64,000 nucleotides of DNA from Macrostomum lignano (GCA_002269645.1 NIVC01000621.1:62001-126000), one strand, 5' to 3'; shown: positions 1 through 64,000, numbered from the stretch's first letter. Notes: generated by a model from the sequence alone, not told the origin. Translations and numbers: made by a program.

Positions 1-2965
1 CAATCGAGGACTGTACGCGAGCAGGTGGTGGTGCGCTCAAGGGCGTGGATCGCCGCTTGATTGTCCGAGTGGAGGGTAATTTCCTTCCCCCAGACGCGCT
101 GATTATACAGCTCCATGGCGCAGGAGCTAATGGCGAGAACTTCGTTCTGGAAGACGGTGGAGCAGGTGCCGGTGTGTTAGGAGAAGGTCGCCATAGTTCT
201 CCCTCCAGACACAATGCAGTAACCGTAGCCAGAGGCGGAGTTGATTTGGGACCCGTCAGTGAAGCAGTGGATTTGATGGGGTTTCCAGTTGTCTCTTGTT
301 TCATGACGTGGTGGAATGCTGGTTTTGAATTTGAGCGGGGGGCAGAGCGTGGACGGGATTCCGTCCGAGAGGGTCAGCAGGCCTCTCGCTGCTTCCAGGT
401 CTCGCAGGCTGAGGTTGCCATGCAGCCGGAGGTTCCGCTTTCTGAAGGCGAACTGCTTCTGGATTTGGACACCCGCGTCAAGCAGACGACGGGTGGTTTT
501 CATTGCCTCCCCTCTGACAAAGAGCTTAAGGTTGGGAATGTCCAGGAAGGAGTTCATGCCGGCGAAGGGCGTAGAGGGAGCCGCGCTCATGATAGCTCGA
601 CAAGCGCGGCCTTGCACCCTATTTAGAACCTCAAGAACCCCTTTCACCTCTAGGGCACTGTTCCAAATGAAGCCGGCGAAGGAGATGGCCGGTCTAACAA
701 TGGCAGTGTAAATCCACCAGAGGCGGCGGGGGGTGAGGCCCCAGGTAGCGCCGAAAGCTCTGTGGATCTGCGCGAGCGTCGCGAGAGCTTTGCGGGCTTT
801 GGTTTGGATTTGCGGGGTCCAGCTCAACCTGTGGTCGAGGGTGACGCCCAGACATCTGGTTTTTTCTCCATGGCAACAGGTTTGCCATAGAGGGAGAGCG
901 GTTCGATCCTCCAGTTTCGCCGGCTGGTGAACATAATAGCCACGGTTTTAGACTCAGAGAACCTGAGACTGCAGCTATGTGCCCAGCGCTCGGCACGGTG
1001 GATGAAGGCTTGAAGGAGGTCCCTGAGGACCGCGGGTGATGGTCCAGCCACAGTGGCGGTAACATCGTCCGCATAGCCGATCTTCTGAACAGGGTCCGGA
1101 TGCGGGCTGCAGAGCAGCTCGTCCATGACTAAATTCCAGAAAATCGAGCTGAGGACTCCACCTTGCGGTTTGCCTTTCTGGACTTCCACGGAGCGTAAGT
1201 GTCCCAGGAGGTGCGAGGTGGCAATACGATAAGAGACCATGTACATGATACAGCGGGTGAGGTGCTCGTGCGTGCCCCGGGATTCCAGGGCCCGCTTAAA
1301 GGCTTCAAAGAGCACATTATTGAAAGCACCATTAATGTCGAGGAAAAGCGACAGCGCGTATCCACTGCCAAGCACGGCGCGCTCCAGCTTGTCGACAAAG
1401 GCGTGCAGCGCACTTTCGATGGAACGTCCAGGACGAAAGGCGTGCTGATTAGGCGTGGTTCTCTACGAGGAGAAGGCGCCAGAGCACCAGCCGTTCCATC
1501 AGTTTGAGGAAAAAAGACGTCAGACTGATAGGGCGATAAGCTTTGGCAGAGTGGTAGTCTCCCTTTCCTGGCTTGGGTATGAAGACAACCGTGGCCTCTT
1601 GCCAGGCTTTTTGGCACGTACCCGAGGGTAATGCTGGCCTTGAAGAGGTTGCAGAGGAGACCGAGAAATCTGTCATTTTTAACTGCCTCATGAAGAAAGG
1701 CAGGATAAATGTTGTCAGGTCCCGGAGACTTAAAAGGAGAGAAGGATTTCGCGGCGCGAGCCGTCCTTCTTCTAGTAATGATTGTCGAAGCCAGGATCTG
1801 TCCGCCCGGAGAGTGGTCCGGTGGGCCTAGCTGCGAGCGGCACGTGCGAAAGAGCTGGTGAGCATAATGTCCAGCGATTCCCCAGGGTTCTCAGCGAGCC
1901 GGCCGTCCGGTCTTTTAATAACTGAGAGCTTTGGCATTTTGTCGAGGATGAGAGCCTTAACCACGTGAGAAGTAGGGCGGGTGCCTTCTAACTCCGCACA
2001 GTATTGGCGCCATTTGTCGGACTTGGCTTTCCTGGTTTCACGCTTAAAGTCGCGGATCGCTTGATGATAGGCGGCCAGGTCAGCTGGGTCCTTGCTCTTG
2101 CGAGCTTTCCGTTGGAGGCACTTTGCCTTGCGCCGGAGGGATCCAAGCGCCGGGTGCCACCAGGGGGGGGGGGTGGATTTTTTGCCTTTGTAGGCTTTAA
2201 GAGAACAGGAGGCCTCATGGGCTGTCAGGACGGTCTTGCTGAGCAAGTCTGCAAGGTCATCCACTTTCTGACAGGTGGTTGGAGCGGCGGTGGTCAGCTG
2301 ATCTGTCTGGCATTTCAGGGTTTCCGTAAAAGCCGTCCAGTCAGTGTTCCGGACGTTCCTTTTCCACAAAATATGAAGCTTGGGGCAAGAGGATTGCAAC
2401 CGAAAACGAACGAAGCGATGGTCAGACAGAGACTCCTCTTCGTCCCACACCTCCCAGTCCTTGACTAAAGGAGCTAAGCCATGGGAGACGAGGGTAACGT
2501 CGAGGGCCTCCGTCAATCGCCCGTTGTCAAAGGTGGGAGTTACACCAATGTTGCAAAACTCAATGTTGGTGGTGCAGATGTAAGCAAGGAGTTCCTCGCC
2601 TCTGCTGTAGGAAGTATTACTGCCCCAGTGAGTGTGGTGAGCGTTGACGTCACCCGCCACCAGCAGCTCGAACCTACGGTTAGAGCAGTAGTCCACGAGG
2701 GAGGTGAGGTTGGGTGGGACCGCGGGGCCATCGTCGGGGATGTAGATAGAGCCAGGCAATGATGACCGTGCGGTTGGTGATAATGTGGTTGGACTGAATG
2801 ACACAGAGGTCTCTGTCAGAGAGGTCCAGTCTGTGCCAAGCTTTGAGATGGTTAGACACGAATATGGCTGCTCTGGGGTTTTGAGGGTCCTTAAAACAGT
2901 CAAAACCAGCAGGAATATTCAAAATCTTACCTTTCTTAGTCCAGGGCTCCTGGAGTAGGATAATG
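1..2965 (-). pseudogene. LINE ORF2 (endonuclease-RT-RNase H), broken by several frameshifts and stops
   Basis: EN: LLQEPWT, GDVNAHHTHWGS, LDVTLVS, SDHRFVRF. RT: KSPGPD, YRPISLTS, QHAFRPGRS, FLDINGAF, PQGGVLS, YADD. RNase H: FTDGS, TVFQNEVLAI, SDNQAAIHAL. These motifs are spread over different frames. Confidence 0.92.
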
Positions 2966-3112
2966 CCTTGGATTGGCCTTGGCGGTGTCCGGCAGCTGTT
3001 TCGCGCGCTGGGTCAGACCAGAACGGATAGTGTTCCGGGCGGGTTTCCGGCCCTTTCCACGTCCGCCTGTTGCTGCAGCTTTCGCGGCTTTTCCTCTGAC
3101 GGGGTCCACGTC

Positions 3113-4254
3113 CTAGGAGGGGTCGTGACGACCGGGAGCTTCTTTTCCTGGGCGTTTCCGCCCGGCAGAGCCCCCGCTCGCCCGCTTACGCTTCTCCAGG
3201 GGCGGTGGATGGGTGGCGTCAGACTCAAAACTATAGAGCTGAATCTGCAACAGCCCGACAGAGATGATGGACATGTCCAGATAGCGGAGCATCCAGCTAT
3301 CCGACAGTCCAAGAATAGCCACGAAACCATCTCCGCCCGGCTTGGAGATGGTCTCGTGAACTACGACACCGTTTGCTGGTAGCTCCGGGTTGGAAGCCAC
3401 TAGCAGGTGACGCAGCTCGTCGGCCTTGGTGATGCAGCTGCGAGCCGGGATCCAGGCACGGTGCCGGTGTGTCCGGGGTCGCTCGTCCTCCCTGTAGATG
3501 AACAGGTTTTCCAGCTCGATACCCCAGTCGATGGTTTTCAACAGCTCGAGGAGCTGCTGTCCTGACTGGCTGTCGGCGGGCTGGATATAGAGGGCTTGGT
3601 CCTCGACTTTCGTCTTTTGGACTGGAATGGCGGTACCGCTCAAGGCCATCTTAACCAGGTGGGAGTCCAACCTGCGCCAGATAAGGTCGAGCTGTTCGGC
3701 CGTAAGGGGCGTCTCCTGGCCTTGGATAACCAGGGCCGGCTGCCTCTTTGCCATAGCCGCGTAGGTTCGCTTCTGCTTTGTGGTTTGGCCAGCGCCCCCC
3801 GCTTTGGATCCCTCCACAGCCGTGGGAGCTTCCACACGGGCAGAGGTCCCGTCACAGGAGGGGCCAGCCGCACCAGGAGCTTCGGCGGCACCTGACGCTT
3901 CTGACCGGCGCGTGGGGTCCACCCCCTTGTCGGATGTCGGCTCCTCCGCTGAATTCGCAGAGTTACCGGCACTCTCCTTAGAGGTGGCCGGAGGGGCGGC
4001 TTTCGCACTCCTCCGTTCCTCCGCTTTGCGCTGGAGGAAGGCTTTGTAGCGAGCAATGCTACGGGCCTTCTTTTTAGAGGTCTGAAGTCCGCTGTCCTGT
4101 TGTCCAGCCACTCCGGTATTGTCCTGAGCGGCGGAAGGGCTGACTGAGAAGCACCGGAGGTTCCGGTGCTGCGAATGTCCGGCTGGGCCGCGGTACCAAC
4201 CTCGGTTGGTGCTCCAGCAGCCTCGGACGTGTTGGATGTAAATGAATACTCCAT
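3113..4254 (-). pseudogene. LINE ORF1 with a DUF4780-like C-terminal domain
   Basis: RAWIP...LLVASNPELPANGVVVHE...FVAILGL resembles the DUF4780 domain of LOA-type ORF1s (from recall). The ATG at 4254 is in a different frame from the main ORF, implying a frameshift. Confidence 0.65.
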
Positions 4255-4960
4255 GAGTTGCTGAAAGGCGAATGGGGACTAGAGGTGAGAAGCTGGTGGG
4301 CCGTAACCCCAAACCCAACAGCCAGGCCAAGAGGTAGCGACCGGGGGGTGGCTTAAGCCCTTACCGGCCCGACCGCTAGCAACCGAGAACCTCCCCGTCT
4401 AAGAGCCCGGCTTGGAAAAACCAGAGGCCGAACCAAAGGACCATCAGTACGGTACTACACTGGGCCCTTGAGGGAAGCAGGAGGACTGCCTCCGGAGCCT
4501 GCGGACTGGCCGCATACCCTGTTAATGTCAGAGGGTGATACCTGTTCCTCAGAGCCGTGGCCAGAGGTACCTGATACGCACAGGTTCACTTCCGGGCGGA
4601 GCCCGTACCCAACTTGGCCAACAGGCCACGGATGGGTAACCGCTGCCGGAGCCCAGTCAGTCCAGCAGCCCTAGAGCTGCCTTGAACACATGCGGGGCGT
4701 GAACCCCTGGGTCGGCTTGCGAGTCAGCTTGGAGAGAGTTCTCCTGCCATTCCTGCACCGGAATAAAGGGGGTGCAGGTGTGTAGGATCGCAGACCTTAG
4801 CTCGTAAGCCTGGTCTGGTTCATGCTACACAGGCGTGCTGAACTCACCTTGCATGCTGAATAATACTTTACACTGACTCCAACTTTACACTTCGGAGGAG
4901 TTGACGCTTCGGATTTGATTCTAGCTTTAATTTGCTCGATCGTTGACTCTACGACCAACC

Positions 4961-7900
4961 GAGTAATTTATCTTCGATTCTTTGGCCATCTGAGTGATTT
5001 ATCTTCGATTCTTTGGCCATCTGAGTGATTTATCTTCGATTCTTTGGCCATCTGAGTGATTTATCTTCGATTCTATGGCCATCTGAGTGATTTATCTTCG
5101 ATTCTATGGCCATCTGAGTGATTTATCTTCGATTCTTTGGCCATCTGAGTGATTTATCTTCGATTCTTTGGCCATCTGAGTGATTTATCTTCGATTCTAT
5201 GGCTACCCGAGTGATTTATCTTCGATTCTTTGGCTATCTGAGTGATTTATCTTCGATTCTTTGGCTATCTGAGTGATTTATCTTCGATTCTTTGGCCATC
5301 TGAGTGATTTATCTTCGATTCTATGGCCATCTGAGTGATTTATCTTCGATTCTTTGGCTATCTGAGTGATTTATCTTCGATTCTATGGCCATCTGAGTGA
5401 TTTATCTTCGATTCTTTGGCCATCTGAGTGATTTATATTCGATTCTTTGGCTATCTGAGTGATTTATCTTCGATTCTTTGGCTATCTGAGTGATTTATCT
5501 TCGATTCTATGGCTACCCGAGTGATTTATCTTCGATTCTATGGCTACCCGAGTGATTTATCTTCGATTCTTTGGCTATCTGAGTGATTTATCTTCGATTC
5601 TATGGCCATCTGAGTGATTTATCTTCGATTCTTTGGCTATCTGAGTGATTTATCTTCGATTCTTTGGCCATCTGAGTGATTTATCTTCGATTCTTTGGCC
5701 ATCTGAGTGATTTATCTTCGATTCTTTGGCCATCTGAGTGATTTATATTCGATTCTTTGGCCATCTGAGTGATTTATATTCGATTCTTTGGCCATCTGAG
5801 TGATTTATATTCGATTCTTTAGCCATCTGAGTGATTTATCTTCGATTCTATGGCTACCCGAGTGATTTATCTTCGATTCTATGGCTACCCGAGTGATTTA
5901 TCTTCGATTCTATGGCTACCCGAGTGATTTATCTTCGATTCTATGGCTACCCGAGTGATTTATCTTCGATTCTATGGCTACCCGAGTGATTTATCTTCGA
6001 TTCTATGGCTACCCGAGTGATTTATCTTCGATTCTATGGCTACCCGAGTGATTTATCTTCGATTCTATGGCTACCCGAGTGATTTATCTTCGATTCTATG
6101 GCTACCCGAGTGATTTATCTTCGATTCTATGGCTACCCGAGTGATTTATCTTCGATTCTATGGCTACCCGAGTGATTTATCTTCGATTCTATGGCTACCC
6201 GAGTGATTTATCTTCGATTCTATGGCTACCCGAGTGATTTATCTTCGATTCTATGGCTACCCGAGTGATTTATCTCCGATTCTATGGCTGCCTGAGTGAT
6301 TTATCTTCGATTCTATGGCTATCTGAGTGATTTATCTTCGATTCTATGGCTACCTGAGTGATTTATCTTCGATTCTATGGCTACCCGAGTGATTTATCTT
6401 CGATTCTTTGGCTACCCGAGTGATTTATCTTCGATTCTATGGCTACCCGAGTGATTTATCTTCGATTCTATGGCTACCCGAGTGATTTATCTTCGATTCT
6501 ATGGCAATCCGAGTGATTTATCTTCGATTCTATGGCTACCCGAGTGATTTATCTTCGATTCTATGGCTACCCGAGTGATTTATCTTCGATTCTATGGCTA
6601 CCCGAGTGATTTATCTTCGATTCTATGGCTACCCGAGTGATTTATCTTCGATTCTATGGCTACCCGAGTGATGTATCTTCGATTCTATGGCTACCCGAGT
6701 GATGTATCTTCGATTCCATGGCAATCCGAGTGATGTATCTTCGATTCCATGGCAATCCGAGTGATTTATCTTCGATTCTATGGCTACCCGAGTGATTTAT
6801 CTTCGATTCTATGGCTACCCGAGTGATGTATCTTCGATTCCATGGCAATCCGAGTGATTTATCTTCGATTCTATGGCTACCCGAGTGATTTATCTTCGAT
6901 TCTATGGCTACCCGAGTGATGTATCTTCGATTCCATGGCAATCCGAGTGATTTATCTTCGATTCCATGGCTACCCGAGTGATTTATCTTCGATTCTATGG
7001 CTACCCGAGTGATTTATCTTCGATTCTATGGCCATCTGAGTGATTTATCTTCGATTCTATGGCTACCCGAGTGATTTATCTTCGATTCTATGGCTACCCG
7101 AGTGATGTATCTTCGATTCCATGGCAATCCGAGTGATGTATCTTCGATTCCATGGCAATCCGAGTGATTTATCTTCGATTCTATGGCTACCCGAGTGATT
7201 TATCTTCGATTCTATGGCTACCCGAGTGATTTATCTTCGATTCTATGGCCATCTGAGTGATTTATCTTCGATTCTATGGCTACCCGAGTGATTTATCTTC
7301 GATTCTATGGCTACCCGAGTGATGTATCTTCGATTCCATGGCAATCCGAGTGATTTATCTTCGATTCTATGGCTACCCGAGTGATTTATCTTCGATTCTA
7401 TGGCTACCCGAGTGATGTATCTTCGATTCCATGGCAATCCGAGTGATTTATCTTCGATTCTATGGCTACCCGAGTGATTTATCTTCGATTCTATGGCTAC
7501 CCGAGTGATGTATCTTCGATTCTATGGCTACCCGAGTGATGTATCTTCGATTCCATGGCTACCCGAGTGATGTATCTTCGATTCTATGGCTACCCGAGTG
7601 ATTTATCTTCGATTCTATGGCTACCCGAGTGATGTATCTTCGATTCCATGGCAATCCGAGTGATTTATCTTCGATTCTATGGCTACCCGAGTGATTTATC
7701 TTCGATTCTATGGCTACCCGAGTGATGTATCTTCGATTCCATGGCCATCTGAGTGATTTATCTTCGATTCTATGGCTACCCGAGTGATGTATCTTCGATT
7801 CCATGGCAATCCGAGTGATGTATCTTCGATTCTATGGCTACCCGAGTGATTTATCTTCGATTCTATGGCTACCCGAGTGATGTATCTTCGATTCCATGGC

Positions 7901-8074
7901 AATCCGAGTGATTTATCTTCGATTCTATGGCTACCCGAGTGATGTATCTTCGATTCCATGGCTACCCGAGTGATTTATCTTCGATTCTATGGCTGCCTGA
8001 GTGATTTATCTTCGATTCTATGGCTGCCTGAGTGATTTATCTTCGATTCTATGGCTACCCGAGTGATGTATCTT
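4961..8074. repeat. 31-bp tandem satellite, about 100 units (GAGTGATTTATCTTCGATTCTATGGCTACCC and variants)
   Basis: Direct reading of the unit; the 31-aa periodicity of the spurious ORFs equals 3 x 31 bp. Confidence 0.97.
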
Positions 8075-8602
8075 TTCAGTTGGCTGTTCAGTTTATTATT
8101 TTCTAATAGTGTTGCTAATCAACTTAAATGGGTCTGAATCAAATGCAAATTGATTTGATCAATTTTTAACTCATCAATCACCTTGGTGGACGCCCCTGTT
8201 TATTGGTGACCACTGCCTCTTGGTGACCCTTGGTGGCCCCGTCTCTTGGTGACCCCTGTCTCTTGGTAGGCGTCCCTGTTTCTTGGTGGCACCGGCCTAT
8301 CTCATGGCCCGGTTCACGTTCAAGAGAAGGCGACAGTTCCCGAAATTCGTCGAGTTTCGTCACATTTAACACTTAGCTTCTGAAGGAAAATTAAACGGCT
8401 AAACTTATACTTACCACATGCATTTATCACCACGCACCCTGTATTTTTACTTGTAATCATGAAATTCTCAGTTCTCAGTCCTCAATTCTCAAACTAAAGT
8501 GCGTAGACAGTACGAGCTAAGAAACAAAAAGATTTACTGATATTGTCTTTACAATTTACTAAGAATAGAATACACGGTTTGGACCAAAATTTCAAACATA
8601 AG

Positions 8603-11600
8603 GATCCACCAAGAATCAAACTGGACAACACTAACAAATTTGATCGTCAATGGCGGTCAGCTAACGATTGGATCATGAAGAAGCACGTAGAGCTGATGGA
8701 TTTGGACGCTGACCGGGGACCGAATTCGGAGAAGGCCCGAAGGCTTCGGGTTTGTATCTTTATACGAGTAGAAATTGATTGTACGACCTTCTGGGTAATT
8801 TATCTTTGATTTTATGATCATCTGAGTGATTATCTGAGCTTCTTTAGCCATCTGACTGGTTTATCTGTGATTCTATGGCCATCTGACGGGGCCGTAGCCC
8901 AGTGGTCTAGCGCGGCGCTCTGGTGTGCCAACGGCCCAGGCTCGATTCCAAGTGCAGTCACATTAATTTGGGGCTGAATTGGAATCTCGGCTTGGCTCTG
9001 CTCGTGCAATTAACGGCCTTGAGGGCCAACCCCCAAGGCACAGTGAAGTGTACATGCCTAACGATAAAATAAAGTTAGGGCCGCTGTACACTCCTGTGAG
9101 TGTGTGCCTGTGCGTATGACTGCGTACGTATCCGCGCGCTTGTGTGCCTGCTCAGGGGAGTCGGCGGAATGGGCAGTAATGCCTCTCGCCGGTTGTGTGT
9201 CTATGTTGCTTAAAGTTCTCCAGGGTTAACACAGCCCCTGCCTCTAATAAAAAAATAATAATGGCCATCTGACTGATTTATCTGTAATTTTATGGTCATC
9301 TGAGTGATTATCTGAGCTTCCTTGGCCATCTGAATGGTTTATCTGTGATTCTTTGGCCATCTGGCTGATTAATCTGTGATTCTTTGGCCATCTGGCTGAT
9401 TAATCTGTGATTCTATGGCCATCTGGCTGATTAATCTGTGATTCTTTGGCCATCTGGCTGATTAATCTGTGATTCTATGGCCATCTGGCTGATTAATCTG
9501 TGATTCTATGGCCATCTGGCTGATTAATCTGTGATTCTATGGCCATCTGGCTGATTTATCTGTGATTCTATGGCCATCTGGCTGATTTATCTGTGATTCT
9601 ATGGCTTATCTGAGTATAAGTATCTTCGATTCGACAATGTGTTCCTATATTGTTAACCACTACTTACTAATCAACCTAGTATTCATGCTCTGTGAAATTA
9701 ATAAATATATCGTTTTGACCGAAGTTACACCGGCGACAATCGAAGCGTGCATCAATCAGGGTTAATTGGTAGACCCCAAAAAACTCATCCAAAAACGATA
9801 CAACTGAATGATTTCAATTGGTTTCAGAATTATCATATGAACTATTTATGATCGTATGAGCTTTCCCCTTGATTCAATTAAATTAGAGTGATTTCCATTT
9901 CTTCAATGACCATTCAGAATCTAGATGATCTCCGATGATTCCATGAGCATCTGGCTTATTCTTTCTGAAATTGATACACTGATAAACTGTTTTTCTAAAG
10001 GCTCTTTAAAATACTTCCTTCAAGGCCATCGAAGACACACTACACGAAGGCGAAGATCTACTGTCAGCGGCTACTGTAACGGCCGAGCAAATGATGCAGC
10101 GAACCATCTGTCCATTTCGAGTTGGTCCTCAACATCTCCAGCTTGTCCAGTCCTGGTCCATGCTGATCAGCTTGTTTGAGCGACTGCAGAGGGAAGTCTG
10201 CGCAGCTGATAGCGGCCAGGACGGAAGGAGGCACCGAGACGGCGAAGTAAGTGCTGTTTCTTATTCAACTTTGGTTTTGGAGAGCAGAAGATAGCGACTG
10301 AATATCTGGAAGGTTTGAAGAGGGTAGCGGGCTCACTACCTGGAGTCTGGAGAGGGAAACGGCACGTACTGTAGTTCTGTTACCTACTGTAGGTTATGAA
10401 GTTAAAACAAGCATTCAGTTTCTCACTTACAAAATGGGAACGACTTATCCCATTAAAAACTTATCAAATCATCATTCAAAATGGGAACGACACTGCGATC
10501 AGAATCAGATTGACTCGTCTGGCTTTGGTGGTCGGCAGTTCCGCGGAGGATGGCAAAGCGAGACCGACTTGCGAGATGGATCGAACGGCAGAGACGATTG
10601 GGGCGAGAGCGGCAGAAGGCGTGAAAGGCAACGCCGCGAAGCGAGGAGAGATGTGAGTCGTCAAAACTGCATTTTTCAGACTATGTAAAATAATTGTACG
10701 AGCCATAAACACGCTTTTAGAACAGCCGCGAAAGACGAAGTCCTTGCAGAGATCAAAGTCGTGAATTTTCCAACAGCCAGCATGATCTGAGAAGCTGGGC
10801 GGACACCGAAAACAAAGGCAGCGATGGGAATCGGAGAAAATACCATGGACGCCGAGGACACTATAAAGAGCAGGTGAGTCTGATCTTGTCTAGGATATTT
10901 CAAAACACTTATTTTAACAGCTCAGACATCCATCCGATATAGACGAACGTATTCCACGAGAAGCACACCCAGTCCTCCATATGCGAGACGCATTCAATCT
11001 TCAATGGGACACATTCCGGCTTCCATGAGACACGCTAGATCTTCGAAGGGACGATCTAAAATTCCGTTTTCTAGACTGCGACCAGACGATTATTACAGTA
11101 GGACTGTTTAATCTAGGTTCGACACAGGACCACCACCCTAATCTCATCTGCAGCAGAAAGTTCGGCATTTCAACTGCGGCCACTGGGAGAAGCTGGATCG
11201 TGAAGCCTCATCTCGGCTAGTCAGCAACGAGTTCTGCTCCAAATGCTGGCCGCTCACCGCCCAGATGCAGCGGAACGGCCTGTTTAGTCGACCGAGAGAC
11301 GATGATCAGGTCAAGCGAACAATGCTGTCGGACACTGACCCTGAAACCTCACTGGAGTACATTCAGGTGCTGGACAGGGTGACCAGATACGTCAAGCCGG
11401 AGCACAGCATCCGAGTGAGAATTCGAAGCATCGAGAAGATCGAAAACCCGGTGTTGGACAGGCGGGTCTATCACGTGTACGACCAGCTGATTAAGAAAAA
11501 CAGCGAGCCACTTCTGCTCATCCACGGCACGACTGGAAACGCAGCCGAGAAGATCATCCAGGAAGGCTTTCAGGTATCTAAAGTTAGCACCTACTGCTAG

Positions 11601-12314
11601 CTCGTAATATACAGTGTATGTCAGAACTGCGGTGCCCTGGGCAGGGTGCTGATTACGAGCTATCATTCTCCATCATTATTCATTAAAACTGTTTGATTAC
11701 AGCCGCCACATCAGAAATTTTGCCTCGTTAGAGAAGTTAGTTATATTATCATTGTATCCAGCTATGACAGTAGTTATTGTACATTCTCCGGCTTTTATTC
11801 AATTAAGTTACATCCAGGTACCAAGGACTTCTCAAGTACTACTTAAGATGTTCTTGCCAGGTACAACTAAAACTTTGGTTATTTATGATCTTTGGTTACA
11901 TAGTAAAAATCTGTCAGTGTATATGCAGTGTGCTAAATGCTATAATTTCCGACAATTCGAATCTACATGTATTTTCAAATGGCAATCTCTAAACCGCTGT
12001 ACACAATTAAGGTTGGCAACAGAGGCATGTACGGAGCAGGGATCTACTTCGCTACGGACACTAGCAAGAGTGCACAGTACGCTAGAGACAGCGGCGTCAA
12101 GACCCTGCTCCTGTGCAACGTTGTGCTCGGCAAGTACATGGTGTGCGACGCGCCCAGGAAGGACCTGAACTTGCAGACTGTTGTTGCCGCCGGTTTTGAC
12201 TCGGTGTTCGCCAAACGGAACTCGAGGAGAACCGGCGGCGTGTTAAACGACGAGTACATTGTGTACCGGCCTGATCAGGTGACTCCCAGGTATCTGGTGA
12301 AGTTTGAAGTCTGA
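8603..12314 (+). CDS. Spectrin-like repeat + linker + PARP-type ART, copy 1; no leader exon found
   Basis: Phase-0 GT-AG exons 8603-8749, 10025-10246, (10419, 10503 or 10509)-10652, 10721-10873, 11154-11573 and 12012-12314 are all open. Motifs IHGT, GMYGAGIYFA, KSAQY, LNDEYIVY. Confidence 0.8.
8796..9612. repeat. 31-bp minisatellite (GGCCATCTGGCTGATTAATCTGTGATTCTAT), same family as the 5-8 kb satellite, interrupted by a SINE
   Basis: Tandem units read directly; located in the intron after exon 8603-8749. Confidence 0.9.
8888..9260 (+). mobile_element. tRNA-derived SINE
   Basis: A box TAGCCCAGTGG, B box-like GGCTCGATTCC, A-rich tail, and a 13-bp TSD ATGGCCATCTGAC (8875-8887 and 9261-9273). 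Confidence 0.88.
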
Positions 12315-12613
12315 GCTGCGCTGTTTATGGGTAAACTCAAGCGAATATATACATAAATGTACACGCGCGAATACTATAACAAGCTAATATATAATATTAA
12401 CTCAGCATCACTGAAAACCGCCACCTTAGACCTCGAGCTATAGTTAAATAACGTTGCGTCATTTGCAGTGTCGTGAGATAGAGTCAATCGCTCTGACAGG
12501 TGGCGGTTTTCTATGTTGCTTAGTGTTTCTGTAGCCATTGAGTTTAACAGTTCGTTAGTGCAAAATTAAAATATGACTTTTATTTAAAGGAATCCAATTT
12601 ATTTTCAACAAAG

Positions 12614-13294
12614 TGTTGTGCCGTCTTGCGTCAGTTGGGGCTTCCCCCCTACCCGGCCTTTTTTCTCTCTCTGTCTCTTTTGCCTCCCCCTCGTGCTGGG
12701 TTGGGCTTAAGCCTCACCCTAATCTGGCTTGCGGCCTGCCAAGGGCCGGTCTCGTGCGCCGGCCGGCTCAGTTGCCCCACCCTTCCCGACGGCTGGTGAT
12801 TGGCTGGTTTTTGGGTGGGGTGTTCTTGCTTGGTCTGTCAGCTTGTTTGCCCCCTTTTTTGTTTTGCTATTTATACGCACGCCCCGCCCCTTCCCGGCCC
12901 CACCTTTTCCCGCTGACGGCAGTGTAGTGAATGGTATATATTCCCTATTTATACCATTGCTAAGGCAAATAAATCATTTATTTCACCGGTGCAGATAAAT
13001 GAAATAAACAATTAAAACATAAACTTCTGCACCAGTGCAACTGGGGGATACATAGCCAAATAAACGTTCGTTACGGTTTGCGGCATTCGAGCGCGTTAAT
13101 TGAGGTGGACAAATTGCAGGTGCGGGTCTCTTCTTTTTCGGGGTACCGCGCTGGGAAACGAGTTACTGGTGGCCGCTGTGAACTCTCGCAGCATTAGAAG
13201 TGGGATTAGATGCGACCTGGGTGTTTCCCAGTTGGGCAGCCCCGCTACCCTAGCCGGTTCGCAGCCCCCGGTTCGTCCCGGGGGTGGCACAACA
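12614..13294. mobile_element. Solo LTR, probably Gypsy-type
   Basis: TG...CA ends with a perfect 9-bp inverted repeat TGTTGTGCC/GGCACAACA, a 4-bp TSD AAAG, and internal AATAAA signals. Confidence 0.75.
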
Positions 13295-13337
13295 AAAGGA
13301 AGAAGATTTACCGTTTATTACAAGTTATACCTATCTG

Positions 13338-13544
13338 GAGTGGCGGATCTAGAATTTTATTCAAGGGGGCGCGGTCCAAGTTTGGGGCGCCAAAATGAGT
13401 ACGAGGGGCGTCAATTTTAAAGCTAGGGGCGCAAAAAATGCGTGTAGGGGGCGAAAATCAAGTTTAAAGGGCGCAAATTTAGGTTTTTGAGGGGCGCAAT
13501 ATGTTTCATCAAGCTGTTTTGGCCCGTCCCTAAATCCGCCCCTG
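13338..13544. mobile_element. hAT-type MITE
   Basis: TIRs (g)AGTGGCGGATCT / AAATCCGCCCCTG and an 8-bp TSD CCTATCTG. An inverted relative lies at 39815. Confidence 0.85.
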
Positions 13545-14537
13545 CCTATCTGAAAGCTATTTTTGTAACTTTTGTCATCCTTATTCAGTTATAAATGTGG
13601 TTCTTCAAACATGAAATGTACGAGTATATATATTATTTTCCGGATTGGTGTAACCATTATATTCACGTAAATTCCTTTGATGGTAATTTTTGACTAATCT
13701 TTTAATACAAATATTATTGCATGTGGTGGCCATTAGCTAATTATTGAACCGTTTTATCCTTTGTGCTTATGTGTGAATCGAATAAGAACCTTTTCGCAAT
13801 TAGTTGAACAGTCAATCATTTAAATAGCACTTTCCTCAAGCGTGATACACGAGAAGAGGTCCAGTTTTCTTTTTCTGAATATACTACAGTAGCTTTGCTC
13901 TCGCCTCGGTCAATCAATTACAATCTTCCGACTGGTTACACTGTACTATTCAACTGTTGCTAATTTGAGCTTCTGATCTTCGCTATTTAAGTTCTGATCT
14001 TCGCTATTTCCATAATCCGCAATTAAACGATATTTAGACTTATATTGATTTAAGCCAAATTAAAACTTTTAATAATGCGTGGTTTAAATCTTACTTATTT
14101 CCAAATCAAATTGTTTTACATGTACACAAAGTCAAAGCAGAAGAAGGTACTTAGAGTCATTTTGATGTGAAATTAAAGCATTTTTTCTCAACACAATGCC
14201 CCTAGTTACTTTCGACTTCCTACGGTCTAATAGAATATAGCGTACTGGCATTACGCAGATACTGAGATACTATAAAGTGCCTAATATTACTCTAAATGTA
14301 ATAGGGCATTATTTTAGGAACGGGAATTAGTTGCGGGTTAAGTGTGCTTTTTGCCTACTATCAGTAGTTTTGATTAGCGGAAGCAATTCGAGCGGATGAA
14401 AATCACTAGTTTTCGGGATCCTTTAGAACTACAGAGCAGTTGGGCTCTTGGAAAAGCATCCGTCTATGATCTAATAACTTTGAAAATTCACCCAAGGAAG
14501 TGGTAAGAAGGGAAAGAATGGAACATAACTAGACTTG

Positions 14538-14830
14538 CACAAGAGGAGTCTTGCCTCAAAACTAAAACGGGAGTCTTGCCCAGGCACAATACGGGGAATA
14601 GAAATTAGGGATTAATGTAAAGCAACCTTTTGTACGCATTTTATTCTTTATTATTAAAATTTTATTAAACCATTAACAATAAATCTCTTTGGTGTCCTGA
14701 CTCACTTCTTTAATCTAAGTACTAGGGTTAGGGAAAGCAGCAACCTGGTGGCAGCGAATCTACCAATATACCCAGAGAATCCACTAAGTCCTAAAAGTAG
14801 ACAAAACCAGTACGCCTAAGTCGCAGGTTA
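14538..14830 (+). mobile_element. Probable LTR 3' part plus PBS remnant
   Basis: The segment is shared with 22335-22600 and contains AATAAA and a PBS-like TGGTGGCAGCG at 14746. Ends not defined. Confidence 0.4.
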
Positions 14831-16038
14831 CACGCCCATTCCATAAAAAATATGTACTATAATGTAGCTCGTATTAGTACTATATTAATTATTGCGTGGT
14901 GACCACACATCTGTTTCCGTCTAAGTATAATGTGTGCCCTGAGCACACTATCCTAATTCCTGAAAATATTAGGCTCAATATGTTATTAAACTGCCGACAC
15001 GCACCACTTTATAATTCATTAAGTTTGCATTAAAAAGAATTTACTTAACCAAATAATTCAAATCTTTCAAAAGACCTTAAGGGTTAAGTGTTCACGAGCA
15101 GGATTGAGGTGTGACGAACTCAACGTTTACTCAACTTTGTCTCCTAGCCGGTTTTAAAACCTCAGAGTTGTGTACCTCAATCTTTCTAAACGGTCTCAGA
15201 TACACTATGTGGGATAACAAAAACTGTATTTTTAAATACATTTCGATGCAAACACGTTATGATTATAAATACTTCGCTCTCCAACCTCAGTATATCAAAT
15301 TCACAGAAAAATTTGACTTGCCTTAAGCTTAACCTTGCCTTATCAATTCACAGAATTAACCAGTAACGTACAGACAATGAGTACTGCTCGGTACAGTATC
15401 GACTCGTCGATTCTGGGATTATTGATGATTCAAAACTGCCTCTGTAGGAGACTATTGCGATGGATCTTAAAGTTCAGGGCGGTCGAGTGTAGCTACTACG
15501 AGTTTGTCAATAAGGCATACTCGTATCTACCAATGGTTAAGCACCCGTTTAAACTATCGAATTTACGATCGACGATATGGGAAAGATATATGTCAAAAAC
15601 ATAATGCGTGTTTTGAGTTTTAGCATACGCGAAAAGAATATATAAATAAACAACACAGCCTCAGTAAAATATACCAATCGTGATTAATTATGCCTTTTTA
15701 TTCTGACTGGTGGTGCGTTGCCTTTTTTCGCAGGCGCCCAGAGGGGCAATGGCTTGTCCGTTACGGTACTAGAGCCTAGCAACTACAGTTAACGATAGCT
15801 TCGATCATGGCGGCAATTTGAAAGAGTCTGCCCTGCGCAATTCTTTTTTAGGCCACCAAGGACGCCTTTAAGTACACGGTTGCCGAAAGGGGTAGCGGTC
15901 GAAGAAGGAAAAAGACTTCGAGAAATTTTCAGAAATTTTTTCAGAAATTTCAGAAATTCAGAATTTTTTCAGAGCTATAAATATAAAACGCCGCTTCAAT
16001 TAGAGTCGTCTAGTCGAGTCTGCCTACTAAATATATCT

Positions 16039-16716
<678 letters not shown>

Positions 16717-16724
16717 CAGATATA

Positions 16725-16860
16725 AAGCAAAGAGCTGAAGAGAGCCGAGAAGATATGCAAACCTTTAGTGGGCCGAACGGCTGTTGTGAATTTTCAAAGG
16801 ACCCAAAGGTCGGATAGAGAGAGGCTTCCCGGGCCGCTGGCCAGAGTCTGCCAACCCCTG
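16725..16860. mobile_element. 3' portion of a hAT-like MITE
   Basis: Ends in GAGTCTGCCAACCCCTG; homologous to 25620-25744 and 42840-42980. Confidence 0.65.
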
Positions 16861-17073
16861 ACCGGTACAATGTAGAATGTACATCTATTCAAGTTGGCTT
16901 AATCTTGACCGGATTGCAGCCTCTCAATATTTTCTATCTCAACAATTCGTTCAATTGTCTCAATTCGGCCGTCTATACAGGAGGCCCAGCAGCAAAAGCG
17001 CACTACACTGTTGGCCCTCTTGTGTACGTTCTGTCTATCCAATTATTCATATCTGTTACCAGTACACTTTGGC

Positions 17074-17081
17074 TATAAATA
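17074..17081 (+). promoter_or_regulatory. Candidate TATA box of the MGNQKS leader
   Basis: TATAAATA about 118 bp upstream of the ATG at 17192; conserved in the duplicate at 43176. Confidence 0.5.
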
Positions 17082-17191
17082 GCTATGATGCTACCCATAA
17101 AAGAGAGCCGTATAGTTGCTACAGCTAGCAGTTTTAAGTTTCTAAACATCCTTAAGAACTTTTCCTCGGTAGCTGCTCAATTGTAGACGGA

Positions 17192-20083
17192 ATGGGCAAC
17201 CAGAAGAGCAAAAAATCAACTGCCAAACTCGCCGGGAGCAGAGCGAGCGTGGCTCACCCCAGCAATTACGAGTATGTACTGCCAGAGCAAGGGCAGAGTC
17301 TGTATCCACCGCAGTCTCACATATCGCCAAATGTGAGTCCATATATTGCATCATCAATCAGTGTATTTTACTTTAGACTGATTTAACAAAATTGGAAAAC
17401 AGTTCTGTGAAAATGAGTTTGAAAACTTCTAATTGAATATGCCAAAGAAAAATGGCTACGGGTACGGACGGAGACAAATGACTACGACGCTGCAGACGGG
17501 AATGACCGGTCAAAATAGCAGGACTGCGCAGGTTCCATGGCCGTCCAGTTTATCGTTTCATAATCGTGTTTCGAATCAGCTTTGAACCAATCAACTGTAG
17601 ATTGATTTTGAGCAGTCTTGAATAGCAGAGCTGCTTATAATAAGGCTCTAGCCGGCCGCTAACTAAAAACTTACATATGAGTAATAATAACTCCGCCAAG
17701 ACAACAAGGTTTAGCCATATGATTATATTTGATCACTTAGTTTTAACGTTTGAATAAGTACGTAAGTAATCAAATAAGCGAGCTACAAGCAAGGAGAATA
17801 AGCCTGAGACACTACGGAAAAACTAAGCGCGCTACTCCAATGCTCTTATTAATCCATTGTATATAGCTTACGCCCTATCTACTTGGTCTATAGTCATGGC
17901 AGTGCTCAGTCTTACCCACCGTTCACAGGTGTCTGCAGAAGCAATCGGCACGCTTAGATTACGGTAACGATTTGCAGACGAGTTGTTTAAGCAAGTCGGA
18001 AGTTTAGTAAGGAGAGTAAAGAATAGGCATTTAACCCCTCGCTTATTTATAGTGAATTTTCCCAATGCAGTCCCTGTGAAACTGTCTGCGTTATCAGCTT
18101 CTCACGTCTTCCAGACATCGTCGCAATTCCGGCAGATTCCCACGATCTCCCTCTCTCGTGTGACTTCTGAAATGTCTCAGTGTTCAGAATGTAATTGAAT
18201 CCCCCCCACATAAAGGCATACAACCCTTTACAGTGGATCAGACTTTTAGGGCGGCCTGCACTCGCCCTTTGCATTGCCATCTTCGAGCGCTTGTGGCTTT
18301 TTGTAAGAGTGCAGCTGTCCACAACTACACTCCACCACGCTCTGATAGCAGTGCAATTCCCTAATTCCCTAACCTAAAACCTAAGTTTCATTCTTAATAA
18401 TTCCTAAATGACAGTCGATTGCCATCCTTATACTGCTATCACCTTTGTTGGGCGCCCCAGTCTCTTGATGGGCGCCTCTGCCTCTATCTCCGGGCGGGTG
18501 GATGCTACATCCAAGAGGTTGCACCAGTGAGCTCCTCTCATTTCTCTCATTCCGTTTGCTTTTAGTAAATTTTCATTTAGTTTTTGGAGAAGCAGAAGCA
18601 TTTATACTTGATATTTTCCTTAATTAATCATCACACGAATTTGTACCTCTCACAATTTGTTCAATCGACTTTGAAACATGTGTTTGCAGACAACCGTCAC
18701 AGAAGTGAAGAAACAACAGTTCGAAAGGGAACTCTCGCTTTGCTTAAATTGGATTTCCGAAAAGGCCGAATCCTTGCCGCGAATTCAATCAGCAATCTCG
18801 GACTCCGAAGACCTCAGCATCATTGATCAGCAGGTGAAATGCCTGGCTGACCTGTGCTACGAAATCAATCAGTGGCAGAGCACTGTAGAAAAGGTCAAGC
18901 AACTTGGCGGAGATCTCATGGTGCAGTCGAGCCAGCTAGAAGCAGTCAGGACAGAAAGCCAACAGAATGTCGAGGAATCGTTGACGTTGTTAGCCATCCG
19001 CTACGACTCTCTGAAAGCAGAGGCGGCTAAAAATTTGGTGAGACACTTTTTGAGGTTCATTTTAAGCTGTGACACTTTTGGCAATGTAATAAGCGTCAGT
19101 GAAAACAGGTTGAATTAATATTCAAAAAAAGAAATAAAAGCAGTTTGAAAAGAGTCACTGAAAGAGGTTAGAAAAGAATAATTTTTGTACTTAAACGTAT
19201 AAGATTGCGGAAATTCAAGAAACCTACGCAGAAACCTGCATCATTTTTCGCATAAATCTTATCGTCACATGCTATTTTTCTCGATCCCAATCAGGCAAAC
19301 GGGAAGCAACACTTTAGCCAGAAATATGCTGCGGCGTGTGGAAAGTTTGAAAGCCGACGGCGGTGCGTTTCTGAATGGATAGAAAGCACGCTATCGAATA
19401 TCAGCGATCTCAGGTATCAGCTTGAGGATTGGCGCCTCAATGTGAGTATCTCAGCAGCTGCATTCGTAATAACCCAAATCATTTTTACGCCCATTTTAAT
19501 GTACAAGTGTAAATAAAAAATTCAAGGCGATCCAGCACAGCATGTCAGACGGAGAGGAGCGGTTCCACGCAGCCCTGGAAGCTGGCACCAGAATTCCTTC
19601 CCAGCTGCAATCCACTTCGGGAGTCGAACCTCACCCGGAAGCCATCCAAAGGCAGTTAAACGAGCTTATAGACCAATGGGACGTGCTCAACTCTACTGTT
19701 AACCAGGTTTGATTGACTTTTGTGAACGAAACCTCTTATCAGTAACGGAGATAGCCGGTATCTAGTAAATACCATTTACTATAAACCCTCAGCATGATCA
19801 CCATTTTCTGGCTTACTTTTATGCAATCCAATTGTTAAACAGTTTTGTGCAGGTCAAAGCAAATGCTCAGGCTGTGCGGCGTAGTCGAAAAAGCGGAAAC
19901 CCATACAATGCGCCGATGTACTCAACCGCGAACTTTGCAAGGAAGTTACAATCTGGATTAAGAATGAAAATTTTAAGCATCGAAGTATTAAGGAATCCTT
20001 TTTGGTGGGTGCCCATGTCTCTCGATGAGCGCCTCTGTCCCTATCTCCTGGGCGGGTGGATGCTACATCCAAGAGGTGGCTAG
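17192..20083 (+). CDS. Met-Gly leader plus two spectrin-like repeats; 3' end uncertain
   Basis: Phase-0 exons 17192-17332 (MGNQKS...), 18690-19037 (FERELSLCLNWISEK...YDSL), 19295-19441 (FESRRRCVSEWI), 19527-19706 (QLNELIDQWDVL) and 19853-20083. The last exon runs into sequence homologous to an intronic block. Confidence 0.7.
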
Positions 20084-20461
20084 AGGTGGTTTAGAGGTGA
20101 CTAAAGTGTGTAGACTATAATGACGTGAAGCTAGACAGTAAAAAAGATATTTTACTGATATTGCCTCTGCAGACTACTAAGAGTAGTAATTGAATGTTTT
20201 TTTACCGAAAAGCTGGATACTCTTGCTAAACTATAATGTTGAAATAACAAGGCTCCGATTTGTATCTTTTTATATTAATTCTACGACCATCTGAGTGAAA
20301 TATTTTTCATTTTTACTTTAGAACCATTGTGTTGGTACCCATATTTATTACCAACTAGAAAATTTATGTAATAAGCTGCGGTATATACCAACTACAATGC
20401 AGTAAACAATGGAAATTTCTGACGATTTCACATAATCATACTACAGATAGCAGCGCATCCG

Positions 20462-20551
20462 ATGGAGAATGTACTGCCAAGGCAACAAGAAAGTCGGTAT
20501 CTTCCGCAGTCTGAACCACCTCCACCCGTGATTGTAACAGTTCCAACTTAT
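20462..20551 (+). CDS. Leader exon paralog MENVLPRQQ... (lacks Gly2)
   Basis: Homologous to the leaders at 30315 and 31374, with the same short 5'UTR intron and a phase-0 GTAAGT donor. Confidence 0.55.
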
Positions 20552-22334
20552 GTAAGTTCATATTGTACCATCAGTTGGTAAGTTTTCCTTTAGTTTGATT
20601 TAAATAAATTGGAAAAACTGTTCTGTAAAAGTGAGTTCGGAAAGTTTTCACTGAATTTGCAAAATTTGAGAAAAAATATGGATCAGAGAGAGACGACGCA
20701 GCAGACGGAGTGAACGGTCGGCATAGCAGGACTTTTCAGGTTCAATGGCTGTCCAGTTTAATATTTTCTAATCAAATTTAGAATGGGTTCTGAAGCCTCT
20801 TGACAAATTGAGCAACTGTAGCGGAGCACTCGGTGCAGTTCAAATAATAAAAGAAAATAATTGTAACTTAATTTAACTATTAAATTTATTAATAATTATT
20901 CCAGGTTATTTATTTGATTGTCAAATAACAGATTGACAATTTGATTGACAAATAATTATATAACTTATATTAAAGTTACTAGGGTACAGTCTTGGCGGCG
21001 GTTGAGTTACTATGTTCAATATACTAATATAATCCAATGTTTAATTCAGCTTGGGTTGGCTCTATAGCCTAAAGGGGAAATAGACTTGTCTAGTTAGGAA
21101 CACGGCAACGAGGGACGACGAGCGCGAGGAGAGGAAGAGCCTACACCAAAAAACATGAAACTCTCGCACTCAAAACCGCACCAAAACTGACCCACTAAAA
21201 CCTCCAAACCTACTACAAAAAATGGTAACCAAAATAATAGAACAGTACATAAAATAATGGACAGAATTTTTCCTAGAACTTAACGTAAAAAGGCTTTCCC
21301 CCTAACCCCATATTAATTAGAAAAAATCTATTTAGGTACAATAAAAAACGGATAGAAACTAAAAATATTATAGCATAACGACATCGTCACAGCAATATTT
21401 GACTCAGAGCTACTATTGGTGGGCGATTCTGCCTATTTGGTGGATGCTTTATCGAAGAGGTGGCAAACGTTGAGCTCGTGTGATTCGTCCAGTTTCACTT
21501 TCATTTATTTTTTGGAGGATGAGTGACTGAAATTTGCGGAGGAGTGGGCAAAACTTTGCAGTCAAAAGTTTTTAAAAGATTTACTTGAGGTAGTCCTCAG
21601 GCAATTCCGAAGCACTCCGAAAGGACAGGAGCAATAATAAATCAAGTGTTTAAATCATGGGCAGCAATAAGATTCAAATATGCATTAGGTTTTCGAATAT
21701 ATGATGCTCTAGTACTCATTAAATATGGATGTTGCCATGTTGACTGTGGCCAAATCTTGTCAAGACTTGTCTCGAGATCCCTCGGCCTGCAGCAATCAAA
21801 ATTATGGATAGACAAAACTGCCCTTGAGTAAGTGTTTAAATAAGTGTTTCGAATTAACGACGCTGGCGACGGCGACGACAGAGGCTGCGGCATCCAAGGC
21901 GGCTACTGGCCCGGCAGCTACGTCGACATCGCCGTCTGCATCTCTATAGTTTATTCTTATAATAACTCTGTTGCTACCGGTTTTACATTTTAGAGCACTT
22001 TTAATTTATTTATTTCTCTTATTGTATTCTCTTGCACCTGTTTTACTCTTACCCTGTAGTACTTATACAGTCTAACCTAAGAATTAAGTCTCTGTACACT
22101 TTACAAACCTACATGGACCACTTACAAATATACAGGCGACAGAGCCAAATTTTAAAACGGCTGACGCGCGGCCAGAAAGTTGTCGGCTTGGCACTCCCTT
22201 GGCATACTTAATAACGAACGAACCTAGAAAGGCATCCGTTTGCGTCGCTTTTAACTTAAAGACTAATCAAGGTATTTAAGGTGAAAGAAGGGAACAGGGA
22301 AATAAGGGATCACTAGGAACAGGAATAGTGTTGC

Positions 22335-22600
22335 ACAAGAGGAGTCTTGCCTCTAAAACGGGAGTCTCGCCCGAGCACTTAGGAAACATAATATTAATGT
22401 AAAAACAACCTTTTGTATGTTAACATTTTCTATTAAATTTTGTGTCAAACTTAAAATATTTCAATCGGTGTCCTGACTTACTTCTTTAATATCTAAAAAC
22501 TAGAATTAGGGAAATCAGGGACCTGGTGGCAGCGAATCTACCAACCTACCCAAATACGAGTAATGCACTAAAATAGTAAGTAGACAAAAACAGTAGCCTA
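22335..22600 (+). mobile_element. Probable LTR 3' part plus PBS remnant, second copy
   Basis: Homologous to 14538-14830; TGGTGGCAGCG at 22524. Confidence 0.4.
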
Positions 22601-22762
22601 AACCGACAGACCACGACTTGTCCAAATGCTCAGTTGAAAGGAATAAAACTTAGGTGCGTAGATTACGAGTATAATGACGGCGAGATAGACTAAAAAACAA
22701 AGCAGAGACAGAAATTTACGGGCTGGCAGAGCTAAACCAGATGAAAATTTCATTTCCCTCAG

Positions 22763-24783
22763 AATCGCTATCGCCGAAACCCTCATTCAAAATGGGAACG
22801 CCACTGCGATCAGAATCAGTTTGACGCGTGTGACTTTAGTGGTCTGCAGTCCCGCGGAAGATGGCAAAGCGAGACCGACTTGCGAGATCGATCGGATGAC
22901 AGAGACAATTGGGGCGAGAGCGATAGAGGACAGCGCGATGGAGGAAGGGGACGCCACGATACGAGGAGAGATGTGGGTCATCAAAACTGCATTGTCGTTG
23001 TACTCAAACAGATTATGTAAAATAGTTGTAAAAATGTTTTTAGAACAACCGCGAAAGTCCTTGGAGAGATCGAAGTCGTGAATTCTCCAACAGCCAACAT
23101 GATCTGAGAAGCTGGGATGAGACCGACAGTGAAGACAGCGACAGGAATCGAAATGGCCACCTCGATGGAGGAAGGCGCAACCATCGGAGAGAATATCATA
23201 GACGCCGCGGGCACTATAGAGAGAAGGTGAGTCTGATCTTGTCTAGGATATTTCAAAACACTCAATATAGTAGTTCAGACATCTAGTCTTCCATGGAATA
23301 TAGACAACCGTTATAGACAACATGAGAGACACATTCAGTCCTCCATGAGAGACAAATTCGGGATTAATGAGAGACATATTCCGGCTTCCATGAGACACCC
23401 AATCTTCGAAGTGACGATCTAAAACGCCGTTTTTCAAGACTACGACCAAATCATTCTATTTCATTATGACGTTTTGATCCAGCTTTGATACAGGATTTCC
23501 TCCTCAATCCCATCTGCAGCAGAAAGTTCGGCATTTTAACTGCGGACACTGGGAGAAGCTGGATCGTGAAGCCTCATCTCGGCTATTCAGCAACGAGTTC
23601 TGCTCCAAATGCTGGCCGCTCACCGCCCAGATGCAGCGGAACGGCCTGTTTAGTCGACCGAGAGACGACGACCAGGTCAAGCGAACAATGCTGTCGGACA
23701 CTGACCCTGAAACCTCTCTGGAATACATTCAGGTGCTGGACAGGGTGACCAGATACGTCAAGCCGGAGCACAATATCAGAGTGAGAATTCGAAGCATCGA
23801 GAAGATTGAAAACCCGGTGTTGGACAGGCGGGTCTATCACGTGTACGACCAGCTGGTTAAGAAAAACAGCGAGCCACTCCTGCTCATCCACGGCACGTCT
23901 AGAGACGTAGCAGAGAAGATCATCCAGGAAGGCTTTCAGGTATCTAAAGTTGGCACCAAATATACTTTGTATGCCAGGGCTGTGGGTGCCCTGGGCAGGG
24001 TGGCGATTCTGCTGACCATTCGACGGCTTTCCCATCAAGCACTACTAGCCTACAACAATTTGCTCCTAGTGGTCCTTTACTTCCATTACAGTATGAGAAA
24101 CAACACAAGTCAGGCAAGCGCATGTAATTCTCTTAAACTACAGGTGTTTAGCGTCAGTTAGAAGCTAAACTAAGTGTCAGTTAAAAAAAATTAGGGAGCC
24201 TACTGCAACAGAACGACTCTTGCCGGATTGCGGATCGTTATCCCATTAAAACTGTATGATTACAACCACACCAGAAACTTTGCTGTTAGCGACGTTGGCT
24301 ACTGTCATTGTACATATGACAGGTAGTCATTGTACCGTTTACGGCAATAGTTAAACTCAGATACACACCAAACAATCTACCAGTGCATGTACAGTGTGCT
24401 AAATGCTATAATTTCCGATAATTCGAATCTATATGTATCTGAAATTTTCAAATGACAATCTCTAAAACGCTACACACAAGGTTGGCACCAGAGGCATGTA
24501 CGGAGCAGGGATCTACTTTGCAACAGACACAAGCAAGAGTGCACAGTACGCTAGAGACAGCGGCGTCAAGACCCTGCTCCTGTGCAACGTTGTGCTCGGC
24601 AAGTACATGGTGTGCAACTCACCCAGAAACGACCTGAACTTGCAGACTGTTGTGGCCGCCGGTTTTGACTCGGTGTTCGCCAAACGGAACTCGAGGGGAA
24701 CCGGAGGCGTGTTAAACGACGAGTACATCGTGTACCGGCCTGAGCAAGCGTCTCCCAGGTATCTGGTGAAGTTTAAAGTCTGA
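22763..24783 (+). CDS. Linker + PARP-type ART, copy 2
   Basis: Open phase-0 exons 22763-22972, 23044-23226, 23520-23939 and 24481-24783; motifs IHGT, GIYFA, NDEY. Confidence 0.82.
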
Positions 24784-25335
24784 GCTGCGCTGTTTTTAGG
24801 TTAACTCAAGCTAATATACAGCTAGCTATACTATATAAGCAACATTGAAACCATCACCCTTGAACCCAGTGCGTCTTAGTGAGAGTTGATCGAATAACTT
24901 TGCATCATTTGCAGTGTCGTGGGCTGAAGTCAATCGCCCTGACAATTTACTGCCGCTCTAGGGTGGCAGTTTTCCATGTAGCTGAGTATGCTTGTAGCCA
25001 TCGAGTTAATAGTTTACTCGCGTAATACCAAAAGATGCCTCTAAATGGTCTAGATCAATCGCTTCGCGAATGAAAGACTTGTTGCTCATATTGTATCTTG
25101 TGCTAGCTAAACATAATTATAATCCCAGCATAGAAACAGAACAATGTTTATAGATTTGCATACATAGCATGTATGTTTAATCTGATGGCTAATTTATATT
25201 TTTTGACATGTTTAGCTATTGATATTTGGTGCCGATAACAGCGATTTTTTAACCATCAAGTGTTATGGTATTTGCCTATTTGCCCGTTTGGTTTGGTTTG
25301 GTAATTTATCCTTCGACTGTAACTTATGTCCAAAT

Positions 25336-25744
25336 CAAGGCCTGGCAAACTTTTACCTCAAGGGCCAGATGAAGAACCCTAGCGCATAACTGCGAGCCTG
25401 AGAGGAGGGAAGAGAGAGGAGAGGGAAGAAAGAAGAGTAATTGGAGAGAGGAGAGAAGAGGCAATAAAAGAGAAGAGAGGAGAGACGAAATAGGAGAAGA
25501 GAGGGGAGAGAAAGAGAAGGGAGAGGAGAGAGGAGAGATAGGAGAGGAGAAAGGGGAGAAAGGCGAGGAGAGGAGAAAGAAGATTGAGAGGGGATCAGAC
25601 AGAAGAGAGAAGAGACACAATCAAACCTTAAGTAGACCAGTTTGCTCTTGTGAGGTTTTTGAAACTTGTGAAAGGAACTAAGGGCCGGAGAGAGAGGCTT
25701 TGCTGGCCACATGTGGCCCGTAAGCCGGAGTTTGCCGACCCCTG
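25336..25744. mobile_element. hAT-like MITE with an AG-rich interior
   Basis: Degenerate TIRs CAAGGCCTGGCAAACT / AGTTTGCCGACCCCTG; no TSD seen. Confidence 0.65.
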
Positions 25745-26122
25745 CTCTTATTAATTGAATACAGATATTTCTAATTATAATTTCTACTTTTTAATATACA
25801 TTAATCAGTATTTCTTTTATTTAAGTTGTTTTAAAAGTACTGCAGCCAACAGCTAGTGTAATACGCTCGTACATAACAACTATTAAATATCTAATAAAGA
25901 TTCTAATCCGTTAGCATTCACGAGTTTAAAGATATTCAGCAAAAGTCTGTTTTCACTGTCAGTTGATTTGCATTTTTGTTTCACAAAAACCTAGCCAGCT
26001 ATATTGCTAATGCGCTCGTATAAGCCAGAAAACATATAAGTTCAACTATAGCTATCAATTGATCCAATGTCTGCAAGCTACATGTATTGTGTCGAATGGA
26101 TGTAATTAAAAAGCAAATTTAT

Positions 26123-26248
26123 GGGGCTCAGCACGAGCCGAATTGCCTCGTCAAATACCGTCTTCACCTCGGATTGCAGCTTGGACGAGCACTCCAAGTA
26201 CCTTACTGCCTGTATCTCCTTGGCCAGGGCCTGTCCCTGAGTGAGTGG
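26123..26248 (-). pseudogene. Rac/Rho-family GTPase C-terminal fragment
   Basis: [39 protein letters not shown] aligns with Rac1 [39 protein letters not shown]; no P-loop or CAAX is visible. Confidence 0.8.
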
Positions 26249-26503
26249 AAATAAGGAAAAACTCCGCACCCACCGCACTACATGTATATCGACTCCCATC
26301 TCACTCTAAACTTTTTGTGCAAAACCTGCCGTCTTTAGAAAAGCGGTTGCCCACCTCATCGGAGGCAAGAGATGAAATTGTAGAGAATTCATAAATACAC
26401 GCTAACTAGAAGCTCAAAGAGGCACGCTACTCTTTTTGGTTTTGAGATTATAAAAATGAAGACTATTATAAAATAATCTCTTTCAAAAAAAGTTTCAAAT
26501 AGT

Positions 26504-27291
26504 TCACGAAGTTGTGAACTTGACTAAGTATCGTGGTGTAGCTTGATCAGTCCGGTAGACAATGTACTCGTCATTGAGCACACCTTGACTTGATTTTGTT
26601 CCTCGTCTAGCGAACACCGAGTCATAGCCCCAATTCTGTACGGTCTGCAGGTTGAGGTTTGTTTGGGCAGATGTGCAGATCAGCGTCGTTCCTAGAAGCA
26701 CCTCGCATAAAAGCAGGGTTTTGACGTTATTATCCTTAGCATATTGGACACTCTTTGAGGTGTCCGTGGCAAAGTAGATCCCTGCGCCAAACATTCCTTG
26801 CTTGCCAATATTGAAGCCGTTGCTAATGATGTTCTCAGCGGCGTTGCTGCGCGTCCCGTGAATGAGCAGCTCTGGAATGCAGTCCTTTTTATGCAGCTGG
26901 AAAAACGCATCATAAAGACGCTGGTCTAATACCGGGTTGCAGATTCTCTCAATATGCTCAGGATGCTGACGCTAGTGTTGTACTCGGGTTAAACATATCG
27001 CAGGACCCTGTCGCAAATGCAATGGTACTCAGCGACGGTCTGTCCGTTTGTTGCTGTGATGGGGACGCGCGTGACTCGTGTCGTTGATCCGGAATGAAGT
27101 AAGTGCGCAAGATGGAGCTCGGTAGCTACAGACTCGCATTGTACCTCGTAAAGTGACCTCGGCTAAAGTGAGTAGGACACAAGAAAAGGGATAAATTAAT
27201 AAAAATTACAAAATACAATTTCTAAGAAAAGTAAAAGCTGTCAAAAAGTTGTTTTCACCGTCGAACGCCGCTTGCTGAAACAATTTCCCAT
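26504..27291 (-). pseudogene. Minimal acylated ART: MGNCFSKRRST micro-exon plus ART exon with one nonsense codon and one frameshift
   Basis: Exon 27259-27291, a 96-nt intron, then exon 26504-27162. In-frame TAA at 26989-26991 and a frameshift near 26954. Motifs IHGT, MFGAGIYFA, LNDEYIVY. Confidence 0.78.
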
Positions 27292-28227
27292 TCTTACTCG
27301 TAGTTTTCTAATTGGTTCTAATGACACTGAAGACACTTGATTTGAGTTCCTTTGTCACACAATTAGGGTTGCTTCAAGACACGGGGTGTCATGTCTCGAG
27401 TAAAAAAACGATTTAAAACTTATAAAATAGCAGAGTTGGAAATTACAACCCTTCTCAAGCATCCCTCCGAGGTACAAGTACACTCACTGTGTACGATGCT
27501 CAATTTCCTGCACATTCCACCACTGTACAGTGAAAAGAACAATGGCTAGAGTGCTAAATTTCGATATTTAGTTGCTTGGTCATTTTGCTGTTATTTGTCG
27601 ATTTGATCACTTTTCCTTCGGGTGAGAGCTGATCAGAAGTTGAAAAATACTTTTTTATTGCAATTTGCGATTTCAACTCTTCTGTAATTGCTTTAAGCTG
27701 TTTTCCATTCTCGTAAACATAGCCAAAATAGTTACTCAAGTCATTTCTCACCCAGATCTTGAATTTAAGTGAATTTCACAATTGTACGAGTATAAAATGT
27801 ATGTATGTATTGATTTGATAAATCATAATTGAGAATAAACGGATTTAAATCTTTAAAGGACCTATTCAATGCGAGCTAAGAAATAATAGAAACTAAGCAA
27901 CTGACAGAATCCGTGCAGTTAGAGTGAAGTCAGGAGTACATTTAGAAGGAACATTCCTCAGAGAGTTATTTTAGGGTATGAGAAAAGCGTGACATCAGAC
28001 CATACGTCAGTACCTTATTCTGATGATGAAATCTTCTTAGTATGAGTCGTAAAGAACTTTTTAATGTAAAAGCTAGCTAGAAATATCATCGCATGCGAGT
28101 ATATGTTTATAATAAATCGTTTTCAAATTTTGCAATAAACATAAAACTGTATCTACGAGCGGATAATTGACAAGAACAAAGACTATCATTCTTTTTAAGT
28201 TTGATAAATCTTAGAACCAGAAGCCAG

Positions 28228-29508
28228 TCAGGCTGTGTTGAACTTGATGAGGTACCTCGGGGCAGCCTGCCTCGGGTCGTACACGACAAACTCATCGTTG
28301 AGCACCCCTCGAGTCTCCCTGGAGTCCCTCTGAGCGAACACGGAATCAAAGCCTTCAGCTCTTAGCGTTTCAAAATTGAGATCATTTCGAGCAGTTCGAC
28401 ACACTTGGTGCTTTCCAAGAAGCACATCGCACAGCAGCAACGACTTGACGCCGGTGTCTTTGCAGTACTGCGCGCTCTTGGTGCTGTCCGTGGCGAAGTA
28501 GATCCCTGCGCCGAACATTCCACGATTGCCTAAAATGAAGCCATCGGTAATGATTTTCTCGGCATTGATCTGCCTCGTTCCGTGGAACAGCTGCTCCGGC
28601 GGACAGTTGCGGTTGTGCAGCTGGCGTCGAAAATCCCGCATCCGCCTATCCAGCACAGGATTCTCAATACGCTCGATGCTGCAGATCTCCTTGATGACAA
28701 CTCCGTGCTCAGGTCTGGTATAGCGAATAACGCGATCTTCAATTTTCAAATACTCGGCCGAAGTTTCCGACTGGCTCTTTGATAGCATGGTTCGGACAAC
28801 TTCCGTTGAATCCAAAATGCTGCAGCTGCTGATCTGGAAGAAAATTTAAATGGAGCTAGCTAATATAAGTACAAAGCGTCCTTGTGCTTCGGTTGTCCAT
28901 GCTGGAGACTTCTATTGCAATAGCCATACATTGTATAGTAAAACTCTAGGCTCTTAACATTGGTATATCAAAACTTGAAGTCAGAGGATACTTGATAAGC
29001 ATTGACCCCGACAGGTGTAAAGTTCATTTAAACGAGACTATGAATTGTTTCTCTGATTAAAAACGTACCGAAGATCGGTTTCCAGCGCTACCGGACTCCA
29101 GCACTCGGCGGATGTGCTGCATCACAGAGTAAAGCGGGCCCCAAGCGTTCCTCAGCCTCTGCAGCTGCTTGTGCACCCCTTTGGGACAGTCGGCCTCCAG
29201 CATTAGCGTGTCCGCCGCCTCGGCCGCTTTCGCCAGTCGGTGCTGAGTGTTGCGCACGGACTCGTACAGCAGCTGGTTGTGGCATAGTGGATTCATAATT
29301 TTGATTCAACAAAGCAGAATTTCTACTATAGACTTTCTGAGAAAGAAAATTACCATTAAAATTTTCTCTTCATCAGCCGGATCCTGTTTTCCGGGTTTGA
29401 AACATTCCTTTAAATTTTCCAGCTCGCATTGCGTCTTGCGCATCAGTTTTCGATCCTCTTTCGTCAGGAGTTGAAAGTCCTCGTAGGCGGCCAATCGTGT
29501 AGCGGTAG
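28228..29508 (-). CDS. Spectrin-like repeat + PARP-type ART, minus-strand copy; first exon not found
   Basis: Exons 29354-29508 (phase-1 start), 29069-29272 and 28228-28833 splice in frame. Motifs LQRLRNAWGPL, FHGT, MFGAGIYFA, LNDEFVVY. Confidence 0.82.
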
Positions 29509-29569
29509 CTGAAATTTTCGAGTTAAGTTAATAATACGAGTATCTGCGGGAGAATTGTAGGCAACGCAT

Positions 29570-29723
29570 CATGTACGCAGGTACGCACTCATACACACGC
29601 TTACACAGAGTGTACAGCGGCCCTAACTTCTAATCATCTCAGGCATGTGCACTCTCAAGGGCCAACTTTCGTGTACAAGCCTCCAAATTAATGTGGCCAT
29701 GCAGGGAATCGAACCGGGGGTTC
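29570..29723 (-). mobile_element. tRNA-SINE fragment related to 8888-9260
   Basis: B box GGTTCGATTCC plus the shared blocks CACATTAATTTGG and AGTTAGGGCCGCTGTACACTC. Confidence 0.7.
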
Positions 29724-30314
29724 TTTAACTTCATAAACTCGTAATGCAACTTTAATTCAAACGCATGCTTGCTTAGTTTTCTTGCACTTGCATGTTTTAG
29801 ATGCCCATCGTTCATAAAAATCACTTATGATTCAATAAAACGGAACTCCGAAACTTACGGAAATGTTCTGCGGTACCTCGTAGGCATTTGCGGCAAAATT
29901 AATCTGCAGCATGGAATCGACTGCTAACTAAAGTAAATCTTACCGATTTTACTGATGACTAATACTCAAAAAATTTAACTACATGCTTTACTCTTTCCAC
30001 ATTGACAACCACTTTAAAAGTACAACAGAACAATTGCAGAATTGATATACATCATGAAAGAAACCACTCCTGACCAATAAGGTTGAAGTTATAGCATCTC
30101 CATCTCCTAGCATACCTAGAGTGTACGTACGCCGTTTTATTGTGGGTAGACAATGGGGGTGAACTTTCGAATCATTGTGTAAGTACACTTTTCATCGCAA
30201 CCTGAAGGATTCCAGTAATAGCTACGGTATATTAATATTAGTATATACCAACTGCAACGCGGTAAACCTGTCTGTCTTTATTTTAAATTCATACTGCAGA
30301 GAACAGCGCATCGG

Positions 30315-30401
30315 ATGGGAAATGTACTGGCAAAGAAACGAGAGAGTCGGTATCCACCGCAGTCTCAAACCGAGATTAGACCCACACAATATTCAACTAA
30401 T
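30315..30401 (+). CDS. Leader exon MGNVLAKKRE... (candidate alternative first exon)
   Basis: 29 codons with a phase-0 GTGAGT donor, preceded by the conserved short 5'UTR intron. Confidence 0.6.
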
Positions 30402-31373
30402 GTGAGTTTATGTTGTTACCATCAGTCAGTGAATTTTATGCTCGCACTTTAAATATTTGTCACGGGAAAATGGCTTCGGTGCTGACGGAGAGACGTCGCA
30501 TCAGACGGAATGAATGGTCGACATAGCAGGACTGCACAGGTTCAATGGCTGTTCTGCTTATTATTTTCTAATAGTATTTTATTCAACTTCAGAATAGGTC
30601 TGAATGGGTCAATTGATTTGCACAAATTTTAACTCATCAAACTACTATCACCTTGGTGGGCGACCCTGTCTCTTGGTGACCCCTGTCTCTTAGTGACCCC
30701 TGTCTCTTGGTGATCCCTGTCTCTTTCGCTATTCTTTTACGATTCTACCAGGCGCTTGTGACGCAACAGTCCCTTCTCCGTCGCATTAGACGCGTTCGAG
30801 TCGCCCAAAAGTCGCTAGAGTAACTAGAGAGTTTGAGTAACTGGAACAACTAGAATAACTACTCGTAGAATAACTACGAGTAGAATATAAAGGATACTAA
30901 AAAATAAGAAAACTGCGCATTCTATATTTAGCACTCGCATCATAAAGTGCTCAGATACAAGGTATCAAACTAAAGTGCGTAGACTATAATGACGTCAGTA
31001 AAGCCAGTAAAAACTAAAACAGATTTCTACTGACATTGCCTCTGCAATCTACTAATAGTCGAATCGCATATTATACAGAAAACCTTGCCTAATACTTTAT
31101 ACTGACTCATGCTTTACACTTCGGAGCACTGGACGTTTGTTTCGTTTGCTTCGTGTTTGTATCTTTTTAAATTGATTCTTTGACCATCTGGGTGACTATC
31201 TTTGATTATGCGACTTTAGAAGCGTTTTGTAAATGCATACAATATATTTATTGCTACTCAAAAATTATGTGCGCTCGTAATGGCTATGTTATATACCAAC
31301 TGCAATGCGGTAAACAAAGTAACAATTTCCGAGTTCGTTTTACATAATCATACTACAGATACCAGCGCATCCG

Positions 31374-34300
31374 ATGGGGAATGCATTGCCGCAACAACAG
31401 CAGAGTCGTCAGCAGCCAGCGCTGTCTCAACCCGAGTTAAAACCAACACAAACTACAACAAATGTGAGTTCATATTGTACTATTGATGGTGTGACCCCTG
31501 TTTCTTTGTGTGACCCCTGTTTTTTGTTGTGACTCCTGTCTCTTGATGACCCCGGTCTCCTGGTGACCCCTGTCTCTTGGTGTGACCCCTGTCTCCTGAT
31601 GACCCGTGTCTTGTCGGACGCCCCTGTTTCTTGGTGGCGCCTGCTTATCGCCCACTTTCTAGAAAAAGCAAAAGCTTCCGTTATTTATCAAATTTATCTT
31701 TTAGCTTTTAGATGAAATATAAAAAACAGCATTTATATCTTATCACTTGCATTTATCACTACGCGCTCAATATATTTACTTAACATAAAATACTCAGTTT
31801 TTGCAATTCTACGAGTAAATTATTTCAAACTAAAGTGCGTAGACAGTAAGAAACACAGAAGATTTTACTGATTTTGTCTGTACACAGTACAATGAATTAA
31901 ATGCACGATTTGACCAAAAAACTTAACTAAGGATCCCCCAAGAATCAAACTGGACAACACGGACGAATTCGATGCTCAACGGCGGTCCGCTAATGATTGG
32001 ATCAAGAAGAAGCACGTAGAGCTGATGGATTTGGACACTGACAAGGGGACGAATACGGAAAAGGCTCGACGGCTTCGGGTTTGTATATTGAAGTTCGAGT
32101 AAAAATTGATTGTACGACCATCTGAGTAATTTATCTTTGATTTTATGGCCATCGGACTGATTTGCTTGTGATTATATGACTTAGATGAGTGTAATTATCA
32201 TAATTTCAATGACTATTTAACCTCTTCCACACTTGATACCTTTGGGTCTCATTTAAGGATTTCAATTTGTTTCAGAATTGTTGCTTGAACTCTTTATGAT
32301 CGTGGGAGTTTTTCTCTTGATTCAATTTGAAGTGATTTCCTTTTCTTCAATGACCGTTCAGAGTTTGGATGATCTCAGATGATCTCCGATGATTCCATGA
32401 GCGTCTGACTTATTCTCTCGGATTTTAATGAACTGATTAAAGGATTGTTCTAAAAGCTCTTGTGACTACCTCCTTTAAGGACATCGAAGCCTCTCTAGAC
32501 GAAGGCGAAGATCTACTGTCAGCGGCTGCTGTAACGGCCGAGCAAATGATGCAGCGAAACACCTGTCCATTTCGAGTTGGTCGTCAACATCTCCAGCTTG
32601 TCCAGTCCTGGTCCATGCTGATTAGCTTGTTTGAGCGACTGAAGAAGGAAGTCTACGCAGCTGATAGCTGTCAGGATGGAAGGAGACGACGGGACGGCGA
32701 AGTAAGTGCTGTTTATTGTTCAACTTTGATTTTGGAGAGCAGAAGGTAGCAACTGAAAATCTGGAAGGTTTGGATAATTTGGAACGATCAGCTATTCTCA
32801 TTATGTAGCTCTTGTATCATGATATTCCCTGCAGATACAAGGAATCATTGTAAAGTTCATGGACTATATTAATGACGTAAGAAAGCCAGTTAAGAAACAA
32901 ACAAGATTTCTACAGTCTACTGCGAGTAGAAACGCACGTTTTTATACCGAAGCTTTTGACTAATATTTAATTGACTAATACTTTAGACTTTAAAGGACCG
33001 GATTATTGTATTATTTATTTTTTATGTCGATTCTACGACCATGTGAGCGACTTATCTTTTTGATTTTATGACATTAGCAGCGTTCTGTAAGAACCTATAT
33101 TAATCGCAACCTGGAGAAATCATGTACAATAGCTACGCTACATACTAACTGCAATGTGGTAAACAATGTAACTGAAAGGTAGTTTGAAAACTTTTACTCA
33201 GCTTGCCAAAGGCAGCTGGCTACGGTGTGCGGACGGAGAGGCGACGGGTCAAGAGGTCGACATAGCAGGACTGCGCAGTTTCAACGGCTGTCCACTATAT
33301 TATTTTCTAATAGTGTTTTTAATCAACCATAGAATGATTCTGAATCAATTGTAGATTGATTTGAACAAATTTTACTCACCAAGCTGGCGATCTTGGGGCC
33401 TTTTTATAAAGCCATCCTAAGATAAGATCGATCTTAGCCATTATCTTCGCAGTCTTCCGACGCACGATCGAACTTACGCTACGACAGCTTTAGAGTACGA
33501 CCCTCTTGTCTCTTGGTGGACTCCTGTTTCTTAATTGGTGCGCGTACCTGTGTCATGGTATGCGTCTCTCTGTCTTGGTGGGCGCCCTTTGTGTCTCGAT
33601 GACCCCTGTCTTTTGGTCGGCGTTTCTGCCTTTATCTCCTGGTCCGGTGGATGCCCCTTCCAAGAGATGGCAACAGCTGAGCTCCTGTCATTCGTCGAGT
33701 TTCGTCAGCTTTAGCTTTTATGGAGTATACCGATCTGAAGTCAATGAACTTTTATGTCTAGTCGTTCCCTCAGCGTTAATTTATTTTTTCACCCAAACTG
33801 TTGCCGAATCTTTTAAGGCTCGCCTCGGCTTATCTCGATAAATAGACAAGCTTAAAACTAAGCTATGTTTAACTAATAAGCTCTTCGATCTAAGGTAGAG
33901 TCGCAACCATAGATCTTATATTCCCTAGATGAGACCAAACTTCTCTAAGCGAAGCCCTAATAAATCCACTAAATGTGAACAGGTTTGATCTCAAAATTCT
34001 ATAGGAATTATTTGAGCTTCGCTTCCTGAGGAGCGAAGCAAACATAGAGGCTTCCTTGGATCAGTGCATCCATTTTTGGCCATGGTTCTTTGATCCCCAT
34101 ATGTGGTATGTATTTTGTTTATTTTGTTCAACATTGCAGTCGCCTGCATTAAAAAAAGCGGAAAAGCTCAAAACCCTGGCGTTGTTCATTTGCTGCTGAG
34201 CACAGCTCACACATACGAATGGCTGGCATCTGCATCATGGATGAAAGAATAGAATAGAATAGCAAAGCTGCGCATTTCTTCGTCATCACAGAAAAGAATG

Positions 34301-37300
34301 TCTGTGTCCCTCGGCTACTGAAGTTAATCATTCAGTGACTGTGATTGGTTTAAATACTCGTATTTTTTAGCTTTTTTCGGGGTCAGCTTTTTAGCGTAGA
34401 TCCAATAGAGACTGGCCCATCTACGGATGACGATCTATGGTCTTAATGCAGAAACGCAAAAATTTTGTTTTTTGGAAGAAAAGTAAAAATATTTATATAG
34501 TTATTACTCGCATTTCTCACTATGCACCCTATACTTTAACTTCCATCATGAAATGCTCCGTTCTCAATTCTAAATTCTTTCAAACTCAAGTGCGTAGACA
34601 GTAAGAAACACAGTAAGATTTCACTGATTTTGTCTGTACACAGTACAATGAATTAAATGCACGATTTGACCAAAAAACTTAACTAAGGATCCCCCAAGAA
34701 TCAAACTGGACAACACGGACGAATTCGATGCTCAACGGCGGTCCGCTAATGATTGGATCAAGAAGAAGCACGTAGAGCTGATGGATTTGGACACTGACAA
34801 GGGGACGAATACGGAAAAGGCTCGACGGCTTCGGGTTTGTATATTGAAGTTTGAGTAAAAATTGATTGTACCACCATCTGAGTAATTTATTTTTGATTCT
34901 ATGGCCATCGGACTGATTTGCTTGTGATGCTATGGACATCTGACTGATTTGCTTGTGATTCTTTGGCCATCTGACTGATTTGCTTGTGATTCTATGGCCA
35001 TCGGACTGATTTGCTTGTGATTCTATGGCCATCGGACTGATTTGCTTGTGATGCTATGGACATCTGACTGATTTGCTTGTGATTCTATGGCCATCTGACT
35101 GATTTGCTTGTGATTCTATGGCCATCTGACTGATTTGCTTGTGATTCTATGGACATCTGACTGATTTGCTTGTGATTATATGGCCATCTGTCTGATTTGC
35201 TTGTGATTCTATGGCCATCTGACTGATTTGCTTGTGATTCTATGGACATCTGACTGATTTGCTTGTGATTCTATGGCCATCTGACTGATTTGCTTGTGAT
35301 TCTATGGCCATCTGACTGATTTGCTTGTGATTCTATGGACATCTGACTGATTTGCTTGTGATTCTATGGCCATCTGACTGATTTGCTTGTGATTCTATGG
35401 ACATCTGACTGATTTGCTTGTGATTCTATGGCCATCTGACTGATTTGCTTGTGATTCTATGGCAATCTGACTGATTTATTATTTGATCTAGGACTTATAT
35501 GAGTATAATATATAATAAGTCCTCATACTTATCTGAGGACTTATCTTCATTTCAATGACCATTTAGAGGATTTCAATTTGTTTCAGAATTATTATTTGAA
35601 CTCTTTATAATGGTATGAGCTTTTCTCTTGATCCAATAGAAGTTTGAGTTATTTTCTTTTTTATAATGACCATTTAGAATCTAGATAGTCTCGGATGATT
35701 TCATGACCACCTGATTTGTTCTCTCTGAAATTATTAAACAGATAAATTTTTATTCCAAAGGCTCTTGTGATACCTCCTTTAAGGACATCGAAGCCTCTCT
35801 AGACGAAGGCGAAGATTTACTGTCAGCGGCTGCTGTAACGGCTGAGCAAATGATGCAGCGAAACACCTGTCCATTTCGAGTTGGTCGTCAACATCTCCAG
35901 CTTGTCCAGTCCTGGTCCATGCTGATTAGCTTGTTTGAGCGACTGAAGAAGGAAGTCTACGCAGCTGATAGCGGCCAGGACGGAAGGAGACGACGGGACG
36001 GCGAAGTAAGTGCCATTTATTATTCAACTTTGATTTTGGAGAGCAGAAGGCAGCGACTGAATATCTGGAAGGTTGGATTATCTAGATCTGAGTTACGGTA
36101 CTCACTGAAGTTTTCAGCGGCTGCTGTCGTTACTGATGGTCTGGAGGTTTGGAGAGGGTAGCGGACTCACTAAAAGTCGGGAGAGGAAAACGGTACTGAC
36201 ATGTACTGTGTTATGTTACCCATTGTACGAGCGTAGGTGATGAAGCTGAAGTAAGCATTCAGCTTCTTATTAACTGGCTGGCAGAGCTACACCACGTGGA
36301 ACTTTCCTTTCCCACAGAACCGCTATCGACGAAACTGCGATCAGAGTCAGACCCGCGGAATATGGCAAAGCGAGACCGAGTTGCGAGATGGATCGGAAAA
36401 CAGAGACGATTGGAGCGAGAGCGACAGGGAAAGGCGTTATGGCGGGAAGCGACACCACAATGCGAGGAGAGATGTGGGTTATCAAAACTACTTTGTCGTT
36501 TTACTCAAACAGTCGTATTACTCAAGCAAACAATGTAAAATAGTTGTAAACATGCTTTTAGAACAACTGCGAAAGTCGAAGTGCTTGGAGAGATCCAAGT
36601 CGTGAACTTTCCAACAGCCAAGATGATTTAAGACGCTGGGCGGAGACAGGCAATGAAGAGAGCAACAGGAATCGAAATGGCCGCGTCGATGGCGGTAGGC
36701 GTAACAATCGAAGAGAGTATCGTAGACGCCGCGGCTACTGTAAAGAGCAGGTGAGTCTGATCTTGTCGGCCAGAAAATTATTCAAAAACACTCAATGTAG
36801 TAGCTTGTAGTAGTTCAGAAATCTAGTTTCCCATGAAACATAGACGGACGTCTTCTATGAAAAGCACATCCATTCTTCCATGAGAGACGCATTCAGGCTT
36901 CCATGAGACACATCAAATCTTCGAAGTAACGATCTAAAACGCAATTTCTTAAGACTGCAATCCGACCATTATTAACAATTCTAGACTGTTTTGTCCAAAT
37001 TCGACACCGGATGTCCTCCCCAATCCCATATGCAGCAGAAAGTACGGAATTTCAACTGCGGCCACTGGGAGCCGCTAGATTTTGAAACCTCATCTCGGCT
37101 AGTCAGCAACGAGTTCTGCTCCAAATGCTGGCCGCTCACCGCCCAGATGCAGCGGAACGGCCTGTTTAGTCGGCCGAGAGACGACGACCAGGTCAAGCGT
37201 ACAATGCTGTCGGACACTGACCCTGAAACCTCTCTGGAATATATTCAGGTGCTGGACAGGGTGACCAGATACGTCAAGTGGGAGCACAATATCAAAGTGA

Positions 37301-38578
37301 GAATTTTAACCATCGAGAAGATCGAAAACCCCGTGTTGGACAGGCGGGTCTATCACGTGTACGACCAGCTGATTAAGAAAAACAGCGAGCCACTCCTGCT
37401 CATCCACGGCACGACTGGAGACGTAGCCGAGAGGATCCTCCAGGAAGGCTTTCAGGTATCTAAATTTGGCACCTACTAATATAAGTGCATGTCAGCTGCA
37501 TATGCTTTGTGCAGGGTGGGCGATTCCGATGACCATTCGGTTGTTTTCCCATCGAGGACTACAGGCCAACAACAATGTGCTCCTGGTGGTCCTTGTATTC
37601 CATTACAGTATGAGCAAGCACACAAGTCAGTCAAGCGCACGTAATTCTCTTAAACCAGGTTTTTAGCGTCCGTTAAAAATCAAGGGAAACTGATACAACG
37701 AATGGCGTATCGTTATCCGATTAAAACTGTATGGTAAGAGCCACACCAGAAATTTTGCCGCGTAAGAGACCTTAGCTACCGTCATTGTATGAATGACGGG
37801 TAGTCATTGTGAAGTTCTTCGTCCATTATTTAACTCAGTTACATATTTGTATCCTAGTAAGGGGCTTATAGCCTAGTGGTTAGAGTGTCGGACTCACGCT
37901 CGGGGGTTCGATTCTCGACCCACTCGGAACAATTCATATGCTTGAGCAAGACACTTAACTATGCCTTGCTTCAGTTTACCCAGCTGTGAAATGGGTGCCA
38001 GCATTAGCTGGGGTAATTGAGGGTGTGTGTGGTGACCCCCAGTCCTTGGACTGAACAGCCGTACGCAGCCTTCAGATGCGCCGTGCAATAGCTGTTGGTT
38101 TCACATCTTACCCAAATGGGTTGTGCGATAAATTATTATTATTATTTTATAGTTAAAACCTACCAGTGCATGTACAGTATGCTAAATGCTATAACCTCCG
38201 ATAATTTGAATCTATTTTTAAATGAAAATCTCTAAACCGCTGTACACTATTAAGGTTGGCACCAGAGGCATGTACGGAGCAGGGATCTACTTTGCAACCG
38301 ACACTAGCAAGAGTGCACAGTACGCTAGAGACAGCGGCGTCAAGACCCTCCTGCTGTGCAACGTTGTGCTCGGCAAGTACATGGAGTGCAACTCACCCAG
38401 GAACGATCTGAACTTGCAGAATGTTGTGGCCGCCGGTTTCGACTCGGTGTTCGCCAAACGGAACTCGAGGGGAACCGGAGGCGTGTTAAACGACGAGTAT
38501 ATTGTGTACCGACCCGAGCAAGCGTCACCCAGGTACCTGGTGAAGTTTGAAGCCAGATCTGCGCTGTTTTTGGGTTAA
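31374..38578 (+). CDS. Met-Gly leader + duplicated spectrin cassette + linker + PARP-type ART, copy 3 (most complete model)
   Basis: Open phase-0 exons 31374-31463, 31932-32078, 32480-32701, 34688-34834, 35784-36005, 36318-36473, 36562-36750, 37036-37455 and 38255-38578. This gives 638 aa with both cassettes or 515 aa with one. Confidence 0.78.
34872..35480. repeat. 31-bp minisatellite (GGCCATCTGACTGATTTGCTTGTGATTCTAT), about 19 units
   Basis: Direct reading; third variant of the same family. Confidence 0.93.
37861..38147 (+). mobile_element. tRNA-derived CORE-type SINE in the ART intron
   Basis: A box TAGCCTAGTGG, B box GGTTCGATTC, MIR-core-like TTGAGCAAGACACTTAAC...CAGTTTACCCAGCTGTGAAATGGG, and an (ATT)n tail. 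Confidence 0.8.
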
Positions 38579-38649
38579 CATAAGTGGAATACATATGGAG
38601 TAATTTTATGTAATGAATGTAGTGAATAAAGAGTAACAAATGTTATCTA

Positions 38650-38935
38650 GGGGGTTGTAGTGTGGTGCGGTTGTAGCGTCGTACTCACGACTGAATTGAA
38701 ATTTTTTTGAGGGTTCGTGCCTTTGAGCAGGACACTTAACTCTACATTGATTCGGTTCATCCAGCTGTAAAATGGGTGCGAGCATTGGCTCAAAAATTGA
38801 GGGTGTGTGTGGCGACCCCCCCCCCCAGGTTTTCGATTGAACAGCCGCACGCAAATTTTAGATGCGCCGCGCAATAGCTGCGCTGAGGTGTCAGTTGTGC
38901 ACCTGGCAGGTGTAAGCAATTGTTATTACTATTGT
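38650..38935 (+). mobile_element. Second, more decayed CORE-type SINE
   Basis: Colinear with 37861-38147 across the core and the 3' body. Confidence 0.72.
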
Positions 38936-39814
38936 ATGTATGCATAACATATATACACTTTATTTACGAGCTATGTATGTATATTATCTCAACCTAATAT
39001 ATGGAATTAACTCAGCATCCTTGAAAACCGCCACCCTACGACCTTGAGCGAGAGTTGGATAACTTCGTGTCATTTGCAGTGTCGTGAGCTGAAGTAAAAC
39101 GCTCTGAAAATGCTCCAGGGTGGCGATTTTTAGTGATGCTGTGAGCATATTTGTAGCCATTGAATTTAATAGTTTGCTAGGTTATTAATAAAAAATGACT
39201 TTGAAGGAATCACATAGCGAATTAAAGATCTGTTGTTTTTTATTACAATGTACGTACGCAAATGTCAGTGCTCACAGTTACATGCAGCTTTGCATTATAG
39301 GAGCAAGATTCAGTTATAGTTATATATAATACCCCGGTATATGAACTCGTATGAAATTTACGGTATGTGCATGTACATGTGCATGCTATATATGACGGCT
39401 TACTTTTTACTTTTTGACATGTTTATCCAGTGATAGCTGTGACTCCTAAAACATCAAATATACGGCGTATATATTTGCCTGTTTGGCTTAACTATAATGC
39501 TGATAGTAATTTCTTTTGATGGCAACTTTGACTGAATATTGAATAAAACTATCACTAATGTTTAAGTTTAAGTTATTAGTATTATTGTGGCAATGTAAGA
39601 ATTACATGTAAGAATTAAAGCTATTTAGATGTATTATATAACTATAAAATCCATCGTACAAACTAGTCTAACAAAAAATGACTATCATCTGTGAGGCAAG
39701 TAATGAATTGTCTAACTTATTGTCAATTTGAACGCAGAGTTAACAAAATATAAAAATTTTTGTTCACAGATCACGTAACCTGAACGCAATCAGCAAACAT
39801 TAATTACACGTAAC

Positions 39815-40032
39815 CAGGGGCGAATTTGGGGGGGGGGCTTCAAATCTAAAATAGCTTGACCGAACATATTGCGCCCCACAAAAACCTATATTTGCGCCCC
39901 CTACACTTGATTTTTCGCCCCCCTACACGAATTTTTTGCGCCCCCGGCTTAAAAATTGGCACCCCTTACACTCGTGTTGGCGCCCCAAACTTGGACCGCC
40001 CCTCCCAAAATGAAACTCTAGATCCGCCACTG
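39815..40032. mobile_element. hAT-type MITE
   Basis: TIRs CAGGGGCGAATTT / AGATCCGCCACTG and an 8-bp TSD CACGTAAC. Confidence 0.88.
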
Positions 40033-40651
40033 CACGTAACTAATGCAACTAATACAAGGAAAAACAAGTTTGCATTTTGCCGTTCATTTGGTGTTATTAT
40101 TCGGACTCGTAAACACAGATATAATCAGAATCCGATAAATCAGGTGTTATACTTAAATATAGGCATTTACTTTTATACTTGTTGCATATGAACTAACAAA
40201 AATCGACTTTTCTATCTCCTCTATTTATTATAACTTTTGCGTGTGATGGGCGTTTTACTCTTTGTGCTTCTGTATGTAGCTATTTAGGAACCTTTCGCGA
40301 ATAGTTAGCTAAACGATTAATGAGGGCCTCGCGTGATAACTTTGAGTACGAAGAGATTTCAGTTTTTTATTTATAATATAGCCGCGCTCTTGCCTGGGTC
40401 AATCAATCTTTCGACGGCTCAAACTTTACTGTTTGCCTGCATAGCTAATTTAGCTTCGGATAAGTGTTAGTCAATTTAAGTTTCGCCTTTGTTATTTGTT
40501 CTACTAGCAATTGGACAATATGTAGAAAATATTTCGACAATTTAACTTACGGATTTAAATAAAGTTAATTTTTTAACTTTTTATGTTGGGTAACATAATG
40601 CATGGCGATGAAATCTGCTAACAAGAGCCTCAGTTTGAGCAGAATCGAGTC

Positions 40652-40837
40652 GGCCGGGTCGACTCGGTTTACGGAGTTTAGGGTACCAAAGGATGCGTCT
40701 TTAACGAGTACGTCGCGTTCCGATCCGATCAGGTCGTACCAAATTACCTCGTTAGGTTTAGAGAGGTGAGCAGAGGTGACCGGAGCAGAGATTTTGTCGG
40801 TGCAAAAATCCATGCAATCGAATGTGGTCGAGCTTAG
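40652..40837 (+). pseudogene. ART C-terminal relic (sixth copy)
   Basis: Reads GRVDSVYGV*GTKGCVFNEYVAFRSDQVVPNYLVRF with TAG at 40679-40681, matching GFDSVFAKR...GVLNDEYIVYRPDQVTPRYLVKF. Confidence 0.72.
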
Positions 40838-43289
40838 AATTGTTGGCATTTGTTGATCTCTTGATGACATTGATCTCGAGATTAAAGGTTGCATTAAGAG
40901 AGCTTAAGGCACCAATCAATTACGTCTTGAACATGTTCAAAACATGTCTATTTCCATGAATAGTACTCATATTAAGTCTAAAAACAACCATGCCTACAAA
41001 GCATGCATTCGAACATTAAAACATTCGGAGATAGTTGAGCTATGGGTCTGATTCAAAGGCTAACCAACTGCGGATAATGTGGTAATGTGATAGGGATGCT
41101 GGGGTCAAAAAGCTGCTGTTGGAAATCCCGGCTTTGTAACTCGCAAGGCGATGGCTGCAGGTTCTCAAACATTTCAACTGCATGGCCCTTTACTTGTTTG
41201 TCACCAACGACCGTATGTGACTGCCGTACACTGATATGGTAGTTACAATCACTCTGCACAGTTGTGCCTCAAATAGTGCCGCAAATAACGGGGTGGCCAC
41301 CCATAATACGTTCAATTTTGAGAGTCATTTGGGGCTGATAGGGTGGCCCTGTACAAGAACGGTGCCAGCTTGTGTGGGCAACCAATTACGCCAAAGTTCG
41401 CCGGTGAAAACTATGCGCCCAAATATAAGAAGCTGTTTGAGAGAGCCTTGGATAAATGAATCACGTTTTGGATATTGAATTTTTATATTCGGATAATCGT
41501 GCGGTCACTGCTTATTTACCTGGAATCTATAGTGCCCGACTAAACTGGGTATACACACAAGTAATATGCTCCATGAAAGAGTGTTTGACACAACAGATAA
41601 AGTTTTAAGCCGCCCTACCTGCTGGGATTAACAGTAGGAATACCAACCTGTTTTTCCGCACGTCGAACTGCCAAGGGGGATTTTGTACGAGTATGTCGGA
41701 GTTGCTTCGTTTCAGCGCAGCTAAAAAATTTCAGGGGAAATTCCCTCTCCTTGAATCGCTGTTAAGGAAAAAAGGACAAACTAATCTAATTACTAATATA
41801 AAACTAATATAATTGAATAATAAGAGTTAAATTGAAGTTACAGAAGTGAGTGGGGCGCAGGGCCCAAACCAGTATACTTGTATTTATATCAGACATTAAC
41901 TTAGGGGGGGGCTTGAGTCCAGAATAGGGTTGAAGTTCGCGACTAGAGAGAGGCGAGAAAAAAGAGCCAACAGAGACAAGTGAAGGTTACCTAAAGAAAT
42001 GACTAAGTCGCGAAAATCGTTTAATATCTCGACGATCTCGATTTAATATCTCTCGAGTGCAGTGTACCTGAGTTGCTTCGTCTCGGCGCAGCAAAACAAT
42101 TGACGGGAGAATTTCCCTTGCTGGTTCTACTGTTTATGTTTTGGTGTTTGGTTACTTTGACAACTCTGTGCAGATCACTAGAAGCTGCAGGCAGCCTATT
42201 CTAGACTACGTACTTGTATGAGCACCTTGGAAATTTGGAATGTCTAAAAGCTTTTGGTAAAGGTGCGCTTTTGCCTTCTTGACAGAATTCCTGCACCTGG
42301 TTGCTCTGTGGCATATGTAATTAATTTTGACCTGGCAGGACAACCTGCCAGGCACCTACTGGGATTGATTCGCCTGCACGATGATAAGAGCGTGACATTT
42401 TAAACCCCTGTGCATTGAGTGCATTGACGTGTGCTACAATTGCTTTTGGCTTAGTTTTCGAAGCATGTAAACTCACATGTTGCTTTGAATCGACAATACC
42501 CTCGATGTGTAGCGCTGATATTGTAAAGCACTTTTTATAGGGGCTGAGGCCATCCATTAAAACAATTAGTTTGAAAACGATTTCATAGTTTAAAAACGTG
42601 CTCTACGTGCGTACAAATAAAATAGTTTTAACAATTGTTGTGCTTACGCGAACTCGCCCCAAAAAAGCACCAAAAATTGACCCCGACGTCCGTAATACTT
42701 CGGCCACCCTTGCTGGTGTTAATCAAAGTGGTAAAACTTAAAAGGTCGGTGCACTTGCTTGCCGCTGTGCTAGATGCCGTCATCAGCTTCACTCAGGTGA
42801 GAGAGAAAATAGAAGGATAGAGAAGAGCGATGAGGGGAGAGAAGAGAGAAGAGAGCTGAGAAGATATGCAAACCTTGAGTGGGGCGAATGACTGTTGTGA
42901 GTTTTCAAAGGACCCAAAGGCCGGATAGAGAGGCTTCGCGGGCCGCCTGTGACCCGCAGGCCTGAGTTCGCCAACCCTAACCGGTACAATATGGAATGTA
43001 CATCTTTGCAATTTTGGTTTAATTTCAACGGGATTGCAAGCTTTCAGTGTTTTCTATCTCGACGATTAGCTGTTACTGTGTTAACTCGGCCCAGAAGCAA
43101 AAGCACAATTTAGTGTTGGCGCTCCAGTGTACATTCTGTCTATCCATCTATTCATGTCTGCTTGTGCACTTTATCTATAAATAGCCATGATGCGCTCATA
43201 AAAGAGAGCCGTTGCTGCAGCTGAGCAGTTTTTGGGCTTTAAAATATCCTTGATGACTTTTTCTCGGTAGCTGCCCAATTTCAGACGGA

Positions 43290-43592
43290 ATGGGCAATCA
43301 GGCGAGCCGGAGATCGACTGCCAAACTTGCCAGGAGCAGAGCGAGCGTGGCTGCCAGGAGCAGAGCGAGCGTGGCTGAGTCATTGAACCCTACCAGCAGT
43401 CACTTCGACTACACTGTTCCTGAAAAGTTGCAGAAAAACATTGCTCATTCAGCAGTTTTTGATAGATTCTGTCGAACAGCCAAAGAGCATAGAAAATCGT
43501 CTGCGAGCTATTGTGAAGAAATTGATTCTGCATTGCTCAGATTACAGACCGAACAGCCTCTGCCATTGACGGAGAGGAGAGATGCTGGTTTG
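43290..43592 (+). CDS. Orphan leader exon MGNQASRRS... (101 codons), paralog of the 17192 leader
   Basis: The promoter, TATA (43176) and first about 25 codons resemble 16860-17270. There is a phase-0 GTAAGA donor at 43593; no downstream exon was recognised. Confidence 0.5.
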
Positions 43593-44775
43593 GTAAGAAT
43601 TTCATTTACACCCCTCATTAACAACTATCGTAGATGGACACTTACACTCGTTAATGGAGTGATTTGTCTGCAAAATGAATCATCGATGAAGAGAGTTTTT
43701 AGCCCCGAGTTTTTTAGCGTCCGAGTAGCAAATAGAGAAATTTTTCAATTTATCCAGGTTGATCACTAAGTTGGCTTAACTAGCAGAAGGTAACACACAA
43801 TTCTCCAAATGAAAATTTAAAAAAATTTTTGGTTGCACGCCGTGAAGTAAGAGTGAGACAATGTTAATTTATTGTTACAAGCATCTCTATTTATACATGT
43901 GCCAGGTTTAATTTTACTGTTTTCTTCGCTTACATGATAGAACGACTTTCAAACACACTGGCCTCGAAAGGCCCTATTACGAATGTGAAGTGCACCCTGA
44001 GGCACTTTGCACATCTCAAAGCTCGCCGTACGGAATCCGAATACTAGCTTTTTGCTGTCAGTTTGAGTTTCGGAGTAGTTGACTGAATCGAGAGCTGACT
44101 GCGAAAAGCTATATTATTCAAGGCTGTATTTTATAGTCAACAAGATGTTAAAACACGCTGATTTTGAACCCGCAAAATTTAAATCCCTTCAACTTTAACT
44201 ACTTTTGCATACATTATAAAATCTGAAGTCATTTCTCAAAGAAAATTTTTTAATAGTTACTCGTAGTCACAAAATTGGGCTAAATTCGTGTGAAATTTAG
44301 ATTTGAGACGTGCATTGATCTCGTCGGCTGGGGTGCCCCGCGTATAATGACAGACAACTCTGTTTAAAGAATGCGTTGGAAAACTCTGGCCATTGGCCTC
44401 TCTTTCCTTCCCTTGGTAATTTGAAAATTTTATCCTATCTTTCCTATCTTCGCTCCTTACTCTTCTCTTCTCCCTCCTCTCTCTTCTCTCTTTTCCCTTC
44501 TACCTTCTCTTTCCTCTATCCATTCTTTTCTCATCTCATATATCATCTCGTCTCTCTCATCTCTCATCTTACCTCTCCCCTCTCCTCTATTATCTCTACT
44601 CTCTTAATATCTCTTCTCTCTCCTCTATTCTTTGCCATTTGCTGACTGATTTTTCAAGCCTTTTGCCCAGTTCATGAGAGAAATTTGTGCAGCTTCAGCT
44701 CCACCGTAGAAGTCAAGAAACACAATACGCTTTCTTTGGAGGCATTTAAAATTTCAAATTGGCTTCAGATAAAAA

Positions 44776-46060
44776 CTAGCAATCTTCGCCCCCCGTTGGG
44801 GGGCATCTGTATAGAACCTCTGCTCTCTACAAGTAACAAAAAGATCGCCAAATAAAGCCTTCACAAAGAAAACAGACAAAATACTCAAATGAAGTGCAAT
44901 GCAAAAAGAAATCATCCCAAGACAGCAAGCATCCCCCAGATAGCAAGCATCCCCCAGACAGCAAGCATCCCTCAGATTGCAAGCATCCCCCAGATTGCAA
45001 GCATCCCCCAGACAGCAAGCATCCCCCAGACAGCAAGCATCCCCCAGATAGCAAGCATCCCCCAGAATGCAAGCATTCCCCGATTAGCAAGCATCCCCCA
45101 GATAGCAAGCATCCCCCAGATAGCAAGCATCCCCCAGATAGCAAGCATCCCCCAGATAGCAAGCATCCACCAGACAATAAGTAGCTAGTGCGACAATTTC
45201 CTTAGCATTATAGTGGCTCCTTTAAAATTCGCTTACTTTTACGTTTTAAATTGTGTAACTTTTATGTTTAACATGGCGGCTCTTTAATGTTTTACATGGT
45301 GGCTCTTTTAATGTAGGTTTGACATGATGGCTCTTTAATGTCTGACATGGTGGCTCTTCTATGTTTGGCATGGTGGCTCTTTTATGTTTGACATGGTAAC
45401 TCTTTTATATTCGATATGTTGGCTCTTTAATGTTCGACATGGTGGCTCTTCTATGTTTGACATCGCGCTTTTTTATGTTTAGCAGTTTTGTGTTTTTAAG
45501 GTGTTTTAATAAAAAAATATTTTTGCACTACTAAGATTCGAACCCAGGTCGCTACATTAACAGTCCAGTAGTCTGTTCTCATCCAGGCTATCTCTTTTCA
45601 ATTGGAGAACTTGAATTGTGGCCCTTATAATTCAATTCTTTCAGAAAGTCAATTGGAGTAAAAAGTTATGAGATAATCAATTTCTCAGTCAGCCAGTATA
45701 TCAGTCTCAATTTAAGTTAGCGATATTGGCTACGCAATTTAAATCAAGTCTTGTGTGCATTTCTTCGGCACTGTTTTCAACTTGTTGTATGCAATCTTTA
45801 TCACAATCGGAATTCAGCCAGTCAGTTTTTTCTCTAGCATTCTTACAATGCATTCCAGGTCGAAAGAGCTGCTTGACCTTTGCAAAAAAGCATGTTTTTC
45901 AAATATTTAATCCCTTTAACACTGAGCAATTTTTTAGCCACGATTCATGTACCGTCCCAGGAAAATTTCTGATCGAATGGTGCAACTTTGAAGAAAATCG
46001 GTTAAGCCATTTTTTCTCAAATCTATCGCATACCTACCCACAGACAACTCATTCTCTCTC
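44776..46060 (-). mobile_element. Non-autonomous Helitron with an 18-bp repeat; twin of 53534-54474
   Basis: 3' CTAG preceded by the hairpin GCCCCCC-AACG-GGGGGC; internal (CCCCCAGATAGCAAGCAT)n at 44925-45175. Confidence 0.8.
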
Positions 46061-46952
46061 TCTCTATATATACTAAAGCTGACGTCGTGGTCCGGTGGTA
46101 GGGTGGGCCGGTGGGCCGGGTTTGTCGACGATCTCCTCCTAGGATTCTTGCAACTCAACTTTCAAACCGGTACCAAAACATGTCAAATGTCCCGACGATG
46201 CTACAATTTAAAATTCATTTTCAAATTTCAATTTTAAGTGCTTCAAAAAAGCAGAAAACAGCACAAACCAGATGTCTATGTCTATCGCATTCCATGGACT
46301 TCCCACTTGACGCTATTTTGTATGGTTGCGCCACAACTTTTCTCCTATCTCTGCAGTGTATTTCATTTCAGCTGGGGGAGGGTCGCCGGCACTTGAGAAT
46401 TGGCGGCCTACTTGCTCAGTGTTAAAAAGGGGTGGAGGTGCACACTGCGCGAGAATGGATGGCTTGATTTTTTAACTCATCACAGAGTGTACATTGCGCT
46501 CTGCAAGTAAGAAACGGGAAAAGTTGCACCTTAATTTCTGCTTTTAATTTTCAAGCTACAGAAAAGTGAATCACACCGTTGGAAAGAGTTTGAAAAACTG
46601 AACAGAATGGTATAATTTTCTGTTCCGAAATCTCAACTGCATCAGAGCAATTTGTCATAGAAAATTTCTTGATTTCAATTGTGAAAACGTTAAGTGGCTG
46701 GGGAGGGGTTTCATTAATTTCAATTCTGACTGTGCAATGCACAAGCCTAGACTCTCCCTGTGCATTTGGGGAGGTGCATGGGCTATAGACTGATTTTCAT
46801 ATTGAGTGATTGGCTGGAGATAATATTGAGATTAAATAAATGAATCACCGCAGTGTACACAGTCCAAATAGCGAAAGCTCATTGATTTTTCAACTCTCCT
46901 ATGATTGAATTCCATATAAACTGATGCTTCTCAAGTCAAAGTCTTCATAAAT

Positions 46953-49900
46953 TCTACATATACTAAAGTTCACGTGTTGTTTGTCTGTCATTTCGACAAC
47001 TCCTCCTTGAATAGTGGCAACTCAGCGTTGAAACTTATACGAGCATGGGAAGATTGGAAATTATCCGAGGTCGGCTATAGGCTATTTTAATTTTGAAATT
47101 TTAATTTCTAAGATCCTCAAAAAAGCAGAAAACTTGAATCTTGACCTTTGATAATCTTAATTGTCCCCTCTTTCTGCTTGGAGCTGAAAAATGCAAGAAT
47201 TTTTAGTGATTGCGCCACAACTTTTCCCTATCTCTGTAGTGTATTTTCTTTCCAGTGGGGGGTGGGAGCGTTCTCAGTGGCTGCGTGTGTACACTTGGAC
47301 CCTGGCTCACTGGCTGACTTTATAGATAATTGCGCAATGATATGGCTACTGATAAGTTTTCCTGCCTCTCAATGGGCAGCCCTGTGTATTTGTTGGACAT
47401 TGAAATTCAATGCATCAACTTGCAAGCAGGCAGTGAACGTACACTCGATACTTCAATGCTATAAATCAGACAGTTTCAAACGCTAACTGTTCCTCGAGTT
47501 TTAAACTTTGAGAGGAGAAACTTATATTGCTGGAAAGATCTTGCAACACTGAGTTCGGGGATATAAGTTGTTTGCTTTAAATATGAAAAGAAAAAGCACA
47601 GCATTTGAAAAACGATTTCCATACTTTTAACTTTCTGCAAAGATTGTACTTTAATCTGCAAAGATTGTTGGGGGGAGGGTTCAACTTCTCACTGCTGCTG
47701 TGTATTAGAGGGTTGATTTAGATTGCGCAATGTTTTTGTTAACTTTACCTGAGGCTGATACTGACTGACTGTGAAATCGGTTGCGCAATGAATTGATTCA
47801 ATTAGTTCAATATTTTTATCTGTGCCTTTTAACACGAAGCTGTGCGTAGTTCTAACCCTAACCCTAACCCTAACCCTAAGCCTAACCCTAATGAATCTGG
47901 CGGGTTGAGTTGTTTGACGGAAAAAATTCGATTAAGTCAAGTTTAGCGGAGACGATTTCAATGTTTAAATTCTGACGGAGAAGATTTCTGTTTCGTGGAG
48001 AGGATTTCGATGGTGTTCAGTTTCACGAAAGGATTTCCATGGTGTTCAGTTTCACGGAGAGGATTTCGATCATGTTCAGCTTCACGGAGAGGCTTTCTGT
48101 TTCTCGGAGATAATTTATGATTGATTTCTGTTTTATGGAAACAATTTTGATGGATTCAGGTTTCAAGGAGAGGATTTCGAAGGAGTCCAGTTTCACTGAG
48201 AGGATTTCGATGGTTTTTAGTTGCACAGACAGGATTTTTGCTTCGCGGAGAGGATCTTGATGGATTTGGCATCTTCAATCAGTCAGAGAAGAGAGTAAAG
48301 AGAAGACTGAAAAGAGAAGAGAGAAGAGATGATAGAAAACAGAGTATAATTGAGTGGAGAGATTAGACATGACAGATTGGAGATGATAGGAGAGAGAATA
48401 GATGAGGGATAAGAGCGTACAGAGGCAATAGAAGAGAGGGGAGAGTAGAGGAGAAAGAAAGAGTGAGATGAGGAGATGAGGGATGAGAGAGGAGGGGAGA
48501 GAGGAGACAGGAGAGAGTACAGACGAAAGACTAGGGAGAAGATATAAATAAGGTAGTAAAGATGAGAGGAGAGAGAGGAGAGAGAAGCGAAAGGAGAAGA
48601 GAGTGAGGAGAGAGGAGAGAGATGAAAGGAGCAAGGAAAGGAGAAAAGAGAGAATGGAGAGAATAGAAAAGAGAGAAGAGAAGAGACAGGGGATAGTGAA
48701 AAGGAGGAAGAAAGATGGGAGACAAGAAAGTAGTGTCAGAGCGTATATGAAATATGAGAAATGAGAGCAGAGAGAAGAGAAAAGAGAAGAGAGAGAGAGG
48801 GTTAAGAGAGACGATAGATAAGTGAGTAGAGATGACATATGAGAGAGGAGAGAAGAGGGAGAGATAAGAGTGAAGAGAGGAGACAGAAGACAGGAGAAGG
48901 TACAGACGAAAGACGAGGGAGAAGAGATAAATAAGGGAGCAGGGGTAGAGATGAGATGAGAGAGAGGAGAGAGGAGATATGAGAGACTTGAGAGTCTTTG
49001 AGCTATGGTCTTTGAAAGATTTTGTAAAGAATTTGGAGACGATTTGGAAGATAGGGTTAAAGACATGGAATTTCAGTTGATGGATATTACAGGGAATAGA
49101 ATTCCGGTGATGGGAGTTCTTCCCCTTTCTCCTCCGAAGGAGGAGTTCCACTCGTACATATACTAAAGTTCACGTGTTTTTTTTCTGTCATTTCGACAAC
49201 TCCTCCTTGAATAGTGGCAACTCAGCGTTGAAACTTATATGGGAAGATTGGAAATTATCCGAGGTCGGCTATAGGCTATTTTAATTCTGAAATTTTAATT
49301 TCTAAGATCCTCAAAAAAGCAGAAAACTTGAATCTTGGCCTTTGATAATCTTAATTGTCCCCTCTTTCTGCTTGGAGCTGAAAAATGCATGAATTTTTAG
49401 TGATTGCGCCACAACTTTTCCCTATCTCTGTAGTGTATTTTCTTTCCAGTGGGGGGTGGGAGCGTTCTCAGTGGCTGCGTGTGTACACTTGGACCCTAGC
49501 TAACTGGCGGACAGTGAAATTCAATGCATCAACTTGCGAGCCTCTTTAGCAGGCAGTGAACGTACACTCGATATTTCAATGCTTTAAATCAAAAAGTTTC
49601 AAATGCTAACTGTTGCTCGATTTATGAACTTTGAGAGGAGAGACTTATATTGCTGGAAAGATCTTGCAACGCTGAGTTCAGGAATATAAGTTGTTTGCTT
49701 TAACTGTAAAAATTAAAAGCACAGCATTCAAAAATGATTTCTTTACTTTTAATTTTAACTTGCTGCAAAGATTGTACTTATTTTTGCGATAGGTCAGAGA
49801 TAAATTTAGGGGGTTCAATTGCCAATTGCCACTGCGTAGTGGAAGGCGGTCGGGCGCTGTGTATTAGACGGCTGATTTAGATTGCGCAATGTTTTTCTTA

Positions 49901-52900
49901 ACTTTAACTGAGACTGATAATGACTGACTGTAAAATCGGTTGCGCCATCAATTTGTTTTATTATCTGTGCCTTTCAATAGGCTGCCCTGTGTAGTAGCCG
50001 GCCTGTGTAATGAATGAACAAACTTGCGAGCCTCTTCGGCAGGCAGTGAACGTACACTCGATGGTTCAATGCTTTAAAACGGGAACTTTCAAACGCTAAC
50101 TGCTCTTCGAGTTCTAAACTTTCGGAGAAGAGACTTATATTGCTGAAAAGATCTTGCAACACTGAGTTCGAGGATATAAATTGTTTGCTTTAAATATAAA
50201 GACTAAAAGCACAGCATCAAAAAACTACTTCCATACTTTTAGCTTTCTGCAAAGATTGTATTCATTTTTTTGATTCAATGCCCCTAACAGTTGGGGGTTC
50301 AATTTCTAACTGCCACTGCGTATTGAAAAGGGGCCGGTCTCTGTGTACTGGAGGGTTGATTTAAATTGCGCAATCTTTTTGTTAACTTTAACTGAGACTG
50401 ATACTGACTGACTGAGAAATCGGTTGTGCAATCAATTGATTCAATTGGTTCATTTTTTATTTGAACACGCAGCTGTGTCTAGCCCTAACCCTAACCCTAA
50501 CCCTAACCCTAACCCTAACCAATGAATCCTGATATTTATTCTTTTTGACGGAGAAAATTTCGATTGAGTCCAATTTAAAAGAGAGAATTTTGATGGTTTT
50601 CAGTTTCACGGAGAGGATTTCTGTTTCGCGGAGAGGATTTCAATGGTTTTCAGTTTCACGGAGAGGATTTCTGCTTCGCGGAGAGGATCTTGATAGATTT
50701 GGCATCTTCAATCAGTCATAAAAGCGAGTAAAGAGAAGATCGAAAAGAGAAGAAAGATGAGATGGTAGAAAACGGAGTAGAAATGAGTGGATAGATTAGA
50801 CATGACAGATCGAAGAGAAGAGGGGAGTAAGGCGGGAACGAAGAGGGAGAGAGAAGAGAAGAGGAGAGAGGAGATGAGAGGGGAGATATGAGATAGCAGA
50901 GGGAGACAAGAGAGATAATAGGAAAGAGAATAGATGACGGATAAGAGCGTACAGAGGAAATAGAAGAGAGGGGAGAGTAGAGGAGAAAGAAAGAGTGAGA
51001 TGAGGGAAGAGATATGAGAGAGGAGATATGAGAGACGTGAGAGTCTTTGAGCTATGGTCTTTAAAAAGTTTTTGTAAAGAATTTGGAGAGATGATAGGAG
51101 AGAGAATAGAGATGAGGGATAAGAGCGTACAGAGGAAATAGAAGAGAGGGGAGAGTAGAGGAGAGAGAAAGAGTGAGATGAGGGAAGAGATATGAGAGAG
51201 GAGATATGAGAGACGTGAGAGTCTTTGAGCTATGGTCTTTAAAAAGTTTTTGTAAAGAATTTGGAGAGATGATAGGAGAGAGAATAGAGATGAGGGATAA
51301 GAGCGTACAGAGGAAATAGAAGAGAGGGGAGAGTAGAGAAGAAAGAAAGAGTGAGATGAGGGAAGAGAGATGAGAGAGGAGAGGGGAGAGAGAAGAGAGA
51401 AGAAAAGAGGGGAGAAATGAGACAGGAGAGAGTAGAGACGAAAGACCAGGAAGAAGATATAAATAAGGGAGTAGGGGTAGAGATGAGATGAGAGAGAGGA
51501 GAGAGAAGAGAGTCACGATAATAGCGAAGAGAGGAGAGAGGAGATATGAGAGACGTGAGAGTCTTTGAGCTATGGTCTTTCAAAGGTTTTGTAAAGAATT
51601 TGGAGACGATTTGAAAGATGGGATTCAAGTCATGGAGTTTCAGCTGATGGATTTCAGGGAATGGAATTCCGGTGATGGGAGTTCTTCCCCTTTCTCCTCC
51701 GGAGGAGGAGTTCCACTCGTCTTATATCTAAAGCTGAGTGGGTCGATCGATCGATCGATCGACCGGCCGGGTTTAACGCGTATCTCCTCCTAGACGGCTG
51801 CCAACTCAAATGCGAGACTTATATATATCAATTCAGAATTTTCCTACGCAACAAATAGGCTATTTTAATGCTGAAAAATTAAAAATCAAGTCCGTTAAAA
51901 AAGCAAAAAACTGTTTTCTTAACCTTCTTTGGCCACTTTTTCTGCTCTGAACTGAAAATTTGCATCAATTTTGAGTGATTGCGCCACAACTTTTTTCCTA
52001 TCTGGGCAGTGCATTTTCTCTCCAGTGGGGGGATGGGGGCGTTCTAAGTGGCTGCGTGTGTACACTTGGACCCTTGCTAACTGGCGGACAGTGAAATTCA
52101 ATGCATGAACTTTCAAGCCTCTCACTGTAGCAGGCAGTGAATGTACACTCAAAAATTCAATGCTTTAAACTGGGAAATTTCAAACAAACTGTTCCTCAAG
52201 TTTTGAACTTTGAGAGAAGAGACTTAAATTGCTGGAAAGATCTTTCAATGCTGATAAAAGTTGTTTGCTTTAAGTATGAAAACTAAAAGCACAGCATCAA
52301 AAAACGATTTCCATACTTTTAACTTTCTGCAAAGATTGTACTCCTTTTTTCGAGACGCAATAGATAAATTTGGGGCTTCAACTTCTAACTGCCGCTGTGT
52401 ATTGGAGGGTTGATTTAGATTGCGCAATCATTTTGTTAACTTTAACTAAGACTGATACTGACTGACTGAAAAATAGATTTCGCAATTAATTGGTTCAATT
52501 GGTTCAGTTTTTTTATTATCGGTGCCTTTCAACAGAAGGCACTGTGCAGCTCTAACCCTAACCCTAACCACTGAATCCTTTTCTTTGCATATATTTAAGC
52601 CAGACAATTAGAAAGCGTTTTTAATACACTCCAATTTAACAGAGTCTGTTGATTAAATTGATGGATTTTTGCTTGAAGGAGATAATATTGATAGATATTC
52701 GTTCAACAGTGAATTTTGATGAATATCGGTTTCACGGAGAGGATTTTGATGGATTTAAGTTTCATGGAGAGGATTTTGATGGATTTAAGTTTCATGGAGA
52801 GGATTTTGATGGATTTAAGTTTCACGGAGAGAATTTTAATGGAGTTCTGTTTCACGGAGAAAATTCTGATGGAGTTCTGTTTCACGGAGAGGATTCTGAT

Positions 52901-53131
52901 GAATATCTGTTTCACGGAGAGTCTTGATCAATATCTGTTTGACTGAGAGAGTTTTTATGAATAAAAATCCGTTTGAAAGAGAGGATTTCAATGGATTTCT
53001 TTTTCATGGAGAGGAATTTGATGGATTTTAGAGAGACCTTGGATGATGGGATTCGGGTCATAGGATTCAGCTGATGGATTCCGATGATGGGAGTTATTCC
53101 CCTTTCTCCTCCAACGGAGGAGTTGGCCTCG
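46953..53131 (+). mobile_element. Three related non-autonomous Helitron-like units in tandem (46953-49154, 49155-51719, 51720-53131)
   Basis: 5' ends (T)CTACATATACTAAAG / TCTTATATCTAAAG and 3' hairpin CTCCTCC...GGAGGAG followed by CTCG. Shared internal blocks, (CCCTAA)n and 30-bp repeats; the first two units also carry AG-rich tracts. Confidence 0.72.
47852..47891. repeat. (CCCTAA)n telomere-type repeat inside the element
   Basis: About 6 units; equivalents at 50483-50521 and 52552-52569. Confidence 0.9.
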
Positions 53132-53146
53132 TTTTATTATATAGGA

Positions 53147-56100
53147 CTCGCTGGGGTGGCTGTCTGCCAACATCCAGAATTTTTATTATACCCCCCCTTA
53201 ATTGGTTACGCAAGTTAAATAGAGTAATTATCTGGGCAGTGGGGCAAAGTGAGTTTTCTTATCAGTTAGCTCTGGCGCAATCATTAAAATTGGCTGTGAA
53301 GTTTCTCGCTGCGCGCAGGCTGATAAAAAATACACTAAAAAGGCCATTTAAAACAGTTTTTCGAATATTTAATCCCCTTAGCATTGAGCTAGAGCTTAAT
53401 AAAATTACATGTACCGTCCCGGGCACATTGGACATCTTTTGGCGAAGAAATGGCGAAAATCGGTTGAGCCTTTCGGTAGATAATCGATTGCATACAAGCA
53501 AGCAAGCAAGATTTTCATTTTTAGTATATTAGACTAGCAATCTTCGCCCCCCGATGGGGGACATCTGGATAGAATCTCTGTTTTCTACAAGTAACAAAAA
53601 GACAGCCAAAAATCCTTCAAAAAGACAACAGACAAACTGCTCAAATGAAGTGCATTGCAAAAAGAAATCATCCCAAGACAGCAAGCATCCCCCAGATAGC
53701 AAGCATCCCCAAGATAGCAAGCATCCCCCAGATAGCAAGCATCCCCCAGATAGCAAGCATCCCCCAGATTGCAAGCATCCCCCAGATTGCAAGCATCCCC
53801 CAGATAGCAAGCATCCCCCAGATAGCAAGCATCCCCCAGATAGCAAGCATCCCCCAGATAGCAAGCATCCCCCAGATAGCAAGCATCCCCGAGATAGCAA
53901 GCATCCCTCAGATAGCAAGCATCCCCCAGATAGCAAGCATCCCCCAGATAGCAAGCATCCCCCAGATAGCAGTCCAGTCTGTTCGCATCTAGGCTATCTT
54001 TTTTCAATTGGAGCACATGAATTGTGGCCCTTATAATTCAATTCTTACAGCAAGTCGGTTAGAGTAAAAATTTATGACATAATCAATTTCTCAGTCAGCC
54101 AGTATCAGTCTTAATTTAAGTTAGCAATATTGTTACGCGATTTTAATCAAGTCTTGTGTGCGTTTCTGTGGCACTGTTTTCACCTTGTTGTGATGCAATC
54201 TTTATCAGAATTGAAATTCAGCCAGTCAGTTTTTTCTCTAGAATTCTTACAATGCATTTCAAGTCGAAAATTTTCTTGACCTTTGCAAAAATGCATGTTT
54301 TTCGAATATTTAATCCCTTTAACATTGAGCAATTTCTTAGCCAAGATGCATGTACCGTCCCAAGAAAATTTCTCATTGAATGGTGCAAGTTTGAAGAAAA
54401 TCGGTTGAGCCAATTTTTCTGAAATCTATCGCATACCCACATACCCACAGACAACTCATTTTTAGTATATAGGACTAGCCATTTAGCCCCCCCTCCGGGT
54501 GGCTTCTTAGCAGTTTAGCGCTTGTCTATAAGCAGTTTTTCACAGTCGCTGAGCAAATCTCATTAATCTCGGAGCAGTTCTGCAGTAGCAAATCTCTAAG
54601 CAGTTGTACACCAATTTTACTGACTAAAAAGTTCTAAAAATTTACATTTCTTAATTTTTGAAACTTTTCAATGTCAATTAATTTATAGTTCTTTTTATGA
54701 TTATTCGTTATTTTCAAATCCTCACCAGATTAGCACTATTCTCCCACATTAGCCCTACACCCTTCAGATTAGCCCCACTTCCCCCAGATTAGCACTGCGC
54801 CCAGATTATAGCACTCAGCCCAGATTAGCACCACTCCGCAAAAATTCGCACCGCTACTTCCTCCAGATTAGCCCCTATCCTCCTGATTAGCCCCCCACTC
54901 CGTTATATTAGCTCCACTCCCTTAGATTAGCACCACTCCCCTAGATTAGCACCCCTCCCAGATTAGCACTACTCCCAAACTGCTAAAAGGGGACTACTAT
55001 TATCGCCTCAGAAGTTTCAAGTTAACCCTCCCCAGAAATCGGCTGTTATCCCCACAACTACCTGAAATTATCCCCTCTAATTCCGCAAAACAGACTGTAG
55101 TCATACAACTCATTTGCACTCTACAACTTTTATTATTATTTAATCATCTCTCAGGGACCCAGAATTGTCCCCTCAGCAAGCTACAATTATTCACAGTTAG
55201 ATATCCTCATCAGAAGTCTGCCATTATTCTTCTAGCAGTCTGCAGCTATCCCCTAGGCAGTTTGCAGCTTATACGCTCATAAGTCTCGAGAAACTAACTA
55301 ACGTCAGTAGTTTGCAGTTTGTCCCCTTTGCAGTCTGCAATGAACCCTTCAACAATCTGCCATTCCCCTCAGCAGTCTGCAGTCAATTCATTTGCAGTCA
55401 GCAAGTGTTTCTTTAATAATTCTCATTTATCCCCTCAGCAGTCTGCAGTTCTCTCAGCTGGCCTCTCAGTATTCTCAGCAAACTGCAATGATCTTTTCAA
55501 TGATTTAAAAATTTGCTCAGCATTTACGACGGCGCACTAATCAATTTTCGATACATATTAGCAGTCTTGCGCAACTCAGCATTTAGCAATACCTCAGCAG
55601 TTTAGCAGCATCGTCTACTGCAATGATCCTTTTAACAATGTAGAAATTAGCTCAGCATTTTATGGCTCACTAATCGATTTTCGATACATCGGCAATCTTT
55701 TGCACTACTCAGCATTTAGCAATACCTCAGCAGTTTAGCAGCATTGTCTGCAGTTAAGTAATTTAATCCCCTGTAGTTTAGTAATATCTACTTCTATAAA
55801 CCTAGATAATAACAATTAATGGGATCTTAGGATTTTACAAATTAAATCAAATTTGCTTAGTGGCTTGTGCGAGTAGCAAAAATAAATAATTGTAATAATT
55901 AAAAAAATTTAATTACAATTAATTAAAAAATTTTCGAAATAGTCGAGGCAGAAGCTACTAATTAATGAATTTATTTAATTTTAATTAGCCGCTGGGGAGG
56001 CGGACTCGAACCTTGGACCTTATTGGCTTGCCTAAACCTAGTCCTAGTGCCTACACTGCGGCTATTCCGCCTACTGATCGGACGGCGCAAAAATCAGCCA

Positions 56101-56954
56101 TATATGCTTCGGCACTGCAGTCAAATACATAGCAGTGATAGGCTGCTCAGTGTGCACAGGTTGTATGCAGGCAGAGCCGATGCACAGCTGAGTGAAATCT
56201 ATAAATAGTAATTGTCTATCTAGTCCGCCAGTCAGCCAGGGTCAGAATGTACACACGCAGCCACTGAGCATTATTTTCCTCTCCCTTATTGCAGCCAGTA
56301 TTGAGGCGTACACAGTGAACAGAGAAAAGTTGTGGCGCAATCTTAATTGGAATTGAAATTCAGTTAGTGAGATTTTGACCTTTTTAGCTTTCCATTGAAA
56401 GCATTGGGAAAACTCGTTTTTCGAATATTTAACCATCTTCCCATTCGATTTTTTCAATGCAATTACATCCACACAATCTCACAAGAATTTGCAATTGAAT
56501 AAAGCAAGTTTGAAAAAAATCGGTTCAGGCATTCAGGCTGTGGACTGGAATACCGGTCAGACAGATGGATCTTAGAGATTTAGTATATTGTGACTAGCTG
56601 GGGTAGGCTGTCTGCCAGCATCCAGAATTTTTATTATAACCCCCCCCTTAATTGGTTACGCAAGTTAAATAGAGTAATTATCTGGGCAGTGGGGCCCAGT
56701 GAGTTTTCTTATCAGTTGGCTCTGGCGCAATCAATTAAATTGGCAGTGAAGTTTCTCGCTGATAAAATTTGCATTGAAAAAACCTATTTAAAACAGTTTT
56801 TCGAATATTTAATCCTAATTCGAACATGTACAGTCCCGGGCACATTTGACATCTTTTGGCGAAGAAACGGAGAAAATCGGTTGAGCCTTTCGGGAGATAA
56901 TCGATTGCATACAAGCAAGCAAGCAAGCAATTTTTTCATTTTTAGTATATTTGA
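53147..56954 (-). mobile_element. Four non-autonomous Helitrons head-to-tail (53147-53533, 53534-54474, 54475-56593, 56594-56954)
   Basis: Each unit runs from TC..ATATACTA to CTAG on the minus strand (the first ends in the variant CGAG). The first and fourth units are sister copies with (CAAG)n and AAATCGGTTGAGCC. Confidence 0.8.
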
Positions 56955-58617
56955 CTAGCCAATTCCAACCCCCGTTGGGGCTTTCCGTCCAAACTCCAAC
57001 CACAGTTTTCCCCATCCATAAAATCCCTGATGCAAAGAATCTCACATGCAAAGAATCTCACATGCAAAGAATCCCCCATCCAAAGAACCCTTCATCGAAA
57101 GAATCCCGATCCGGAGAATTCCCCATCCAATGAATCCCATATCCAAGGAATCCCGCATACACAGAAGCTTCATTTCAAAGAATCTCAATCCAAAAAATTC
57201 CTCATCCAGAGAATCCCCATCCAAAGAATCCCCCAATCCATCCCTATCCAAAGAATCCCCCATTCATCCCTATCCAAAAATCCCCCAATCCCTCATTCCA
57301 TCCATATCCAAAGAGAATCCCTCCTCCAAAAATAATCCCCATCCAAATAATCCAAAGATTCTCCCATCCAAATAATCCCCCATCAAAAAATAATTGACCC
57401 CCGTCCAAACCCCCGTCCAAATAATTCCAATCCAAAGAATCCAAAGCATTCCCCACCAGCAGCATTGCCCCATGAACAGCATTCCCATATCAATAGTATT
57501 CCCCCATCAACGCAACTCTCTGTTAGCAATGTGTAGTTAAGCAATAGATCAGTCAGTATAAAGTATCTTAGTTTAGAAACTCTGTGAGTCAATAATTTCC
57601 AACTTATTTAAAGACTCTCCTACTCAGCCCAAAGGCTTTCCACTTTGTCTTGATAAATAGGACAGTTACATTGAATCGATACTGCACTCGTAAAATAAGT
57701 GGTGCTATTGAAATGAGAAAGACGGAAGACATAATTCAGGACTTTCCACTTCAGTTTAACTCTTTTCATGGCTTCAGTGCGAATGTAACGTGCACTTTAC
57801 TATATTATAAATTTAGCCATAGTGGAAAGTCCCGCCACGAGCTGGAGTCTCGTAGAATACTTGTACATCAATACATAAACTAAATGCGTATAAAGTACTC
57901 ATAGTAGCAGGTAAAATACAGTCTCCAGAGTAAAAATAAGTATGAATAAGCTAGTTAGTATTCTACAGAATCAGATATTGATGAAAGAATTGCCTGATTT
58001 TTTTCGCGGAATATAGCACTATAGTAGGCTTTTTCTTCATATATTGCTGGTGCACATTTACTGCGATGGGAGGTGAAAAGCTGTGATGGTGGGCACCAGC
58101 ATTATTGAAACTAATTGAAATTAATAACTGCTCAATAACTGCGGTTGTACTGGTATTAAGCATCTTGGGGATTTAATAAAGGTATTGCCTTAAATATAAG
58201 CTATTTAAAAATAAGTTTATACTTTATGAATATGGAATAGCTTACAAATTCCCTGCATACTATACAGATTTACGGTAAGAGTATAATAGTAGCATACATA
58301 TCAAAGGCTGTAAGTAAATCATGATACATATCGTAACAGTGAAACGAAAAACTGATTTTGAGGTTGTGAAATTTAAGGTTGTGAAATCGACAGAACAGAA
58401 ACCGTTGTTCAAAACCAGTTCACAAATTGAAATTGACTTTTTTCTGGCCTTCTGTCAGCTTTGTGCTAGCACGTGATGGCTAAATTCTTTTGCTTTAGGC
58501 GTGTAAATCCTCTATGCTTAATTTATTGTCTAAACTTTGAGTTTTTCATTTCACTATAAGACTTTAATTTAATAATAGAACTAAAAGGACATACTTATAA
58601 GTCATGCATAATCAGCG

Positions 58618-60680
58618 CTAATCTCGTGTGAGAATCTCTGGATAAACGACGTTCTTTGTCGTGGTTCCCGGCATCCTGACTCGGATATTCGCTGCATTCT
58701 TGGCTCGAGACAGAGCAGTGTAGAGCTGTCCGTGAGCAAAGCATCCCACAGTCAGGTCAATGCCGACAGTCTCCAAGCTCTGCCCCTGGGACTTGTGGAT
58801 AGTCAGGCAAAAGCTTGGCTTCACCGGAAACTGCAGCCGTTTGAATGCTACGGGCAGGTCCGCGTTGTTCGGCACCAGAGGGATCCGCGGCAGCAGGATC
58901 TCATCGCCGGTGAACTGGCCGGCAGCCACTTTGCAGCGCAGCACGTTCTCGCCCAGCGCTAGGATAATGAGTCGGGTGCCGTTGCAAAGCCGCGGTGGGT
59001 TGAGGTTGCGCAGGAGCACAATTGGCATGCCAACTTTGAGTCTCAGCAGGTGCGTTGGAAAATTTGGCGCATCGAGCTGGTTCAGCAACTCTGGCGGGAA
59101 GTGAGTTGCCGAATCCTCGTCTGCAACGCTGTCGACTGATCGGTACTCGCGCTGTGTCCCAGGGAACATGGCCAGGCAGTGCTCATTGATGGCATTGACG
59201 GAGTCATTGTAGGGTGCCAGGATGGCTCTATTTGCAAATTAGACCTCTCTCTCCGCCGAGGCCTCAAATGACGGATAAACGAATTTGATAAGGTCCGTCA
59301 GGCTGGCCTCTGCTGGCAACAAGATCTCGGAAGGCAGCGAAATGTTTCCCTCCAAATCTTCTGGGACCAAACCAGAACCGATCTGTGAACGAAAAACGGA
59401 TGAAAGAGAAAGCAAAATTACGTTTCCAACATAAAGACTTGATAAGTATAATCATAAATAACAGTTGGTTTTAGATATCAAAAATCACTGGTTACGTAAT
59501 ATATTATTAGAAAAGCCAGGTAGAAAATAAACAACCTACAGCAATCAAAAGTACGGTATAAAAAGTACAGTGTACATCCCACCTGAATCAGAAGTCTCGA
59601 GTAGCGCTCATACAGTGCCACATCGGAACTCCTCAGCAGCCGTATGTTGGTCCTCAGGCGATGCCGCTGAAACAATGGCCAAAACTTGGATCGGCTGACG
59701 CACGCAAACACGTTGTTGGCTCGCGTTCCGCTTTTCACGACAGGCAGCAGTTGTCGAAAGTCTCCGGAGCACACAATCACAGCTCCACCGAAAGGGCGAT
59801 CTTGCCTTCGTACGTCTCGCAGACTTCGTTCGACAGTCTCCAGGTCCTTCCGGTTGGCCATTGAAATCTCATCCCAGACGATGAGCCGAACCGTCCGCAA
59901 CACCGCTGCTTGCTTTGACTGCGAGCTAATCGAGCAGACGTCCTTCTCCGAGCGAACGAGTCGAACTGGGATCTTGAAACTGGAGAGAATGAAATTGTGC
60001 ACAGGCCATCAGAATTTTTTCTTGAATGTAAGCAATCAATTTTCTGAGATTGTTTCGGCAGATTGTGAAGCTGAAAAAAATTACATACAACTTTTATATT
60101 TCTTTCTTTGAATTAATTTTAAAGAAAAATCAAAACCTCGAATCATGCCGTTATATAGATAGATTGCATGTACTATGCACCAATACATGCAGAAAGTTAA
60201 ATGTAGCAAAATAAAAAACCATGAAGTTTAAAACTCATGTGGAATGCGCCGTCTGTCCACCTGGTAGCAAAGTGGCTGCAATGCCAGATGACGCTACGGC
60301 CAGGGCGACTTCTCCGCGGCTTCTTACAAACGCCAGCAAAACCTCTAGCAAATAGGTCTTCCCTGACCCAGCTGGAGCGTCCAGAAAATGCAGACCGCCA
60401 GAGCCGGCAATCAGATCGGCAGTCACTGCCTCGTACACGGCCCTCTGTTCGTCGGTCAGCGTTGGCAGGCGCGTCCTCGCTATCTCAGCCTGCTCGTCCG
60501 TGTCGAACTGCATCGGGCCTACTTGAGGCATGGCAGAGGCGGCCGGCAGCCCGTACTCTCGCAAGCTGCGACCGCCCATAGAGGTCAGCAGGCTTTGCAG
60601 CTCGCGCAACGTCATGTCGGTGACCTCTTCTGTACTTAGATCACGGTTGTGGTAGCGTAGATCTTCGCCAAGCGATGTCT
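58618..60680 (-). pseudogene. Helitron PIF1-like helicase exons
   Basis: DAPAGSGKT, VWDEISM, SGDFRQLLPV, LRNLNPPRLCNGTRL, TIHKSQGQSL; an in-frame TAA near 59239. Confidence 0.93.
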
Positions 60681-62070
60681 GAGCTCCGACACGAGGGCCT
60701 TCTTCTTAAGCTCGAAGACACGAGTAACGATGTCAGGACGATCCTCTGGCCGCTGTCCTGGCAACAGTTCAGCGGTGATCTCTGGCCACTTCGGATTGCA
60801 AGTCGCCGTCACGAACAGATCCGGCTTGCCGAATTTCTGAACGTAAGTCATGGCGTCCTGGAGCCGCTCCATCAGATATCGCGGTCCGCCCACGAAGCTT
60901 GAGGAGAGAAACACGGGCGCCTGCTTTCCAATTTCCTTCGGCTCCTTGCCAGTGTGCAGTCCATCAGCTGCAAACAGGGCATCACGCAACCCACTGTAGG
61001 TCTCGCTGCGAAGGTCGTCCTGATGAGTACGCAAATAAAGAAGCCTCTCCGACTCGATCTTGGCCGCCTGATCCACCAGGTACTGCTGAAACAGCCGCCG
61101 GCCGTGGTGCAGCACGTTGAACTGGTCGGCTCGCACCATGATCTCGCTGGCGTAATACTTCATGGGAGTCAGTTTGCGGCCATTGGTCATGCGAAGCTCG
61201 GGATGCCAGCCGCTCTCTCCGTTCGGAAACAGAAGGACGTACTCTAGCGGATCGTATGATCTGTGTGTCTCAGAAATGCGCTTGGTGTCACCTCCTCGCA
61301 GTTGGATGACGACTTCACGACTGTTCGGTGCTTCCTCAGCATCCCCGACAATTAGGATTCCGACCTCGTTTGCCGTGGGCAGATTGTACCGCCTTATTGT
61401 GGACAGATGGGGTTTCAATCAAATTTATTATACTATATTAGAAGATTCTACTAAAATATCCATGTTTGAAAAATGCAGCTTACCGAATGTGTTCACCAGC
61501 CGGGCGTCGATTTGGGTAAATCACAATCCGCGCATCGCACAGCTGAGGATCTTCGCTGATTCGCTGCGCTGCAGCCCGCAGACTCCGCACATAGGAATTG
61601 CACTCGTAAAGCAATCCTTGCAGCAACTGCAGCAGCTCAGGCTTCACTCTTTGGCTGAGGCTAAGGCGGCTTTCGAGCTCGCGGTCCATAAAGTACACCT
61701 GCCAGCCCCTAGGCGCATTCGGAGCATCAGCTAGCAGCGGCGCAGTGTTGTGGTACAACTTTCCGCTGATCACAAAGCTCGGGTTCCAACCACCAGGCGT
61801 GGGTCGCAGATCAGCACCGAATGACGTCAGGTGCAGAACCGAGTTATAGCTCCTGATGTTGGCCAGGAACTCCTTGCTCTTCTCATGCCTTCCGGTGTAC
61901 AGGTCAGCCAACACTGGCGGAACAGTCCGGACAGGCAATTTCACTTTGCCCTTGGCGCAGCAAAACTCGGCTTCCTTGTCCCAGCGCAATGCGCCGCAGA
62001 ACTTGCACACAGAATTCATGCGGCCACACTGATGGGTCGGCACTTCTGGTCTTGGCTGGTCGGAGTTCCT
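60636..62070 (-). pseudogene. Helitron Rep N-terminal region and zinc-finger-like region; HUH core missing
   Basis: CKFCGALRW..FCC, NIRSYNS, SYDPLEYVLLFP, FQQYLVD, GKPDLFVTATCNPKWPEI, RPDIVTRVFELK. Confidence 0.88.
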
Positions 62071-62407
62071 GCAATAAATTTTCGGCAGAGTGTCAGTTAA
62101 TTTTATTAACATTATTTTTCTAGTCACTGAAAGTGTCTCTTTAGAGTAAGTTAAAGTTAAGAATTATATGAGACTACGCATAGAAAAAATAGCGGACGAA
62201 ATTGAGTAAAAAAATCAAGTTAGCCGCTGGGAGGTTTAAGCACCTGATTATGTGAGAATGATTTTCTATGTAAAAACTGTTATAAAAACCTCAATAAGCA
62301 TGCCTGCTTAAGTATCATTTGTGGCTCACTTTTCTGATCCCTGTCCTTTAGTGGGATTACTATAAAGAGTAAAAACTTGTTTAGCATGATCGCCGCCCTT
62401 CAGACAT

Positions 62408-62970
62408 TACCTTTGCTGAGCTTCCGCTTCGTTTCCAGCTTGAGTCTCCGCACGAGCGCCAGGAGCAGAAGTAGCAGCAGCTGAGCCAGCAGGTCTCTTG
62501 CGCCAGTTGACTCTGGTCCTTGCAGCAGGTGCTCTACTTGCAGCAGGAGCGGGAAACTCCCGGTCCTCCATAGGCTCTATTCCCTGCAAAGGATCTCGGA
62601 GTCTCAGAGATTCATAGTGCTCATTGCTCAGAACCAGGCGCGCAACAGCCAGAGGAGGCTGCGCGAAGGACATAAAGTGCTGCAGCACACTTCCATTGCG
62701 CTGGTAAATAACCAGGTCAACCGGAAAGCAGCGACTTAAAAGGGGCACGATTTCATCAGGCACATAAGTTCCCTCTGTAAATGAAGCTTCGATTATGGCA
62801 TCCGCATTCTCTGGGAAAACAAAGCCTTCGACAATCAACTGTGGCACCAGCTCTGCCGCGCGGCTTGACAAATTGTGCCTCAATGAAGCAGCATCGGTTT
62901 CAAGTGCGGTGCCTCGCAACTGATCACAAACAGCGTGAAAAAAAACAATTTCCATCACCGGCTATGGGAA
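62408..62970 (-). pseudogene. OTU-like cysteine protease exon carried by the Helitron
   Basis: IAGDGNC (+1 shift in a T8 run) FFHAVCDQL ... GTYVPDEIV ... LVLSNEHYESL. Confidence 0.78.
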
Positions 62971-63309
62971 CTATGCTCAATTGATTAAAAGATACCTGAG
63001 CCGCTGCTGCTGGTTCACTATTTTCCTGTCTAAAATTGAGAGGGAAAATGGTCAGTCAAATAAAAAATTGTGACTGAAGATATGTAAGGGGCTGAAGTGA
63101 TAAAGGTAAATTATATTTTGCAGGTCTTACTTAAGTATTCTTAATGAAATCTGCTTAAACTAAATGCAAAATGCAAAAATTCAAGGTAATACAGAACGAT
63201 GCAATCATCAGCTATACAAAAAGAAAAAAAGAGACCAGAGAAAAACGGTGCAGTTTAAATCAACAAAAGCAGAAGAGTAACCGTTATAGGTATAGATCAG
63301 CAGACTTAC

Positions 63310-63699
63310 CTCGAAGCCCAAATGCTCCGGCGAGACGATCCAAACGCTCGTATCCTGTTTCGGAAGCACGGCGGTCAGCTTCTCGCTGCCGCATGTCTTC
63401 CAGGCGGGCAGCTCTCTCGGTGTCAGTCTCGCAGGCTCGGTTGGCAGCAATCCTCTGCCGCAGCTCTTCGAGCCGAGCAGCTCTCTCAGCGTCAGTCTCG
63501 CAAGCCCGGCGCTCTGCGTCCCGCTGTCGCAGCTCCTCGAGCCGAGCAGCTCTCTGGGCGTCAGTCTCACGGGCTCGGCGCTCTGAGTCCCGCTGCCGTC
63601 GTGTTTCCAAACGAGCTTCGCGCTCAGCGCTAGATTCTTCACGTCGCCTTTTTTTGCCTCACGGCTTTTCTTTAAATGACTTGCTCCACGGCGACCCAT
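63310..63699 (-). pseudogene. Helitron N-terminal charged coiled-coil repeats (ETDAERAARL)
   Basis: The ATG at 63699 joins the repeat frame only if an A7 run is A8; GTAAGT donor at 63309. Confidence 0.7.
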
Positions 63700-64000
63700 A
63701 GCTATTATTGATACTTAGTAAGTACGGATAGAAATATACGAAATACGGTAAAAAGAATACGGAATAAAAGTTTAATCTAGTTTTAATAGTAGTTGCTACT
63801 TTTTACAAATATAATTATACAACTGCCGTACTAAAGTATGAATGAATAATTACAAATATAATTATACAACTGCGGTACTAAAGTATGAAATGAATAGTTT
63901 AATGTAAAAAAGTAAATAATAGATGGCGATTCAGTAGATAATTAGTATCAGATACCAGAAGATATCTCAGTTATGGATCAAATGGTGTAGGCAGAAACTG

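Follow-up and report, generated by a model that had tools for sequence, protein, structure and literature searches.

A PARP-family gene of Macrostomum lignano with an apparently triplicated 5′ half and spectrin-like cassettes likely kept alike by gene conversion

Our analysis of a 64,000-nucleotide stretch of the Macrostomum lignano genome (the window, to which all positions refer) suggests that the exons between 30315 and 38578 belong to a single protein-coding gene from a lineage-specific PARP (ARTD) family that forms a tandem cluster here. We hold this reading with moderate confidence, and the estimate applies jointly to a PARP gene, a triplication of its 5′ half, differential decay of the copies, alternative first exons, inclusion of both cassettes by default and gene conversion. 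The locus is a tidy case of exon duplication and gene conversion. A first-pass annotation of this DNA had described two leaders, two spectrin cassettes and one catalytic end. This layout was confirmed at a single locus: both leaders carry an ATG, the cassettes are spectrin-like and the catalytic end is of the PARP type. The predicted protein would open with a short MGN leader, continue with three-helix repeats resembling spectrin and a disordered, Arg-rich linker, and end with a Cys/His motif and a tankyrase/PARP4-like catalytic domain. Judged from the sequence, both tandem repeats are expected together in the product by default, which would then comprise about 637 amino acids when started from the first leader exon (L1) and about 638 from the second (L2).

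Exons were re-derived from the sequence, and all lie on the plus strand. The leader exons L1 (30315-30401, 87 nt) and L2 (31374-31463, 90 nt) are accompanied by two pairs of cassette exons, SaB (31932-32078, 147 nt) with SbB (32480-32701, 222 nt) and SaC (34688-34834, 147 nt) with SbC (35784-36005, 222 nt). Downstream lie the linker exons K1 (36318-36473, 156 nt; Arg/Asp/Glu-rich) and K2 (36562-36750, 189 nt; Arg/Asn-rich) and the catalytic exons A1 (37036-37455, 420 nt, or 471 nt if begun at 36985) and A2 (38255-38578, 324 nt including the stop codon). The segment encoded by K1 is probably disordered. Each of the ten exons is open and bounded by canonical splice sites, and the claim that every exon boundary is phase 0 was borne out by AG/GT borders and lengths that are without exception multiples of three. 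Since every exon is symmetric (0-0), one open reading frame persists despite the triplication. With the usual phase-0 frequency of about 0.45-0.5, six independent introns would all be phase 0 with P of about 0.01-0.02; the layout is notable, not extreme, and in part an ascertainment effect, because in-frame duplication is possible only for a symmetric 0-0 cassette. The acceptor at 36985 originally proposed for A1 is probably unused. A start at 37036 is likelier, because the position equivalent to 36985 shows stop codons and no AG in both paralogs of the window, and because two M. lignano database models splice GYCKEQ/QKVRNF, which equals acceptor 37036; the phase is 0 either way. Position 36985 is in itself a possible upstream acceptor of A1.

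The catalytic end matches the Pfam PARP profile (PF00644) with 77.6 bits (E 1.2e-21; gathering score 26.7) over profile positions 3-198 of 199, and its nearest solved relatives are PARP4 and tankyrase-1/2 (E 2e-10 to 1e-9 versus PDB chains). The Cys/His motif (CGHW...CSKCW) lies in A1 together with the first half of the PARP domain and its HGT histidine, while A2 encodes GAGIYFA with the Tyr and NDEYIVY with the Glu. Alignment of LLIHGT, GAGIYFA and NDEYIVY with LFHGS, GAGIYFA and AEYVIY of tankyrase-1 shows that the NAD+-binding and catalytic H-Y-E triad is retained; we take these three to be the triad residues from established knowledge of PARP1 and tankyrase. Measured against the paralogs, dN/dS is 0.22-0.24 for the catalytic exons and 0.39 for the cassette. 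We infer that the gene product would be enzymatically active.

The label "spectrin" given to the cassettes stands at the level of the fold, where a three-helix model and structural matches to the spectrin family agree with it, but the Pfam scores stay under the gathering score. The Pfam Spectrin profile (PF00435; gathering score 29.9) aligns with the cassette over positions 4-101 of 105 and yields 20.3 bits with a single cassette and 24.9 bits with the complete protein. It is the best match for each of four diverged modules in the cluster, related modules scoring 17.2-28.2 bits. A single-sequence AF2 model predicts helices at residues 38-66, 71-104 and 109-148 and again at 162-189, 194-227 and 232-266, with pLDDT mostly 77-92, that is, a three-helix bundle of about 105 residues per cassette. 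When the PDB was searched with this model by Foldseek, the top 29 matches were all spectrin, alpha-actinin or plakin repeats (best match 1cun_A, E 4.5e-4), and the single repeat 3f31_A superposes on the model at 1.9 Å over 102 columns. The linker between the repeats (residues 143-161) is modelled as non-helical, with low confidence; single-sequence AF2 is weak on inter-domain geometry. In the model, Sa supplies helix A and the first part of helix B, and Sb the remainder of helix B together with helix C and an Arg-rich tail. Only Sa+Sb pairs would therefore make structural sense, because either exon alone cuts helix B of the modelled bundle.

We propose that a module of promoter, leader, intron 1, R repeat, Sa and Sb gave rise to three units by tandem duplication, and that these then decayed in different ways. 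Unit A has retained promoter and leader, with a lone R repeat (30950-31060, from the alignment of R copies and self-BLAST) where the cassette would sit; no cassette is present there. Unit B is complete, with leader and cassette, and unit C has kept its cassette and lost the TATA-like element and the leader. Self-BLAST and alignment match part of unit A intron 1 (30516-30643) to 33255-33385 in unit C. Moreover, 30952-31323 matches 32832-33172; the remnant of R′, spacer and promoter behind unit B is thus the homolog of the spacer before unit B. The R′ repeat after cassette B (32830-32945) is homologous to the R copies preceding Sa (31830-31931 and 34590-34687), and direct repeats therefore flank this cassette. 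A 24-nt promoter-proximal motif, TATACCAACTGCAAYGCGGTAAAC, occurs at 30244, 31292 and 20384, and with three mismatches at 33141 (four matches in the motif search versus none expected). In unit A (30244-30267, by motif search and alignment) TATATA at 30241-30246 overlaps its 5′ end and the ATG of L1 follows about 70 nt downstream; in unit B (31292-31315) TATATA is intact; in unit C (33141-33164) the motif is decayed, with TACATA in place of TATATA and the leader deleted directly downstream. This agrees with the leader deletion noted near 33170 in the first-pass annotation: there is no ATG leader past 33164, and homology picks up at unit A intron 1. As the leader is absent and the TATA-like element mutated, unit C would probably be unable to start on its own, as had been supposed. 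Unit C also carries a 31-bp minisatellite in its Sa-Sb intron (34874-35477; 19.5 copies, 604 nt), of which unit B has about two copies, and a private 1.1-kb intron segment (33386-34470) for which no match was found elsewhere in the locus or window.

L1 encodes MGNVLAKKRESRYPPQSQTEIRPTQYSTN and L2 encodes MGNALPQQQQSRQQPALSQPELKPTQTTTN, both with the donor AAT/GTGAGT. Each thus combines an ATG, a GTGAGT donor and, about 70 nt upstream, the 24-mer with TATATA, as expected of alternative first exons at the sequence level, and such use is plausible at this locus. With a TATA-like motif and a GT donor apiece, L1 and L2 would both be spliced to SaB. The four indels in the alignment of L1, L2 and the leader of a neighbouring paralog (gene 2) are all multiples of three. 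The L1 product matches the N-myristoylation pattern G-{EDRKHPFYW}-x(2)-[STAGCN]-{P}, and the MGN leader is a candidate N-myristoylation signal. This signal is not uniformly conserved, since L2 has Pro where the pattern calls for a small residue and Glu replaces Gly2 in the gene-2 leader. A protein search found no products containing L1, L2 or Sa.

The near-identity of the two cassettes was confirmed, with 147 of 147 positions identical in Sa (31932-32078 versus 34688-34834) and five differing sites in Sb, three of them silent and the other two in one codon, changing Cys to Gly; the SGQDG version, that of cassette C, is also the one in UniProt model A0A1I8GHA6. Perfect identity extends over 229 nt (31867-32095 = 34623-34851), covering Sa, 65 nt upstream and 17 nt of the downstream intron. 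The identical exon had been attributed to very recent duplication or gene conversion, and only the latter is favoured here. Very recent duplication is disfavoured because the introns of cassettes B and C are only 78-94% identical, one of them as diverged between the cassettes as it is from gene 1, a paralog. Upstream of Sa, B and C share 87.6% (73-75% with gene 1), in Sa 100% (86%), upstream of Sb 78% (79-82%, i.e. equally diverged), in Sb 97.7% (91%) and downstream of Sb 88% (88-89%). The variable Sb sites are patchy, cassette B agreeing with gene 1 at two of the five and cassette C at the other three. Together, these comparisons point to an older duplication in which gene conversion would have kept the cassette exons nearly identical, and we interpret the 229-nt stretch as a putative conversion tract.

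Repeat number varies at the DNA level among neighbouring paralogs: gene 1 (8603-12335) holds one cassette and gene 2 (20462-24801) none, compared with two in the present gene, all three being tandem paralogs in the same window. No leader was detectable for gene 1, a 3.1-kb minisatellite array lying at the expected place. With this leader missing and the region rich in transposable elements, decay may be under way in some genes of the cluster. UniProt model A0A1I8GHA6 (P0011) is identical to our prediction at 330 of 336 residues and independently reproduces the junctions SbC/K1/K2/A1, including that of K1; its six mismatches are two substitutions (P>L, E>K) and four C-terminal residues, where the model reads into the intron after A1. 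Going by the 98% identity over shared exons, P0011 and P0001 (A0A1I8GHB1) are this gene or homeologs. Both models are fragments: they open in Sb, run through into an intron at their end and show neither the leaders nor the duplicated cassette. P0001, P0011 and the window represent at least three near-identical versions of the gene, with two to three residue differences around SDTDPETSLEY. P0002 (A0A1I8G268) and P0003 (BOX15_Mlig023173g1) are M. lignano paralogs that share CGH...CSKCW and the PARP domain with this gene at about 60% identity; their N-terminal regions are helical, and the internal sequence MGNFVRSQS appears to be the true start. The P0003 gene differs from ours in exon layout, having few introns and residues 443-909 in an almost contiguous 1.5 kb.

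The SaB acceptor (ctaag/G) is weak, with AAG and no pyrimidine tract, its donor (GTTTGT) is weak too, and the strongest acceptor belongs to K1 (tttcctttcccacag). Weak sites of this kind are the profile of skippable exons, so constitutive inclusion of Sa is not assured, and cassette skipping would be permitted by the reading frame. The first-pass annotation went further and proposed alternative promoters and a choice of cassettes. On that reading, two promoters and the optional use of cassette B and/or C would yield PARP isoforms with 0, 1 or 2 repeats and two N-termini, and the repeats would be an adjustable spacer between an N-terminal anchor and the catalytic domain. We consider this rather unlikely. 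The weak Sa sites next to the strong K1 acceptor fit it, as do the symmetric exons, which would be in frame in any combination, the retention of ATG, frame, donor and TATA-like motif in both leaders, and the existence of paralogs with no or one cassette whose catalytic exons are under purifying selection, so that those architectures are viable. However, the cassettes are only one residue apart, so that a choice between them would add almost no diversity, skipping of a single exon would break helix B in the model, and the database models give SbC-K1-K2-A1 only. Furthermore, we found no RNA pairing of the docking/selector type, only two 20-nt inverted repeats of 80-85% complementarity, which is chance level.

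Somewhat less likely still is that the locus is only partly functional, for example with unit A and L1 as the dead remnant of an upstream copy, or with the whole gene becoming a pseudogene amid a cluster in which transposable elements dominate, in which case the phase-0 layout would be inherited history without a present role. The minisatellite in place of a gene 1 leader, the Gly2 gone from the gene-2 leader and the promoter and leader lost in unit C are consistent with such decay, as are the cassette dN/dS of 0.39, a sign of only moderate constraint, and a LINE and a Helitron in the window. Nevertheless, the ten open exons with their canonical splice sites, the leader indels in multiples of three, the low dN/dS of the catalytic exons and the intact H-Y-E triad speak against this reading.

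A recent whole-genome duplication has taken place in M. lignano, whose genome is described as difficult to assemble (PMC10733133, PMC12869490); the second cassette or the 147-nt identity might on this account reflect cross-copy polishing or the mis-joining of copies that are allelic or homeologous. The near-identical gene versions in databases and window and the abrupt end of perfect identity in the flanks would suit such an artefact, which we nonetheless regard as improbable: the introns differ greatly (78-94%), the 604-nt minisatellite of unit C faces about two copies in B, the 1.1-kb segment is private to C, and the periodic A-B-C pattern (30952-31323 = 32832-33172) fits a real tandem array, not two butted alleles. 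Consensus polishing in a neopolyploid, hard-to-assemble genome (PMC10733133) would be an alternative source of the perfect 229-nt tract.

It is equally improbable that the 5′ ends are set by spliced-leader (SL) trans-splicing and not by promoters only, with CTRCAG as candidate acceptor. The SL of M. lignano is 35 nt long and has ...TTGCATG at its end; trans-splicing affects about 30% of genes and uses [T/C]TNCAG as acceptor motif (PMC8629364). L1, L2 and the gene-2 leader all have a conserved CTGCAG or CTACAG 15 nt ahead of their ATG, the SL AUG plus these 15 nt would read without stop (MRTAHRMGN..., MIPAHPMGN..., MIAAHPMEN...), and splicing from the L1 donor to the candidate L2 acceptor would also be in frame. 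However, a promoter at the TATA-like element, about 55 nt before the CAG, would leave an outron of only about 25 nt, a protein begun at the SL AUG would have its MG myristoylation signal buried, and CTRCAG may be plain 5′-UTR sequence. The terminal AUG of the SL would be in frame with any phase-0 acceptor at the locus.

Our gene might, as a distinctly speculative proposal, belong to a flatworm-specific family of N-myristoylated, membrane-anchored PARPs that keep the H-Y-E triad intact and use the symmetric phase-0 spectrin-like cassette as a length-adjustable spacer, with its repeat number reset at the DNA and RNA level. In DNA, the R repeats on either side of the cassette would recombine and undergo gene conversion with each other; in RNA, the means would be alternative first exons, the skipping of cassettes or trans-splicing of the SL.

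Compared with known systems, the catalytic domain matches tankyrase-1/2 and PARP4 by sequence, with H, Y and E aligned with those of tankyrase-1. In contrast to tankyrase, the product has no ankyrin repeats or SAM domain (a Pfam scan of the full model gave only PARP and a sub-threshold Spectrin match), which is at odds with membership of the tankyrase subfamily, and in contrast to PARP4 it has no BRCT, VIT or vWA domains; instead, it has the MGN leader, spectrin-like repeats and Arg-rich linker. We claim no orthology to either because identity to the solved structures is low. With the repeats of spectrin, alpha-actinin and plakins (PF00435) the modelled cassette shares the three-helix module of about 105 residues, whereas an Arg-rich linker, modelled as disordered, lies between the repeats in place of the continuous helix typical of spectrin rods. 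The sequence gives no support for a Dscam-type array of mutually exclusive exons, as joint inclusion is in frame and the inverted repeats are limited to the two 20-nt pairs at 80-85%. UGT1A and the clustered protocadherins are loci in which tandem alternative first exons are spliced to common exons. Our locus resembles them in its tandem first exons with their own conserved upstream motif and donor, no strong acceptor and common downstream exons, but here only two first exons appear usable, and each encodes 29-30 residues and not a whole variable domain. By its sequence, the gene is a further member of the PARP/ARTD catalytic domain family (PF00644).

We favour, with moderate confidence, a reading in which the PARP-type ADP-ribosyltransferase locus at 30315–38578 (+) forms a single gene in which two alternative first exons precede a tandem pair of spectrin-like repeats. 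Transcripts would begin at either leader exon, L1 (30315–30401, 87 nt) or L2 (31374–31463, 90 nt), both repeats would be spliced in by default, and the products, of about 637 and 638 aa, would be H-Y-E PARPs. The repeats correspond to two cassettes of paired exons, termed B (SaB, 31932–32078, 147 nt; SbB, 32480–32701, 222 nt) and C (SaC, 34688–34834, 147 nt; SbC, 35784–36005, 222 nt), which are followed by the linker exons K1 (36318–36473, 156 nt) and K2 (36562–36750, 189 nt) and the catalytic exons A1 (likely acceptor 37036, ending at 37455, 420 nt) and A2 (38255–38578, 324 nt including the stop). The re-derived exons are bordered by AG acceptors and GT donors, and because all lengths are multiples of three, each junction is phase 0, as the first-pass annotation had claimed. 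Its observations on the cassette exons also hold, since SaB and SaC show no difference and SbB and SbC differ at only five positions. Three of these differences are silent and the other two share one codon, changing Cys to Gly.

Among 5.8 billion proteins searched, only ten matched, the best three of them from Macrostomum lignano; the source of the sequence is eukaryotic. UniProt entry A0A1I8GHA6, a fragment model of the gene or of a homeolog, is identical to the spliced model SbC–K1–K2–A1 at 330 of 336 residues, which independently confirms three splice junctions and the organism. Its C-terminal end, VSKFGTY, is read-through into the intron 3′ of A1. The database models of the gene are fragments beginning in Sb, and none of the proteins in this search contained L1, L2 or Sa, only the fragments A0A1I8GHA6 and A0A1I8GHB1 and paralogs being returned. 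The genomic locus of one paralog, BOX15_Mlig023173g1, has few introns, ruling out the phase-0 modular layout as a family-wide trait. One boundary had to be moved. Position 36985, previously taken as the main A1 acceptor, is ruled out in that role, since both paralogs in the window carry stops within the first 17 codons there and lack the AG, and in two M. lignano database models ...GYCKEQ is followed immediately by QKVRNF.... For these reasons the acceptor most likely in use is the pyrimidine-rich ...atatgcag/CAGAAAG at 37036, which gives an A1 of 420 nt and keeps phase 0.

Self-comparison divides the 5′ half of the gene into three tandem units, A, B and C. A 24-nt motif, TATACCAACTGCAAYGCGGTAAAC, whose 5′ end is overlapped by a TATATA element, lies about 70 nt upstream of the ATGs of L1 (motif at 30244) and L2 (31292) and of the leader of gene 2, a paralog in the window (20384); the number of matches expected by chance is 0. 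Unit A comprises the motif, L1, intron-1 sequence, one R repeat and a spacer. Unit B comprises the motif, L2, intron 1, R, SaB, SbB, R′ and a spacer, and unit C a decayed motif (33141; three mismatches, TACATA), intron 1, R, SaC and SbC, followed by K1. Unit C has no leader and about 150 nt are absent from it relative to unit A, in agreement with the deletion near 33170 described in the first-pass annotation. The units differ in minisatellite length, and unit C has a private intron segment of 1.1 kb. R and R′ are homologous direct repeats on either side of cassette B, and in unit A the corresponding position is occupied by one mosaic R; this would be the leftover of recombination between flanking repeats, or else the unit would never have had a cassette. 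A 20-nt inverted repeat (31813–31832 and 33180–33199, 85% complementary), at chance level for a 6-kb region, also brackets cassette B, a placement that would allow it to loop out the cassette. Further downstream, two SINE-like repeats, 78.6% identical and tRNA-like in their 5′ part, lie inside the A1–A2 intron (37942–38094, +) and just past the stop codon (38723–38880, +); ARAGORN and Rfam called no tRNA in them.

The age of the cassette duplication can be judged from a three-way comparison of cassettes B and C with the single cassette of gene 1, another paralog in the window. Around Sa, B and C are 87.6% identical in the upstream intron, 100% in the exon and 94% in the downstream intron, and either is 73–75%, 86% and 68–74% identical to gene 1. 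Around Sb, the corresponding values are 78%, 97.7% and 88% between B and C and 79–82%, 91% and 88–89% to gene 1. Here the two cassettes are thus as distant from each other as from a separate gene (synonymous distance about 0.2), yet their exons are nearly identical. Sa lies within a 229-nt perfect tract (31867–32095 and 34623–34851) that also takes in 65 nt of the upstream and 17 nt of the downstream intron, and at the five variable sites of Sb the gene-1 state is found partly in B and partly in C. Such an identity mosaic is characteristic of an older duplication with subsequent gene conversion. Of the two origins suggested earlier for the identical exon, gene conversion is therefore favoured, and a very recent duplication is ruled out by the divergence of the introns between the cassettes. 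The perfect tract itself could be mimicked by cross-copy polishing in the assembly.

Each Sa+Sb cassette encodes 123 aa. It matches the Pfam Spectrin repeat over positions 4–101 of 105 with 20 bits, which is below the cut-off of 29.9 bits and places it outside Spectrin membership as defined by Pfam; Spectrin is also the best Pfam match of three further diverged modules in the cluster (17–28 bits). By sequence, the cassette matched PDB chains at chance level only (a de novo TIM barrel, E 0.054; MCMV M144, E 1.7), so that the spectrin call rests on the sub-threshold Pfam match, a structural model and Foldseek. L2 with both cassettes was modelled by single-sequence AlphaFold (mean pLDDT 73.8), each cassette giving three long helices, and a low-confidence Arg-rich linker separates the two sets. 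The best 29 PDB matches of the cassette model in Foldseek are all spectrin, alpha-actinin or plakin repeats (lowest E 4.5e-4), and one single repeat superposed on it at 1.9 Å over 102 columns. We call the modelled cassettes spectrin-like three-helix repeats at the fold level. The Sa/Sb exon boundary is predicted to cut within helix B, and only the exon pair would form a structural unit. Support for N-myristoylation of the leaders is mixed: L1 (MGNVLAK...) matches the pattern, L2 (MGNALPQ...) fits it less well, and the gene-2 leader (MENVLPRQQ...) has Glu in place of Gly2.

The first-pass annotation had proposed that combinatorial splicing of the cassettes, together with alternative promoters, could yield isoforms with 0–2 repeats. 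Such splicing is hinted at, as the reading frame permits it and the Sa sites are weak (acceptor ctaag/G without a pyrimidine tract, donor GTTTGT) beside a strong K1 acceptor. However, cassette choice would add almost no sequence diversity, since one residue separates the cassettes, and the locus lacks the kind of RNA pairing elements that regulated exon arrays usually have; docking/selector pairing was accordingly rejected. Proteins with 0, 1 and 2 repeats appear instead as separate genes, as judged from the paralogs in the window. Gene 2 (20462–24801, +; promoter motif from 20384) runs from leader to K1 in phase 0 with no cassette, and its catalytic exons share about 89–94% protein identity with those of the studied gene. 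Gene 1 (8603–12335, +) has one Sa+Sb cassette, K1, K2, A1 and A2, and no leader or promoter motif was detectable for it. Directly upstream of its intron-1-like sequence (8081–8264) lies a 3.1-kb array (4943–8071) of the same 31-bp minisatellite as in the unit-C intron. At the sequence level, repeat number in this PARP family thus demonstrably changes in the DNA.

Spliced-leader (SL) trans-splicing at the leader exons has a low likelihood. The M. lignano SL ends in AUG, about 30% of genes are trans-spliced, and acceptors follow [T/C]TNCAG (PMC8629364). This motif is matched by a conserved CATACTRCAG located 15 nt before each short-leader ATG (30300, 31359 and 20447), and the intervening 15 nt are stop-free and in frame with the terminal AUG of the SL. 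With the TATA-like element as promoter the outron would be very short, hence the low rating; the SL sequence was not found within the window. An assembly artefact as the source of the duplication itself is unlikely, given the diverged introns, unequal minisatellites, private unit-C segment and periodic A-B-C pattern, but keeps a small probability because the M. lignano genome is neopolyploid and hard to assemble (PMC10733133, PMC12869490).

The window holds further relatives of these modules. Upstream of gene 2, a longer leader (MGNQKSKKS..., 17192–17332, +) has a textbook myristoylation and polybasic start and a donor AAT/GTGAGT at 17332; 3′ of it lie different spectrin-like ORFs at 18675–19115 (Pfam Spectrin, 28.2 bits) and 19500–19709 (20.9 bits). 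The region 17192–19709 may represent either a gene of its own or an alternative 5′ part of gene 2 lying upstream. A 159-aa ORF at 43290–43769 (+), starting MGNQASRRSTAKLARS..., has no Pfam match, and the sequence upstream of it is homologous to the sequence upstream of the 17192 leader. Two copies of the PARP catalytic domain without the A1/A2 intron, at 28228–28815 (−; an intact 195-aa ORF, Pfam PARP 98 bits) and 26516–27078 (−), each share about 65% identity with A2 of the studied gene. A LINE-type retroelement (177–2903, −; Exo_endo_phos_2 and RVT_1 domains) occupies the left end and a Helitron (58618–61418, −; Helitron_like_N and Pif1 2B domains) lies near the right end. Long simple-sequence and low-complexity arrays at 15996–16870, 48000–52000, 44827–45177 and 53529–54036 include a tetranucleotide-type array (translating as ...SIYLSIYL...), a stretch with strong GC skew (about 0.4) and repeats of short period (...SGGCLL...). 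tRNA and Rfam scans of the whole window found nothing.

If the gene model is right, the locus is a clean, datable case in which a symmetric exon pair that codes for one repeat of the protein was duplicated in frame and later homogenised by gene conversion, and in which tandem duplicates, decaying in a complementary manner, ended up as one gene with alternative first exons. The resulting PARP architecture, an MGN leader, spectrin-like repeats and a tankyrase-like H-Y-E domain, has no description that we found in the searchable literature; our searches returned no paper on this M. lignano family, whose proteins are known only as automatically named fragments, and no published PARP with spectrin-like repeats. 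The case is textbook-type and well preserved, and should be of use for M. lignano annotation, where present gene models are fragments. It opens no long-standing question and its general interest is modest, PARP genes, spectrin-like repeats, exon duplication, gene conversion and alternative first exons each being already well known. The catalytic end is under purifying selection (dN/dS between paralogs 0.22–0.24 in the catalytic exons and 0.39 in the cassette). Its PARP domain scores 77.6 bits in Pfam (cut-off 26.7), PARP4 and tankyrase-1/2 are the nearest in sequence among solved structures, and alignment to tankyrase-1 matches LLIHGT, GAGIYFA and NDEYIVY to the H-Y-E triad residues His, Tyr and Glu. 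Tankyrases, however, carry ankyrin and SAM domains; the studied protein has neither and is therefore not a tankyrase.
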